DNA of 62,426 bases, the filler included. It is 4 parts of 4 records of this genome, joined end to end, with 100 filler letters (N's around TTAATTAATTAA, not from the genome) between each part and the next. Parts side by side here need not be neighbours in the genome. Positions count along the whole stretch, not along the records: positions 28,750 to 41,844 come from SRR20825019_822; 3 more parts are not named here. One strand, given 5' to 3'. A model generated the notes under the pieces. It was given only the letters and a program-made list of their open reading frames with translations, did not search any database and was not told the DNA's origin. Below are positions 1 to 62,426 of this stretch, one piece after another. Position numbers and translations under genes: made by a program. Numbering within the stretch: position 1 is the first letter of the stretch; every line of letters starts with the position of its first letter.

Positions 1-459
1 GGGGGGGGGGGGGGGGGGGGGGCGGGACCTGCGCTTGAGTGGCTAGGGCGTCGTGTCGTCCGCACTGATCCCATTCATAGTTGCGATCAGATCACGGCGC
101 GACCTGAACCGGCCGTCAGGCCCCGCGTGCCGTCCGTCTCACGTCTGTCCGGTGCAGTTGTTGAGACCCACCGCCTAGTGTGACGTCCGCTCAGCCGGCC
201 GGGCGGCGGACGCCCGGGCCCGGAGGCCGAGGGCAGTCCTCGGAAAATTTCGAGCCCAGATGAGGCCGCCGTACGGTCACCGCCGGTCTGGGCGTTCTCA
301 CCCAAATGCATGGGAGTCACCAGTCCGCAGTACAGTGTCGTGCTCACAACATTGTACCCGGGTGATCAGCGGCTCGCACCGAGATTCACGCCCTCAAGCT
401 CAATGGACACGTATCCATTATAAGTAATCAATGAGACATGATGAGTTGCTCAAGGTTTT

Positions 460-3000
460 TTATTCGCTAGCTTCATCAGTCTTCGAAAAAACGCCACGCC
501 GACCAACCCATTGCACCGGCCGAGCATTTTGGCCCACAATCTTTTTGAGCTGGTCTAGTGCCTGCCGGGACATTGGCCTCGGCTTCTGCATGACAATATA
601 CTGCACCCCCTCAAAGCAAGGCGGCGTCGTGACGGAGCCAGTGTACCAGTAGTAGTGATCCTCGCCTCCAGGAGGAATGATCTCTGCGGGGTTGAGCTCC
701 GGTGCAGAACCAGATATCACCGCATTAAACAGATCGAGGCACACGTCATTGTCACCAGTATCAAAGAAGACAGAGATGATGAGGATGCGGCCCGAAATGG
801 GATCGGTGTGGACCAACTGAACTTCGGCGTCGTGGACGGTACCGTTGGTTCGATGCTCGGAAGGAGTGTGGATGTGAATCTGCTTCAGCTTGTACTCCAC
901 TGAGTCAAACACCATCGACGATGAGTGATGAGGCAGCGAAACCACCAGCGCGCGGGCGGACTTGTGCACATCAATGTCGGAGGCCAGCTCGTACTTGAGC
1001 TTGACCTTCTGTAGGGAGCTATCCAGTACAATACTGTCATCCGTAATGTCGATGGGTGACTGGTGGTTGCCCGTGCCACAAAGCGAAAAGGAGGAATCGA
1101 GTGATTGCCACGCCGACGGACCGTTCCGGTTATCTTTTGTGCTGTAATCCCACTTCCCCACAGAATAGTCGCCATATTGCAGCAGCCATGCCGCGGCCTG
1201 CTGACTCGCGATCTGCTGTTCCCACTGCTCCTCAGGAGAAAGCTCCTTCTGCTCAGACGCTACAGGCACCACCACACTGTCCTTCTTACCGGACTTCCCG
1301 GCTTGGATGATATCCTTTGCCCCAGCACCATGAGCCACTGGAGTCTCCGCATGTGCGGCCGCGCCTGAGGCCATGGCTGTCACCTCGGTGTCACCGTTCT
1401 GCTCATCGTGCTCACGAGGGTGATGATGGTGGCGAGGCCTGTTGTGATAATGATCATCGTGCCTCTTCAGCATTGCCCCAGGAAGATTGCCCCGCCCATC
1501 CCGTGCCACCCTCGACTTGGCCACCACGGCGACTTCGTGGGGAAGACCGTATCCTGGCCTCTCACTCAGATCCGCAACGCTCACTTTCATGTTGCGCTTG
1601 TGCCTCGCCTCCTTGTGGTGATGAGTGGCACGCCTGGCCTTATCCTCCCGCTTACGACCGTGACCATGGCGGCTCCGTCGGTCCTCATGGTGGCGCATGC
1701 CTTCATCACGGCGCCCCCTGCCCTCACCAGCCCTAACGTGGTCCCGACGGTGGCCTCTATGGCGGTCAGAGCGACCTTCGCTGTGGTCCTCCTTGCGGCG
1801 TGTGTGGTCAACCTTGCTGGAATGATCCCTCCTTTCATCGGCCCGGCCCTCATGGTGCGACGGACGCTCATCCATCTCAGGGCTACTCCGATGCTCAGCA
1901 GACTCATGGACATGACGACGATGCGCTCGCCTGCTTTCCCTCCGGCGATGCCGGGCCCGCTCACCTTCACGGCCTTCATGATCGCCCTTTCTATCGTGAC
2001 GCCCAGATTCCCTCTTGTACCTGTGAGAGGACCGATCATCACGGCGACGATGCCCGCGTGAGTCCCGCCGCTTGTGGTGTAGAGGCCTTTCCGAAAGATC
2101 GGCGTCGCCCTCCTTAAAACGTTCGGCATCCGACTTCCCCTTCTCCACGTCGTCATCCTCAGAGTCCGAATCGTCGCCCGAGTCAGTTTCGCGAGCTTCA
2201 TCGGCGCCGGATGGATCATCCTGGTCATCAGATACCTCCCTATCATCCGGGTCCTTATCATCTGAACTACCCTTCCTCCCATCACGAGCTTCCCTTCTTC
2301 CCCGCCGTTCGTCTAAATCTGAAGATTCGCGCCGCCGACTATCGCGATCGTCTTGCTCCTCTTCCTCATCTTGATCTTGATCGTCATCTGACGAGCCCTC
2401 GCCTTCGTCTTCTTCAGATCCCTCAGCGTCCACCTCGCGCTCTGCTTCTTTTTCCGCTTCAATTTTCCTGTGACGTAATGCCCTCTCCACTGCGTGTGTG
2501 TGCGCCGGCTTATCTCGGCCGATGTGCATGCTCCGTCGTTCATCCAACTCAACGTCGTCTTCGCGTTTCAAGCTACGACGACGGCCCCTTCGGTCCTCGT
2601 TGTCCCTGTGACCTTTGTCCTCGCCATACTCTTCCCGCTCACTACGACGCCTGTCGCCACGACGTCTTGCACGACCCCTGTGTTCATAATGGCGCCTGGA
2701 GTAGTGACGGCGTTCGTGGCGCCGGTGAGAGTTGCGTTCCTCCGTTTCATCCTGGTCCTCTTCTCCGTTCAGAGGAGAGAGACCCTCACCATCATCCCAA
2801 GACGTTGAACCCTCCTCATCTGTGTACGGCCTCACCCTGTGCTTGGGCTTAGATGGTTCTGCCGCTGCATCAAGGTACGGGCGTACGCGGTGCTCGGGCT
2901 GTGGAACCTCAAGAACGTCGAAGTGCATATCACTAGTAGTGGCAACAACTGCGACCACGCAAGTCGCCGCCACAACATAACTCCACTTCGATGGGCTCAT
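460..3000 (-). CDS. Secreted alpha-carbonic anhydrase-family protein with a ~550-aa charged low-complexity N-terminal extension
   Basis: Intronless 846-aa ORF with an N-terminal hydrophobic signal-like segment. The C-terminal ~230 aa carry alpha-CA motifs WDY..GP..W, C..G..QSPIDI, QIHIH..SEH, YTGSVTTPPC.EGV and NARPVQ. The third Zn ligand position reads EVQLVH. Confidence 0.9.
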   Translation of the reverse strand: MSPSKWSYVVAATCVVAVVATTSDMHFDVLEVPQPEHRVRPYLDAAAEPSKPKHRVRPYTDEEGSTSWDDGEGLSPLNGEEDQDETEERNSHRRHERRHYSRRHYEHRGRARRRGDRRRSEREEYGEDKGHRDNEDRRGRRRSLKREDDVELDERRSMHIGRDKPAHTHAVERALRHRKIEAEKEAEREVDAEGSEEDEGEGSSDDDQDQDEEEEQDDRDSRRRESSDLDERRGRREARDGRKGSSDDKDPDDREVSDDQDDPSGADEARETDSGDDSDSEDDDVEKGKSDAERFKEGDADLSERPLHHKRRDSRGHRRRDDRSSHRYKRESGRHDRKGDHEGREGERARHRRRESRRAHRRHVHESAEHRSSPEMDERPSHHEGRADERRDHSSKVDHTRRKEDHSEGRSDRHRGHRRDHVRAGEGRGRRDEGMRHHEDRRSRHGHGRKREDKARRATHHHKEARHKRNMKVSVADLSERPGYGLPHEVAVVAKSRVARDGRGNLPGAMLKRHDDHYHNRPRHHHHPREHDEQNGDTEVTAMASGAAAHAETPVAHGAGAKDIIQAGKSGKKDSVVVPVASEQKELSPEEQWEQQIASQQAAAWLLQYGDYSVGKWDYSTKDNRNGPSAWQSLDSSFSLCGTGNHQSPIDITDDSIVLDSSLQKVKLKYELASDIDVHKSARALVVSLPHHSSSMVFDSVEYKLKQIHIHTPSEHRTNGTVHDAEVQLVHTDPISGRILIISVFFDTGDNDVCLDLFNAVISGSAPELNPAEIIPPGGEDHYYWYTGSVTTPPCFEGVQYIVMQKPRPMSRQALDQLKKIVGQNARPVQWVGRRGVFSKTDEASE

Positions 3001-3576
3001 GCTGAGGCAGTTAGCATTTCAACAGTTTGTAGATGCTCAGCTTAATGCTTACATGTTGAGAGAGAACATTATAAATAGTGCAAACCTTGCACAGACGAGC
3101 ATTCCCGTGACGCGAGTTTGACGCTGGGCGACTGACGACAGCCAACAGGCTCAGGCTAAGGCTCCTCTAGGAACAGGCCAGCTAGCAGCGGACGGCAGAA
3201 CCCAGGCCTTGCAATAACCAACAACGGACGACCATTACAGCTCTGCACACGGGGCCATGACGGGCCGCCTGGCCGTAGCCTCCGTGCCGGGCCGCGTGCC
3301 GGAGTCCTCAGTGGCCGGGCCAGGAGGCCCGCCCCCCGGAGAGGCGTAGGATTTTTTTCAGCCCATCCAAGGCGGCGGCACTCTCAATCAAATGAAAAGC
3401 CATTATATCGAGATAATCGTTTAATTGGATCCATGATAGTTTCGAGGTCTATCACTTTCGCTAGGCCTCGTAACCGTGTTGGCATTTGCACTGCGGGCCA
3501 CCGCGCGCGGATGCGCTTGGATTCAGAACCCGGCTCCCCACCGTTGCCAGCGGCGTCAACCTCACCGCCCCGTCGC

Positions 3577-5124
3577 TTAGCTCTGCAATACTTTGAGCAG
3601 GCTCGGGGTGCCAATATTGGCGCCGCACATCACCAGCACCACCTTTTTTCCGGCCAACTCTGGCGCCTTTTTAAAATATGCTGCCACCGCACACCCAGCG
3701 GATCCTGGACAGCACGAGTCAATGCCTGACGAAAGTCCTGTTCAGCTCACGTACCTTCAATAATCTTGTGATGGTTTTCCACGACGAACCGAAGTCCGCT
3801 GGCAATTTCTTCCTCAGAAACCTGCGTACTGCAGTCAACGACAAGAACAACTAGAGGTAGTGCAGAGAGATCCGCACCAGCACAAACTCATCCACAAATT
3901 TGGAACATATGTCGAAAGTGATGCAGCCGGGCTCTATTCCCCCGGCCGTTCCATCGGACAAGGTGGGAAAAGACTCCATGTCCAATATCTTCTTCGCTTC
4001 AACAGACCTAGGACACTCGGTAAGAGCCAATCAGTTGACATTAGAGACAACCCAACTTGGCCATCACTGGTGAGTTTACAGGTTGGCAGCCATATACTGT
4101 TGCACTTGGCAAAGCACCTTTAAGATAACCTGTGAGGGTCTAAGAGCCGGATTCAACAGCCTGGAGCGTCATTCATCATACCGCCGATTCCAGATATGAG
4201 ACCACCGCCTCCAACAGGGACGAACACAGCGTCGATGTCCCCGACTTGGTCAATAATCTCTTTGGCGATCGTGCCCTGCGAAATATAAAATCAGAACTTC
4301 ATCGCACACAGACCCTTTAAATTGGGGGCAAGTCGCACCTGCCCGGCAATGACAGCACAGTCGCTGTACGGCGAGACAAAGAAGGCGCCATTCTCATCTG
4401 CATATTCGTGGGCGCGGATCTCTGTCATCACACAGTCTGTTCCAAATTTCACCAGTTCTGCCCCACTGTAAAATGCTGTGCCAAAAATGGAGTCTGGTTA
4501 GCTCACACCCTGCCTGGCTTCCAATGCAATGGTATCACGTTACAGTACCTAGATTCTCCTCCTTGGCCTTCGCAATAGTCTCTGGAACGAAAATCTGTCC
4601 GCTAAGCTTCAAAGCATCAAAAGCGTGGGCTGGACATCAAGAGTTAGCGTAACTACTCGTTTTTATTCAGTACCACAGACAGTCTTACCGCAAGCCAGAG
4701 CATGGTTTCCGGTGGATGCTGTCACAAGACCCTTCTGAATCTGCACCGCAGGCACCGATAGTTAATAATATATTTGACGGCATAACAGTCCAAACGTCGT
4801 CCCACCTGTTCGTTGGGCAGGGATAGCAGTCTATTGAAGGCCCCGCGAGCCTTGAAGCTTCCAGTCACCTGCTGGGACTCCAACTTCAGGTACACATCGG
4901 GATGATCGCGGGAGAGGTTTTTTGCAACAGCGTATTGCGAGAGTGGCCTCGAGAGCTCACATGGTGTCTTATACACGTGGGGAGAGATCCGTTCTGCCGC
5001 TATAACGGGAGACAGTGTCAACCTCTAGGGACCGGGGTGGGTATATTCTCAACCGAGCACTACCTTCATCCACAGCCTTGAGGTACTCTGCGGGGTTAAG
5101 GTAGTCAAAGTCGCCTTGAATCAT
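3577..5124 (-). CDS. PLP-dependent threonine/serine dehydratase (fold type II, no ACT domains); multi-exon, start uncertain
   Basis: Spliced exons give KLESQQVTGSFKARGA (PLP lysine), VTASTGNHALA, IAGQGTIAKEI..DAVFVPVGGGGLISG and GSAGCAVAA..KVVLVMCGANI, ending at TAA 3577-3579. Short GT-AG introns separate them. Confidence 0.85.
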
Positions 5125-5820
5125 TGTCGAGCCAGTCTTATTAACTACCGGGGGCACCGTCTGATAGTAGCACCCACTTACTCTCGCAAAGTTATCCCAT
5201 ATTTCTTTCTTGTACACTTGACGGCTTGCAAGGTCTGATGGTGTCCCGGCAGGGGCTGAGAACAACACCAGTCACCCAGTGGTGTTCGGCGGTGGCAGGT
5301 GGAGTCTCGGTCAGGAGTGACGCGTGCCGTGTGGCCGCGGCAGTCACGGCGGCCGGTGAGAGCCGGAGCCACCCGACTGCGGCGGCCCGAGGGGCCGGGC
5401 CCCGCGTGACGGTCGGGCGCGGCCGGCCCGGGCCCGGCCGGAGCCCGCCGAGCGCGCGGGAGGCCGGCCGTCACGCAGTGGAGTACGCGGGCTGTCCGAG
5501 TGTCCGGCCCGGCCGGGTCCCGCGGCACGCGGGGCGCCGGCTGACGCGGTCCGTCGGATGCCCCAGGGAGGCTCTCTCTGGCGTTAGTTGACACGGCCGC
5601 CACGAGTGGCTGAGCGCTCGAAAGCCATAACAAAAGAACAGACACTAACATGACGGATGAAGGTAATTTATTCGCATACAGCAAAGAGCGCTAGGAGAAC
5701 TCAAAGCACATCCCACAGCCATAGCAGGATGCCGCTTGACGGAAGCATGGGCCGCCCGCCCACTAGCGAAAACAGCGTTTCCAGGGCATATCAAGTCCAA
5801 CATAAGGCGAGAAAGACTAC

Positions 5821-7330
5821 TTATCCCTCCAACAGCCAATCCATATGGAAAGTACCGTACTCGTCAATGGTCGAGAAGTTCGACTGCAGCGCAAGCTCTG
5901 GCTGGGCCTGAGGATGGCCAGTAAGATGCATAAATAAGGTCGCCTCATCGACGTCGTCATCATTTGTCCTATCCAGTGCATCTAGGGCCTCAAGGAATGA
6001 CAGGCCACCATCCTTAGATGAAGACTTCAACATGCTAGCAGGTGGGAGAGGAACTGTGGTTCCTGTTGCCTGGCTAGTGGCAGCACTGCTCGCTGCATGC
6101 TGGTCGACTTCCACACTGAAGCTGTTATTCCTTGGCCTTTCAACCTTCACATCGGTGATTTGGCGTTGAGGCTCACTTGCAGGTGGCGCATTGAACTGCG
6201 ACGGAGGTGCATGTTGGGAATAGTATGCGTGGGGGCTGAGGGGCCTGTCCACGGGATAAGATGGCATTTCGAACGGATCTGAATCCTGCTGGCCAGTGTA
6301 TTGCACGCCCTCCATCTCCTCTTGCTTGATATTCTCGCCATTGGTTTCCTTCTTCATGGACTCTTCCACAGCTGCCTTCACTTGACGGATCTTCAAGTTA
6401 CACTTTTTCACTGCACTCTTGACCTTCACCTGAGTGTGCGGTTGCTGAATCAGCTGGGACTTCTTCTCAAGCAGTTTTGTGATTTCTTTTCCAAGTTTCG
6501 ACCTGTCTTTTTCAGAAGGCAGTTCGGGCACTGCTGACACTGCGGAAAGGTTATTGATGCACCTATCCAAAGATCGAATTTTCCTTTGAGGCCACCGCTG
6601 AATGCCATTGCGCCTGCACACGCGCTTCAAAACCGTGGCGCACACCCCAAGTTCCTTGGCGGCATCGTTGATCGGCAAATGGAAAAACTGAGACAACTCC
6701 TGAAAAGTAATTGTCTGAGATCTCGGCACAGGCTTGGAGGAGTTCCCAGTAACACCGTTTCGCTGTTGCTTGGCCGCAGCCTCATGTGCCAGATCGATAT
6801 TTCCCAAAGACTGTACGCGACGGACATATTGGTCTTGTTGACTGTCGACTGGTGCTCCCCCTCCCAACTGACCCATGCTGCCTGGGTTCATCGTTTGGCC
6901 CCCATCTGCAGCATGAAACTGCTGCTCTAGTGAGAGATTGTGTTGTGCGGCACCAAGAGACTTGGTCCTACGAAGACCACCACCGGAACCAGCAGGCTGC
7001 GACTGAGACTGCGCTTGAACGCCCATATTGAACCGACTTGATGGCGCGACAGTATTTCCGATACCCTCCGCAAGATTGATCTCGTGTTCCTTCACCGGTG
7101 CAAGCGACTCCCGTGCCTGAGAAAATAAACACATAATTAGATCCTGCCATATGAAGCCACTCTGGTTAACATACCCAGTCATCATTGAGACCGAACTTGT
7201 GAGGTGATTCAAACCCCTGAAGCTCCGGCATAGCAGCGCTCCAGGGATCATGTGTGCCGCCTTGCCCATTGTTTTCAACATCCAACCAAGCAAGAAAAGA
7301 AGATGACAACTCAAGCTCCCGAATATCCAT
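5821..7330 (-). CDS. RWP-RK domain transcription factor (one intron, 7117-7174)
   Basis: ITFQELSQFFHLPINDAAKELGVCATVLKRVCRRNGIQRWPQRKIRSL is the RWP-RK signature. An upstream exon MDIRELEL..NDDW joins in phase through a 58-nt GT-AG intron. Confidence 0.9.
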
Positions 7331-7781
7331 AGTGAATATCACTGCGGAGGCTGTGATCATACTTGATGATGCAAGCACATATCTTTACAACTGTGCCCCT
7401 AACGATTCACTGTTGTAGGAGCAGAGGCAACGCAGGCAGCGCTTGAACGTCGCTATTCTCCACCTATTGAAAGGTTGCACAACAGCCGTTGCTCGGTTGC
7501 GAGTGAGGCGGCCATTTCTCCTCGACAGGCCAACAGAAACAGAGATGGTTGCAAGTTCTCAGCCAAAAGAAGCAAGCCTTGATCCAGCGTGTCTACACCA
7601 AGCGTCAACGCAAAGTCTACCGAAGAGGTATGTGGGCCTCACAGTCGGTGTCAGCATAAGGCCAGATCGCAAGAACCGCGCTTTTGTTTTGCATCTGGGA
7701 GCCGCCGCGGAGCCAACCAGCGGTCGCGAACTTGGCCTCCCCGCCACCCAGCGGCCAGGGCCGGCGGGCCCTGATCCTCCT

Positions 7782-7853
7782 ACTCGCGGGGGCTGACACG
7801 GAGCGCGTGGGAACTCGCGGGGGCACACAGAGCGCGTGGGAACTCGCGGGGGC
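7782..7853. repeat. Short direct repeat: two exact copies of GAGCGCGTGGGAACTCGCGGGGGC plus a partial copy
   Basis: Exact 24-nt copies at 7801-7824 and 7830-7853, and a partial ACTCGCGGGGGC at 7782-7793. Confidence 0.9.
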
Positions 7854-9403
7854 CCGGCCTGCAAAAATTCGCCGGCGAGGGGATCAGGTTCTCTCTCTCT
7901 GTGTAGCTTGAGCGGGTGGCGGGCGGGGGGGGGGTATGATAACGACATGGTTCACTAGCGGCGGTGGTGTGTCAGGTGTGAGGTGTCTGCAAGCCAGCAG
8001 AGTGATGGCCGCCCCCTGGGGCTGGCTCCATGCGTGGTACGCTAATACGCTTTTCAGGATTGATTGGAGTTTGCAGCACGTCAAAGCCTAGGCCAAAACC
8101 ACTGGTTCCAAAAAAAGACACCACACGAAATGCTCCGGAAGGCTCGCTCCGTGTGCATCGCCAACGTGCCACCTTGCTGATGACAAGATCCCACCGAAAG
8201 CAAATCCCGCGCCAAGCTGGGGCTTGCATGGTGGCACTGTTGCAAGGTCAGAGTGAGTTGGCGCGGTTTTAGGCTGTGCCTTTTGAGTACTCTTGTGACA
8301 CCAAAAATATGCACAGATGTGCATCTGAGCAGAAAATGGCGGGTAATGATGGCTTGGCTGCGATGATTGTTTGGAGTCGTTTATGGAGTCTGCGTTGGTT
8401 CAGAGGACCTTCCTCAAGAGTGGTCCCGTCCGCCTGGTGAGTGCCGGCACTGTCGGGTCGTGCCGGCGGCCCTATGATCACTGCCGCCCGGTCCCGCCAC
8501 CCGGACCACGGCCGTGCCGGCGGGCGGGCTGAACCGGACCGACGCAGCGTCACCCTCCCACGGCACGGCGGGGCGCGGCCCGGCGGGCCCCGGCCGCCCG
8601 GAGGCGCGGGCCGGGCTGGGCCAGGCCGTCCCGGGCATGATGGGCGGCGGTGGCGGTGCGCACCAGGAGTGGCCGGCTGGCAACGCGAACGCCGTGCTCA
8701 CCGTTTCTCACCTAGCAGTCACCGGCGGCCAACATCACTCAACTGGTTTGCACAGCCCCTCCAGAAGCGCTGCCCTCGCCTCGCCGGCCAACGCAACCCA
8801 CAACATTGCTCATATCTATCAATGGGCCTTAGGAATAGTGATACTAGGGTGAAGTGGGACATTTGACATGACTGGTGGGCCCAACAGGCTTGTGCTTGCA
8901 GTAAGGGAAATATCCCATGCCCACCAAGCCTCTTTGCAGAGGCGTCATTCCCCACCTGGTAGTGCTGACGACGAAGTGTCCCTTCCCGCTCCGCTTCGAG
9001 CTACTGCCCGTGGCCGACAACGTGCTTTCATGAGGAAACCAGGTTGCGACGATGACATTCTATGAATTTCGCTCGCGCTTAGAGTATATTGTCACTTAAG
9101 AATTCTCAACTGTGGTTCTGGGAGAATAGAATCTACCGGCGTTTTTATTGCGTACCACATTTAGAGTGTTGAGTGTTCTGTCTATTTTATGGAGGTATTG
9201 TCTGTCTCCTTAGGCAGGTCGAACATGGACGACTTGCAAGTATGACAACGCTGTAGGACTTTCGAAGCTGTCGGCTAGAGCATGGAGTCATACGGCTCCA
9301 TCAATGGGTGCACTTCAATAAATAATAAGCCTGCCTCGCTTCTATTGATGCTCTGCCTGAGGTTTGTTGAGAACAGGCTAAGGCTGCAGTACAATCACTG
9401 CAC

Positions 9404-10613
9404 TCAAGAGTATTTCTGCACCTGCGGGAGTACAGAATTAGCCTAGATACTTGAGAAACGACAACACAAACTTACGCTCTTCGCTGTTTCAGGGCGGCCC
9501 TGACCATTGGCATCCTCTTCGTCATCGTCGAGACCCAGTTTCGGAAAAGCGGGTAACTGCGCGGCAGAAGGCGCCTTGGGAAACGCCGGAATCTCGCCCA
9601 TTGGATTGGGGAAGGCAGGGATTTCTCCAACCATAACGATCCCAGCAAGTTGGTCCTGAGATGAATAGCTGCGCGCCATCTCCAATTCTTGGATGTATTT
9701 TTGCTGGGCCATGACTTGCTGCTGTTGAAGCTGCTGTTGTTGCATAAACATGGCAACTTCTGGTGAGGGACCTTGTGGCACTGAAGGAGTCTGGAGAACA
9801 GTGTTATGCAAACAAAAAACAAACTGTGTGTGCCTTACGAGATTTGGGTTGACTCGGCGACGCCTTCCTCTTCCCATGCACGCAAGAACACCGTAGATGA
9901 GTGTGACCCATGGAAGGATAAGGGCCAGCACAACAACTGCAACAAGGAACAATATGGATGCTATGACTGAACATAGAGAATCAGCCACGCGCATATCACT
10001 CCGAGATGCAATAACATACGCAACAGGAAACATCCAATGACGAATGCGGCCATGCATGGGAGACAGAAGACTCCAATGCATGCCAGTGCGACAATCGCAC
10101 CAGTTGCCATAGACCATTCCTCAATCTTGGTGTAAGTGTCCACCGTAATGCTCTGGCTCCCGGAGATATTCGTAATAGTTGCCCTCCAACACTCCCCTGC
10201 AGCTATTGAAAGGTCAAACACTCTTCCCGGACAACCAACAAGAGTCATACAATCAGTGTAGCCATCCAAGTGGGTTTCAGTACCAGCGCCATTGATAGTT
10301 ATTGAAACAAAATTTATCCACACTGACTCCGTGCTCGCCCTCTTTTCGATTACCACTGTGTAGCCGCTCGAGGCTGCATTTACTTAGCAAATGTGCAAGG
10401 TGTACTCCACACTAGCATACCTGTGGACGTAGTTGAGAACGTTAGGCTGGAGTCCGCCGAAACGCAAGTTGAAGATTCAGTTTCAGGCCCGAAACCGTAC
10501 TCCGTTGACGCACTCGCCGCAAGTGTAAAAGAGGCTGAGTACGAGGCAGCATCAATATGTGCAACAAGTGCACAACTCAGGAGGATCAAGATCAGTATGC
10601 GCTTTGGTTGCAT
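9404..10613 (-). CDS. Signal-peptide membrane protein with Cys-rich TM region and Gln/Pro-rich tail (paralog A); multi-exon
   Basis: Signal peptide MQPKRILILILLSCALVAHIDA, beta-rich ectodomain, long hydrophobic segment ending GRGRRRR, polyQ and three PAFP repeats. Last exon VQKYS* ends at TGA 9404-9406. Confidence 0.7.
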
Positions 10614-10849
10614 GCCGTTGAGGCCGTGTCCAAGAAACAGGAGGTCTTCGAGTTCAAATACTCATACTAAAACTCCGCCGCAATGGGCCTGAAGGCCAAC
10701 AGGGGGGTTGGCCTCTTGGATGGAGAGGAACCCTATCGAGCAACGGAAGCAACTCACACCACAAAACCGTAGTAGCCCCACAGTCTGAGGTTCGAGGGGT
10801 CTAGAACCTTGGGCGGGGCCCAACTTCAATGGCAGTATCCTCAACAGCT

Positions 10850-11930
10850 GAAGCTCTGGCGGGGGGCACCCGGCGGCCGGCTACGGCTGGTTCGGCGTGC
10901 CGGGGCCGGCCGGCCGGCCACCGACCCGGAGCGGCTGCCGGCTTGAGCGGAGGGTTCCGTTCATGTCGACACGCTTGCCGCCGATGGCACGGGGGCCGGG
11001 GCCGGGGGCGCGTCTCGCCCGCGCCGCATCGCTGGACGGCGCCGCCGGTGCACGGAGCCGGTGCGGTGGGCCTCAGCGCCTCCCCTCCGGCGGCCGGCCG
11101 ACCCACCGGCGCCGGCGCCGCGTGCTGGCCTCAGCCGCGCAGGCCGGGGCCCGGCCGCCCGGCCGCGCGTCGCGGGGGGGCGATCGCCATCATTCCGGCC
11201 GCCACTGCAACTCGACGGGGCGCTGGCACCGTATAGTCAGTCCGGCAGTGCGGTTCCGGCTGTCCTCGTCCACACCGCGCCGCGGCCTGAGCCGCTGAAA
11301 CTGCCAACTGTCAATAAAATAATAAAAAATCCTTTTTGTGGATATTCAATGTCCTTATAGTTCTAAATACATACACTATTCATCGGTGAGTAAGTACTCT
11401 ACTAGAGTAACAGGTACAAAAATAGTTTATTGGAACAATCGAATGCAAAAATAGCCTCTCATCAGTGCGGTGCTCAGGCTGTGATCGCCACGGTGCGGTA
11501 CCCATCAGAATCGGAAGTACTGTTGCCTGTGGCATGTGCCTTGGCCGGTGCGCTCTCAGGGTCGTGGATCACGCCCGGTCCTCCCGGTGCCCCGCCTGGG
11601 CGTGGAGGCACACCCACTGATGATGACGACCGGCGCCACTGATCCGGCTGGGCCCTTGGCCGCGGCGGTCCGGTCCGGTCGGCGCCGTCTGGCCGGGCGG
11701 CGGCCCGGCATCCGACCCCGCGTCCCCGGCCGGTTGGAGCCGTCCGGCAACGGCCGGACGCAGATCCCAGAGCCTGCCAACCCCAGTGAGAGTCATGCGC
11801 GACAAGTGGCAGCCGTGCCGGCCCCACACGCGAGACCCCCTCGCTCTCCAGAACTTTAGGTCTGGTGCAACTCTGTCGCGGGGCCTTGCAAAACCACGGA
11901 CAGCCGGTCACGGGGCGCCGCGCCGCGCTA
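10850..11930. promoter_or_regulatory. Paired GC islands between divergent genes (putative promoters)
   Basis: Two GGCC/CCGG-rich blocks separated by an AT-rich spacer (~11310-11460), one next to each start codon. Confidence 0.5.
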
Positions 11931-12001
11931 AGTGAAGGCTCACAAACCCTGTCCAAGTGCTGAAGTAACATATCTCCACCACAGTGTACACTACACACCA
12001 T

Positions 12002-13309
12002 ATGGCTCCCGGTCGTGTGCTTGTGTTTGTCGGCCTTGTGTGCCTGCTGGGACCAAGTCTCACCGCGGCTCAGGAGTACTTCAAGGTGATCAGCCTAAAC
12101 GCTGGGGAAAGCTCGTTGTATGGTTTTGGAGAAGACGGTGACTCCGAGTGGGAGTGCCCCTTTAGTAGTGGAGGAGTTGTGTACTATAGAACGTATTCGG
12201 CCAATAGTAAGCACCGCGTCCTTTCTTTGGCCAACCAATATTGACTCTGTATGTGGAGGTAATGCAGAATACCATGTGAAGGTGCTCTATAAGAAGAACT
12301 ATGACGACAGCGAAACTGAGACGCTGTATGACTCCAGCGCCACTGGTACTACCCAGTACAACCACCTGAATCCATATAGTGACAGTATGAGACCTCGTGT
12401 GCCACTAACTGATACCAGTCTAAGCTTCTTCCCGTGCAGACCATGGTGGCTGCTTCCAGATAGTGCTAACGGAAGTGGGGGGGAATACGGTCACCATCTA
12501 CGCAGAAACGGAACTATATGAGGATTTGCCTTGGATATTATTGGTTTTGTTCTACTGCTGCTGCTTTTGCTGTTTCTTCCCATGTGTAATGGCGCTCTTC
12601 GTTCTCACGGTGGCTGTGAGCATTCTCGCACTGGTTGTTTCCATTGCAGTAGGTGAGTTCAGCAACTGCACGCGGTCGTCCCAGCCTGGCTAACGCTGTG
12701 TAGTGCTTTTGGCCATATTGTGCGCAATAGTCATCGTGTGTTCGCCCGTGCTGGTGGTAATTTGTCCTGCAATGTGCCTGTGTTACTGTGCCATGTCGCT
12801 GCTCCGTAGAAGGGTATGTTGGCCTTCTCCTCTGTTGAAGTGTAGCTCACACATATGATTTTCAGCGACGGAGTGCACCTCAAAATCCTGGACAGAGTGG
12901 CACCATTCAGCCTATGCCAGTCTACCATCAGGAGATCGCCAACGCACAGGGCCAACCCATGCGCCAAGTGCAGGCGCCTCCCATGTACGAGGTCTCCTAT
13001 CAGCAACCACCACTCCCAGTCCCCGCTTGGCAGCCGCAGGCTATCGTTCCTGACCCGGGTGCAAAGTTGGGCAAGGCTGACATGGTGGTTGCTCCGGTTC
13101 AAGCGTTCCCTACGGCACAAGTCATGGGTGAGTGCCAGGGTGATCAGACATCGGCCCCTCAAGGCCCCTCGTCCCAGCCAAAGGGTGGTCATGTAGTTGT
13201 GGAAGATGTTGATGATGATCACACTATTGTACCTCTGGGGGCATTCACCGGCACTGGGGCGGAGGAGCGTGCCGAGGATAATGACAAGAACTCGTTGTTG
13301 AAGCATTGA
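12002..13309 (+). CDS. Signal-peptide membrane protein with Cys-rich TM region and PPxY-bearing tail (paralog B); multi-exon
   Basis: Signal peptide MAPGRVLVFVGLVCLLGPSLTAA, a YGFG motif shared with paralog A, YCCCFCCFFPC in the TM, and a Pro/Gln-rich tail containing APPMY. Confidence 0.75.
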
Positions 13310-14005
13310 GAATGGGAGAACGACCAGAGAAAGTCTGGCTTGTAATGTATACTATGTGATATTTATATTTTAACACGTGAACTACAATGGAGTAAATGGA
13401 CGTGTTTCACCATGCTTGATGAGTGTACTACTAAAAGTACCAGCTAGGCTCTGCCCAGGCAAGTCCTCCAGTTCTTGGAATCAAGTGGCATGACACTGCA
13501 GGCATCAAAGAAGTCACACACCATGTTTTGGAACAGGCTGCTGGGGACCGCAGATCCGCAGATTGCAACCATGGTTTCTACCAAAAGCCGGCGCTGGGCG
13601 GCGCCGGCAGGGCCCTCCGGCCGGCACAGTCCGGCCCAGGCCTCGAGGCCCGGCGTGGACTGCCAAGTGAAGTATGCGGACCGCCCGGGGGCCGCGCACC
13701 GTCCGGGGCGCCCCGGCCCCCGGGGCACTGCGGCACCCTGCGCTGTCGACCAGAAATGCCGCCCCGTCCGGCCGCCGGCTGCGCGGCCGAGCTGACCAGT
13801 GACGGGGGCTCGCGGACCCGGCCAGTGCCCACACCGCCGGTGGAGTCACCGGGTCGCGGCTTTTCGAAAGCGAGTCAGCCGGATGGAGGCTCATAGACAC
13901 ACCACAACCACAACCACAACCCAATTCCACCACCTCCAGCCCGGAAAGGTATTCACCAACAAATAGGAGAACGCCAGGATTAATGCTGAATAGTGTATTG
14001 AATCA

Positions 14006-16983
14006 ATGCCCGAACAGAACCTCACGGCCATACATTGGTTTACCGCAGAAAATGCCGTCGAGATATCGTACTGCCGGCTAGAGGAGCTGACAGGGGGGCT
14101 TGGTCGTCACCTTGAGGGTAGCGACGGGGGACACGTTGCTCTTATTGGTGACAGTTGCGTCGAGACTGTTCTAGCGGTCCTGGCATGTATACGAGCTGCA
14201 AGACCGTTCTGTATTTTGACTCCGTCAACACCGGTGGGACGCGCCGTGCGCCTGCTCGACGACACCAAGGCCCAGGTTGTTGTTCTATGTGGTGTTGGGG
14301 ATAGTAAGTGGGCCAGGACAGGCCACAGTTGCCTATTGGGACGAAATGTTATTTCGCTTGACTGCAGTAGCTTCCTAGGTGGTCCTGGTGAGACACGGTC
14401 GTGGATATCTGGCGGGGACTATGCTGAAATCGAAGCAAGTTCTGGGCCGTCGCGGGACATTGAGGGGACACCGTTTGGTCTGGTGGAATGGGTTCGTGGG
14501 CGGGAGGCAGAACACATGTACTCCGCCTTCACGAGTGGAACAACCTCGCGCCCAAGGATGATACGAGTGCCAGTACGTGCCATGCTGGCCTTCTGTGATG
14601 GCTGGGAATGCCTTGTGAACTTACGTGGGCAATACCGGGCAGGGTCAGGCCCGGCCTCGCGTGTACTTGTGACGTCAGGGAGCACATGGGATCCGTTCCT
14701 TGTTGATGTCATATCAACCATTCGCGCCGGGGCCACTCTGTGCCTTCTGCCTCCGGACACCCTCTTGCACTCTGCTCAAAACGCCATTCCCCGCGTCTCT
14801 CCGACTCACATGTTAACATCTCCAGCCCTGCTCCGAATGGCGACGACATCCCAGGGCGGTGATGAATCGATTGGAGGGGGCTGGCTGGAGCAATGGCGAC
14901 AGTCGGGGGAAATGAGACTGGAATGCCTGTGTGTTGGAGGGGAGGCATGCCCAATATCGATTCTGGAGGCGTGGGAGGCTCCTGGTGTCCGCGTGCTTAA
15001 TGTGTTTGGAGTGACAGAATGCGTCGGCTATCAGCTGGCGTATCATGTAACGAGAAATGCTATTAGGGAGGTTAGCGCATCCGGACATCGAGTAATGAAC
15101 CGGATTGGCCAACCATTCGGCTCCAATGAGGCTTACGTCACAGAGGATGGATCCATTGAAACCACGAAGAAGGGGGAGCTGGTGATCGTGGGTGGGCAGG
15201 TTGCTGATGGATATGATGGAGGGGAGGGGGGGGGATATACATCCTGGAAGGGGGGCATGCGGGCCTATCGAACTGGTGATGTTGTGTGGCTTGATGAGGC
15301 GTGCGACTGCTATGTGTATGATGGGCGACTACGGGTGGGTGAGCAGGTAAAGATCAACAGCCAGCGAGTGGACCTCGCCGAGATTGATGCCACGATCGTG
15401 GAGTCGCCGCTAGTCTCAGCTGCGGCGGCGTCAACAACAGACCTGGGGTCCGGGAGTGATGGTAAGCGCAGCAATGTCTCTGCTATTGTGGTGGCTCGGG
15501 CGGATATCCTTGACAGCATAAGTGAAGTCCGTCGAAGCGAGGTGGAGGATCTTGTGGCAGACTGTGCGACGCTGAGGTGCGAGCATTTCCTCCAGCAATA
15601 CATGGTGCCACGATTAGTGGTTACGAGCAACAGTATTCCATTGACTACGGGAGGCAAGGTGGACAGGAGGGCCGTGTCCGTGTCTGCACAGCACATAGCC
15701 GAGGCAAGAGAAAGGAATTCCGGGCTGCGTCAACTGACAGACCTAGAGCAGGCAATTGCCAAAGTTTGGATGGAATTTTTGAAGTTGGACACCATAAAAC
15801 CACGGGATAACTTCTTCAGATGTGGCGGGGACTCCCTGGTATCACTGCGTACCGTGATGCGCCTGCGGACAGAGCTAACAGGAGAATGGTATCTTGGCCA
15901 TGATGCACGCGATGCAAAGGACGCGTTTGGGGCGGCCAATCTTATCGCCCGGCCTACCCTTGAGGAGTATGCTGCCTTTCTTAAGGAGAGCGTGCCAAAC
16001 CTTCCGTTCTCTAACGTGGTGGAGGAACCCAAAGGAGCGCTCCATATGACGTCACAGGGATCCTGCACGGAAGGCGCATTCCGCCGACCCGCCTCACTGG
16101 GTGAGGATGCCCTGCGGCGAGCCGCATTGTTGGGAGTTGCTGAGGCCGTAGGGGAGCTGCTGGGGCTGGGCGTCGATGTGGAGGGTGGCCTGTCGAGGAA
16201 GAAGCCCGGGACCACCCCTCTCCATCTAGCGGCCAAAGAGGGCCACTATGGCGCCGTTAAGTTACTCTTGGAGAATGGTGCCAAGCCGAACTTTGGAAAT
16301 GGCACGGGCGCCACGCCCTTGCATCTCTCGCTAACCAATCCAGCATTCGGTTGGAAAGTAGCAGAGTTGCTTGTATCTCACGGAGCAGCAACAGGAGCCC
16401 GCGACAAGCCAAGATTGACGGCCCTGCACTACGCTGCAAGAACGGGAAACTCCGAGGCTGTCGACGCCATTGCGAAGCTGAATCCCTCATTGATGGATAA
16501 GATTGACAAGTGGACCAGGTTCCCGCTCCACTGGGCTGTCTTGAACGGACACGTCGAGTGCGCTCGGGCACTATTTCGGAATGGTGCCAGTGTGCGCAAT
16601 AAGTTGGTACGCCCCGGTCTTCACAACAGACGCACCCACGCAATTCAGGTAGGGAGCACGTGCGTGCGTTCCTCGATCTCTGATCTTCTGACACCACGTT
16701 TCAGGAATCGCAACTTCATATCGCCGTGTCATTGGCGGGACATAATGACGCACTGGCCACTGAGATGACAGAATTACTTCTCGAGAATGGTGCGGATCCA
16801 CTGTCGTGCACAGACAGCGATGGCTTGTCCGTGATGGAGAGGCTACAAAAGGTATCGGGCGGAAATCCCCCTCCCGAACTGGTGCAGATGCTTGAGGATG
16901 CCGCAAAGCGCTCTCCGCACCTGACCAAGAAACGCCCTCTTGAGGACGGACCGTGCTACAAAAGGGATGATGCAATGGACTGA
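14006..16983 (+). CDS. NRPS-like protein: adenylation domain, carrier (PCP) domain and ankyrin repeats; intron 16649-16704
   Basis: A-domain motifs FTSGTTSRPR, TWDPF, GGEA, NVFGVTE, YRTGD, GR...QVKINSQRVD and PLTTGGKVDR. Phosphopantetheine motif DNFFRCGGDSL. Several TPLH/ALH-type ankyrin repeats. A 56-nt GT-AG intron joins a final ankyrin exon. Confidence 0.9.
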
Positions 16984-17123
16984 ATCCAAAGAGGCGGGAT
17001 TTATTTATTTTTAATGTGACGTGCGTACTGGTTTCCCTTTTGCCCTCGCGCCATAAATAAGACAACGTCATTTCGCTGAAGATCGCATGTTAATGGCGAA
17101 TGAACCAGGGTTTGATGAGGTAC

Positions 17124-19332
17124 TCACATCATTGAGAATGTCGCCGGTCGGGCGAGCAGTTTGGTCGTAGGCGAAGAATCGTGAGTGACATTGGCACTTG
17201 AAACCCTCCCTATGAATCCGATCCAGTTAGTACCCCGACAAGGCGCACAAACCAGCACAACATACTTGTTAATGTGAACAGAGAACACAGACTGATCGAA
17301 TCGATGATTGGGAATCCCCGCACCATTAGGAGCAATGCAATCCTTCACCTTCGCACATTCCACGGTTGGGAGTAGTACCTGACCAAAACATGGATTAGCT
17401 TCGACATAAGCGCGAGTCCACACCACCTTACCTTGTTGTATGCATCGCTTCCCTTCGCATATCCTTGAATGCCGCCGGCGCACATGAACTTGCCTTCGTA
17501 CATACCCTTGTTCACGCCAAGATAGTCCATCGTGCCTTGGAAGGTGAGCTCATTCACGGGACCGCAGCAATGCAGGTTCGTATGAATACCCTCCTGGTGA
17601 ACGTAGAAGTGACCATAGGTGTCAATTAAATGCCTGATCTCATCAATCGGCTGTCGGAACTACCATCACGCATTAGCCTACGCTGAAAACATCGCCGCCA
17701 CAAACTTACCTCCACGGAAGGATCCGAGTAGAATATCTTGGGGTAGATATCCAACATATCCTTCATTACTATGGGCTTCCAGGCGTAGGTATGCAAATCT
17801 TTCACGTGAGGATCATATTTGCTGAAGTCGAAAGGAATAAGATCCTCCACCTGGCGCCACGACTTGATCTGGTTTCTTTGACTGTCATTCAGTCCGAGAT
17901 CGGTCACCACTATCTTCAACTGTAATCGCACAAATATGAGAACAAACAGCAAGGGCATAGACACCGAATGTGCAGCTCACATTAGGCTCCCAATGCTGCA
18001 CAGAGGCAACAAAATTCTTCAAACGGTCAAAGAATGGCTCGTTCGCAGACGTCGCAATAACGAGCTCATTTGAGGCGGTCTTCTGCGGCTTGACGTAAGT
18101 GGGCACGCCGCTAGGCACAGCTTTGGTGAAGTCTTCACAGTGCGCATTAGCTTCGCGAATGGTCATAACCAACAATGCGAGCACTCACCCACAAGATGGA
18201 CCATAATCCTGGTTGTGCAATCCTTCTCATCCTTCCCCGTTACAAACCGGGGGTCATCCAGTCCCACGACTCCCTTGGCCTTGTTAGTAAGAAGCATCTC
18301 GCTTATTGTGAAAGTGCACTCGGGAGATGTGGGCGTCCCGGTCGGAGAGATCTGGAGCTCGCCATTGTCCGCGGCACAGAGGAGGCCAGTCTCGGATACT
18401 GCAGAAAAACTCACCTCTTCATCCTGTCCAACAATCAGAACCGACATGAACCAGTTTATATAACCACGCACCTTTGATGCTGACATCATATAGTGATTCT
18501 GCTCATCATCGAGCTCGGGGCGGCTGCTCAGTGCTACAGGACCCTTGCCCTCCACCCTTGCAAACCGGCCCGTGGTCATTGACCTGATCACTACAAGTAC
18601 GCCGCTCCCTGCTGGCGGCACGGTTGCGGGAACGGGCGTGGGCGCAACAACAGGAGTCGTGGCAACAGGTGCTGAAGTCGTGGCGGCGGGCGTTGTCGTG
18701 GTGGGGACAGATCCGACATCTGATACCACCGGAGTAGACCCCGCTACTGCAGGAACATCACTGGGCATCGCATGGGCGTCACCATAGGGCTTCTCTCCAC
18801 GTAGCTTGTCGGACATAGTTTCCAAGCGAGCAACGGCTTTGTATGCCTCCGATATCAACGCAGTGTCCTTCCTATTCTCAGCCTCGCGTCTAGAAACAAA
18901 TACATGAGAATATGATAAATCGTTGAGTTCACTGTTGAACAAACATTAACAAGAGCACCATTCTCTTGAGCTGGTGAGCTGACAGCTGGTGGCAGGTGCC
19001 CCCCTGCTGAATACGAGTGAGACACTCCTTGATGTCGGGTTCGGTGTCAACACGGCTCTGTCACAAAGTTAGTCGCAACTGGGTGGGCATACATGAAGCC
19101 AACATACCGAAGACAGGTGAAAGAGAACCGCGACGATGCAAAGAACAATAACAACGGCGAAGGTCCCGAATGTGAGCTTGATCGTGTCCGGAGATGGCGC
19201 CTCGCTTTGGCCCTTCCTTCCAATCTAGAATTATGTCAGAAAATCAGCTTTTCAGCTGGTGCCGATCTTGCTACCTTTGGTCTGTGCCGAGCAGCCCCGG
19301 ACATCATAACGCCGAACAAGCGGGAAACTCAT
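17124..19332 (-). CDS. Type II membrane protein with Thr/Pro/Ala stem, beta-trefoil-like segment and DUF1647-like (putative glycosyltransferase) domain; multi-exon
   Basis: N-terminal TM FAVVIVLCIVAVLF and mucin-like stem PTTTTPAATTSAP. The C-terminal part has IATSANEPFF, TDLGL, FDFSKYDPHV..YAWKP, C..P.G..NHRFDQSVFS, which resemble DUF1647. Confidence 0.65.
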
Positions 19333-19419
19333 TCCTTTTTCATTTTCAACTCTACATATTATGCCGTGAATCACACTTGGCTCACTGTGCCGGGAGCCCT
19401 GTGTCGAAGCAACGAAAGG

Positions 19420-20065
19420 CTGACCGCCCGGGGGCCGGTCAAGATCAACCACCGTGCCCCTCGGGGTCACTCGGCCAGTCCACGCCCCCCCGGCGGTCCA
19501 GCGAACTCCCGCGGCCCACGGGGCGAGCCGGCCGCGCATTGGGGCGGCGGCCTGAACGCCCCCGGGCGCGCGGCGGCGCCCGGCGAGTACCGCACCGGGC
19601 CGCCGGCGGCCGCGTGCCAACCGCCGATCGGGGGCCGGAGTCCAAAAAAAGACTCCAGACTGGTTAGCCTGATGAGACGTCGAGTGGCTCCAACTCATGC
19701 TAACCAACTGGGGCTTACTACTGAAGTTGGCTGGCTCGGCCGGCCACCCGCTCAGCAGGCGCAACCCACTGACGGGCCGCGGGGGCAAACCGGCGCCGGG
19801 CGGGGCCGCGGGCATGGTGGGTACAATGGGTGGTGTCTCGGAATGACCATCGAACCACGGGAAACTGAAACGAAGGCTGGGCCGGCATCTGATCGGCTTG
19901 ATCGGCCCGCTGCCGGGGCGGGCCGGGCGCACGGCCTCAGTGGACCGCAGGGCGGGCTGCCGCCGCCGGCGGGCACACCGCCCCGGGGCCGTCCGGGTGC
20001 GCTCAGGCTCCCGTGCCTGGCACTGCGGGTCGTGGCCGCGGCACGCGGCCAGGGCACGGCATCCA
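19420..20065. promoter_or_regulatory. GC island between divergent genes
   Basis: Very GC-rich non-coding block between the DUF1647-like gene and the ferredoxin gene. Confidence 0.5.
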
Positions 20066-20164
20066 TGACGGTTGTTGTTGTTTTTCATCACACGTAGCTT
20101 CTCAGCGAGGGCTGTCCAGCTCAAATATATTTCTGTTCGTGCGCTAGGGTTAATATCCTTAACA

Positions 20165-20705
<541 letters not shown>

Positions 20706-20741
20706 AGTCCAGCGGTACAGTTAACAAAGTTTACTAGTTCT

Positions 20742-21573
20742 CTACGGGATGTAGAATGGCTGGGAAGGGGTAACAAATGAGCCAATCTGATAGGTAATGG
20801 ACAAACAAACCCACCTGAGCGTTAGGAGCAGCCACATTGATACCATCCATATCCTTTGTCAAAACAAGCTGGCAAGCCAAACGGGAGCTGTCGCAGCGTC
20901 AGAATCCCCATCTTTTTACCGAGTATCCAGCCTCACCTTCCAGAAACGTCTTCGGCGGGCTCAAGGAGAGCCTTTTCCGTTTCGCTGGGCTCAATGAACT
21001 GACTGTAGAACTCGTTCGAAACAACAACGTGGCACTCGTTGCAGCTCAGTTTACCACCACACGTGCCTACAACGACGCTCAGTACAATGCTCTCAACTTT
21101 CCGCGACGACGACCCACCGTCGAAACCCATTTTGTGCTCCCTTGCAACGTCAAGAAGACTCTGCCCAACACGTCCCGGAACACGATACTGTGTTCCATCC
21201 AAACCGGTGAACGTGACCGCAACGCTAAATCACGAAATTAGATGTTTCGCGCGACAGCAGACCACAAACACCCAATCATACGTATGTTCATCAACTGTAG
21301 GCGCACCCTCGGTCATATCAAACTGAGGAGTTCCCTGCGACATCAAACCCTTTTCGTGAGCCTCGAGGTGCTCCTGGATGGTTAGCTCTAGAGCACAAAG
21401 TCAACATGGTGCCGCGGCAATGCTGTAGTCATCTTACCCTCAGGAAGATCAACGCTCTTCTCTTGACGGATGAGATGGAGGCTACGGCAGCTGGTGGAGG
21501 CAACCACGGCCTTACTCTGCGACGCGCTCAGAAGGCGCGAACAGCCAAACAATCGACTACCTGCGGAAAGCAT
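20742..21573 (-). CDS. Second, divergent adrenodoxin-type 2Fe-2S ferredoxin with mitochondrial presequence; multi-exon
   Basis: Presequence MLSAGSRLFGCSRLL; TCGGKLSCNECHVVV and SRLACQL supply the four Cys ligands; last exon IGSFVTPSQPFYIP*. Confidence 0.85.
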
Positions 21574-21719
21574 TACAGACTTCACGCTGTCTAGATAGCA
21601 GATAGGCACATATATCTACTTGTTTTGACGACCGTCGCCCCAAAAGCTCTGGTCGGGCGTATACCAATGGACGGCAGGGTAGCGTTTCGCTTGTAGCGTT
21701 CGTGACGTTCACCTATTCT

Positions 21720-22510
21720 CAGCGCCCACGAGTCCGGCCCCGGCTCGACGGCTCCGTGGCCGTGTTCTGCAAACGCTGGCCGGCCGGTGCCTGCGGCGAG
21801 ACGCCGGCGCCAGGCGCAGCCGGCCGCGGGGGCGGCTCCGGCGCGTGGCCCGCCGGGCGGCGCTGCGGTTCCCCCGGCCGCGGCTCCCGGCCGACCTCCA
21901 GGGTGGCCCCCGGAGCCGCCCGGCGCGGCCGCGGTGCGACGGGCCGCCGCGAGGCCGGGCTGGGCCGGCGGCCGCGGCCCGCGGCGCGGCGCCCCCGCTG
22001 GCCACGCCCCGCCGGCCCCGCCGCGCCGCGGCCCGGGCCGGGCCGCACCGCCGGTGGCAGCGCCCCAACGCCAGTGTGGTGTGCACCGACCATCGTTACA
22101 TTCAGATTCTCATTGTTGCAAGTCTGCTGAAACCCGAGCAACGGAAATTGTTTTCAACAAAATATGAGACTCTATTTAACTTGGAGTCTCGCGTTCAGGG
22201 AAAGACCTCGGGCCGGAGGACGGGCGGCAAAGGCTCGCGAATGTTCCGACCGGACCGGGCGGGACCCGCGGGGACCACGTGGTGCACTTGACTGCCGTCA
22301 TCCTCACTGGAAGCGTGGCACGATGCGCAGCGAGTCACCGTCGGCCGCGGCACTGCGGCTGATCCCGCGCGCCGGTGACAGTCTGATGCCGAGCCGGGAC
22401 GTCCGCGCGACGTGGCGTACTACGGCTGGTGAGTGGCGGCTCTGTGATCAGTGACTGGCTAGCGGCCGCCGGGGGACGCCCGGCCCGGTCAGGCAGGAGG
22501 CAGCGCCACT
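21720..22510. promoter_or_regulatory. GC islands between divergent genes
   Basis: Positions 21961-22020 contain 57 G/C in 60 nt; the block lies between the second ferredoxin and Sec14 starts. Confidence 0.5.
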
Positions 22511-22734
22511 CTGGGTTGGGGCTTCTCTTCAGAGGTAAGCCAGCCCCGAATCCCGGACGCGGCTTGGCCATCACTGAGCAATCGACTTCGTGCTTCTGAG
22601 TTTTGTGACCATGTTCTACCGTTTTCACAGGTTAGCTACCCTTGAACCACTTTGTCGCCCGCACCCACTGCAACGTCACAACGATAACGTATACATAGCG
22701 CTCCAGCGGTGTACACAAATACTTTGTAGGAATA

Positions 22735-23661
22735 ATGTCAGGATATATCAACGACTTATCAGTCGAACAAGGGGCTGCTCTTGAGGAGATCAAGAGCAGG
22801 CTTCCTGATATGTTGCGTAGTGAGTTACAGGACCCCCAAGGCCATGGGTCCGTTATGTGGAATGTCGATTTGAAGCAGGTATCGTAGCAACGCACTTTGA
22901 AACGCACTTTGCTCAGTTTTGTCCAGGACTCGCGGAAGAGAGACGTGGTATTGCTGAAATTTTTGCGCGCACGCGACTTCAATCTAAGGGACACGGATAA
23001 GATGCTTCGGGATTGTTTGAGATGGAGGGAGAAAATGAATATTCCGCAGTTGCTTCAGGAAGAGTTTCCTCCTGAGTTCACCTCCTTGGCATACTATGAC
23101 GGTTTTGACAAGCGTGGGAACCCCATTCTGTGCAACTTCTATGGCACTAGCCAGCCATCAAAAATCTTTAAGGGGGGTGTTGATAGGTTCATTAGGTGGC
23201 GCGTGCAGGTGTGTCGATTCGTGTCGATATGGCGACTAGTTTCTATAGCTAATTCTTGGGCAGGTAATGGAGGAGGGAATTCAGAAGTATCTGGACATGG
23301 AGAATACGGAGTGCATGACAATGATTCATGACTACAAGAAGGTGGGCCTTAGTAACTTCACCATGGATACCAAGAATGCGAGCAAAAAGACCATCAAGCT
23401 CATGCAGGATAACTACCCGTAAGTCGCGCAACTCGCTGGCAATGAACTGACACCTAATACCTCCTTTCCCTCAGAGAGTTCCTTGCAGCAAAGTTTTTCA
23501 TCAACATTCCTACCTTCTTTGTTACCGTGTATGAAATGATCACTCTCTTCGTTAACGCACGAACGAAAGCAAAATTCGTTGTGTGCGACTCGAAGAACTA
23601 CTACAGGAAAATGACTCAAGTCATCGATCCGGACCAGCTTCCGCAGCGATACAGGAAGTAA
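22735..23661 (+). CDS. Sec14/CRAL-TRIO lipid-transfer protein (patellin/Sfh5-like); alternative start at 22611
   Basis: GYINDLSVEQ, DVVLLKFLRARDF, G.DKRGNP..N.YG, MQDNYPEFL..KFFINIP and DQLP.RY motifs across four short-intron-separated exons. Confidence 0.9.
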
Positions 23662-23725
23662 AAATTTCCATGACCTTTCTCCCACAGGTGTGCAAAATCA
23701 ATCTCAACAGAACCAACCCTTTACA

Positions 23726-24014
23726 TTACAACTCGTCGTGAACCTTCTTTTGGTCGAACGCTCCTGTCCGGCTTTGGCTTCCAGGCATTTCCCAAACATA
23801 CACAAGGATCACTGCAACAACGACCATTCCCACTGACTTCATCTGAAATTATCATTAATCATAACCTTTGGATACGAACACCCGGCAAAAACAAACATAC
23901 CACGGCATCGCCGAGAGCAGACTGCCACGACACCCCTTTCTCCCTCGTGGCAACTTGCATTGCCCAGGTGGCCATCACGACCAACGCGCCAAGCACAATA
24001 ACAACTAGTTCCAT
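23726..24014 (-). CDS. 76-aa two-TM protein ending in HDEL (absent from ORF track); intron 23843-23900
   Basis: Exon 1 (23901-24014) and exon 2 (23726-23842) joined by a 58-nt GTATGT..TTCAG intron give MELVVIVLGALVVMATWAMQVATREKGVSWQSALGDAVMKSVGMVVVAVILVYVWEMPGSQSRTGAFDQKKVHDEL*. A GC island lies directly upstream. Confidence 0.75.
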
Positions 24015-24835
24015 ACTTTTGATCTAAGATAGACCTCACTACACCAACCATATTTTTACACAACTGACTAGAACGCCCAAGCCCTTTTGGTCTGAACTCC
24101 AACGACCAGATAGCGCTAGGGAAGGAAGGCCGCGGGCTCAACCTCCGGCAACAATCCGAGCCCTACTATGGTCGGGCGTGCCGGGCTAGTCCACGACGAC
24201 AGCGGCTCGCAGACGCCGGGCCGCCGCCAACGAACCGTCGGGGCCGGCAGCCGTGGGTCCGGGCTGCGGTGCCACGTCCGGCGCGGCCCGGGCCTGACTC
24301 CCGAGCGCAACCACCGGTCGGCCTGTCGGTCAACCGGGCGGCCCGCGCGCCGGCGGCCCGGGCCGGCCGGCCCGAACCATGGACCTGCGGCACCGGCCCC
24401 CGGCGTCCGGGCCCGGGCCGGCCGGCGGGTCAGGGGCCGGCCGGGCGGCGGTCGCCGGGCCGGCCCGGCGGGCGGCGCCTCGCTCGCCAGCGGCACGCCA
24501 CCACCGGGCCGGCCGGCTGTCCGAAGTTGCCTACCGCCTACCGTTAACCGTCAGTAACTTTCGTTGATACTCCAGAAATCAATTGATAATAAATACGTCT
24601 AATCATATTGGTTTATATCTGGTGGGTGTTGGCACTACCATTGACGTGGGTTTTGTATCGAGGCGGCTCATCGCTGGCTCCGCATAACCATGCTGATAGT
24701 GTCTAACTTCACGACCCTCCATGACGACCACTCATGACAGGACAGTTACAAATGGCCCGCCGACCCACCACACACCGGCGTTGCCAGAGACAACATGAAG
24801 CAATTAATTACTGACATGTAAAGGTAACTATCAGT

Positions 24836-26610
24836 CTACTGGTCGTCTGCCGCAGAGGTAGACTCCTCGGGATTTGTTTGTGAAAGCATTGCGTCGAAGA
24901 GATGAAAGAGGTTAAATACCACCATATCCACAGAACGCTCGTGGCTCCTATGGGGTTTTCCCGCGTAGTCACCTCCATCTTCAGGATCAACAAGCACATC
25001 GTTCTCGTACGCCTCGATCCCATACTGAAATATTGTCAGAAGCGATCACACAGCCCGACATTCCATATCATACCTGCGCGGCATTCACGACAATATCAGC
25101 CATCTGCGAGCTACCAGTCTCAATCTTCTCGTTCACTTTGTCTCTGGCATATAGATAGTTTAGAAATTCTTGTGATTGGGCCTCTGTAAGAAACACAGGT
25201 TAACACTTGAAACGTTCAAAATGCTGCCAAAGACTAACGTTCATATTCGACACGATGCCAGTCATGCCTAGCAGTCGACTTGGGCGGAGTCCTTAGATGT
25301 GGCTGGGAGGTCACGACAATGTCCGACATGGTCGATGACAGAACTCGCACATACTCCGCTCGCAGCAAGTTGCAGATTACGTGGGCATCCTGAGGGCTCA
25401 ATGACTGCCTCACCAAGTCCACTGGTACTAATGACAGGCTCGTCTTGTTTGCCGCGGCCATCGCGGCGAGGACTTTATCTGTATGCTTTTGCAGGGTATA
25501 TTGCGTGAGAATCTTTCGAAGAAACATGGGGAAGTCGTGGCCATCTATGCTAGCGCCAATCTCGGCCGGGGTTGGCGGGGGCAGCGGGACACTATTCTTC
25601 GGAGGAGCAAAAGCGAGAAGGCTCATCTTAACCCTCATGATCAAAAGCGAAAGTCCTCCGGGCACCCCCCATCTCACGAGATCACCAGCAGACAGAGCAC
25701 GGACAAAATCACGCCCATTCACTTTTCTGTCCAGCAAAATTGCCTTGATATCCTTTGAAGGGGCTGGTCGAACCCGTTGGCATAGGACGTTCACCAATTC
25801 TTCGGGAGTCATATTGTCAAATTGATAATGGTTTGGGAGCTCCACTTGATCCAAGGAGTTGTGAGACCTCTTTCCATACTCGCGGAGAACAAAGACAGCG
25901 TTGGGCGAAAAGCCAGCACGCAGAAACTGCTTATCCGACCACTCATAGAAAGCAGTGCCTCCTATCTCCCCATTCAATATTATATTACTAGTGTTTTTCG
26001 ATGCTGGCTCATAAAAGTATTGATTCCAGAAGCCATTCATCCCTTCCGGAGTCATGCCTACAAAAAATCTCAGCGGTACTACCGGAGTGCTTGGACGCTG
26101 CAAAACGTCCTCAACATAGTTGCCGATACGGTTTGCGTCTTCCTCAGAACACCCAATGAAGTTGTGAAGCCACACTTTGCTCTGCTTAACATAAACGAGG
26201 GTGGCGCCGCACACAAGGTTTTTCCTCAGTGACTCTTTTGTTTCCAAGCTCAGAGCTGCACCCAAGACTATGTCCAAGTGGTCCAAAACTTCGTCGACAG
26301 ACATTCCGGCGATCACCTCCTTGGTAACCCATTTCTCAAACGCTCCATCTAGTCTCACCGGGCGAAGAAACTCCTCCATGAAAGACTTCGCCACAGGACG
26401 TGATAAACCAAACTTAAGCAGATCATCTTCACTTGCATACATCAGAGTCTTCACAGAAATCTCGGCAGCCATGAGATTCGTGAAGCTCTGTGTGTCCAGG
26501 GTGAACTTCAGGCTCTTTTTCAGACCTGCATACTCAAAACTTCTGTCGTGGCCAACTTCGGGAGTCGCGCTGTCGGGGTCATACCCGTACTTTGGCTTGG
26601 CCTTGCTCAT
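24836..26610 (-). CDS. Protein with several tandem degenerate SAM-like domains; small 3' exons extend it beyond the 458-aa ORF
   Basis: Repeated SAM-like units such as MTPEELVNVL..LLDRKVNGRDFVRALSAGDLVRWGVPGG and MSVDEVLDHL..LRKNLVCGATL. Probable spliced tail ends ESTSAADDQ* at 24836. Confidence 0.6.
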
Positions 26611-26699
26611 GAGTCACCCTGTTCTCATTTCCAGCCCACTACCCTAAGTGTTGCTTCTGTCTGGTGTGAAGCTTATATTCGAATGGCAAAAGTCACCAT

Positions 26700-27730
26700 G
26701 GCGGAGATGTGGGCTGCGGTTGGTGCGGTCAGGGCGGGCGGTGCGCCACGGCAACGGCCGCGTGCAGGGCCCCGGGGCCCGAGCCGCTGCTGGCCGGGGC
26801 GGCGCCAGAGTGGGGCGCCCGAAGAAGTGCGGTCGCGGGTCAACCGCCAAGCTGGGGGCGGCCCGGCGGGGCACTCACCGAGCGACCGCCGGGCGGGTTG
26901 GGGCCCGGAGAGTGGCGTTCATCAGTTCCGCGGCGGCCCAGTCCCGGCCGCGGTTGGCACCGGGCCCCCCCGGCGACGGCCCCGGCCGGGGCGCGGCGCG
27001 CGGCCGGCCAGGCTGCCGCCCCGGGCCGGGACGGGGCAGCCTTGCCGGGTCTGCGCGGGCCCGGCGGCGCCAGCCGCCGGCCACGGCCGGTCGGCCGCCC
27101 GCGGCGCCCGACCGCGGCCCGGCCGGCGCCGGGGCGGCCAGCAAGGTCCGGCTTCTGACCGTGACATGACATATCAATTGATCGTCCTCCTCTCCGGAAC
27201 CGGACCGAACCGCCACGGGAGCCCCGGGCGAGGAGCGGCGAACCGGCACGCCGCCGGTGCCACGAGCCGGGCACGGCGGCCGCCAGCCGGCCCGCCGGGC
27301 CGGGCCGCCGGCGGCGCCGCGGGCCTGGCCTGGCCCGGCCGCGCTCGGGCCCGTGACAGCGGATATCGGAACCCACGTCAGTTGTGGCCACCACGGGGGC
27401 CCCCGCCGGCACTGAATGCGGCCCCGGGCCGTCAGCCCCGGCCGGCTGCGGCCCGCGCGCGGGCGAGTCTGTCCTGCCGGAAGGGCCTGCGGACCGGGCG
27501 CACTCACGGTGACAGCGCAGTCCCCCGAGTGGCCGCCGCGCTAGGCCCAGAAAGGCCGACAGTCCACCCCGGCATGTGCCGGCCAGTCCACCTGGCCAGT
27601 CAGGATGTGCGCCTCGCCGGGCCCCGCTCTGCGGCCCCGGGTCTGGAGTCGGAGTCGCCGGGCCGCGCCGGGCCGCCGCCGGCCGGGCGCGGCGGCGGCC
27701 GCGGACGGTGGCGCCGCCAGTTGATGCCGT
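26700..27730. promoter_or_regulatory. ~1 kb GC island between divergent genes
   Basis: GGCC/CCGG-rich block between the SAM gene and MMAB starts. Confidence 0.5.
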
Positions 27731-27851
27731 CGTCCAGTCCAAGCACAAGACTTCACTGACTGGGCTGATAGTCTTTGGTTCGCCTGTGGCCCAATATTAG
27801 GAATGACATAAGTGATTCTTTGTTGCTCGTTTAGTATCGAGTCACAACACC

Positions 27852-28605
27852 ATGAAGGTTTATACTAAGACTGGAGATGGTGGCGAAACTAGCCTTTTCA
27901 CTGGTGAAAGGGTGCCCAAGTCTCAGAGCCATGTGGAGGCATATGGAACTGTGGACGAGTGCAACTCCCATATTGGGGTGGTTCTTGCCTTCATGCAGAA
28001 AGAGGAGAACAGTGAAGAGGAGAAGCGAGTGATGTCTCAGCTGCATAAAGTATTTGATTCGGCCAAGCTTTAGGGGAGCAGTTGTTTTGACGATGGTGGT
28101 TATGTAGATTCAGTGCTGGCTCTTTGACGTTGGGGCCCACCTGGCCACTCCTCTGTCGTCTTGCACCGCTGAACAGAAGGAGAGAACGGCCATGCCCGAG
28201 GTACTCCTTGGCACTTTTGGCGTATTGGGAATGCTAACGTAGCTTAGGGGATGTGCGAAGTTTTGGAAGGCTGGATCGATGAGTGGGAGAAGACTCTGCC
28301 GAAGCTGACCAACTTCATTTTGCCCGGAGGTTCCCTTGCCGGAGCTCAGCTACATGTATGCCGTACTGTAGCGAGGCGCGCAGAGCGACTCGTTGTTGGC
28401 GTCGTCCAGAATGGTGATGCCGGACCGGAGGTAAGCATTTTGAATGAGCTTGCTGTCTTAACCGTCTGACAATGGTGGTGTCCAATAGGTTGGGGCGTTC
28501 ATGAACAGGCTGTCAGACTATTTCTTCGTATTGTCTCGGAGTGTGAACGCCTTGCACGGTGCACCCGAGAATGTGTGGAAAAAGACTCCGGTCACATCTA
28601 CATGA
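27852..28605 (+). CDS. MMAB: ATP:cob(I)alamin adenosyltransferase (PduO/MMAB type); three introns
   Basis: [57 protein letters not shown] and MNRLSDYFF. Confidence 0.95.
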
Positions 28606-28649
28606 CGTGCTTACAAGAATGACCCAGTCGCCGGGGAGGAAGGGGCGGG

Positions 28650-28749
28650 NNNNNNNNNNNNNNNNNNNNNNNNNNNNNNNNNNNNNNNNNNNNTTAATTA
28701 ATTAANNNNNNNNNNNNNNNNNNNNNNNNNNNNNNNNNNNNNNNNNNNN
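28650..28749. other. Artificial contig linker (N44-TTAATTAATTAA-N44)
   Basis: N-run with a six-frame stop spacer; base composition and gene style change abruptly across it. Confidence 0.99.
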
Positions 28750-28963
28750 AGATTTACGTGAAAACCACGGAATTTTCTGCTCAATAGTTGTGTATCCAGT
28801 AATCCCAAAAGGATTGATACTTTTAAGGATGATACCAACTGCAACGCATACGATGCAGGATATTGAAGAAACTTTAGAAGCTTTTTCTGCAATACGTGAG
28901 CGATTAGAAAACGGAACATACAAACGTCTTTCAGCGGCTGTTTCAGAAGCTATGGGCGAATAA
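28750..28963 (+). CDS. 3' end of an alpha-oxoamine synthase family PLP enzyme (SPT/cysteate acyltransferase/BioF-like), truncated by contig edge
   Basis: Translation DLRENHGIFCSIVVYPVIPKGLILLRMIPTATHTMQDIEETLEAF matches the C-terminal P.VP.G..LR....A.HT..DI motif of this family. Confidence 0.8.
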
Positions 28964-28987
28964 ATATTAAGCAGAAGATCTTAATAT

Positions 28988-29017
28988 AAAAAACCACCTT
29001 TTTTAGGTGGTTTTTTT
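28988..29017. terminator. Bidirectional intrinsic terminator between convergent genes
   Basis: AAAAAACCACCT-TTTT(T)-AGGTGGTTTTTTT inverted repeat flanked by A and T tracts. Confidence 0.9.
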
Positions 29018-29019
29018 AT

Positions 29020-30138
29020 TTAAATATCTTTTCTAAAAGTACTACGTTCCTTATGCTGCACTGGATTGTAATCTTTCCAAAGTAACTGTACCGCTGTATT
29101 TTCCTTAAGTTCAGGATTGGTTTCAACGGTGTGAATTCCTTTTGTGTTAAAAAGATGTTGCATTTCTTCAAAAATAATAGCGGTTACACCCTTTCCTTGG
29201 TATTCCGGATCAATTCCTATTAAGTAAAATGCTGCGGTATCATTTTTTTTCTGGGCTTGAAGAATATAATTCCAACCCAGAGGAAATAGTTTTCCGTTTG
29301 CTTTCTTCAAAGCTTTTGAAAATGAAGGCATTACAATGGAAAACGCAATTAACTTACCAGTTTCATCTTTTATACAACAAATATAATCTGGGTGAATAAA
29401 GCTAAAATATTTTTCTTTGTAATAATCAATTTGGTATTGTTGAATAGGAACAAACGTTTGTAGCGTATTGTATGTCTTGTTTAACAAGCCAAACATTGCA
29501 TCTACATAAGGTAGAATTTCTTTTTTGTCCTTAAAGCGAATTACAGAAAGTTTATACCGATCTCGAACAATTTTTGAAAATTTCGCTACTTTTTCAAAAA
29601 TGGAATCTGGTATTTTAAGTCTATATTCAACCCAAGTAGCTTGTTTTTCGTAGCCTAATTGCTCTAAATGTTGTGCATAGTATGGGTAATGATACCATGT
29701 AATCATAGTATTCATTTCTTCAAAACCCATTGTTAGTACGCCCGCTTTTTCCATATTACTAAAGCCTACGGGGCCTTCAGCATATTCTAGGTTGTGTTCG
29801 CGCCCTTTTTCATAAGCTTTTTCTAGTAAGGCTTTGGTTACTTCAATATCATCAACCATGTCCAACCAGCCAAAGCGAACTTTCTTCTTTTCCTGTTCAT
29901 TTATTTCTAGGTGATTTATAATTACGGCAATACGCCCAACTATTTCATCATTTTTATATGCTAAATAATACCAAGCTTCAGCATTTTTAAATACTGGATT
30001 TTTTTTAGTATCCAGCGTTTCCATTTCATCTTTAGTCAATGAAGGAACCCAAAATTCACTGTTTTTGTATAATTTAAAGGGAAAAGTGATAAACTTCTTA
30101 AGATCACTTTTTGAGGAAATTTGTTTTATAGTAATCAT
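29020..30138 (-). CDS. YghO-like GNAT-fold acyltransferase (bacterial ceramide synthase-like family)
   Basis: KKFITFPFKLYK...WVPSL, VGRIAVIIN, VRFGWLD, GPVGFS and GNAT motif A IGIDPEYQGKGV..ELKEN. The ATG at 30138 avoids overlap with the upstream gene. Confidence 0.75.
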   Translation of the reverse strand: MITIKQISSKSDLKKFITFPFKLYKNSEFWVPSLTKDEMETLDTKKNPVFKNAEAWYYLAYKNDEIVGRIAVIINHLEINEQEKKKVRFGWLDMVDDIEVTKALLEKAYEKGREHNLEYAEGPVGFSNMEKAGVLTMGFEEMNTMITWYHYPYYAQHLEQLGYEKQATWVEYRLKIPDSIFEKVAKFSKIVRDRYKLSVIRFKDKKEILPYVDAMFGLLNKTYNTLQTFVPIQQYQIDYYKEKYFSFIHPDYICCIKDETGKLIAFSIVMPSFSKALKKANGKLFPLGWNYILQAQKKNDTAAFYLIGIDPEYQGKGVTAIIFEEMQHLFNTKGIHTVETNPELKENTAVQLLWKDYNPVQHKERSTFRKDI

Positions 30139-30148
30139 ATTCAAAATG

Positions 30149-31141
30149 CTATTGTTCGCCATTATCTTCTATATCCAGTTCGTCCAACCGGTCTTGTTTT
30201 TTGTCTTCATCTTTTACTTTTTCCTTTTTATCTTTTTGCTCTTTTGTAGCTTCATCTTCCAAATACTCGTCTTTATTGTGCATGTCAAAACGGTATGCAA
30301 CACCTACGCGTCCATAAAATTTTGAAGGTGTGTCTTTAAAATTAACGGTTAAAGAAAGATCTATTTGAAAATTTTCATTGAGTAATGCTGCTGCCCCCCC
30401 ACGTAGAAGTTGGTCTGAATAGAAATCACTTTTCAATCCTTGGTTTTCCACAAAAACTGAAAAATAGCGATTGGTAGCATGCGTTAATGTAACTATATAG
30501 CCATAAGTTGGAAAATCGGTTGTAACACGGTCAACAATTATATTTGTAACTAAAACCCATCCGCCTATAAAATTATTTTGTGTAGCAAGAATAAGTTTAG
30601 GGCTAACGCTACTGTCTGCCTCAGGTGTAAAAGGATTGTCTGCAAAATCGAAATTTGCCCCTGCGTATACTGAAATTGCAGGAATTAAATCTGCCCATTG
30701 TATTCTATTGTTTGCTTTCCAGCTATACAAATTAGGCCCTTTTAGTTCACGTTTTCTATAAGGATCATAAATTAAATATTTAGCTCCAACGGTATTACTT
30801 TTAAAGTTTGACAAACTGTATTCTCTTACTGTTGAAGAACGATTATCCACAACATTATTTGATTGAAACTCACCCATAAGGCTAATTTCTAATCGTTCTT
30901 TCCAAAAACCATATCTCACAGAGTAGTCAATCCCCAACCCATCTGATTCAGTTTTTAACAAGGTATGTTTTTCCTTTCCGTAGTTAATTCCAGACTCTAT
31001 TTGAAGTACATTCGTACCAACGGAAAATGCTCCTTGAGAGCCACCTGGACGGTTGGTGTTTATCATTTCAGTATACTGTGCCGAAGCATTTAAAAACGGT
31101 ATAAAAAAGAACAGAAATAAAAAAGGAAGTTTGCTATTCAT
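30149..31141 (-). CDS. Outer-membrane beta-barrel 'transporter' (MetA-pathway/PF13557-like)
   Basis: Signal peptide, INTNRPG..QGAFSVG..LQIESG start motif, alternating beta-strands ending GVAYRFD, followed by a charged tail. Confidence 0.7.
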   Translation of the reverse strand: MNSKLPFLFLFFFIPFLNASAQYTEMINTNRPGGSQGAFSVGTNVLQIESGINYGKEKHTLLKTESDGLGIDYSVRYGFWKERLEISLMGEFQSNNVVDNRSSTVREYSLSNFKSNTVGAKYLIYDPYRKRELKGPNLYSWKANNRIQWADLIPAISVYAGANFDFADNPFTPEADSSVSPKLILATQNNFIGGWVLVTNIIVDRVTTDFPTYGYIVTLTHATNRYFSVFVENQGLKSDFYSDQLLRGGAAALLNENFQIDLSLTVNFKDTPSKFYGRVGVAYRFDMHNKDEYLEDEATKEQKDKKEKVKDEDKKQDRLDELDIEDNGEQ

Positions 31142-31159
31142 GAAATGTTGGGTTTAGTT

Positions 31160-31167
31160 CAAAGATA
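31160..31167 (-). promoter_or_regulatory. Bacteroidetes-type -7 promoter element (TATCTTTG)
   Basis: Matches TAnnTTTG about 20 nt upstream of the 31141 start codon. Confidence 0.6.
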
Positions 31168-31247
31168 TAAGATTTTACCAATAATTTAATAGTCAATATT
31201 CGTCTTTTTCTGCATCAATCCTTATTTTTGGAAAGAATTTGACTATT

Positions 31248-31511
31248 ATGATGACATTCCTAAAAACGATATTAATCGTTCTTCTGGTATATTTCGGGCT
31301 TAAATTTTTAATTAAGCTCGCTACACCTTATTTAATGCGCTATATTTCGAAAAAAGCAGGACAACAGTTTGAGCAATTCTTCGGAAATAACCCAAACATG
31401 AATACTTCGCAAGAAAAAGAAGGAAGTATTACTATTGATAAAAATCCTGCTGCCAATTCACGTTCCAGTAAAAAAGTTGGAGAATACGTGGAGTTTGAAG
31501 AAGTAGATTAA
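31248..31511 (+). CDS. DUF4834-like small membrane protein
   Basis: N-terminal TM and C-terminal KKVGEYVEFEEVD, typical of this Bacteroidetes family. Confidence 0.75.
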   Translation: MMTFLKTILIVLLVYFGLKFLIKLATPYLMRYISKKAGQQFEQFFGNNPNMNTSQEKEGSITIDKNPAANSRSSKKVGEYVEFEEVD

Positions 31512-31650
31512 AAAAATGTTTGCATTTAAAGTAAAGTTTCATTTTGAATACTTTAGTTAAAACTTTTGAGAGTTTTCCTTTAGTCATGTTTGCCAAGTTT
31601 TCTGAATTATTTTTCATAATTTCCCCTCTTCATAATTTTAAGTCCAATTT

Positions 31651-34086
31651 ATGCATCCCAGCTACAAAAAATTTCTTCCTCATTTAGTTGTTTTTGTTTT
31701 ATTTATAATTGCTTCACTTGCATATTTTAATCCAGTTTTACAGGGAAAAAAAATATTCCAAAGTGATATTGTGCAATATACTGGAATGGCTAAACAGCAA
31801 AACGATTTTCGTGAAGCTACAGGCGAAGAAACATACTGGACTGACGCGGCTTTTGGAGGAATGCCAACCTATCAATTGGGCGCGAAATACCCAAATAATT
31901 ACATAAAACAACTCGATTTAGTCATTCGGTTTTTACCACGCCCAGCAGATTATCTATTCCTTTATTTTATTGGAATGTACATATTGTTTTTAGTATTAAA
32001 AGTAGATTATAAACTAGCTTTTCTCGGGGCATTAGCATTTGGTTTTTCAACCTATTTAATAATTATTTTAGGCGTAGGTCACAATGCAAAAGCGCACGCA
32101 ATAGCGTATATGCCTTTTGTATTAAGTGGTATATTTCTCACATTTCAAAGAAAATATTTGTGGGGATTCGTATTACTAACAGTCTCAATGGCGTTGGAAT
32201 TGGTTGCAAATCACTTCCAGATGACGTATTATTTGATGCTTTTAGTCCTTATTATTGGCATCGTTTATTTAATAGATGCTTTTAAGAAAAAACTCTTGTC
32301 ACATTACTTTAAAGCTGTTGGCATCATGGCTTTTGGTGTTTTAATTGCCGTTGGCTTAAATGCCACAAATATTTTAGCAACCAAGGAATATGCAGATTCC
32401 TCAACACGAGGAAAAACGGAGCTGACTATCAACGCAGATGGCACGCCAAAAGATTATAACACAGGATTAGATTTTGATTATATAACCGAATATAGCTACG
32501 GAAAACTGGAAAGTTTTAACCTGTTTATTCCGCGATTTATGGGAGGAAGTTCTTCAGAAGAATTTCCGAAAGATTCAAAAACCGTAGAAAGTTTAATGCG
32601 AATGGGGGCTTCTTCGCAAGAAGCAAATCAAATATTAAACCAAATTCCGATGTATTGGGGCGACCAAACTTTCGTGGGAGCTCCTGCCTATATTGGAGCA
32701 ATTGTTATATTTCTTTCAGTTTTGGCTTTGTTTTTAATTCGCGGACGATTGAAATGGTGGGTGGTTTCAACTTTTGTTTTAACACTGCTTTTATCATGGG
32801 GGAAAAATTTCAGCGGACTTTCAGAATTTTTTATTGATTACTTCCCGATGTACAATAAATTTCGAGCAGTTTCTTCCATACAAGTGATAATTGAACTTAT
32901 TCTTCCAATACTTGCAATTGTTGGTTTACATCAATTTTTTAATAAGTTTGATAAAGAAGAAGAAAAGAAAAAAGCCTTGCTTTGGGCTACTGGAATTGTT
33001 GGTGGGCTTACACTTATTTTTATCCTTTTTAAAGCTTCGTTATTCGATTTTGCGAGTCCGTATGATAGTTATTTTAGAGATGAAATGGGCTTGCCATTTT
33101 TGGAAGCGATACGCGAAGATAGAATGGCACTTTTTACATCAGATGCCATTCGCTCGTTGATTTTTGTTGCACTCACCGCCGCCGTTTTATGGTTTTATAT
33201 GATAGGAAAACTTAAAAATGGGTTTGCAATTGCTGCACTTACAGTTTTGGTTTTGATAGATTTAGTAGGGGTTAACAGACGTTATGTGAATGAAGACAAC
33301 TTTGTGCAAGCAAAAGTTATTGAAGAACCTTTTCAGAAAAACGGTGCAGATGCTCAGATTTTAGAAGATGAAGGTCATTATCGTGTTTATGATGCTACAT
33401 CAAACGCGTTTAATAGTGGTCGCGCAAGTTATTACCACAACGCTTTGGGGGGGTATCATGCTGCAAAACCAGGTAGAATGCAGGATTTGTTTGAGTTTTA
33501 CATAAGCAAAGGAAACATCGGAATCCTGAATATGATGAATGTGCGCTACATCATCACTCAATCTAAAAATGGGGGCGCAGTTTCACAACGAAATCCTTAT
33601 GCCAATGGCGATGCTTGGTTTGTTGAAAATGTACAGCCTGCTTCAAATGCAGATGAAGAAATACAACTTTTAGATAGTTTGAATACTAAAAAAACTGCTG
33701 TAATTAATACAGCTTTTCTTTCAAAAATTCCAAATAAAAACATAGAACGCGATAGCACCGCAACTATTGAGCTTTTTAGCTATCAGCCGAATCACTTGGT
33801 ATATGAGGCTGCTACAAAAACGGAACAGTTGGTTGTTTTTTCTGAAGTGTATTACCCACAAGGTTGGAACGCATATATAAATGGAAAACCTGCGGAATAT
33901 TTCCGTGCTAATTATGTGCTAAGAGCGATGATTATCCCTTCTGGAAACAACAAGATTGAGTTTAAATTTGAACCAAAAGTAATTGAAACAGGAAGTACCA
34001 TTTCTTTGGTGAGCAGTATTATTTTTCTTCTTATTTTATTGAGCGGATTGTATTTTGCTTTTTTGAAAAAAGAAGTTAAAGAATAA
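31651..34086 (+). CDS. YfhO-family polytopic membrane protein (GT-C-like)
   Basis: 811 aa with many TMs, WT...FGGMP.Y motif, and C-terminal FSEVYYPQGWNAYING..ANYVLRA..IEFKFEP. Confidence 0.85.
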   Translation: MHPSYKKFLPHLVVFVLFIIASLAYFNPVLQGKKIFQSDIVQYTGMAKQQNDFREATGEETYWTDAAFGGMPTYQLGAKYPNNYIKQLDLVIRFLPRPADYLFLYFIGMYILFLVLKVDYKLAFLGALAFGFSTYLIIILGVGHNAKAHAIAYMPFVLSGIFLTFQRKYLWGFVLLTVSMALELVANHFQMTYYLMLLVLIIGIVYLIDAFKKKLLSHYFKAVGIMAFGVLIAVGLNATNILATKEYADSSTRGKTELTINADGTPKDYNTGLDFDYITEYSYGKLESFNLFIPRFMGGSSSEEFPKDSKTVESLMRMGASSQEANQILNQIPMYWGDQTFVGAPAYIGAIVIFLSVLALFLIRGRLKWWVVSTFVLTLLLSWGKNFSGLSEFFIDYFPMYNKFRAVSSIQVIIELILPILAIVGLHQFFNKFDKEEEKKKALLWATGIVGGLTLIFILFKASLFDFASPYDSYFRDEMGLPFLEAIREDRMALFTSDAIRSLIFVALTAAVLWFYMIGKLKNGFAIAALTVLVLIDLVGVNRRYVNEDNFVQAKVIEEPFQKNGADAQILEDEGHYRVYDATSNAFNSGRASYYHNALGGYHAAKPGRMQDLFEFYISKGNIGILNMMNVRYIITQSKNGGAVSQRNPYANGDAWFVENVQPASNADEEIQLLDSLNTKKTAVINTAFLSKIPNKNIERDSTATIELFSYQPNHLVYEAATKTEQLVVFSEVYYPQGWNAYINGKPAEYFRANYVLRAMIIPSGNNKIEFKFEPKVIETGSTISLVSSIIFLLILLSGLYFAFLKKEVKE

Positions 34087-35372
34087 TGAAGAAAGCGCTA
34101 ATCATCACATATTATTGGCCTCCAGCGGGTGGCCCCGGCGTACAGCGATGGTTAAAATTTGTAAAATATTTTAGGGAATTTGATGTAGAACCAATTGTTT
34201 ACGTACCTGAAAACCCTAATTACCCTTTGGTTGATGAAAATTTTTCATCAGAAATCCCTTTCGATATTCAAATAATAAAGCAACCAATTTCAGAACCCTA
34301 TCGTTTCGCGAAGCTTTTTTCAAAAAAGAAAACAAAACAGATAAGCAGTGGGATTATTTCAAAAAAGGAAATTTCAGCAATTGAAAAATTAATGCTTTAT
34401 GTACGCGGCAACTTTTTTATTCCCGATGCACGAATTGGATGGGTAAAACCTTCGGTTAAATTTCTTTCAAAATATATTTTAAAAAACCCAATAGACGTAG
34501 TAATTACAACGGGTCCGCCACACAGTTTACATCTAATCGGGATGCAACTTCAAAAAGAATTAGGTTTAAAATGGATTGCAGATTTTCGAGATCCATGGAC
34601 AACGATTCACTATCACAAATCGCTCCGATTAAGTAAAACTTCGGAACGCAAACATAAAATGCTTGAAGCGTCTGTTTTAAAAACAGCAGATCTAATTACA
34701 GTAACCAGCCCAACCACCAAAAAGGAATTTGAAATGATATCAGAAACTCCAATAGCGGTGATTACAAATGGGTTTGATGCTAGCGAGCCATTCGATTTTG
34801 TGATGGATTCCACCTTTTCAATTTCACATATAGGTTCGTTGCTTAGTGAACGAAACCCTGAAGTTTTATGGAAAGTATTGGCGGAACTATGTAGCGAAAA
34901 TGCTTCGTTTAAAAACGATTTGCAGTTAAAATTTGCTGGTGCTGTTAGTGAAGAAATAAAGAAAAGTCTTGAAGATTTTCAGTTACTATCTAATTGTAGT
35001 TTTTTAGGATATGTGTCACATTCCGAAGCATTAAAACTTCAAAAGCAAAGTCAAGTTTTACTTTTGGTAGAAATAAATAGCGCGGAAACGCGCGCTATAA
35101 TTCCGGGAAAGCTTTTTGAATATTTGGCTGCTAAACGCCCAATTGTTGCTTTGGGACCAAAGGAAAGTGATATTGAAGGGACTATTACAGAAACAAATTC
35201 TGGGAAGTTTTTCAGTTATTGGGATGATGATGTGTTAAAGGCTGAAATTCTTCACTATTATGAAAATTTCAAAAAGGGAGAGTTGATTATTTCTTCTGAA
35301 GGGATTGAAAAGTATAGCCGTCGCGTATTAACGAAACAAATGGCTGCTTTAATACACACCCTAAAAAGGTAA
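34086..35372 (+). CDS. Glycosyltransferase family 4
   Basis: YYWPPAGGPGVQR, TTGPPHSLH, ADFRDPW and IPGKLFEYL; start overlaps the upstream stop (TAATG). Confidence 0.9.
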   Translation: MKKALIITYYWPPAGGPGVQRWLKFVKYFREFDVEPIVYVPENPNYPLVDENFSSEIPFDIQIIKQPISEPYRFAKLFSKKKTKQISSGIISKKEISAIEKLMLYVRGNFFIPDARIGWVKPSVKFLSKYILKNPIDVVITTGPPHSLHLIGMQLQKELGLKWIADFRDPWTTIHYHKSLRLSKTSERKHKMLEASVLKTADLITVTSPTTKKEFEMISETPIAVITNGFDASEPFDFVMDSTFSISHIGSLLSERNPEVLWKVLAELCSENASFKNDLQLKFAGAVSEEIKKSLEDFQLLSNCSFLGYVSHSEALKLQKQSQVLLLVEINSAETRAIIPGKLFEYLAAKRPIVALGPKESDIEGTITETNSGKFFSYWDDDVLKAEILHYYENFKKGELIISSEGIEKYSRRVLTKQMAALIHTLKR

Positions 35373-35408
35373 ACCTCCGATCTTCGCCTAGGCGAATCAC
35401 GAAGGTTT
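35371..35408. terminator. Hairpin between convergent genes (probable terminator)
   Basis: AAACCT..TTCGCCTAGGCGAA..AGGTTT imperfect inverted repeat. Confidence 0.6.
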
Positions 35409-35432
35409 AACCAACCAACCAAAAAACTATTT

Positions 35433-36581
35433 TTAACCTCTTGTTCTGCTACTCGTACTACTAGAGTTACCTCGGGAGGAACTTGTACTTACTTTACTAC
35501 TGCTTCGTGTAGGTGTACTAGACCTTTTTACGGTACTACTACGGCTCGTAACTTCTCTTTTTGGAGATTGAGTTGTATTTCGTGTTACAGAGCTGCTTCT
35601 TTGATTTGAAGGAGTGCTTCGTACTTGCTGTGTCTGAGAACTTCTTCCTGTTGAAACAGTTCGGGTGTTAGTATTGCTTCTAGTATTTGTACGTACTACA
35701 TTTTCACTGCGTGTGTTCTTCACGCTAGTTGTAGTGTTATTTCGGGTGTTAGCCGAGTTACGAACATTCGTTGCAGCGGTATTACTATTTCTAGTTACCG
35801 TGTTACGTGTATTGTTAGTTCGAACAGAAGTATTGTTTCGACCTGTTGAAGTAATCATGGTGTTTGTACGGTTTGGGTTGTAATTTTTGTTTACTGAAAC
35901 CCTTCCATTTTTATCGTAAACACGACTTCCTGGTCTGTAGAAATCTCTTCTACCGTTATTATACGCTGTACGATTTCTATTCTTATAGTAAACCACATGT
36001 TGGTGGTAGCTATAACGAATAGGGTTGTAATATCTTCTATAAGGAGTATCGTAAACTACACAGTGGCTATAAATAGGTCTTGCATAATACACATGCCAAG
36101 GGCGATATACATAATATGGGTTGAAAAAATTTATTGCTCCAGTTACGTGTGAAAAATACCCGTAGTTGTTATAAACTACATGTAAACCACCCACACGAAC
36201 AATGCGTCTATCGTTATATTGAATATCAACATTTCCTGCTTGCGCTATACGCCCGTATTCATCATAATAGATAGGAACACTTTCTATTTGTATTACTGCG
36301 CCATAATCATCGTATTGCACATAGGCTTCATAATCGTACCCAGAATTGAAACTTATGTTTACATTAGGAGAGCTGATTGCAACACGGGAACCTGATTGCG
36401 GTCCTACATATACAAAGTCAAATTGACCATCAGGAAAGATGGAGAATTCTACGTCGCCTTCAACAAAGATGTATGCGTTACCGTCATAACCTCTTCGGTT
36501 ATTGTTTTCGTCTTCAATGGAAGTTGCATTTGCTGAAAATCCCATTAAGAGGATGCTGAAAATAAATGCTATGTTTTTCAT
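35433..36581 (-). CDS. Secreted hypothetical protein with Tyr-rich core and Arg/Ser/Thr/Asn-rich disordered tail
   Basis: Signal peptide MKNIAFIFSILLMGFSANA, globular Tyr/Gly-rich domain, and ~150-aa basic low-complexity C-terminus. Confidence 0.85.
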   Translation of the reverse strand: MKNIAFIFSILLMGFSANATSIEDENNNRRGYDGNAYIFVEGDVEFSIFPDGQFDFVYVGPQSGSRVAISSPNVNISFNSGYDYEAYVQYDDYGAVIQIESVPIYYDEYGRIAQAGNVDIQYNDRRIVRVGGLHVVYNNYGYFSHVTGAINFFNPYYVYRPWHVYYARPIYSHCVVYDTPYRRYYNPIRYSYHQHVVYYKNRNRTAYNNGRRDFYRPGSRVYDKNGRVSVNKNYNPNRTNTMITSTGRNNTSVRTNNTRNTVTRNSNTAATNVRNSANTRNNTTTSVKNTRSENVVRTNTRSNTNTRTVSTGRSSQTQQVRSTPSNQRSSSVTRNTTQSPKREVTSRSSTVKRSSTPTRSSSKVSTSSSRGNSSSTSSRTRG

Positions 36582-36650
36582 AAGTTTCAAATTTTAAAGG
36601 TTTGTACTTGCTTTACTATTTTTTAGTAAGTTGTGTACGCTTATAAATAA

Positions 36651-36665
36651 CCAACGACCGTGCCA
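36651..36665 (-). promoter_or_regulatory. Sigma54-type -24/-12 promoter upstream of the 36581 gene
   Basis: TGGCAC-GGTCG-TTGG on the minus strand, with canonical -24/-12 spacing, ~70 nt upstream of the ATG. Confidence 0.6.
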
Positions 36666-36829
36666 TAATTTTAAAGTGCTGATTAACAGTGTGAAAATTC
36701 AAAAAAGCAGCTATTAAAACCCATGCTTCAAAACTTAAATAGCTAAAAATTTAATTTCTATTTCTTTTTTATTACATATGGAAAAGGGTTTTCCTTTGAA
36801 AATTATATTCGAAGAAAAAGCATACCAAC

Positions 36830-36905
36830 AAAAAATCCGCTGAAGTGTTTAATCACTTACAACGGATTTTTAAAACCAACCAAAAAAACTAAAATCTGTT
36901 TTCTG
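36830..36905 (-). ncRNA. Candidate sigma54-dependent small RNA (~75 nt)
   Basis: Lies between a TTGGCAC-AGTAA-TTGA promoter (36917-36932) and a hairpin with U-tract (36830-36871). Contains AGTTTTTTTGGTTGGTT and no ORF. Confidence 0.45.
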
Positions 36906-36916
36906 GTAGTGTATTT

Positions 36917-36932
36917 TCAATTACTGTGCCAA
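36917..36932 (-). promoter_or_regulatory. Sigma54-type -24/-12 promoter immediately downstream of the uvrA stop
   Basis: TTGGCACAGTAATTGA on the minus strand. Confidence 0.6.
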
Positions 36933-36943
36933 AAAGCGTAAAA

Positions 36944-39721
36944 TTAAATTTTCTCTCTCAAATATTCGGCAGTAAAAGATTCTTTGTTCTTGGCAATTTC
37001 TTCTGGAGTGCCTTCAGCAATTACTTGTCCACCGTTTTCACCACCTTCAGGGCCCAAATCAATAATATGATCTGCACACTTTATTAAATCTAAATTGTGC
37101 TCTACCACAATAACGGTATGGCCTCTATCTAACAAGGCATAAAAGGAAGCGAGCAATTTTTTAATATCGTGAAAGTGAAGCCCAGTTGTTGGTTCATCAA
37201 AAATAAAAACGGTTTTTTCTTTTGAAGTCCCTTTCACTAAAAACGAAGCAAGCTTTATACGCTGTGCCTCACCGCCTGAAAGCGTAGATGAGCTTTGCCC
37301 CAGTTGTACATAGCCAAGGCCAACATCTTGTAATGGTTGCAATTTTGCAGCAATCTTATTTTGCTTGTGTTCCCCAAAGAAAGCCACGGCATCATCAACG
37401 GTCATTGTTAGGATGTCGTCTATATTTTTATTTTGAAAAGTAACTTCAAGTACTTCTTTTTTGAAGCGTTTGCCATTGCAAGTATCGCACACCAAATGCA
37501 CATCGGCCATAAATTGCATTTCTATGGTTACTTCACCTTCTCCTTTACAGGTTTCACAGCGACCGCCATCTACGTTGAAAGAAAAATGTTTCGCTTTGTA
37601 GGCACGAATGTCTGAAAGTTTCTGTGAAGCATACAAATTACGAATATCATCGTATGCCTTTATATAAGTAACAGGATTGCTTCGGCTGGAACGACCAATA
37701 GGATTTTGGTCGATAAACTCAATACTTTTGATGGTGCCAAAATCTCCTTTTATTTCTGAAAACTGTCCAGGCTTTTCACCGTAACCGCCAATTTCCCGCA
37801 TAAGTGCAGGATAAAGAATTTTTTTAACTAAAGTACTCTTTCCACTTCCAGAAACACCTGTTACTGCTGTAAAAACATTAAGCGGAAAGGTTACATCTAT
37901 ATTTTTAAGATTATTCTGCCGCGCCCCAGATATGGTAATTTTGTTTTTTGAAGTACGTCGCTTTTTTGGGACTTCAATTTCCATTTCCCCATTTAAGTAT
38001 TTCGCGGTAAGGGATTCGGAACGCAATATTTCGGCATAATTTCCTTGTGCAACCACTTCGCCTCCATAAGTTCCCGCTTCGGGGCCAATGTCTATAATTT
38101 CATCGGCTGCTTTCATAATATCTTCATCGTGTTCAACCACAATTACTGTATTACCTATATCTCGCAATGCTTTTAAAACCACGATAAGCCTTTCTGTATC
38201 CTTTGGGTGAAGACCAATACTTGGTTCGTCTAAAATATACATAGAGCCCACAAGACTGCTTCCTAGTGAGGTTGCAAGGTTAATACGTTGCGATTCTCCT
38301 CCAGAAAGAGTATTTGATTTTCTGTTGAGTGTTAAATAACCCAAACCAACATCTCTTAAAAATCTGATTCTGTTGTTAATTTCAAGCAAAAGGCGCTTGG
38401 CAACATTCGCTTCATATTCTGGAAGTTCAAGGTTTTTAAAGAAAAAAGCCGCTTTATCTAAAGGTAATTCTACCAATTCTTGAATTGCGGTGCCGTTAAT
38501 TTTTACATAAGCAGCTTCAGGGCGAAGTCGTTTTCCTTTGCAAGTGGCACATTTTGTTTTTCCGCGATAGCGTGAAAGCATTACGCGATTTTGAATTTTA
38601 TAGCTTTTGGATTCTAAAAACGAAAAGAATGAATTCAATCCCTCAAAATAACTATTTCCATCCCAAACCAATTGTTTTTGCGCATCGGTAAGCTGAAACC
38701 AAGGTTTGTGAATTGGAAAATCAAATTTATAAGCATTGTTTACAAGCTGATCTCTATACCAACTCATGCTATCTCCACGCCACGGAAATATAGCGTTTTC
38801 ATAAATGGAAAGCGCTGTATTTGGAATTACTAAGTCTTCATCAATACCAATAACATCGCCATAACCTTCACAAACAGGACACGCTCCATACGGATTATTG
38901 AAGCTAAAAAGATGCACATTTGGCTCCATAAACAACATGCCATCTGCTTCAAAGCGGTTGTTGAATTCAGTAATTGTTTTTGAAGAAAGCGTTTCAATAT
39001 ACAATTCTCCTTTTCCTTCGAAAAAGGCTATTTCAATTGCATCGGCAAGGCGGTTGTAAAAATCTTCTTCATCTTTTGTGATGATGCGGTCTACAACCAA
39101 ATCAATTTTCTCTGGAAAAGATTTCTTATTAATTTCATCAATTCGTACTACTTCGCCATCAATTTTTACTCTGGAATATCCTTGTTGCGCCAAGGCATTT
39201 ATTTTGTTTTCCATAGTCCGTCCTTCTTCCAAATGAATAGGAGCGAGAAGAAGGAGTTTTTCGCCGTCAGGAAAGTTTTTTATGAAATTTATAACATCAG
39301 TTGTAGTATCTTTTTTTACTTCTTTACCAGAAACCGGTGAAATGGTTTTTCCGATTCGGGCGTAAAGTAATTTCAAATAATCGTATAACTCCGTAGAGGT
39401 ACCTACTGTAGATCTGGGGTTTGTAGAATTTACTTTTTGCTCTATTGCAATGGCTGGCGCAATACCTTTTATGGAGTCTACTTTTGGTTTATCTAGCCTT
39501 CCTAAAAACTGTCGTGCATAGCTGGAAAGGCTTTCTACGTAGCGTCTTTGGCCTTCTGCATATAGTGTATCGAAAGCAAGGCTAGATTTTCCACTCCCAG
39601 AAAGACCGGTAATAACGACCAATTTATTGCGAGGAATGGCAACCGTAATATTTTTAAGATTATGAAGTTTAGCTCCTTGAATGAGGATGCTTTTTTTGGT
39701 ATCTACTGTTTCCGTATTCAA
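36944..39721 (-). CDS. uvrA: Excinuclease ABC subunit A
   Basis: Two Walker A motifs ([18 protein letters not shown]), LSGGE signatures, Zn-finger CxxC pairs and FSFN motifs; TTG start. Confidence 0.97.
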
Positions 39722-39748
39722 TTTTTTTCTCCTTTCTAATAGCTTTTA

Positions 39749-39756
39749 CAAAGATA
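39749..39756 (-). promoter_or_regulatory. Bacteroidetes-type -7 promoter element for uvrA
   Basis: TATCTTTG about 28 nt upstream of the start codon. Confidence 0.6.
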
Positions 39757-39975
39757 CTATATCAGTTTCATCAAAGCACATTTGGAGTTATTATTATTAA
39801 TTTATAGAAAAATTTAACCTTTTTTTTGCATTTGTGATTTCTTTGTTGTTATATTTACGGCTCTTAACGTCATTTAAAAAAAATATTGCCTATAGCTGAT
39901 CTTTACTTTTAACAAATAAACATTTTAATCAAGCAACCTAGTCTCTAGTTGTTTATTTTTTAAAAAAGTATTGAT

Positions 39976-40560
39976 ATGAAGCAAAGCAATAGCTCTGACG
40001 CGTTTCTAGTGAACGCCTATATTAACGGTGACGAATCTGCACTTGGTGAACTTATTATACGCCATAAGCAACGAATCTACAGTTTTATTTACTCCAAAGT
40101 ATTTGATAGAGATGTCTCTGAAGACATTTTTCAAGACACTTTCATTAAAGTTATTCGAACTTTAAAAAGAGGTGCGTACAATGAGGAAGGAAAATTTCTA
40201 CCTTGGGTTATGCGTATCGCCCATAATTTGGTGATAGATCACTTCAGAAAAAACAACCGCATGCCCAAATTTGAAAACAATACTGATTTTAATATATTTT
40301 CAGTGTTGAGTGATAATGCCCTAAATATTGAAAAACAAATGATAAAAGGGCAGGTTGAAAACGATGTAAGAAGATTGATTCAAGAACTGCCAGATGACCA
40401 AAAAGAAGTCTTAATGATGCGAATTTATAAAGACATGAGTTTTAAGGAAATTAGTGAGCAAACAGGTGTTAGTATCAATACTGCACTGGGAAGAATGCGT
40501 TACGCACTTATTAATTTGCGTAAAGTAATTGATAAACATAATATTATATTAACAAATTAA
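39976..40560 (+). CDS. ECF sigma-70 factor
   Basis: Region 2 EDIFQDTFIKV..FLPWVMRIAHNLVIDHFRK and region 4 LPDDQKEV..MSFKEIS..GVSINT. Confidence 0.95.
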   Translation: MKQSNSSDAFLVNAYINGDESALGELIIRHKQRIYSFIYSKVFDRDVSEDIFQDTFIKVIRTLKRGAYNEEGKFLPWVMRIAHNLVIDHFRKNNRMPKFENNTDFNIFSVLSDNALNIEKQMIKGQVENDVRRLIQELPDDQKEVLMMRIYKDMSFKEISEQTGVSINTALGRMRYALINLRKVIDKHNIILTN

Positions 40561-40617
40561 TACAATAATATAATTTTTGCGACGTTATTTGAAAATAAAC
40601 CTCGAAATAACAACTCT

Positions 40618-40770
40618 ATGCAAAAATTTTACTCTGAAACATCACGTGTGGACGACGTGAATAAAAAACTTGTTCCAAAAGAGGAAACTATAAAATTTCT
40701 TCTGGATTACTCAATGGCTTTAAGTGTTATAGATTATAATAAATTGAAGTTTGAAGCGCTTCTAAACTAA
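40618..40770 (+). CDS. 50-aa small protein downstream of the ECF sigma (absent from ORF track)
   Basis: ATG 40618 to TAA 40770 encodes MQKFYSETSRVDDVNKKLVPKEETIKFLLDYSMALSVIDYNKLKFEALLN; it lies between the sigma gene and the terminator. Confidence 0.7.
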   Translation: MQKFYSETSRVDDVNKKLVPKEETIKFLLDYSMALSVIDYNKLKFEALLN

Positions 40771-40777
40771 ACTTTGG

Positions 40778-40811
40778 AAAGACCCTGAAATTAACGTTTC
40801 AGGGTTTTTTG
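40778..40811. terminator. Intrinsic terminator after the ECF sigma and small ORF
   Basis: ACCCTGAAA-TTAACG-TTTCAGGGT stem followed by a T tract. Confidence 0.9.
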
Positions 40812-40835
40812 TTTTTAAACCGTTCGGTCTAAAAT

Positions 40836-41492
40836 TCATTTTTTCTTCATTAAATAGTCATTAATAACCGTTTTTCTACCAATAGTTTTGGTAATTATAT
40901 CCTTTTCCAAATCCCAGCCTCGCGCTGGAGAATATTGCCTTCCATACCAAATAATTTGAAGGTGAAGCCTATTCCATAAATCTCTTGGAAACAAACGTTT
41001 TGCATCTTTTTCTGTTTGTACTACGTTTTTACCATTTGTAAATCCCCAGCGGTACATTAGTCTATGAATGTGCGTATCTACAGGGAAAGCTGGAACATTA
41101 AATGCCTGACTCATAACCACACTTGCCGTTTTATGGCCAACGGCAGGAAATGATTCTAAAGCTTCAAAATCTGCTGGTAAGATTCCATTGTGTTTTTCTA
41201 TAAGCATTTTTGAAAGTCCATGAATTCCTTTAGATTTCATCGGTGATAGCCCAACGGGTTTTATGATTTCCCTAATTTCTTCTACAGAAAGTTTTACCAT
41301 ATCGTAGGGATTGTCTGCAACTTCAAAAAGTAAAGGCGTTATTTTGTTTACCCTAACATCTGTGCTTTGAGCAGAAAGTAGCACAGCAATAAGCAATGTG
41401 TACGGGTCTTTATGATCTAAAGGAATTGGAATTTGAGGATAAATTTCATTTAATGTATCAATTACAAAAACTACCTTTTCTTGCTTGGTCAT
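40836..41492 (-). CDS. nth: Endonuclease III (HhH-GPD glycosylase) lacking the C-terminal 4Fe-4S Cys motif
   Basis: LLIAVLLSAQSTDVRVN, HhH PAVGHKTA (catalytic Lys) and FPVDTHIHR (catalytic Asp). The translated protein contains no Cys. Confidence 0.9.
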   Translation of the reverse strand: MTKQEKVVFVIDTLNEIYPQIPIPLDHKDPYTLLIAVLLSAQSTDVRVNKITPLLFEVADNPYDMVKLSVEEIREIIKPVGLSPMKSKGIHGLSKMLIEKHNGILPADFEALESFPAVGHKTASVVMSQAFNVPAFPVDTHIHRLMYRWGFTNGKNVVQTEKDAKRLFPRDLWNRLHLQIIWYGRQYSPARGWDLEKDIITKTIGRKTVINDYLMKKK

Positions 41493-41523
41493 TTTTAAGT
41501 ATTTTTATGCAAAAATAAGGATT

Positions 41524-41844
41524 ATGAAAACATTACAAGCAGGGGATAAGGCTCCATCTTTTACAGTAAACGATCAGGATGGAAATAGTATTTCTTCAGA
41601 AGATTATAAAGGGAAGAAATGGGTTGTTTTTTTCTATCCAAAAGCGAGTACTCCAGGTTGTACAACCGAAGCGTGTAACCTTCGCGATAATTATGAAGAA
41701 TTACAACAACAAGGTTATGAGTTGCTGGGTGTAAGTGCTGATAGCGAAAAAAGACAAAAAAACTTTAAAGAAAAATACCGTTTTCCGTTTCCATTATTGG
41801 CAGATGAAAACAAAGAAGTTATAAACGCTTTTGGTGTTTGGGGA
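41524..41844 (+). CDS. bcp: Thioredoxin-dependent thiol peroxidase (BCP/PrxQ), truncated by contig edge
   Basis: FFYPKASTPGCTTEACNLRD, GVSAD and FPLLAD. Confidence 0.95.
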
Positions 41845-41944
41845 NNNNNNNNNNNNNNNNNNNNNNNNNNNNNNNNNNNNNNNNNNNNTTAATTAATTAA
41901 NNNNNNNNNNNNNNNNNNNNNNNNNNNNNNNNNNNNNNNNNNNN
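41845..41944. other. Artificial contig linker
   Basis: N-run with TTAATTAATTAA. Confidence 0.99.
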
Positions 41945-41976
41945 GGCGATACATTGTCAGAGGCAAAATTCATCAT
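41945..41976 (-). CDS. 5' stub of a second threonine aldolase-family gene (MMNFASDNVS), truncated
   Basis: The minus strand reads ATGATGAATTTTGCCTCTGACAATGTATCG, the same MNFxSDN start as the upstream gene. Confidence 0.65.
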
Positions 41977-42097
41977 CTATCTCGCAAATAATTTGGTGGC
42001 GCACAGCACTTGAACAAAATGCTATCGCGTTTTGGTATGATAAGGGACGTTATCACACGCAATCCTTGATCAAGGCAAAAGGCATTCGCCGGTGATT

Positions 42098-43120
42098 TCA
42101 GGAATTGATGGATTTCGGGATATCACGGATCAAATCAATCGGGCTGTTCCACGCGCAGACAAACCGATAGGCATCCGGCCCGATAGACGCCCAAGGACGA
42201 AACACAATACCGGCGTCGCGCAGGCTTTGGTCAAGTTCGTCCTTCATATGAATGAAAAGCTCATTGCCTTGTGGCGTAAAGGCGGCCTTTGCACCGATGC
42301 TTTCAAGAGCATGCTGTAACGCAATGGCGGCCTCATTGGCGTGCCGCGCATTACGCAACCACAGATCATCTTTAAGATAGGCCAGAAGTTGGGCGGCAAG
42401 ATAACGGTGCTTGGAGAACAGGTGCCCGCCGCGCTTACGGCTTTTTTCGGTATGAAGGCGCAACTCGCGATCAAACAGAACAATGGCATCGACCGCCAGC
42501 GCACCGTTTTTGGTCGCCCCGAAACTTAAAACATCTACACCTGCTTTCCACGTGATGTCGGCAGGATGGCAATCCAGCGTTGCCACCGCATTGGCGAAAC
42601 GTGCCCCGTCCATGAACAAGCGCATGTCATGCTTTTGGCAGGTTTTGCCAATGGCCTGCACTTCATCAACGTTATAGACGGTACCAAATTCGGTGGTTTG
42701 GGTGATCGCAACGCATTCCGGATCGACCGAATGCATGCCATTGGGGCTATGTGCGCGCAGAAAGGCATCCAGAGTATCAGCCTCAATCTTCGCAGATGGC
42801 CCATCAATACCAAGAAGCTTTGCACCCCCGCCATAAAACGCCACGCCGGTTGATTCCGTCATATTGATATGGGCGCGATGGTGGCAAACAACCCCGCCAA
42901 AGGGGGAAACCAACCCGGACAGCCCGATCAGATTGGCTGCCGTTCCGGTGGCGACCGGAACAACGCAAACATCGGTACCAAACAATTCGGAAAAGGCAGC
43001 ATCAAGCTGTTGGCTTTTGTCATCCGCGCCATAGGGAAGGGCCGCGTGATCACTTTCGGCCGCAATGGCGTTCAGGATTTCCGGACAGATTGGCGTAACA
43101 TTGTCGGATGAAAAATTCAT
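42098..43120 (-). CDS. ltaE: Low-specificity L-threonine aldolase family (alternative start 43168)
   Basis: MNFSSDN, YGAD, TGTAAN, HINMTE, MDGARFANA and SFGATKNG (PLP lysine). Confidence 0.9.
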   Translation of the reverse strand: MNFSSDNVTPICPEILNAIAAESDHAALPYGADDKSQQLDAAFSELFGTDVCVVPVATGTAANLIGLSGLVSPFGGVVCHHRAHINMTESTGVAFYGGGAKLLGIDGPSAKIEADTLDAFLRAHSPNGMHSVDPECVAITQTTEFGTVYNVDEVQAIGKTCQKHDMRLFMDGARFANAVATLDCHPADITWKAGVDVLSFGATKNGALAVDAIVLFDRELRLHTEKSRKRGGHLFSKHRYLAAQLLAYLKDDLWLRNARHANEAAIALQHALESIGAKAAFTPQGNELFIHMKDELDQSLRDAGIVFRPWASIGPDAYRFVCAWNSPIDLIRDIPKSINS

Positions 43121-43238
43121 CGGGGCCTCATTATCGCTGTGGGGCATTTGGGGCGGCTGTATTGGCATCGTGTTTGAAGTGGTGTCGTGACGGATGCCGT
43201 TGCAGAGTGTTGCGATTTAACTCTTTTGGCAAGAGACG

Positions 43239-45521
43239 CTATTTGGATGTCGCAACAAAAACACCGTCCCAATCGGCGGGCGGTGGTGTTTGTTTAAAGA
43301 TATCGATACGGCCAAGATACATATCATAAAGGCCCGCCAACGCCCCGACACCGCGCGATGCATCACGGCATTGCGCGATCAGATCTATGGCCGCGTCCCA
43401 GTTCCGTTGGCGATAGGCCACAAGCATTTCTTTGTGTAGCGTTTGGCAATTCTGGAATGCGTCGGAACCATAAAGTATGCCGTCGCCTAGCAGGGCATAG
43501 ATATGCACAGCTTCGCTTTTGCCTTTTACCGCAATCAGATCAAGCTCAAGAATGGCAAATTCACGCTCAACCCGCTTGGCGACTTCTTCGCCCAAAACGA
43601 TATCGACACCGTAATTCTTTGACTGGCCTTCAAGGCGGGCAGCAAGATTGACTGCATCGCCAAGGACGGAATAATCAAACCGTTGATCCGATCCCATATT
43701 GCCGACAAGACAATCACCGCAATTAATTCCAACCCCGACATTCAGCGGCAGGAACGGCGTATCATCCTGTTTGGCTTCCGCCAACCGTTCTGTATTGAGC
43801 ACATCAAGTGCATGTCGCATGGCAAGTGCACTGTCGCAGGCATGATGGGCGTGGTTTTCAACATCAAGTGGCGCATTCCAGAACGCCATGATGCAGTCAC
43901 CCATATATTTATCAATCGTGCCTTCACGATTAAGGATGCAGTCGCTGAGCGGTGTCAAAAGGCGGTTGATCAGACGCGTCAAGCCTTGCGGATTGGATTT
44001 GAACCCTTCGGAGATCGAGGTAAATCCACGCACGTCACAAAACATCAACGTCATGTCACGGGTTTCACCGCCAAGTTTAAGTCGTTCGGGGTGGCGGGAC
44101 AGTTCATTGACCAAGGCCGGGGACAGGTAGTTGCCAAATGCAGTACGGACCTGACGGCGTTCGCCTTCGGTGCGCATAAAGCCAATGGAACTGGTGGCAA
44201 GGTAAACTGCAAGCAAGCTGATCAACGGATAAACCGGATCAATCAGAAGGAGCCTGGTTTCATAGGCCCACCATGAAAACCCGAATGCCCCGAACGCAAG
44301 TGTGCCACCAATCAATGCCGGCCAGACTGCACCCAAGCGGGGAACGCTCATGACAAAGAACAACCCAAGCAACAGCAAAACAAGCATCTCGGTTTCCGCC
44401 GCCCAATAGGGCCGGGTCAGGAAATGCTCCAGCAACATTTGTTCAAGCATCTCGGCATGGATTTCAACGCCGGGAAGAACAGGATCAAGCGGCGTGGATC
44501 TAAGATCCAGCAATCCTGCCGCACTGGTGCCAATCAGAACAAAGGTATCGCGTAAGCTACCCTGTGGAAGGCTGTCATTCATCACGTCGGCAGCCGAGAA
44601 ATAGCGTGCCTTTTGATTGCCGCTGAAATGCACCCACATGTTTCCGGCGTGATCGGTTGGAATGGTAATCTTCCCGACCCGGATGGCCTCGATACCTTCG
44701 GACTGGGTCCAGCGTGTGCTGCCACTGGCACCGGACATCCGGACATTCATTGTATGGGGTGCATCCTGAAGAACGCGCAGCATTTCTAACGATAATGTCG
44801 GATATACCGGCATGCCAATGACCGGCAGGGGATGATCCAGTGCCGCAAGCAACGGCACACGTCGCACAATCCCGTCCTGTTCCGGTGAAACATTGACCAG
44901 CGCATTGCCACTTGCGGCATTTTCAATAACCTCAAGATTTTTGGCCGCACCGGGCAAAACCGCAATGAAATCGGAAAGCTTACGACCTGCTTCGCCAGAG
45001 ACACTAAAATTACCCACCTGGCGGGGCGGGCTATCAACGCTTTTGTTGGTCAACTGAACCGCGGTAACGACCTGTCCTGTGCCGCGAATGAACTGGGCAA
45101 ACAGGTTGTCATGGTCGGGCAGAGTTTCGGCAAGTTTGGTGATTTCATCAATTTCGCGGCCCTTGGGCCAGTCTTGGACAACCCGGGCAGGTGATGTGCG
45201 ATCAGGTTCGGCAAAAACCACGTCAAACCCGACAACCTGTGCCCCCGCCGAGCGTAACCGATAAACAAGGCCGGCCAGTCGGGTGCGCGGCCAGGGCCAT
45301 TGCCCCATTTCTTCAAGACTGCGTTCATCAATATCAATAATCCGCACCCCGACATCTTCAAAGGGGCGCGGCGAAACACGCTGATAGGTATCAAAGACAT
45401 TCAGACGTAACTGATCAATAAACGGCACATCCTGCCAACGCATGAAAATGCAGCTCAGCAATATACCCAATGGGATCAGGTAATGCAGAACGCGCAGCAG
45501 GTTGGTTTTGGTCAGACGCAT
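43239..45521 (-). CDS. CHASE2-domain class III adenylate cyclase
   Basis: N-terminal TM, CHASE2 (IIDIDERSL..GQWPWPR, DGIVRR, PGVEIHA), three TMs, then cyclase motifs FCDVRGFT, IDKYMGD and DYSVLGDAVNLAARLE with the Lys/Asp pair typical of ATP specificity. Confidence 0.95.
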   Translation of the reverse strand: MRLTKTNLLRVLHYLIPLGILLSCIFMRWQDVPFIDQLRLNVFDTYQRVSPRPFEDVGVRIIDIDERSLEEMGQWPWPRTRLAGLVYRLRSAGAQVVGFDVVFAEPDRTSPARVVQDWPKGREIDEITKLAETLPDHDNLFAQFIRGTGQVVTAVQLTNKSVDSPPRQVGNFSVSGEAGRKLSDFIAVLPGAAKNLEVIENAASGNALVNVSPEQDGIVRRVPLLAALDHPLPVIGMPVYPTLSLEMLRVLQDAPHTMNVRMSGASGSTRWTQSEGIEAIRVGKITIPTDHAGNMWVHFSGNQKARYFSAADVMNDSLPQGSLRDTFVLIGTSAAGLLDLRSTPLDPVLPGVEIHAEMLEQMLLEHFLTRPYWAAETEMLVLLLLGLFFVMSVPRLGAVWPALIGGTLAFGAFGFSWWAYETRLLLIDPVYPLISLLAVYLATSSIGFMRTEGERRQVRTAFGNYLSPALVNELSRHPERLKLGGETRDMTLMFCDVRGFTSISEGFKSNPQGLTRLINRLLTPLSDCILNREGTIDKYMGDCIMAFWNAPLDVENHAHHACDSALAMRHALDVLNTERLAEAKQDDTPFLPLNVGVGINCGDCLVGNMGSDQRFDYSVLGDAVNLAARLEGQSKNYGVDIVLGEEVAKRVEREFAILELDLIAVKGKSEAVHIYALLGDGILYGSDAFQNCQTLHKEMLVAYRQRNWDAAIDLIAQCRDASRGVGALAGLYDMYLGRIDIFKQTPPPADWDGVFVATSK

Positions 45522-45554
45522 GGGTGGGGTTTTCGTTTGCCAGCCAATTTCTGA

Positions 45555-47006
45555 TCAGTTCAATGTCGCGCTGCCGTCCGTGCCGGACGAATACGTTGTG
45601 GTCGATAGATTGAAATCGACATTATAGGCATCTTCAAATGTTGCCGTGGCACTACAGCCCAACGTCGCGCAGTTCGGGTCATACGTGAAATCCCCGCTTG
45701 CGAATTCGACATTACCGCTGGTGCCGGTGTAATCAAAGGTTGATGGGTTAAAGCTACCGTCAAGAATGCCTGCCTTACCTGTTAGACCCGAACCAGTTTG
45801 GGTAACATTGGAGAACAAGATCGCAACAGTTCGGTTTGCGAAGTCCACGGTAGAGGCAAAGCTATAATCAACATTTGCACCGTTAACATTGATGGTGCCG
45901 GTCGAAACTGACCCGCTTGTGATCTGCCGTAATGCGTCATAGGTGAAAGGGCTGTCATTGTTACTAGAGCTGCTGCTACTTTCTGTAACGTTACCAACAA
46001 TCGATGTAATTTCGCCTTGGCTCGAAGAAGCCGATGTCGATCCAATCTGAGCCAAGGCGACATCAAGGCTTCCGACCATCGTCGAGCCTGTCTGCGTATT
46101 AGCCTGTTGGGTTTGATCGGATGTCAGGGATGGCTGTTGGGGCGCGGCTGCCGTGGTTTGGCCGGAACTGCTCCCCCCGGTTTCATCGGAACGACGCGAC
46201 GCGGTGCGCACCAGATTGGTCGAGAAATCAAATGTCGCAACACCCTGTGGGAAGCGGGCCGGTTCGGTTACGACGGTACCGCTGACAAAAACGCCAAAGT
46301 TTTCACCGGTGATGTTTTCGCTGTTGCCGTTCTGATCGGTCACAGCAAAAGCGCCGGGGCGCGATGTTGTGTCATTTCGCGCAAGTCCGGGGCCTTGGTT
46401 GACCGCCATGAAGACCTGTTGATTGGTACTTTCCGGTGTGGATGTATCAAAGGAGCCGGGCATGATCTGGTTGGCTTCTTCGGCGGAAACCGAACGGATC
46501 AACCCAATGGTGCCACGAATGCCAATCGATCCGACGGGAAGGTTGATGTCCATGCTCGAAGGATTGTTTAGCGGGATTTTGCCGGTAACAAAGCGCATTA
46601 CACCGCGTGCCATGTCGGCAACGATGCGGCCATCGCCGGTTGCCGGATCATAAACGAACTCGTCAATCGCAATGTCGCTGTTCGGCCCGATGGTAAAGAC
46701 CGTCTCGTCAAGCAACAGGATTTGCATCCCCGAACGGGATGTCGTCGTAATGCGATCACCAAGATAAACCGGCATGCCGCTTTCAACCAGAACGCCAATT
46801 TCACCGGTTGCTTTGGCCATTGTGACATCGCCGGTCACAGCGGCGGAAACGCCGGCCATTTCAAGGCTGGCAATTTCAACGGTGTCTTGCGCTTTTGCCG
46901 GTTGTGCATGCATTAAGCTTAGCGCCAAGGGGCTGCACAGCATGATTGCACGCATTATCGGCGCGAATTTTTGGTATGAGCGGGTGGTCGCTACTTCGTT
47001 TTGCAT
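45555..47006 (-). CDS. Secreted FecR-domain protein with Ser/Thr/Gln linker and beta-rich C-terminal domain
   Basis: Signal peptide ending AKA/Q; FecR motifs GDRITT, LLDETVFTIGPNS and GSIGIRGT; low-complexity linker; beta-rich tail containing VDFANRTV. Confidence 0.85.
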   Translation of the reverse strand: MQNEVATTRSYQKFAPIMRAIMLCSPLALSLMHAQPAKAQDTVEIASLEMAGVSAAVTGDVTMAKATGEIGVLVESGMPVYLGDRITTTSRSGMQILLLDETVFTIGPNSDIAIDEFVYDPATGDGRIVADMARGVMRFVTGKIPLNNPSSMDINLPVGSIGIRGTIGLIRSVSAEEANQIMPGSFDTSTPESTNQQVFMAVNQGPGLARNDTTSRPGAFAVTDQNGNSENITGENFGVFVSGTVVTEPARFPQGVATFDFSTNLVRTASRRSDETGGSSSGQTTAAAPQQPSLTSDQTQQANTQTGSTMVGSLDVALAQIGSTSASSSQGEITSIVGNVTESSSSSSNNDSPFTYDALRQITSGSVSTGTINVNGANVDYSFASTVDFANRTVAILFSNVTQTGSGLTGKAGILDGSFNPSTFDYTGTSGNVEFASGDFTYDPNCATLGCSATATFEDAYNVDFNLSTTTYSSGTDGSATLN

Positions 47007-47008
47007 CA

Positions 47009-48592
47009 CTAGAACTCCCATCGCCGGGTCAGGTAAAACTGTGCCCGGGCATTGTGATATTCGTAGTTGAGAATGTTCGATTTAGTGTTCAGATATTCGC
47101 CTGTGATCGACCAGTTTATCGGTGCGAGCAGGTCATATATCTGATTTGCCGTGTTGCTATCCCCAAACAAGTCCGATGGCATTATTTGCGAAAGTGGCGC
47201 GCCATAGGTCAATCTTGTCCGTGTGCTGCGATCCGTTCGATGTTGCGGCGAGTTGCCGGTCACCAGAAAATCAGGATCGTCATATCGGTCAATGCCATGG
47301 CGGATACTTCCGCTTAAGTAACTTCCCCCACCAAACAGATAAGCATGGATCAACTCGCCGCTCAAGCTGTCATAGCTGTAATAATTGCGTGCAGCCTGTT
47401 TTTTACCCGCAGAAAGATTAAATGTGGTGCGGTTGTTGGGGTTCCATGTGTAATTCGTCCCCAGACGACTGCCGTAGCGTTGACCAGAGTGCAAACGTAA
47501 GGCGCTGGATTCGCTGGTATTCTGATAGCGTTCATCAGCATAGCTGACTTCACCGTTCAGGTTAAAGAACGGGCGCGGGTTCCAGTCCATACGCAAGCGG
47601 CCTGAACGTGATGTCAGATACTTTTCCTTGCTCAGCGATTGTACGGTTTGGTTGACCAACGGGGTCAACATCCAGTAACCGCCGCGAATGCGGCTTCCGA
47701 CATCGACCGAGAATGACCCAAGATCAAGGGAATCTAACTGGACCTGATCACTGGCGTAACCGGTCGCGCTGGCGAATATTTCATGGCCTTCCTGATATCC
47801 AAGATCATAGCTGACGTCATAACGAAGGGCACCGATATAGGCGATGTCGTTGCGCGGCTTATCTGCACTTGATGTGATGGTTGTCAGCGTGCCGGTGACA
47901 AGTTGTTCTTTATCATTCGGTGCGGCATTTCGGTTGCTGTCAATCTGGGAACCCATGGTCAGGGTAACTGATTGATGCAAACGTTTACGACGGCGTTCGA
48001 TCGCACTGATGTATTTATCAATGTCGGCCGCGACGTCCGGGGAAACATCCATCTGACGCAATTGATCGAACTGTGCACGGGCTTCATCAAGGCTATCAAG
48101 GCGATAGAGAACAATCGCGTAATAAAGCCTGACCGGGGCAAGGTCGGGATCAAGCACCAGAATGCGTTCAAGGGTCGCCGATGCACCGCGCACTTCACCG
48201 CGCGATAGCTGCGCCTTTGCCCAGCGGAAATTCAAAACAATGTCATCGGGGTTGGTCAGGATATCGGCATAGGTGATGTCACCGCCATCATCGGTTTGAA
48301 GCAACCTGTTGGCACGTTCGGTGACGTCCGTCAGACGGTCAAAATCTTCGGAAAATTGGCGTGCTTCATCTGTGCGGACATCCACACTTTGCTGTGCCTT
48401 GGTACTGGAAATCCCCATGACCAGTACCGCAAGTACGGCTGTTATTGCCGTACCGTGCCGCCATCTGCCTGTTTTCAAGCTTTCCCCCAAGCGTTCCAGA
48501 TTAATGCGGTCTTTTGAACCGGTCTGGCGCATCTGGTCGGGGGTAAAACCAGACCAGATTTGCCCATAATCTGTTTTAATCATTGTAAACAC
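47009..48592 (-). CDS. TPR plus outer-membrane beta-barrel protein (Slam/DUF560-like); start uncertain
   Basis: TPR helices (A..LERILVLDPDLAPVRLYYA..Y.L..ARAQF), DSNRNAAP barrel-start motif, amphipathic strands and a C-terminal Phe (LTRRWEF). Confidence 0.75.
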   Translation of the reverse strand: MFTMIKTDYGQIWSGFTPDQMRQTGSKDRINLERLGESLKTGRWRHGTAITAVLAVLVMGISSTKAQQSVDVRTDEARQFSEDFDRLTDVTERANRLLQTDDGGDITYADILTNPDDIVLNFRWAKAQLSRGEVRGASATLERILVLDPDLAPVRLYYAIVLYRLDSLDEARAQFDQLRQMDVSPDVAADIDKYISAIERRRKRLHQSVTLTMGSQIDSNRNAAPNDKEQLVTGTLTTITSSADKPRNDIAYIGALRYDVSYDLGYQEGHEIFASATGYASDQVQLDSLDLGSFSVDVGSRIRGGYWMLTPLVNQTVQSLSKEKYLTSRSGRLRMDWNPRPFFNLNGEVSYADERYQNTSESSALRLHSGQRYGSRLGTNYTWNPNNRTTFNLSAGKKQAARNYYSYDSLSGELIHAYLFGGGSYLSGSIRHGIDRYDDPDFLVTGNSPQHRTDRSTRTRLTYGAPLSQIMPSDLFGDSNTANQIYDLLAPINWSITGEYLNTKSNILNYEYHNARAQFYLTRRWEF

Positions 48593-48678
48593 AGAGTATG
48601 GGGTCTGGTGGTTTGATGGAAGCCATGCAGTTGATGGGTGTCATCGGCTTTAAATGGATAGGTTATCTATGCTTACGC

Positions 48679-48713
48679 ATAGAAAGGTGCCTTAATTCAA
48701 AGGCACTTTCTAT
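48679..48713. terminator. Hairpin downstream of tldD (probable terminator)
   Basis: ATAGAAAGGTGCCTT..AAGGCACTTTCTAT imperfect inverted repeat. Confidence 0.6.
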
Positions 48714-48730
48714 CCATTAGGTTGTTCTTC

Positions 48731-50164
48731 CTATACGGCTGTACCGCCGACGGTCAATCCGTCAATCCGCAAGGTCGGTTGCCCAACGCCAACCGGAACG
48801 CCTTGACCGTCCTTGCCACATGTGCCGATCCCGTTATCAAGGGCCATATCATTACCCACCATGGAAACCTTGGTGAGGCTATCGGGACCATTGCCAATCA
48901 GGGTGGCACCCTTGACCGGTGCGCCAAGTTTGCCGTTTTCGATCAAATAGGCTTCGGATGCGGAAAATACAAACTTGCCAGACGTAATGTCGACCTGCCC
49001 ACCGCCAAAATTAACGGCATAAATACCGTTTTTGACCGAGGCGAGGATTTCTTCAGGTTCCTTGTCGCCACCCAGCATATAGGTATTGGTCATGCGGGGC
49101 ATCGGGGCATGGGCATAGGATTGACGACGACCGTTGCCGGTTGATTTAACACCGGTCAGACGGGCATTCAGGCGATCCTGCATAAAGCCCTTCAGAATAC
49201 CGTCTTCGATCAGGACTGTTTGCTGGGTCGGGGTGCCTTCATCATCAATTGAAAGCGACCCGCGACGATCATTGATCGTACCGTCATCGACAACCGTAAC
49301 GCCCGGTGATGCAATGCGCTGGCCCAAAAGCCCGGCAAAGGCCGACGTCCCCTTGCGGTTAAAGTCACCTTCAAGACCGTGGCCGATGGCTTCATGCAGC
49401 AAAATACCCGGCCAGCCGGGACCAAGCACAACGGTCATTTCACCGGCCGGTGCGGCAACGGAATCCAGATTTACAATTGCTTGGCGAAGGGATTCATCAA
49501 CGGCAGTCTTCCAGGTTTTTTCATCAAAGAACCCGTCATAGCCAATCCTGCCACCTTCGCCATGTGATCCGGTTTCCATGCGGTCGCCCTGTTTGACCAC
49601 GACCGAAACATTGAACCGCACAAGCGGGCGAATATCGCCGATCCGCTGTCCGCCCGAACGCCAGATCTGGACAGCCTGCCAGTTTCCTGAGATTGATGCG
49701 GATACCTGAACCACACGCGGATCGCGGGATCGGGCATAGGCATCAATCTGTGCCAAAAGATCAACCTTGGCTTCAAAGGTGGCCTCGCCCAGCGGGTTGA
49801 TATCGGAATAAAGCGAAATATTGGTGCCAACCGATCCAAGATCGACCTTGCCAGAACGACCTGATCCCACGGCCTTAACGGTTTCGGCTGCACGGGCAAC
49901 CGCATCGTTGGACAGTTCGTTGGAATGCGAAAAAGCGGTGGCTTCATCGGCAACCGCGCGTAGACCAAAGCCCTGTGCGGTATCAAAATTAGCACTGCGC
50001 AGGCGGCCATCATCCCAAACAAGGCTTTCGGACTGGCGGTATTCCAGGAACAGTTCCCCGTCTTCTGCCGCGCCAAGCGCGTCATTGACCTGTGTTTCAA
50101 GCCGTTCGCGATCAAGATCACCTTTGGCGAAAAACAGATTGTCGGTGGTGCGAAGATCGGTCAT
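48731..50164 (-). CDS. tldD: Metalloprotease TldD
   Basis: GWPGILLHEAIGHGLEGDFNRKG, PMPRMTNT, CGKDGQGVPVGVGQPT; GGAGG ribosome-binding site before ATG 50164. Confidence 0.97.
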   Translation of the reverse strand: MTDLRTTDNLFFAKGDLDRERLETQVNDALGAAEDGELFLEYRQSESLVWDDGRLRSANFDTAQGFGLRAVADEATAFSHSNELSNDAVARAAETVKAVGSGRSGKVDLGSVGTNISLYSDINPLGEATFEAKVDLLAQIDAYARSRDPRVVQVSASISGNWQAVQIWRSGGQRIGDIRPLVRFNVSVVVKQGDRMETGSHGEGGRIGYDGFFDEKTWKTAVDESLRQAIVNLDSVAAPAGEMTVVLGPGWPGILLHEAIGHGLEGDFNRKGTSAFAGLLGQRIASPGVTVVDDGTINDRRGSLSIDDEGTPTQQTVLIEDGILKGFMQDRLNARLTGVKSTGNGRRQSYAHAPMPRMTNTYMLGGDKEPEEILASVKNGIYAVNFGGGQVDITSGKFVFSASEAYLIENGKLGAPVKGATLIGNGPDSLTKVSMVGNDMALDNGIGTCGKDGQGVPVGVGQPTLRIDGLTVGGTAV

Positions 50165-50364
50165 GGAACCTCCTTGGGGGCCAGGATTATTCGGCCAGAG
50201 AAAATGATTTTCCCCGTTTGATAAAAGCACTTGTGACAGTATTTTCCCTTACGCTTTCCGGGGTTTCTGTCACCTTAAACTTTCGTCTATACAGGTACTG
50301 TCAGGAACAAGGCAAAACCTGCCCCTGAACGTTTTATATAGACCGCAATGGCCAATTATGAAAG

Positions 50365-50464
50365 NNNNNNNNNNNNNNNNNNNNNNNNNNNNNNNNNNNN
50401 NNNNNNNNTTAATTAATTAANNNNNNNNNNNNNNNNNNNNNNNNNNNNNNNNNNNNNNNNNNNN
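50365..50464. other. Artificial contig linker
   Basis: N-run with TTAATTAATTAA. Confidence 0.99.
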
Positions 50465-50499
50465 ATATATATATATATATATATATACATATATGTATA
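50465..50499. repeat. (AT)n microsatellite at contig end
   Basis: ATATAT run. Confidence 0.95.
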
Positions 50500-50973
50500 T
50501 TCACTTTAATCATATCCGAGGTGCTGATCTCAGTTGCCGCGAGCACAAACTTGAGCTTGGTACAACGCTTCCACATCACAGTACTCCTGCAAACGTTTCA
50601 TCCACCTTTTTCTTTAACATCACAAGCCTGATGATGTCACAAGATGCAAGCCCTTCTCAGTAAACTGAGTCCATCATGGACTACAAGAAACTATCATGTC
50701 CTATTCAGTGACACTCACAAGGTAGTCCCCCTGAAACGACGCACACAAGAAAAACACAAGTATTATACCCCCATGAAAAGCAGATAAGGAGAGATCTTGA
50801 AACAAAGAAACAAAACTGGAAAGGATGCCCGCTCAACAAGGATAGAAGGGCAGTTCGGAGTCAACCCAATAAATCCCCATCAATTGTTCAAGTCAACAAT
50901 CGCAGTTTCTAAATATAGAAACAAATAACTGCCTTTGGGGCCACAACATGTTGGCAAAGTGTGTTGTCGCAAC

Positions 50974-52488
50974 TTATTGAGCAGCCACAACCAGTTGAAC
51001 TCCAAAGGCAAAGGGGTGCTCAGCACACACTGAGCCCACATGAAAAACAGAAATAGGGAGATCTTGGAGCTCGTCTATTTTTGCAAGTCCTTGAAGGACA
51101 CCTCGAACATCCCAAGTACAATCACGTTGTGCTGAGAGGTACAACTCAGCCCGCAAAACAGAAATAGAGCTCTCCGACCTTGAATCTTTTCTCAACAATG
51201 TCAGAATTGAACTAGCACCTTTGTGTGCCAAAAGATTCAGCACCGGTTGATTGGATACATCTTCTTCGGGCACGCTGCACCATATTGTCGTGGTGAATCC
51301 AAGCCCACCTACCCAACTGATCAAGCTATCATGGTCTTCCACCTTCTGATAAATTTCAGCAAAGCCAAAACTATCGTGCTTCTGCCAATGAAGACCATCA
51401 TTTCGAAATGATGCTTCTAAAATACACTTCATTTCCACAAGAGCGCCCATTGCGAGTTGTGTTCCGTCAAACATCAACCCAGGACCAGGACCATTGTCGT
51501 TCAATGGTGGCACAACCCACAACTTTGGGCGCTCTGTATCCTTCCCTCGGCATTTAAGTTCTACTGGCCTACCACCCCCAACAGTTGCAATATATTGATG
51601 ACTGAAAGTAGAAGACTTTTGTGAATCCAAGGCAGGTGAACAAGAGCTTAGATACACATATTTTGATAATGTACGCAAATAAGCGCTGGAGACATCTTTG
51701 ATGTTCCCAAACATTTCGTATGAACAGGATTCTTCCGAATCGGTAGCCTTAGCCCGTTCCAGAATCGAAGAAACAGTGGATCTCGCGATGGTCACCATGT
51801 TATCCAGCGTCATAATGGCTTGCTTGGAGATATCTCTTGTGTCAACGAGATCAATAGATCCAGGTAGTGTGCCTAAAGTACCCGACAGAAATATGATGAA
51901 CCTGTTTTCAACACAAACTACAGTCGAAGAACAAAAGGCAGGAATCCGGCCAATAGAAGGCTCAACAAATCTATACATCTTGGACGGGTCAACAACAGCG
52001 AAGCAGTCAAAGCCTACAAGAGCATTGGTGTTGGCCGCGAAAGGAAGTCCACCCACAGTAATACGGGATGGCGGAATGGCCCCTGGAAAAAAGGAAAGGT
52101 ACGCTTCGTTCATCTCTTGAAAGGCTCCTTTTGATAGGTTTGGCATGTACACAGATACATTCGCCACATGGTCCCGGAGGGCGGTTTCAGCACTTACACC
52201 ATCTCCAAGAACTTGGGCAAGACATTTTCCCAGGTTCAGCAAAGCACACCTTGTTTGACTCCCAATAGAAGTGTTTCTTTCTGGGTCGCCCAGGACTAAA
52301 GAAGACACCAAAAGTTCTTCATGCTGACGTATTACGGAGCAAGGACACCTCTTGAGTGCTTTCTTCGTGGTAAACATTGGGGAAGAAGTCTCATTTACCA
52401 TTTCAGACACCCACAAAGAGATACACGTTCCACTGATCACTAATAAAGATATTTTTAGGTGTGATTGTCTCGAGAGTCGGTGCGGCAT
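50974..52488 (-). CDS. Protein with tandem Rid/YjgF (RidA-like) domains; intronless, start may be 52401
   Basis: QTRCALLNL..VSVYMPNL..FQEMNEAYLSFF..PPSRITVG in the first domain; IFLSGTLG..QAIMTLDNM..LAMGALVEM in the second. Confidence 0.7.
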   Translation of the reverse strand: MPHRLSRQSHLKISLLVISGTCISLWVSEMVNETSSPMFTTKKALKRCPCSVIRQHEELLVSSLVLGDPERNTSIGSQTRCALLNLGKCLAQVLGDGVSAETALRDHVANVSVYMPNLSKGAFQEMNEAYLSFFPGAIPPSRITVGGLPFAANTNALVGFDCFAVVDPSKMYRFVEPSIGRIPAFCSSTVVCVENRFIIFLSGTLGTLPGSIDLVDTRDISKQAIMTLDNMVTIARSTVSSILERAKATDSEESCSYEMFGNIKDVSSAYLRTLSKYVYLSSCSPALDSQKSSTFSHQYIATVGGGRPVELKCRGKDTERPKLWVVPPLNDNGPGPGLMFDGTQLAMGALVEMKCILEASFRNDGLHWQKHDSFGFAEIYQKVEDHDSLISWVGGLGFTTTIWCSVPEEDVSNQPVLNLLAHKGASSILTLLRKDSRSESSISVLRAELYLSAQRDCTWDVRGVLQGLAKIDELQDLPISVFHVGSVCAEHPFAFGVQLVVAAQ

Positions 52489-52993
52489 CCCCAGTCAGCC
52501 CTTTTACCAAGCAATGTGTGAGTACACCAGAGTTCGCCAAAGAGGTGGTGTGGTGCCACCCTTTGCTAGTCACACTGCGACCAGGGCAGTCGTCTGGGTG
52601 ACCCAGCCTACTACTGATGACTCGTCCCGGCAAAAACGTTTTATTCCGCGGGCAACGCGTGGTTGACTGCCAAGATGCTACTAAAAATACAACACAATCC
52701 GCCAACTGATGAGAGCCAATGATTGGGTTTCGGGTTCGATCAATCCCAGCGAAAGTTTGACCGTGGGGCCGGGCTGGCGCCCCGTGGGGTCGTCAGGGCG
52801 CGGGGCGCGTCACGGCACCAACGTTGAAGCCGGCCCGGCCGGCCCGCCCACGGGTTGGGGTCGGACTTCCGCACCTCAGTCTTTCACCGCAACGGCGCTT
52901 GAGCCTCTGTTCGTAAGGCTAAGTTTCACCATGCCTGGATAAAAAAAGGAAATATGATTTTTTTGAGCTGTTCGCCAGAGCACTGAACTAGTC

Positions 52994-55241
52994 ATGAACA
53001 ATGACTGCTGTCCGCGGAGACCTCCGCCTGATACCCAGTCTGTGATCATTCATGTGGTTAGTTTCACCTTATGCCCTTCAGCTTGAAACGACTAACTATA
53101 AACGATTATAATAGGACCTTGACTGCTTTTATGCACAAGGTGAGTATTGTTTTCATGCGGTACTACTGTTGCTACGGGAACCAACATTTGTGAAGTTGAA
53201 CACAAAAGAAATAGCGTGCCACGCGATGTTCCGCTGGCTGTCCAGCAGTGGGGAAGTCTCATTGCAGTGAACTACAAGGTCAGTTGTAATGGCAAGGATT
53301 CGTCCTAGCATCGCTGAGATACTGCAGGCACGTGAATTTGGGGTGAGCCGTTTCCATACGGCGGCAGATGCAAAGAAGTTGTGTCCTGGTATCGTCATTT
53401 GTCATGTTGACACCTTTCTGGTTGAAGATGGATCCCTACACGAGTCCACTTCACGGCAGGGTCCAGTCAATAAGAACACTGAGAAAGCTTCTTTAGAACC
53501 TTATAGAGTAGAGTCCGGAAAGATTTTTAATATCTTCACCAGCTTGGACTGTACGTGTGAAAAGGCGGGCATTGACGAGTGTTTCCTCGATGTGACTGAT
53601 CTTTGTCGTCGGCGGTTGGATTCACGAAACGCAAGCAATCCCCTTCGGTACCATGGAGCGCTCATCGGACAAAATACTGAAGAAGAAGAACCTCTCCCGG
53701 AAACCAGATACGACATGATGTTAGCTGTGGGTAGTGAGATAGCTTTGGAGTTGCGGGAAAGGATTTTCAAAGAATTGGTATATGTCTTAATGCTTGCGTA
53801 AGCACTCTTGTCTTGGTGCTCATAATCTTGTAGGGGTACACTACCAGTGCTGGTGTTGCACACAACAAATTCATAGCCAAGTTAGGATCCAGTCAGCATA
53901 AGCCTAACAAACAGAGCATCACCCGTTCCAGCCATGTAGGGTGTCTTCTGGAAAGTTTGGATGTAAAGGTGATATACTGTCAACATCTCTGTGAGACCAG
54001 TACATGGAATGAGTGACTTTATAATCGCAGTCGATCAGGAGTCTTGGAGGGAAGCTGGGCACTGAACTTAATAGTGTTGGGATAATTAAGACGAGAGGTA
54101 TTAGCTGAAGTCGACGTCGAACTACTGGTCTGACCCATGGTCATAGACGTGTGCACCATTGGCTTGGACACTCTAGCTGCACATGTGGGGGGCTTGACTC
54201 GAGCGACGCGGGTGTGGAACTTGTGCCATGGAGTTGATGACGAGAAAGTGGTGGACCGGTCCCGACCGCAATCCTTGAATGCTGTCAAGAATATTACTCC
54301 AGCAGTTAAGGATATTGGTGGCTTGGAACTGTGGGTGGATGTACTGGTCAAGGTAAGAACCAAAGGACTATTCTTCAAGCTCTGGCGATGGCTGAAGCAG
54401 TCGGGGTTGCAGGAGCTGATCACAAGAATGAAGAACGATCACGAGTTGTATCAACGGTAAGCCTCCCTTTCCTTTTCGAACCATGCTTCACAGGTGCTTC
54501 TAATTTTAGAACAAATTCTGATCATATTTGTTGATTCTTGTCAGTGAGCCTCAAAAAGTTACTGTTGCATATCGAAGCAAAGCTACAGGAAAGAATCGTT
54601 CCAAAGTAACGGCGATGCCAATGACGTTCCACATGGCAAGTCTAGATGATAGGTTGGTTCATCAGTTTTGAATTACGACTGCTTGTAGAACAAACTGTTT
54701 CTTTACTAGGTTCAGTACTGTCAAGGCCACAGTCATGCGCATGCTCAGAAGTATGGAGTCTGCGGACATATTTCCTTGCTCCTTGCTGGCTCTTGCTGCA
54801 GACAATTTCATGAATTTGGTTGATCCTTCGGGAGGCCAGAAGCAAACAAGGCTGCAATTCTCCACACCAGTGGCTCCGGCCCGACCTTCTGCGACCAGCA
54901 GCACGCACGAGCTATCACTGCCCAAGACGAACCTTGGTGAGGATCCTCCAGAAACAGGCTTTGATAACCTTGAGCTTCCTTCACCACCTTCCAAGAAAGG
55001 TTCTGCTGCACCGACAGTGCCAATTCCACAAGAGCAAGAGCCCGAGACCTTTGTCTGTCCAAACTGCAAGCGAGTGGCGCCCTTCAGTGACTTTGAACTT
55101 CACACAAAGTGCCAGCCAAACCAGCCCATTCGTCCGACCAGCTCTGCGCATTCATCGGGGGGGCAGGCCGGACGCGGGGGAAAAAGAAAGCGGCCTGCAA
55201 CAGGATCCGCCAGTATTGCGAGCTTTTTCGGTCGTAGCTAG
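52994..55241 (+). CDS. POLH: Y-family DNA polymerase, eta-like; multi-exon
   Basis: Spliced IIHVDLDCFYAQVE, AVQQW..IAVNY.AR.FGV, KASLEPYR, GIDECFLDVT, SAGVAHNKFIAKL..KPNKQ; C-terminal CPNC..H..C zinc finger, KRKR NLS and PIP-like SIASFF. Confidence 0.9.
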
Positions 55242-55253
55242 CAGACTCGTGCC

Positions 55254-57449
55254 TTATATGTGCATTACATTGGGGTCCGCAGGTAAGCGTACCCAAAAGT
55301 ACGTCACGATATCATAGTTATTCCTATACTCTGGGAACCATCTGAAAAGGTTGTTGATAAGGAAAGCGTACAGAATGACACCGAGGAACAAAAATCGAAA
55401 AGGCACCAAATGTGTCACAAGGGCGGCACACCAAAGAAGAGCGATGAACTTTTTTGTGAGGTCCGGGTTTTGCCATGTCAGGAGAGCCTTCGCTTTCAAC
55501 ATCATGACTGCCGCTTCGCGAAGATGGCGTTGAATTAGATTGAGGAGAGAAAAGAACCCACTGTTGTCTTTTTTCTTTCCAGTTGCAACAGTTACTATCA
55601 CCGCGGAGTCTGATATCCCCAGAACATGCTTGCGGAACCCGTACCACATAAGGTACATTGCGAAAACTACCAGGAGGATGCTCAGCCAGCTGTCCAGGAC
55701 ATTCAGCCACACCCCTGTTAGCAACAGGACAAAGAGAGCCAGTCCTGCAATAAAATTTTCCCACGTTATTGCGGCCACTAGGGGGTCCAGAGCTTCCTTC
55801 AACTCCTCAACCAAGACAACTATTGTTTCTGAGTCTTGGCTCATCGTCTTGTAGTTCAAACTACCGACGGATGTGCCTGCCGAGTCCCCATTCCCCGCGA
55901 TGGTACCCACAAAAGTTTTCCACTGCTTGTCCCAGAATCCTTCTTTTTCGTTGTTGTTGATCAGGTACTCGTTACCACCGCCCCCATAATTTATGGAGGG
56001 CAGGAGGGCCATGACGATGCGCCCGTTCGCCTTTTGTACCGCCGAGAGAAGAAGGAGGGAGTGTGCAGCAATGACCACACACGCGGGCAAGCCAGCCGAG
56101 ACGGCACCACCCCGATTCATAGCATCCCATGCTGATGTCATCTCCAAATTTCGGCCATCTTCAGCTTCTCCATTCTGTTGAACATCACCAATACCCATGC
56201 TTGCAAGCATTATCGATCGGGACTCTCTGCTGTCAACGGAGCATCTGGACGTAGCCGCTTTGGTGAATTTTCTGATTGACTGCTGCCAAGACTGCAAAAC
56301 GTTCGCCACAATAGGATTATTTCGATGAATCTCCGTTTTTTCTGTTGAGGACCGCCGTGAGGCAAGGGTTTGCCGCTGAGGAGACATTATCGCATGAGGC
56401 GGCGCATCGTTTGGATCATGCTCTCGGAGGTCACGGTCCACACTCACCCCCGCCCCCTCAGCCTCATTGCTCCCAGCGTCCGTGCTTCGGCTGCGAACCC
56501 CCAGGCGCTTGCGAAGCCACGACCTTTTCCTTGGCTTTTCTAAAGGATTCATGGACACCGTACGGGCATAGTTGTACGCCGAGAGCATTTCAGCAATATA
56601 AAGATACCATCCATCACGGTCACCAATAAACTGAATAACCTTCCTCCTCTGTGGCTCAATATTCCCACTTTCATCTCTTGGTTCCCAAATCAACTCTATT
56701 GCGTTATCCAAGATCCTAGGCCGGACCTTTTCAATGGCCTTTATAGAGGCGAGAGGCAAACAGAATGACTTCTGGTCTTGGCTAACACCAAGAATATTTG
56801 CCTCGAAAACAAGGTGTGCATCCGAAAGGTACACGGCCCCTGGAGAGCCAATGGACTTGACGGCATCAGTCACATCGACTGCCCCAATTGTGTGCTTCAA
56901 CAGAACCTCATCACAACCTAGGGCCCTTCGCGTTTTAACCTCTTCCCATTTGGGTTTTCGGGAATGAGTGTCCTTCAGTGCACCAACATACTTTATGAAG
57001 TCCTTATACTGCAGTGTCTTTCGGTTATTCTGGAGGAGGCCATCGAACACATGCTCACAATTCGTGTCCAGCGATAGAAGCATCAAAGGAGAATACTTGC
57101 AAAAGGCTTCCTTAGTAACCAGCTGCTCTCCCTCGCGTCGTAGGGACTCTACCATAATGGCAAACGCAAGCCTGGGGAACTCAAATATGAACCTAGGGTT
57201 CTCAAAAATCGACCTGCATATTACAAAATCTTCAAAGTTCAACTCCACATAACTGGAGAGACCACTCTTCCACCGCACACGTTCTCCACCTTCCTCTTCA
57301 AGAGCATTTCTATATTCAGCCTCTAAGGACCCAAGTTTAAGCCCAGTCACGTCTGCGCACTGCCTCATCACAGTTTCTCTCCAATCTTTGCGAATCATTC
57401 GCGCTCCGCGGATAACGGACCTCCATTCTGAGTCCCAGTCACCAGACAT
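55254..57449 (-). CDS. GRAM-domain protein with C-terminal membrane hairpins (GRAMD4/PRT_C/DUF639-like)
   Basis: GAVYLSDAHLVFEANILG..CLPLASIKAIEK is GRAM-like; two long hydrophobic blocks with LLTWQNP..LVPFR..FWVRLP at the C-terminus. Confidence 0.7.
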   Translation of the reverse strand: MSGDWDSEWRSVIRGARMIRKDWRETVMRQCADVTGLKLGSLEAEYRNALEEEGGERVRWKSGLSSYVELNFEDFVICRSIFENPRFIFEFPRLAFAIMVESLRREGEQLVTKEAFCKYSPLMLLSLDTNCEHVFDGLLQNNRKTLQYKDFIKYVGALKDTHSRKPKWEEVKTRRALGCDEVLLKHTIGAVDVTDAVKSIGSPGAVYLSDAHLVFEANILGVSQDQKSFCLPLASIKAIEKVRPRILDNAIELIWEPRDESGNIEPQRRKVIQFIGDRDGWYLYIAEMLSAYNYARTVSMNPLEKPRKRSWLRKRLGVRSRSTDAGSNEAEGAGVSVDRDLREHDPNDAPPHAIMSPQRQTLASRRSSTEKTEIHRNNPIVANVLQSWQQSIRKFTKAATSRCSVDSRESRSIMLASMGIGDVQQNGEAEDGRNLEMTSAWDAMNRGGAVSAGLPACVVIAAHSLLLLSAVQKANGRIVMALLPSINYGGGGNEYLINNNEKEGFWDKQWKTFVGTIAGNGDSAGTSVGSLNYKTMSQDSETIVVLVEELKEALDPLVAAITWENFIAGLALFVLLLTGVWLNVLDSWLSILLVVFAMYLMWYGFRKHVLGISDSAVIVTVATGKKKDNSGFFSLLNLIQRHLREAAVMMLKAKALLTWQNPDLTKKFIALLWCAALVTHLVPFRFLFLGVILYAFLINNLFRWFPEYRNNYDIVTYFWVRLPADPNVMHI

Positions 57450-57539
57450 AGCTCGCTTTCAACTTTCACTTCTTTCGCAGCTATCCAGCTAAACACATAC
57501 TTGTTTCTTATCTTCTCAGTCCTGTGCCTTTTACCTTCA

Positions 57540-58330
57540 GGCGGCCCACTGACAGTGAGGGCGGGTGCCGGGGAGTCTATTAGGGCTCGACTGGCCGGCG
57601 GCTGGACCACCGCCGGCGTAGGTCCGCCGATGGGCGTGCGCGTCGCACCGGGAGGGCGCCTCGAGGCCGGGGCCGCCGGGGCCGCCGCCGTTCAGTGACG
57701 TGACTGACCGCCCGGTCGGGCGCCGGGAGCCGGCACGGGCGGGCCCGGCGGGCCGGGCCGCCCCTCGAGCCCCGGTCCAGTCCGTCACTCCCTGACGACC
57801 GGACTGGGACCGGACCGGACGGCCGTTAGTGATGATGAGGGTCGGCACATGGCGGGACGGGACTGCGCGGGGTCGGTCCCGGGGGGCCGGGCCCCCGCCC
57901 GGATCGCGGGTGGCAGCCGGCCCCGCCAAGGACTGGAGTCGCGGGGGTCGGGGTGTCCTCAGGCGCGTGTGGCTGGCAGGGAGTGGCACGATCGACTCGC
58001 TGAAGGATTTGTCGGTCAGGGACCGGCTACCGGGCTCACAGGCCGGCATGCATCCCACAATGAGGTGAGTGATGAGTCAGCGGCGGGGCCCCGCCGGCCC
58101 GCGCCGCCGGGGTGGGCCGAGGCCATACGTATGGGCCCCAGGCCCGCCGGCGCGCCGCGCGTGGCGGGGGCGGCCGGCCGGCGCCCGAGGCACCGGCACT
58201 CACGGCCCCGAGGGTCAGGTGGCACGGAGCCGCAACAGCGGCCGGGTTCAGTTGCCGGGGGCTGACACCGTCCGGGATGGCCCTGGCGGACGGGGATGAG
58301 AATCAATTCGGCGTGTCGTGGCCCGACTAG
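57540..58330. promoter_or_regulatory. GC island between divergent genes
   Basis: Same signature as in contig 1, between the GRAM gene and the ceramidase-like gene. Confidence 0.5.
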
Positions 58331-58471
58331 GGACTAGGGAGCCGCTGCGGACTGAGGGTGAGTTGTGCGTCTCACCGCAAAGTCGAGTGAAGCATAGGCA
58401 GGCATAAGAACATGGTGAAAATAGGTGTGTTCCGAGACTAGAAATTGTAGTGGTTATCCTTCTTGCTTGCG

Positions 58472-59295
58472 ATGTCCTTTGTGTACAGGGCTGCCGCCGT
58501 AGCAAGCGATGCCATTCACGTGTTCATGCGCCGCTATTTGATCCATCCGGAATATTCGCGTTACGGACTGCAAGAGTTTTATTGCTCAATTACATGCTTC
58601 GCCTTCCTGATCGTTGGTACGGAAAGTGATATCCCTCACACCCAGAAGAATAACTATGAGCACAGGCCTTGCGGGGCGAAAGTCACTAGGTTCCAGAAGG
58701 AACAGCCACTTCTATGACGGTTTCACTGGCATGGTTGTATTGTCTGCTACTGGTTTCTTGTGGCATAGCACCAAAGTATTGTTTAGATCTTGAGTATGGC
58801 TGATTTGACTTCCAACACCTGATTTCATAGGTATGGCCCTTTCACTTCGTTGATCGGATGGCAACTGTCGGGGTGTATGCTATTGTCTTGTTTTCTATTT
58901 TGAAGATTGGAGCTTCCTTCGGAAAGAGCTTGTATGTTGATAAGAATACGAGACAGCTTTTTACCGGTGTCTCTGTAGTTTGCATGGTGCTGGCTCCTAT
59001 TGACGTGAGTATCCGGACCCAACTGATGCTTATCCGTGCTTAATATATTATACCGCAGAAATTTGTCACGCTAATTAATCTTTCATACTTGGGAATGATT
59101 GTTATTGTTTTGGGGTACATATACGGGAGGTACTACGTCGTTGGAGTAGAGGTATGAGTATTCGCGAACGGCCCATATGTGTCAAGAAGTTCTGAGAAGG
59201 CACATGTGTAGGTGTTGCTTTATCTCTTTGCGGTGTTCTTGTTCTTTACTACAGGGTTCCTGGTTGTCATCAGTCGGGTGGGATCACAGAAGTAA
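58472..59295 (+). CDS. Multi-pass membrane protein resembling a degenerate alkaline ceramidase/CREST-family member; four introns
   Basis: YGLQEFYCSITCFAFLIVG (compare AEFWNTISN), TGFLWHST, FVDRM and APIDK. The C-terminal HxxxH motif is absent. Confidence 0.5.
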
Positions 59296-59587
59296 GGAAG
59301 GGCGTTGCTGAAGTCGATTCCACGCTTATGCTTCCTTGTTAGCCTCAGGTTCTACCACGCCATGTCGCACGTAGCCGCATCTATGGGTTTCCATTTGTGA
59401 GTGATTGTGGTGAAACATGAATCTTATTGGAGCTTAATATTTGTTAAGGCTTCTAGTGTTTTGTGCATTGGTTGAGGATAGTCTCCGTCCGCTCTTATTC
59501 AAGTTCGGAGTAGTTCCTTACACCATTGCTGTCAGACCCAATAAGCCAAGCGGCAGTTTGTCATAGAATCAGTAGAGTCTTTGGATG

Positions 59588-60758
59588 TTATGCTTGGTCG
59601 CGGATTTGGTGATTAAAAATAGGAGTCGACTCTAGCGGAAGGTTAGCTCGTGAGAGCTGGTCATGTGGAGTGGGTAGCGATGTCTCAGGGCTGGCGCTCG
59701 GACCTGACAACCTTGTTAGCCGCATGATCACCTCCTCAAGTTTCTTCTTTCTCTCCTTTGCACTCTCAGTCGACGTAACTTCCGGAGGGATGAGGGTCGT
59801 CCTCGGGGAAGTGTGCATCGTTGGATTAGGGCTTATCGTTGCTGTCTCTGCGTCAGCGTTCTCCAAACTCCTATGGGGTGAAGAGCTAGCAGGTTCATTA
59901 TGCGATTGGGAAGTCGACGGAGACATTGCACCGGACATGCTTAGGGAACTCAGCATCACCTCGGCACTCATGGACGGTTGAGGCAAGATTATGTTGCTCC
60001 TGTTAACCATAGCCTCGGCATGTGAATCATCTTCAAGCTCTGCTTCATCATCCTTTTGCTCCTGCTTCCCGACATTTTCGGAGGGTTCGTTGCGATAGGC
60101 TTCCAATTGACTCTCCTTGCCAAGAAACACTTTTGCAAATGCCTTCCTCCATTGGTCCAGCTCCGGTGGATAGAGGAAAGAGTTCTCCCTGGCCTCTTTA
60201 GACTCATCTAATAGAGTGTAAATTAGCTCAAAATATCTCTATCACAAAATAAGAAGTCTTACCATAGAGCAGGCCGTCCTGAATATTTCCGTGAGAAGCG
60301 TTCAACGCACCATTTCCACCGCTGCTTTCACTAGGCTTGTTCCCACGTACCGGCCGATCTCTCCACGGAAGCTCAATGTCCATTTTCACCTTCGGACGTG
60401 TTGGTCCCTCAGTAAATGACGCTGAACCGGAAAGGCTTCTTTGGGAGCTGCGTGGCTGGCTAGACGCTCGCCTCCTGGTCCCACGTGCATCAGCAAAAGG
60501 CCCAGCCTCGGGTAATAAGACACTTGTGTGCATCTTCACACCCCCATTCTTGCCACTTCTAGACTTACGACCCTTGTTTCCATGGAAGGCTTGGTACTCT
60601 CGTAGGTGACCCAGCGAAGGTTTAAGCAGAGATGTCCTTGATCGAGACTGCATGTCATCATGGGAGCGTCTCAAGTGAGTCGCCCATGATGCATCATTAT
60701 CACTGCCAAACATCAAGGGTGTTTTTAAACTGAAGCGCCAACTCCACGGTGAGGCCAT
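59588..60758 (-). CDS. Hypothetical Ser/Pro-rich, largely disordered protein (one intron near 60209-60261)
   Basis: Two same-strand ORFs can be joined in frame through a GTAAGA..ATTAG intron; a GC island lies upstream. Confidence 0.55.
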
Positions 60759-61546
60759 ATCAGTCAGTATTCCTTGATACTAGTATGTCGGGGTAAACCT
60801 TTCATGTCTGTAAAGCAAGAAAACGGACCGCCCTGAATTCACGTTGTTGGCGTGACCGCTGGAGAGTCCATGGTCGGAGGATCGGTTTGGCAGGGCCACT
60901 CGCGCCACCACCGCGCGGTGGCTGTGCCGCGCCCGGGCGGGCCGCCAGCCGGACGGCGGCCGGTCATCCGGACCGGTCAGCATGATCACTGGTGGGCAAA
61001 TGAACTTCAAAGCCAATCGGTGGTGATCGACCTCGATACCGGCCCGCCGCACCAGATGAGAAACCGCTCTGCACGACATTGCCCCCCGTTTGGGATTTTT
61101 ATCGAGCGATCGGATTGTGAGATTATTGCCAGGCCCGGTGGCGCGGGGGCGGCCGGCCAGCCGCGCCCCGCCCCGACCGGCCCTCACCCGGATGAGTGCG
61201 GACTCGGCTTCGCGTCAGCCACCTGGCTCGCTCACCAGCCACGCCCATCCACAACTGAGGTTGGTTATTTCGGTAGTGGTACTTACTGACTGGTTACCAA
61301 CAACACTCACTGACGACAGCACTGCCCACACCCGGTACCAAAGACCTCCAGACCTCGTGGGCTCAGTGGGCCAGTCTCATCCGCAGTCAGGCAATGGCCG
61401 TGCGAGTCCGCACGGCCGGGCTCAAGGCTGCCTGGACTGTCCGGACCGGGGGCCGGGCGTCCCCGGGGCCGGCCGCCCTGAGCAACGCCCCGTCAGTCAG
61501 AAGTTCTCACTGGAAGTTCAATACACGGACTTTCTTGTGAGTACTT

Positions 61547-62426
61547 ATGTCTCCTCCAGTAGGTTCCCCTACTTGAGCACAGAGTCTGTCGTAGTATGTC
61601 AGCACAGCACCATCCTAGCACAGGCTCTCAAGATAGTGGGTTTGCACCAACAGTGAGCAGACTGATCTGATACTAACTCAAACTATCACTGATGTTGTGT
61701 CTATCTTAGAGTGAAGGGAAGGCAACAGTTGGAGTGCATGAAGCCTACTGTCCCCCAGAATATAGGGCGTTTGTGCCCACTACAGAAGTCTTTGTGATTG
61801 ATGCTCACGTTGGGAGAACAAACAAAGGTAGTGACTTTCGGGGACATATCTTCTCCGTCTTACACATTGAACAGATAAGACGTGGATCGTTGTTCTCACG
61901 AAAACGCACTATTACAAAGTCGAGTCTGCGTCGCCGTATAAGATGGCATGGAGAAAGGATCTGAGAGAAGTGAACTCCGTAGAGCGTTTAGAAAGTGACC
62001 CAATGGTGCTCAGACACTACTACAAGGAGTTTGGGTTGGTGGCGGCTTCAAAGAAGGTGCTGGGAGGGCAAAAAGGGTTTCAGGAGAGAGACTTTGTATT
62101 CCAAGACGAACAGAGACTGGAAGATTGGATGCTGGCCATCAATAAGTGTCTGCGAGACGTGTGGCAACTAGAGTTTGAAAGTAAGGCTTTAGGAATTGCA
62201 ACTCCTCACTTGACTGACAGTGTTGATAGCACATATTATCCCCGAGCCGGAGATGTACCAATGGCATGGAGACCTCATGAAAGTTAACAGAAAAGGCAAG
62301 AAACAGGAGAGAATGCTGGTCCTGTCGAACGAGAAGCTCTACAATGTTGACACAAGAGCATTCGTGTCAACACATGATCACAAGGAGAAGGATAAGGAAA
62401 AAGAAAAAGAAAAAGAAAAAGAAAAA
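61547..62426 (+). CDS. Partial protein with PH-like (myosin-I TH1-like) repeats, truncated at window end; start uncertain
   Basis: WIVVLTKTHYYKV..ERDFVF..LEDWMLAINKCL and MKVNRKGKKQERMLVLSNEKLYNVD; ends in a KEKE repeat. Confidence 0.55.

Follow-up and report, generated by a model that had tools for sequence, protein, structure and literature searches.

Enterobacteria derive several Hfq-dependent small RNAs (sRNAs) from the 3′ ends of genes. The promoter of MicL, of an alternative-sigma type, lies within a coding sequence, and its transcript stops at the terminator of the host gene; DapZ carries a G/U-rich seed identical to that of the free-standing sRNA GcvB, and cleavage of an envelope-stress mRNA releases CpxQ from its 3′ end. 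Other small RNAs, such as Qrr1-5, GlmY/GlmZ and CrcZ, are sigma-54-dependent, and the Qrr siblings have one seed in common. What is known of comparable RNAs in the Bacteroidota, where Hfq, ProQ and CsrA are reportedly absent and RRM proteins that attach to single-stranded parts of sRNAs are reportedly in use (PMC11697453, PMC13370968)? In Bacteroides thetaiotaomicron, the multicopy FopS/GibS family is reported to have many copies per genome, all with a common single-stranded seed ahead of a terminator hairpin, and to include intergenic as well as 3′UTR-derived members that act at translation start regions (PMC11697453). In Flavobacterium psychrophilum, the studied sRNA Rfp18 is 97 nt long and has a predicted pairing region (nt 34-63) that meets mRNAs at about −24 to +7; its comparative target prediction reached a best reported false-discovery rate of 5e-4, and deletion of rfp18 lowered the mRNAs of two metalloproteases (Guerin et al. 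2021, PMC9723704). A second F. psychrophilum RNA, Rfp40, sits 95 nt past a sigma-54-dependent exported-protein gene, and both Rfp18 and Rfp40 are reported as free, abundant small RNAs. The sigma-54 (−24/−12) promoters mapped in the same organism precede groESL, dnaK, clpB and lon, exported proteins of unknown function, and the RNA Rfp36 (PMC9723704).

Compared by eye, Rfp18 and Rfp40 resemble the two modules described below: Rfp18 has a single-stranded U-run plus GGUUGGUU directly 5′ of an intrinsic terminator, and Rfp40 has a single-stranded U-run plus GGUUUGGUU in the same position. The motif falls within the predicted pairing region of Rfp18, again by eye against the sequence in PMC9723704. 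The earlier note on this DNA knew of no described family for the module; Rfp18 is such a relative. In contrast to the units described here, which have sigma-54-type boxes, Rfp18 (class SM2/SigA) and Rfp40 start from sigma-A promoters, and the module is therefore not specific to sigma-54; the window copies also have no equivalent of the two 5′ stem-loops and the UUCAUAAUU element of Rfp18. The available part of PMC9723704 describes the motif neither as a family, nor as an mRNA 3′ element, nor as linked to sigma-54, and a literature search on Rfp18 and on the motif string found no further paper on either among those covered. The FopS/GibS family is similar in its shared single-stranded seed, its terminator and its mixture of intergenic and 3′UTR members, but it is unrelated in sequence (Rfam search of the window up to E 10) and belongs to another bacterial family, and RbpB is reported to bind FopS, which has a reported connection with polysaccharide use rather than with sigma-54 (PMC11697453). 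Likewise, Qrr1-5, GlmY/GlmZ, CrcZ and Rfp36 resemble the predicted first unit in being short non-coding RNAs with a −24/−12 promoter; they have no sequence likeness to the module, Rfp36 as reported lacks GGUUGGUU, and their seeds, as far as described, are not common to mRNA 3′ ends of the same regulon. MicL, DapZ and CpxQ are single genes, whereas the module places a candidate seed on several mRNAs of one regulon, family-wide, and one of its copies has outlived its host gene. New here are the origin of the ORF-less unit as a paralogue remnant, the family-wide distribution of the module, its link to the box and the motif kinship with Rfp18.

Anatomy and conservation of the Aequorivita locus

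The window, by which we mean the whole 62,426-base stretch of DNA that was analysed, contains the locus on a contig assigned to Aequorivita, a marine flavobacterium, and all locus elements lie on the minus strand. Two TGGCAC-N5-TTG boxes lie where the earlier note had placed them. The distal box, TGGCACagtaaTTG(a), occupies 36918..36931, 13 nt past the stop of the upstream gene uvrA (36944..39721, minus strand); the proximal box, TGGCACggtcgTTG(g), occupies 36652..36665, with the ATG of the exported-protein gene 71 nt further on (36581). Judging from the −24/−12 spacing and a closing T run, the distal box would give rise to an ORF-less transcript of ~76 nt (36830..36905), and the minus strand between 36590 and 36944 indeed contains no ORF of 40 aa or more. 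This predicted RNA carries the first copy of a GU-rich motif, AGTTTTTTTGGTTGGTT (AGUUUUUUUGGUUGGUU), at 36874..36890, followed by a terminator hairpin, AAAAAUCCG...CGGAUUUUU, at 36831..36871. Downstream of the proximal box, whose position suggests a 5′UTR of 36582..36639, the exported-protein gene (P0001, 382 aa, 35433..36581) ends in a TAA codon (35433-35435); the second motif copy, AGTTTTTTGGTTGGTTGGTT (AGUUUUUUGGUUGGUUGGUU), begins 5 nt later (35409..35428). As the note had observed, this copy directly precedes a second hairpin (35368..35412), the 3′ arm of which overlaps the stop of a convergent glycosyltransferase gene (34086-35372, plus strand). Each hairpin is rich in G+C and is followed by a U run, as in intrinsic terminators; a simple terminator scan of the window listed neither, and both contain interior mismatches. 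The minimum free energy is −22.5 kcal/mol (z −5.1) for 36830-36905 and −23.1 kcal/mol (z −3.3) for 35363-35432, and GGUUGGUU is unpaired in both predicted folds. Transcripts of uvrA would run into the distal box and the first module, and the hairpin at 36831-36871 probably terminates them as well.

Within the window, TTTTTGGTTGGTT with at most one mismatch has exactly two matches in 62,426 bases (0.20 expected), a number reached in one of 100 shuffles, and TGGCACNNNNNTTG has three matches against 0.70 expected, reached in four of 100. The significance of the locus from the window alone is thus modest; the decisive support comes from conservation in related genomes. We compared 80 related loci from Aequorivita, Patiriisocius, Ulvibacter, Altibacter, Jejudonia, Marixanthomonas and others. 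The proximal box precedes the exported-protein gene in 77 of the 80 loci, the motif lies at most 110 nt past the stop of that gene in 77 of 80, the upstream module is present in 65 of 76 assessable loci, and the distal box precedes it in 61 of those 65. Across genera, the two boxes persist, as do the two motif copies and the two hairpins. The GU-rich motif is invariant in the alignment (A2), and nine of ten hairpin base pairs show compensatory changes; 97% of the hairpin alignment cells are paired, compared with 80.6% in shuffles, and none of 500 shuffles reached the observed score. Across 34 Aequorivita sequences, conservation covers the box, the motif and the stems but neither the spacer from the uvrA stop to the box nor the ~130 nt past the terminator; the distal box scores 8-9 of 10 and the neighbouring spacer 0-4. 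The presumed 5′UTR (36582..36639) is also strongly conserved within Aequorivita. Four runs of guessed kind yielded only six short contig pieces, all within coding positions 35664-36568 and none over the modules or boxes.

Are the boxes sigma-54 promoters? Both have the −24 element TGGCAC with its GG, the spacing is exact for GG-N10-GC, and TTG is conserved. The −12 element lacks the consensus C, reading TTGA in the distal and TTGG in the proximal box of the window, and the base at this place varies among loci; one mapped F. psychrophilum start of the sigma-54 type (SM4) is reported to have TTTGA at −12 as well (PMC9723704). Each of five related genomes, one of them with a locus 98% identical, encodes a single protein with a Sigma54_DBD match (RpoN), together with three to five strong Sigma54_activat proteins, that is, true enhancer-binding proteins. 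A conserved block that could serve as an upstream activator site was not seen from about −60 to −200 of the proximal box in the 34 Aequorivita sequences, in which the sole block, partly conserved, directly adjoins the box (36666-36690). The box is rare, with just 22 TGGCAC-N5-TTG sites in one 2.9-Mb relative genome, and the intergenic, correctly oriented sites of that genome include the present locus and dnaK.

Origin of the ORF-less unit

Fourteen loci hold a secreted paralogue of the exported protein, 189-221 aa in length, which aligns with P0001 at E 3e-10. A box lies 50-84 nt before the paralogue ATG in all 14 loci, and 13 of the 14 intact paralogues contain a second, internal box, inside codons and 78-131 nt before the motif. 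The distal box of the ORF-less loci is homologous to this internal box in the W-H-x-x-W codons; for example, the spacer TGGCACACTAATTG is common to the Aequorivita box and the internal box of one intact paralogue. The ORF-less loci retain F-W-H remnants followed by stop codons. These homologies identify the ORF-less unit as a relic of a paralogue that once stood in tandem with the exported-protein gene. In several genera, ORF-less loci keep TGGCA[CT]-N5-TTG exactly, whereas the sequence beyond it has diverged and contains stop codons. Since the intact paralogue of other genera already holds the same box in its last codons and the same module at its end, the segment from box to terminator seems to have been a 3′-end-derived RNA gene before the coding sequence was lost.

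P0001 has a signal peptide, a Tyr-rich N-terminal domain and a basic tail rich in Ser, Thr, Arg and Asn. Searches of Pfam and NCBIfam gave no matches for P0001, the paralogue-type protein or a module-bearing lipoprotein family, and an Atlas search with the exported protein returned only unnamed Bacteroidota clusters. With the paralogue as query, a word-based search turned up 13 relatives, and none of these is named as coming from Flavobacterium.

The module across the Flavobacteriaceae

Of 120 other Flavobacteriaceae genomes in the sample, 100 contain the module, compared with only seven of 140 genomes sampled phylum-wide. The module is linked to the box: 76 copies of the module were counted in 69 loci, and of the 70 that could be assessed, 62 have a sigma-54-type box in their unit; 61 of the 72 boxes in the 174,881 bases of these loci fall in module-bearing units. 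Two orthologous gene families account for most of the copies, which thus represent few independent events. The module also lies 3′ of hsp20 and clpB; boxless copies follow a luxE-like gene or stand as an orphan between gpsA and nadD. The sigma-54 regulon that the note had proposed, with the module on a free RNA and on mRNA 3′ ends, gains partial support from the conservation, from the rpoN and enhancer-binding proteins of related genomes, from this link and from the −24/−12 promoters mapped in F. psychrophilum (PMC9723704); the shared module stands as observed, and we infer the sigma-54 dependence of the two units.

Wherever it occurs, the motif lies 0-12 nt 5′ of a terminator hairpin, after mRNAs, structured sRNAs or minimal RNAs, and in most mRNA copies it begins 0-10 nt past the stop codon. 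The minimal copies consist of box, motif, hairpin and little else, one of them with 23 nt from box to motif. Loci L123-L125 of relatives, among others, carry TTCATAATT plus the motif. Each of five genomes has 5-9 occurrences of the 12-mer TTTTGGTTGGTT, a number close to that for its reversed control, and TTGGTTGGTTAGT with one mismatch exceeds its control in four (clearly in one) and falls below it in the fifth. These counts near the controls indicate that the module is rare, and a repeat family was rejected on the same counts. We also rejected an opposite-strand reading, in which copies resembling CAT plus motif would be gene leaders: the ORFs concerned do not exceed 31 aa. The Rfam search that the note had recommended returned, for the window, only four matches to snoRNA and histone models, all at chance level (E 5.4-8.9), and for six further module loci no match that reached the gathering score.

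Candidate functions of the module

We favour, at roughly even confidence, a conserved two-unit sigma-54 stress/envelope locus in which both RNAs end in a module that acts by base pairing. A −24/−12-type promoter would give the ORF-less RNA of ~76 nt and a second one the exported-protein mRNA, and both RNAs would end alike, in a single-stranded U-run plus GGUUGGUU and then an intrinsic terminator. The GU-rich motif is most likely a base-pairing seed that would pair with the C/A-rich surroundings of start codons in other mRNAs, in the way predicted for Rfp18. The free RNA could act directly and the mRNA 3′ ends after cleavage or as whole transcripts, resulting in sibling regulators whose dose would follow the output of the regulon. 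The earlier note had also considered a sponge. The sequence on the mRNA ends is that of the free RNA itself and not its complement, which makes a sponge for another sRNA unlikely. A target search in five genomes found AACCAACCAA within 25 nt of an ATG no more often than control in three, and the genes concerned differ between the five, with no gene family in common and no conserved target. Similarly, the closest relative genome offered no convincing 10-mer target site, the seed region pairs with the leader of its own mRNA no better than shuffles do (−11.3 against a mean of −11.1 kcal/mol), and M43 metalloproteases, a predicted Rfp18 target class, are present in only one of the five genomes. 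A broader form of the base-pairing proposal, which we hold only tentatively, is a distributed non-coding arm: sigma-54 mRNAs (exported proteins, the lipoprotein family, hsp20, clpB) and free RNA(s) would carry one GU-rich 3′ seed, and promoters embedded in genes and outliving them would supply new free copies. With one seed on many RNAs of the regulon, total regulon output would set the dose of a single trans-acting regulator.

Could the module instead bind a protein? Enterobacterial sRNAs have a comparable U-rich-plus-terminator module that binds Hfq, whereas the sponges CsrB and CrcZ carry many binding sites. We regard it as rather doubtful that motif and terminator form a docking platform for an RNA chaperone or regulator protein of the Flavobacteriaceae, titrated by bursts of sigma-54 transcripts. 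The constant position of the motif before the hairpin whatever RNA precedes it, its invariance across otherwise different RNAs, the lack of a conserved complementary target in the five genomes and the reported reliance of Bacteroidota on RRM proteins in place of Hfq, ProQ and CsrA are all consistent with such a platform, but each RNA has one motif of two or three GGUU units rather than the many sites of a sponge. Moreover, RbpB is reported to prefer AU-rich sequence (PMC11697453), and the Rfp18 target prediction, with its low false-discovery rate, puts the pairing region on the motif (PMC9723704).

Less probable still is that the module works only in cis, setting the termination, 3′ processing or decay of stress-regulon transcripts, in which case the ORF-less copy would be a decaying remnant without any role in trans, of use chiefly for terminating uvrA transcripts. 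The descent of that copy from a lost gene, the closeness of the motif to most stop codons, the T-rich non-template strand immediately 5′ of the terminator and the presence of the module behind hsp20, clpB and genes for exported proteins, which are probably induced and shut off together, would all suit a cis role. However, retention of the distal box in 61 of 65 loci despite the broken frame behind it is hard to explain without promoter function, and the minimal copies, together with the free and abundant Rfp18 and Rfp40 (PMC9723704), argue against it. Finally, it is very improbable that the distal box is no promoter but slowly decaying coding sequence, leaving the proximal box and the terminators alone functional: its homology to the W-H-x-x-W codons means that its origin needs no promoter, and its TTGA and the lack of a visible activator site in the 34 Aequorivita sequences point the same way, but it is conserved far above its spacer in Aequorivita, persists exactly amid divergence and stop codons in several genera, and has at −12 a counterpart in a mapped F. 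psychrophilum start (PMC9723704).

RNA-based regulation is poorly known in the Bacteroidota, in which the usual chaperones are reported missing. Through the module, Rfp18, an sRNA already examined by experiment, is connected with dozens of transcripts that have not been studied and with the sigma-54 chaperone/envelope regulon, and a single 14-nt sequence offers an experimental handle, since it can be mutated, pulled down or used as bait. A path by which an sRNA gene can be born is visible in the locus as well, with a promoter-like box in coding sequence retained after coding was lost. If the base-pairing proposal is true, many mRNAs of one regulon would carry the seed of a free sRNA.

Layout and conservation of the locus

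What does the locus consist of, and which of its parts are kept among relatives? It lies on positions 28750-41844, a stretch of 13 kb with 32-38% G+C and genes of the Aequorivita species type, and its counterpart in Aequorivita sp. Q41 shows 98% protein-level identity; the neighbouring stretches, beyond the N spacers, are unrelated and G+C-richer. The spacers (28650-28749, 41845-41944 and 50365-50464) each consist of two runs of 44 N separated by 12 bases; they divide the window, a joining of unrelated contigs, into four stretches that differ in G+C. Stretch 1-28649 has eukaryote-type Pfam matches (RWP-RK, eukaryotic carbonic anhydrase, ankyrin, CRAL_TRIO_N), and stretch 41945-50364 resembles another bacterium.

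Reading of the minus strand bore out the boxes, motifs and hairpins that an earlier note had placed here. Downstream of the uvrA stop at 36944 lies a distal TGGCAC-N5-TTG box of the sigma-54 (-24/-12) type, TGGCACagtaaTTG (36918-36931), and 27 bases past it a GU-rich motif, AGTTTTTTTGGTTGGTT (36874-36890), followed directly by a hairpin and T run (36831-36871); this first, ORF-less unit would yield a small RNA. About 165 poorly conserved bases separate its hairpin from the proximal box, TGGCACggtcgTTG (36652-36665), upstream of a 382-codon exported-protein gene with a signal peptide and a basic Ser/Thr-rich tail (36581-35433). A second motif copy, AGTTTTTTGGTTGGTTGGTT (35409-35428), lies 5 bases past the stop, and its hairpin (35368-35412) extends over the stop of a glycosyltransferase gene that converges on it. 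The boxes, motifs, hairpins and exported-protein gene are all on the minus strand. Neither of the two locus boxes has the -12 C. The 13-mer TTTTTGGTTGGTT, with at most one mismatch, has only two sites in the 62 kb, namely the two locus motifs (0.20 expected), and the box pattern occurs three times in the window versus 0.70 expected. In the predicted folds of both RNAs GGUUGGUU is unpaired and the terminal hairpin strong (z -5.1 for the first unit, -3.3 for the second). An Rfam search, suggested in the earlier note, matched no family to the window modules (motif plus terminator hairpin).

Related loci were gathered by a profile search of contigs with the exported protein, and the best 80 of 551 confirmed relatives were compared; these were picked for their similarity to a single protein and are mutually related, so that the counts are not independent events. 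Among these best 80 of 551, the non-coding anatomy is kept even though protein identity drops to ~45-50% in Patiriisocius, Ulvibacter, Altibacter, Jejudonia, Marixanthomonas, Planktosalinus and Luteirhabdus. A box lies within 250 nt before the exported-protein gene in 77 of the 80 loci, and a motif within 110 nt past its stop, mostly at 0-10 nt, likewise in 77; a second motif, 120-900 nt upstream, is present in 65 of the 76 loci with enough flank, and is preceded by a box within 200 nt in 61 of those 65. Conservation is sharply local: in 34 Aequorivita sequences the boxes, motif, hairpin stems and entire gene leader score 8-9 of 10, and the spacer from uvrA stop to box and the ~130 nt past the first terminator score 0-4. 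The inferred mRNA leader of the exported protein (36582-36639) hardly varies from one Aequorivita sequence to the next and includes a small hairpin; immediately upstream of the proximal box is a block (36666-36690) with partial conservation. A conserved activator site was not found in the 34 sequences.

The hairpin is, on covariation grounds, an RNA structure. When 74 module copies are aligned, every motif column is invariant, and 9 of the ten stem pairs show compensatory changes; 97.0% of pairing cells can pair, versus 80.6% in shuffles, none of 500 shuffles reached the observed covariation, and sliding the partner by one column lowers pairing to 58-64%. Stem sequences differ between upstream and downstream copies. 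The copies share the motif and where it sits, and do not represent a repeated element.

Origin of the ORF-less unit

In 14 of the best 80 of 551 loci, the upstream module lies downstream of an intact gene for a secreted protein of 189-221 aa, a distant paralogue of the exported protein (aligned over 179 residues, E 3e-10, with QWHDDWY opposite PWHVY). Each of the 14 paralogues has a box of its own, 50-84 nt ahead of its ATG, and 13 of them carry a second box inside the coding sequence, 78-131 nt before the motif, in the codons TGG-CAC-GAT-GAT-TGG (W-H-D-D-W). The remaining loci are without an ORF and retain F-W-H-type remnants in the box frame, followed by stop codons; one keeps ~35 in-frame codons of the paralogue C-terminus and nothing upstream of them. 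Furthermore, an intact paralogue with a W-H-T-N-W internal box has the spacer of the common Aequorivita box, TGGCACACTAATTG.

Because of the F-W-H remnants and the common spacer, we trace the small unit's box to the one in the paralogue's last codons; by this comparison its ancestor is the internal box and not the paralogue's own promoter. The box outlasted the reading frame, which argues for a role in the DNA itself, namely that of a promoter. The comparison also suggests that the segment from box to terminator was already a 3'-end-derived RNA gene before the loss. In some genomes the ORF-less module occurs twice, in tandem or close by: at L229 two modules follow one box, and L017 and L044 have a second upstream module.

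Sigma-54-type boxes and modules across the family

All five related genomes examined carry one sigma-54 gene and 3-5 full enhancer-binding proteins each. The closest relative (G001, 2.9 Mb) has 22 TGGCAC-N5-TTG sites versus 12 for a reversed control, and its gene-facing boxes outside long ORFs include both locus boxes and one, TGGCACaatcaTTG, 72 nt before the dnaK ATG (L252, contig 2, 158410-158423, minus strand). The latter agrees with the mapped sigma-54 promoter of Flavobacterium psychrophilum dnaK; mapped 5' ends reported for that species place the -24/-12 motif before groESL, lon, dnaK, grpE-dnaJ, htpG, skp and clpB, and also before several exported proteins or lipoproteins without known function and the candidate RNA Rfp36 (PMC9723704). 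Similarly, a comparative study reports predicted sigma-54 promoters at chaperone genes, with top enrichment in Flavobacteriia (PMC12316311). The locus boxes and the dnaK box fit published work on sigma-54 promoters, though the missing -12 C of the locus boxes and the lack of a conserved activator site are weak points.

A covariance model of the module, run on the five genomes, matched beyond the two locus copies after hsp20 in three genomes (L126, L136, L140), after clpB in one (L134), after a 335-aa lipoprotein gene, in the 3' region of a luxE-like gene, and at an orphan element in the gpsA-nadD intergenic region. In a family sample, 101 of 121 genomes (100 of 120 when the starting genome is set aside) have one match or more at E 1e-4 or better, with 1-8 each; in a phylum sample it is 8 of 141 (7 of 140 others). 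We inspected 69 loci, 29 from the family-sample search and 40 mid-ranking matches, which hold 76 copies of motif plus hairpin. For 49 copies a box lies at most 160 nt ahead of the ATG of the preceding gene, and for 13 at most 200 nt ahead of the motif; it is absent from 8, and for 6 its status is beyond reach (locus edge, or clpB running off the piece). Conversely, the 174,881 bases inspected hold 72 boxes, counting both strands, and 61 of these belong to module-bearing units. The module is tied to sigma-54-type boxes in these loci, and the earlier note's inference of a regulon is well supported by comparison among relatives.

Genes ahead of modules belong mainly to the exported-protein family and to a lipoprotein family of 303-335 aa, for neither of which Pfam or NCBIfam gave a name. 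Lipoprotein members (L212, L215, L222, L223, L227, L270 and others) have TSCYTEV and LWYVDI as N-terminal sequence words and a basic tail, and most members seen have a box ~50 nt before the ATG and a module after the stop. clpB also precedes the module in three further genomes (L299, L302, L303; identity checked for L299 alone). The hsp20 genes have a conserved TGGAAT-N5-TTGAC upstream, read by eye as a possible variant box. The element between the divergent gpsA and nadD (L127, L128, L130; also L091, L098, L099) ends in TTTTGGTTGGTTATTTAGTTGA and a hairpin, with no ORF, box or Rfam match, and is a putative free sRNA belonging to this module class.

Known relatives and proposed mode of action

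Rfp18 of F. psychrophilum is a 97-nt sRNA with a sigma-A-type start, comprising two 5' stem-loops, a U-run plus GGUUGGUU, and a terminator; its predicted pairing region, nt 34-63, covers the motif, with the target side at about -24 to +7 (PMC9723704). Comparative target prediction reached a best false-discovery rate of 5e-4, stationary-phase cells deleted for rfp18 have less of two metalloprotease mRNAs, and F. columnare expresses a homologue (PMC9723704). Likewise, Rfp40 (74 nt, sigma-A-type start), 95 nt past a sigma-54-driven exported-protein gene, has a near-identical motif (PMC9723704). Because Rfp18, where the motif also stands before the terminator, and Rfp40 share it, the earlier statement that no family had been described needs correcting. 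In its passages on these RNAs, however, PMC9723704 does not define a motif family, nor does it connect the motif with mRNA 3' ends or with sigma-54, and our literature search found no other paper mentioning it. The FopS family of Bacteroides, as described in PMC11697453, is parallel in design (many copies, one single-stranded seed, a terminator, some copies 3'UTR-derived) but unrelated in sequence. In Aequorivita, the true counterpart of Rfp18 may be the module copy that follows the luxE-like gene. As in Rfp18, TTCATAATT directly precedes the GG repeats in some copies (L123, L124, L125; L122, L131, L134); it is complementary to a typical AAUUAUGAA start region. The locus is akin to known kinds, namely sigma-54 sRNAs, 3'-derived sibling sRNAs and Rfp18. 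The module design recalls that of MicL, DapZ and CpxQ.

We propose that the GU-rich motif would act as a base-pairing seed, and we favour the whole reading with such a seed at about even confidence, because the motif is single-stranded in predicted folds, is the sole part common to otherwise differing RNAs, and is the predicted pairing region of Rfp18, the one studied member, and because some copies are little beyond box, motif and hairpin. Counting against a seed, no conserved complementary target site was found near start codons in the five related genomes, nor any pairing with the exported-protein gene's own leader. The fixed position of the motif beside the terminator would fit a protein-binding platform equally well, and we give this alternative perhaps half the weight of the seed. 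A purely cis-acting 3' element seems unlikely, and that the distal box is merely decaying coding sequence is very improbable given its local conservation. The locus offers a clear evolutionary story together with direct experimental handles.
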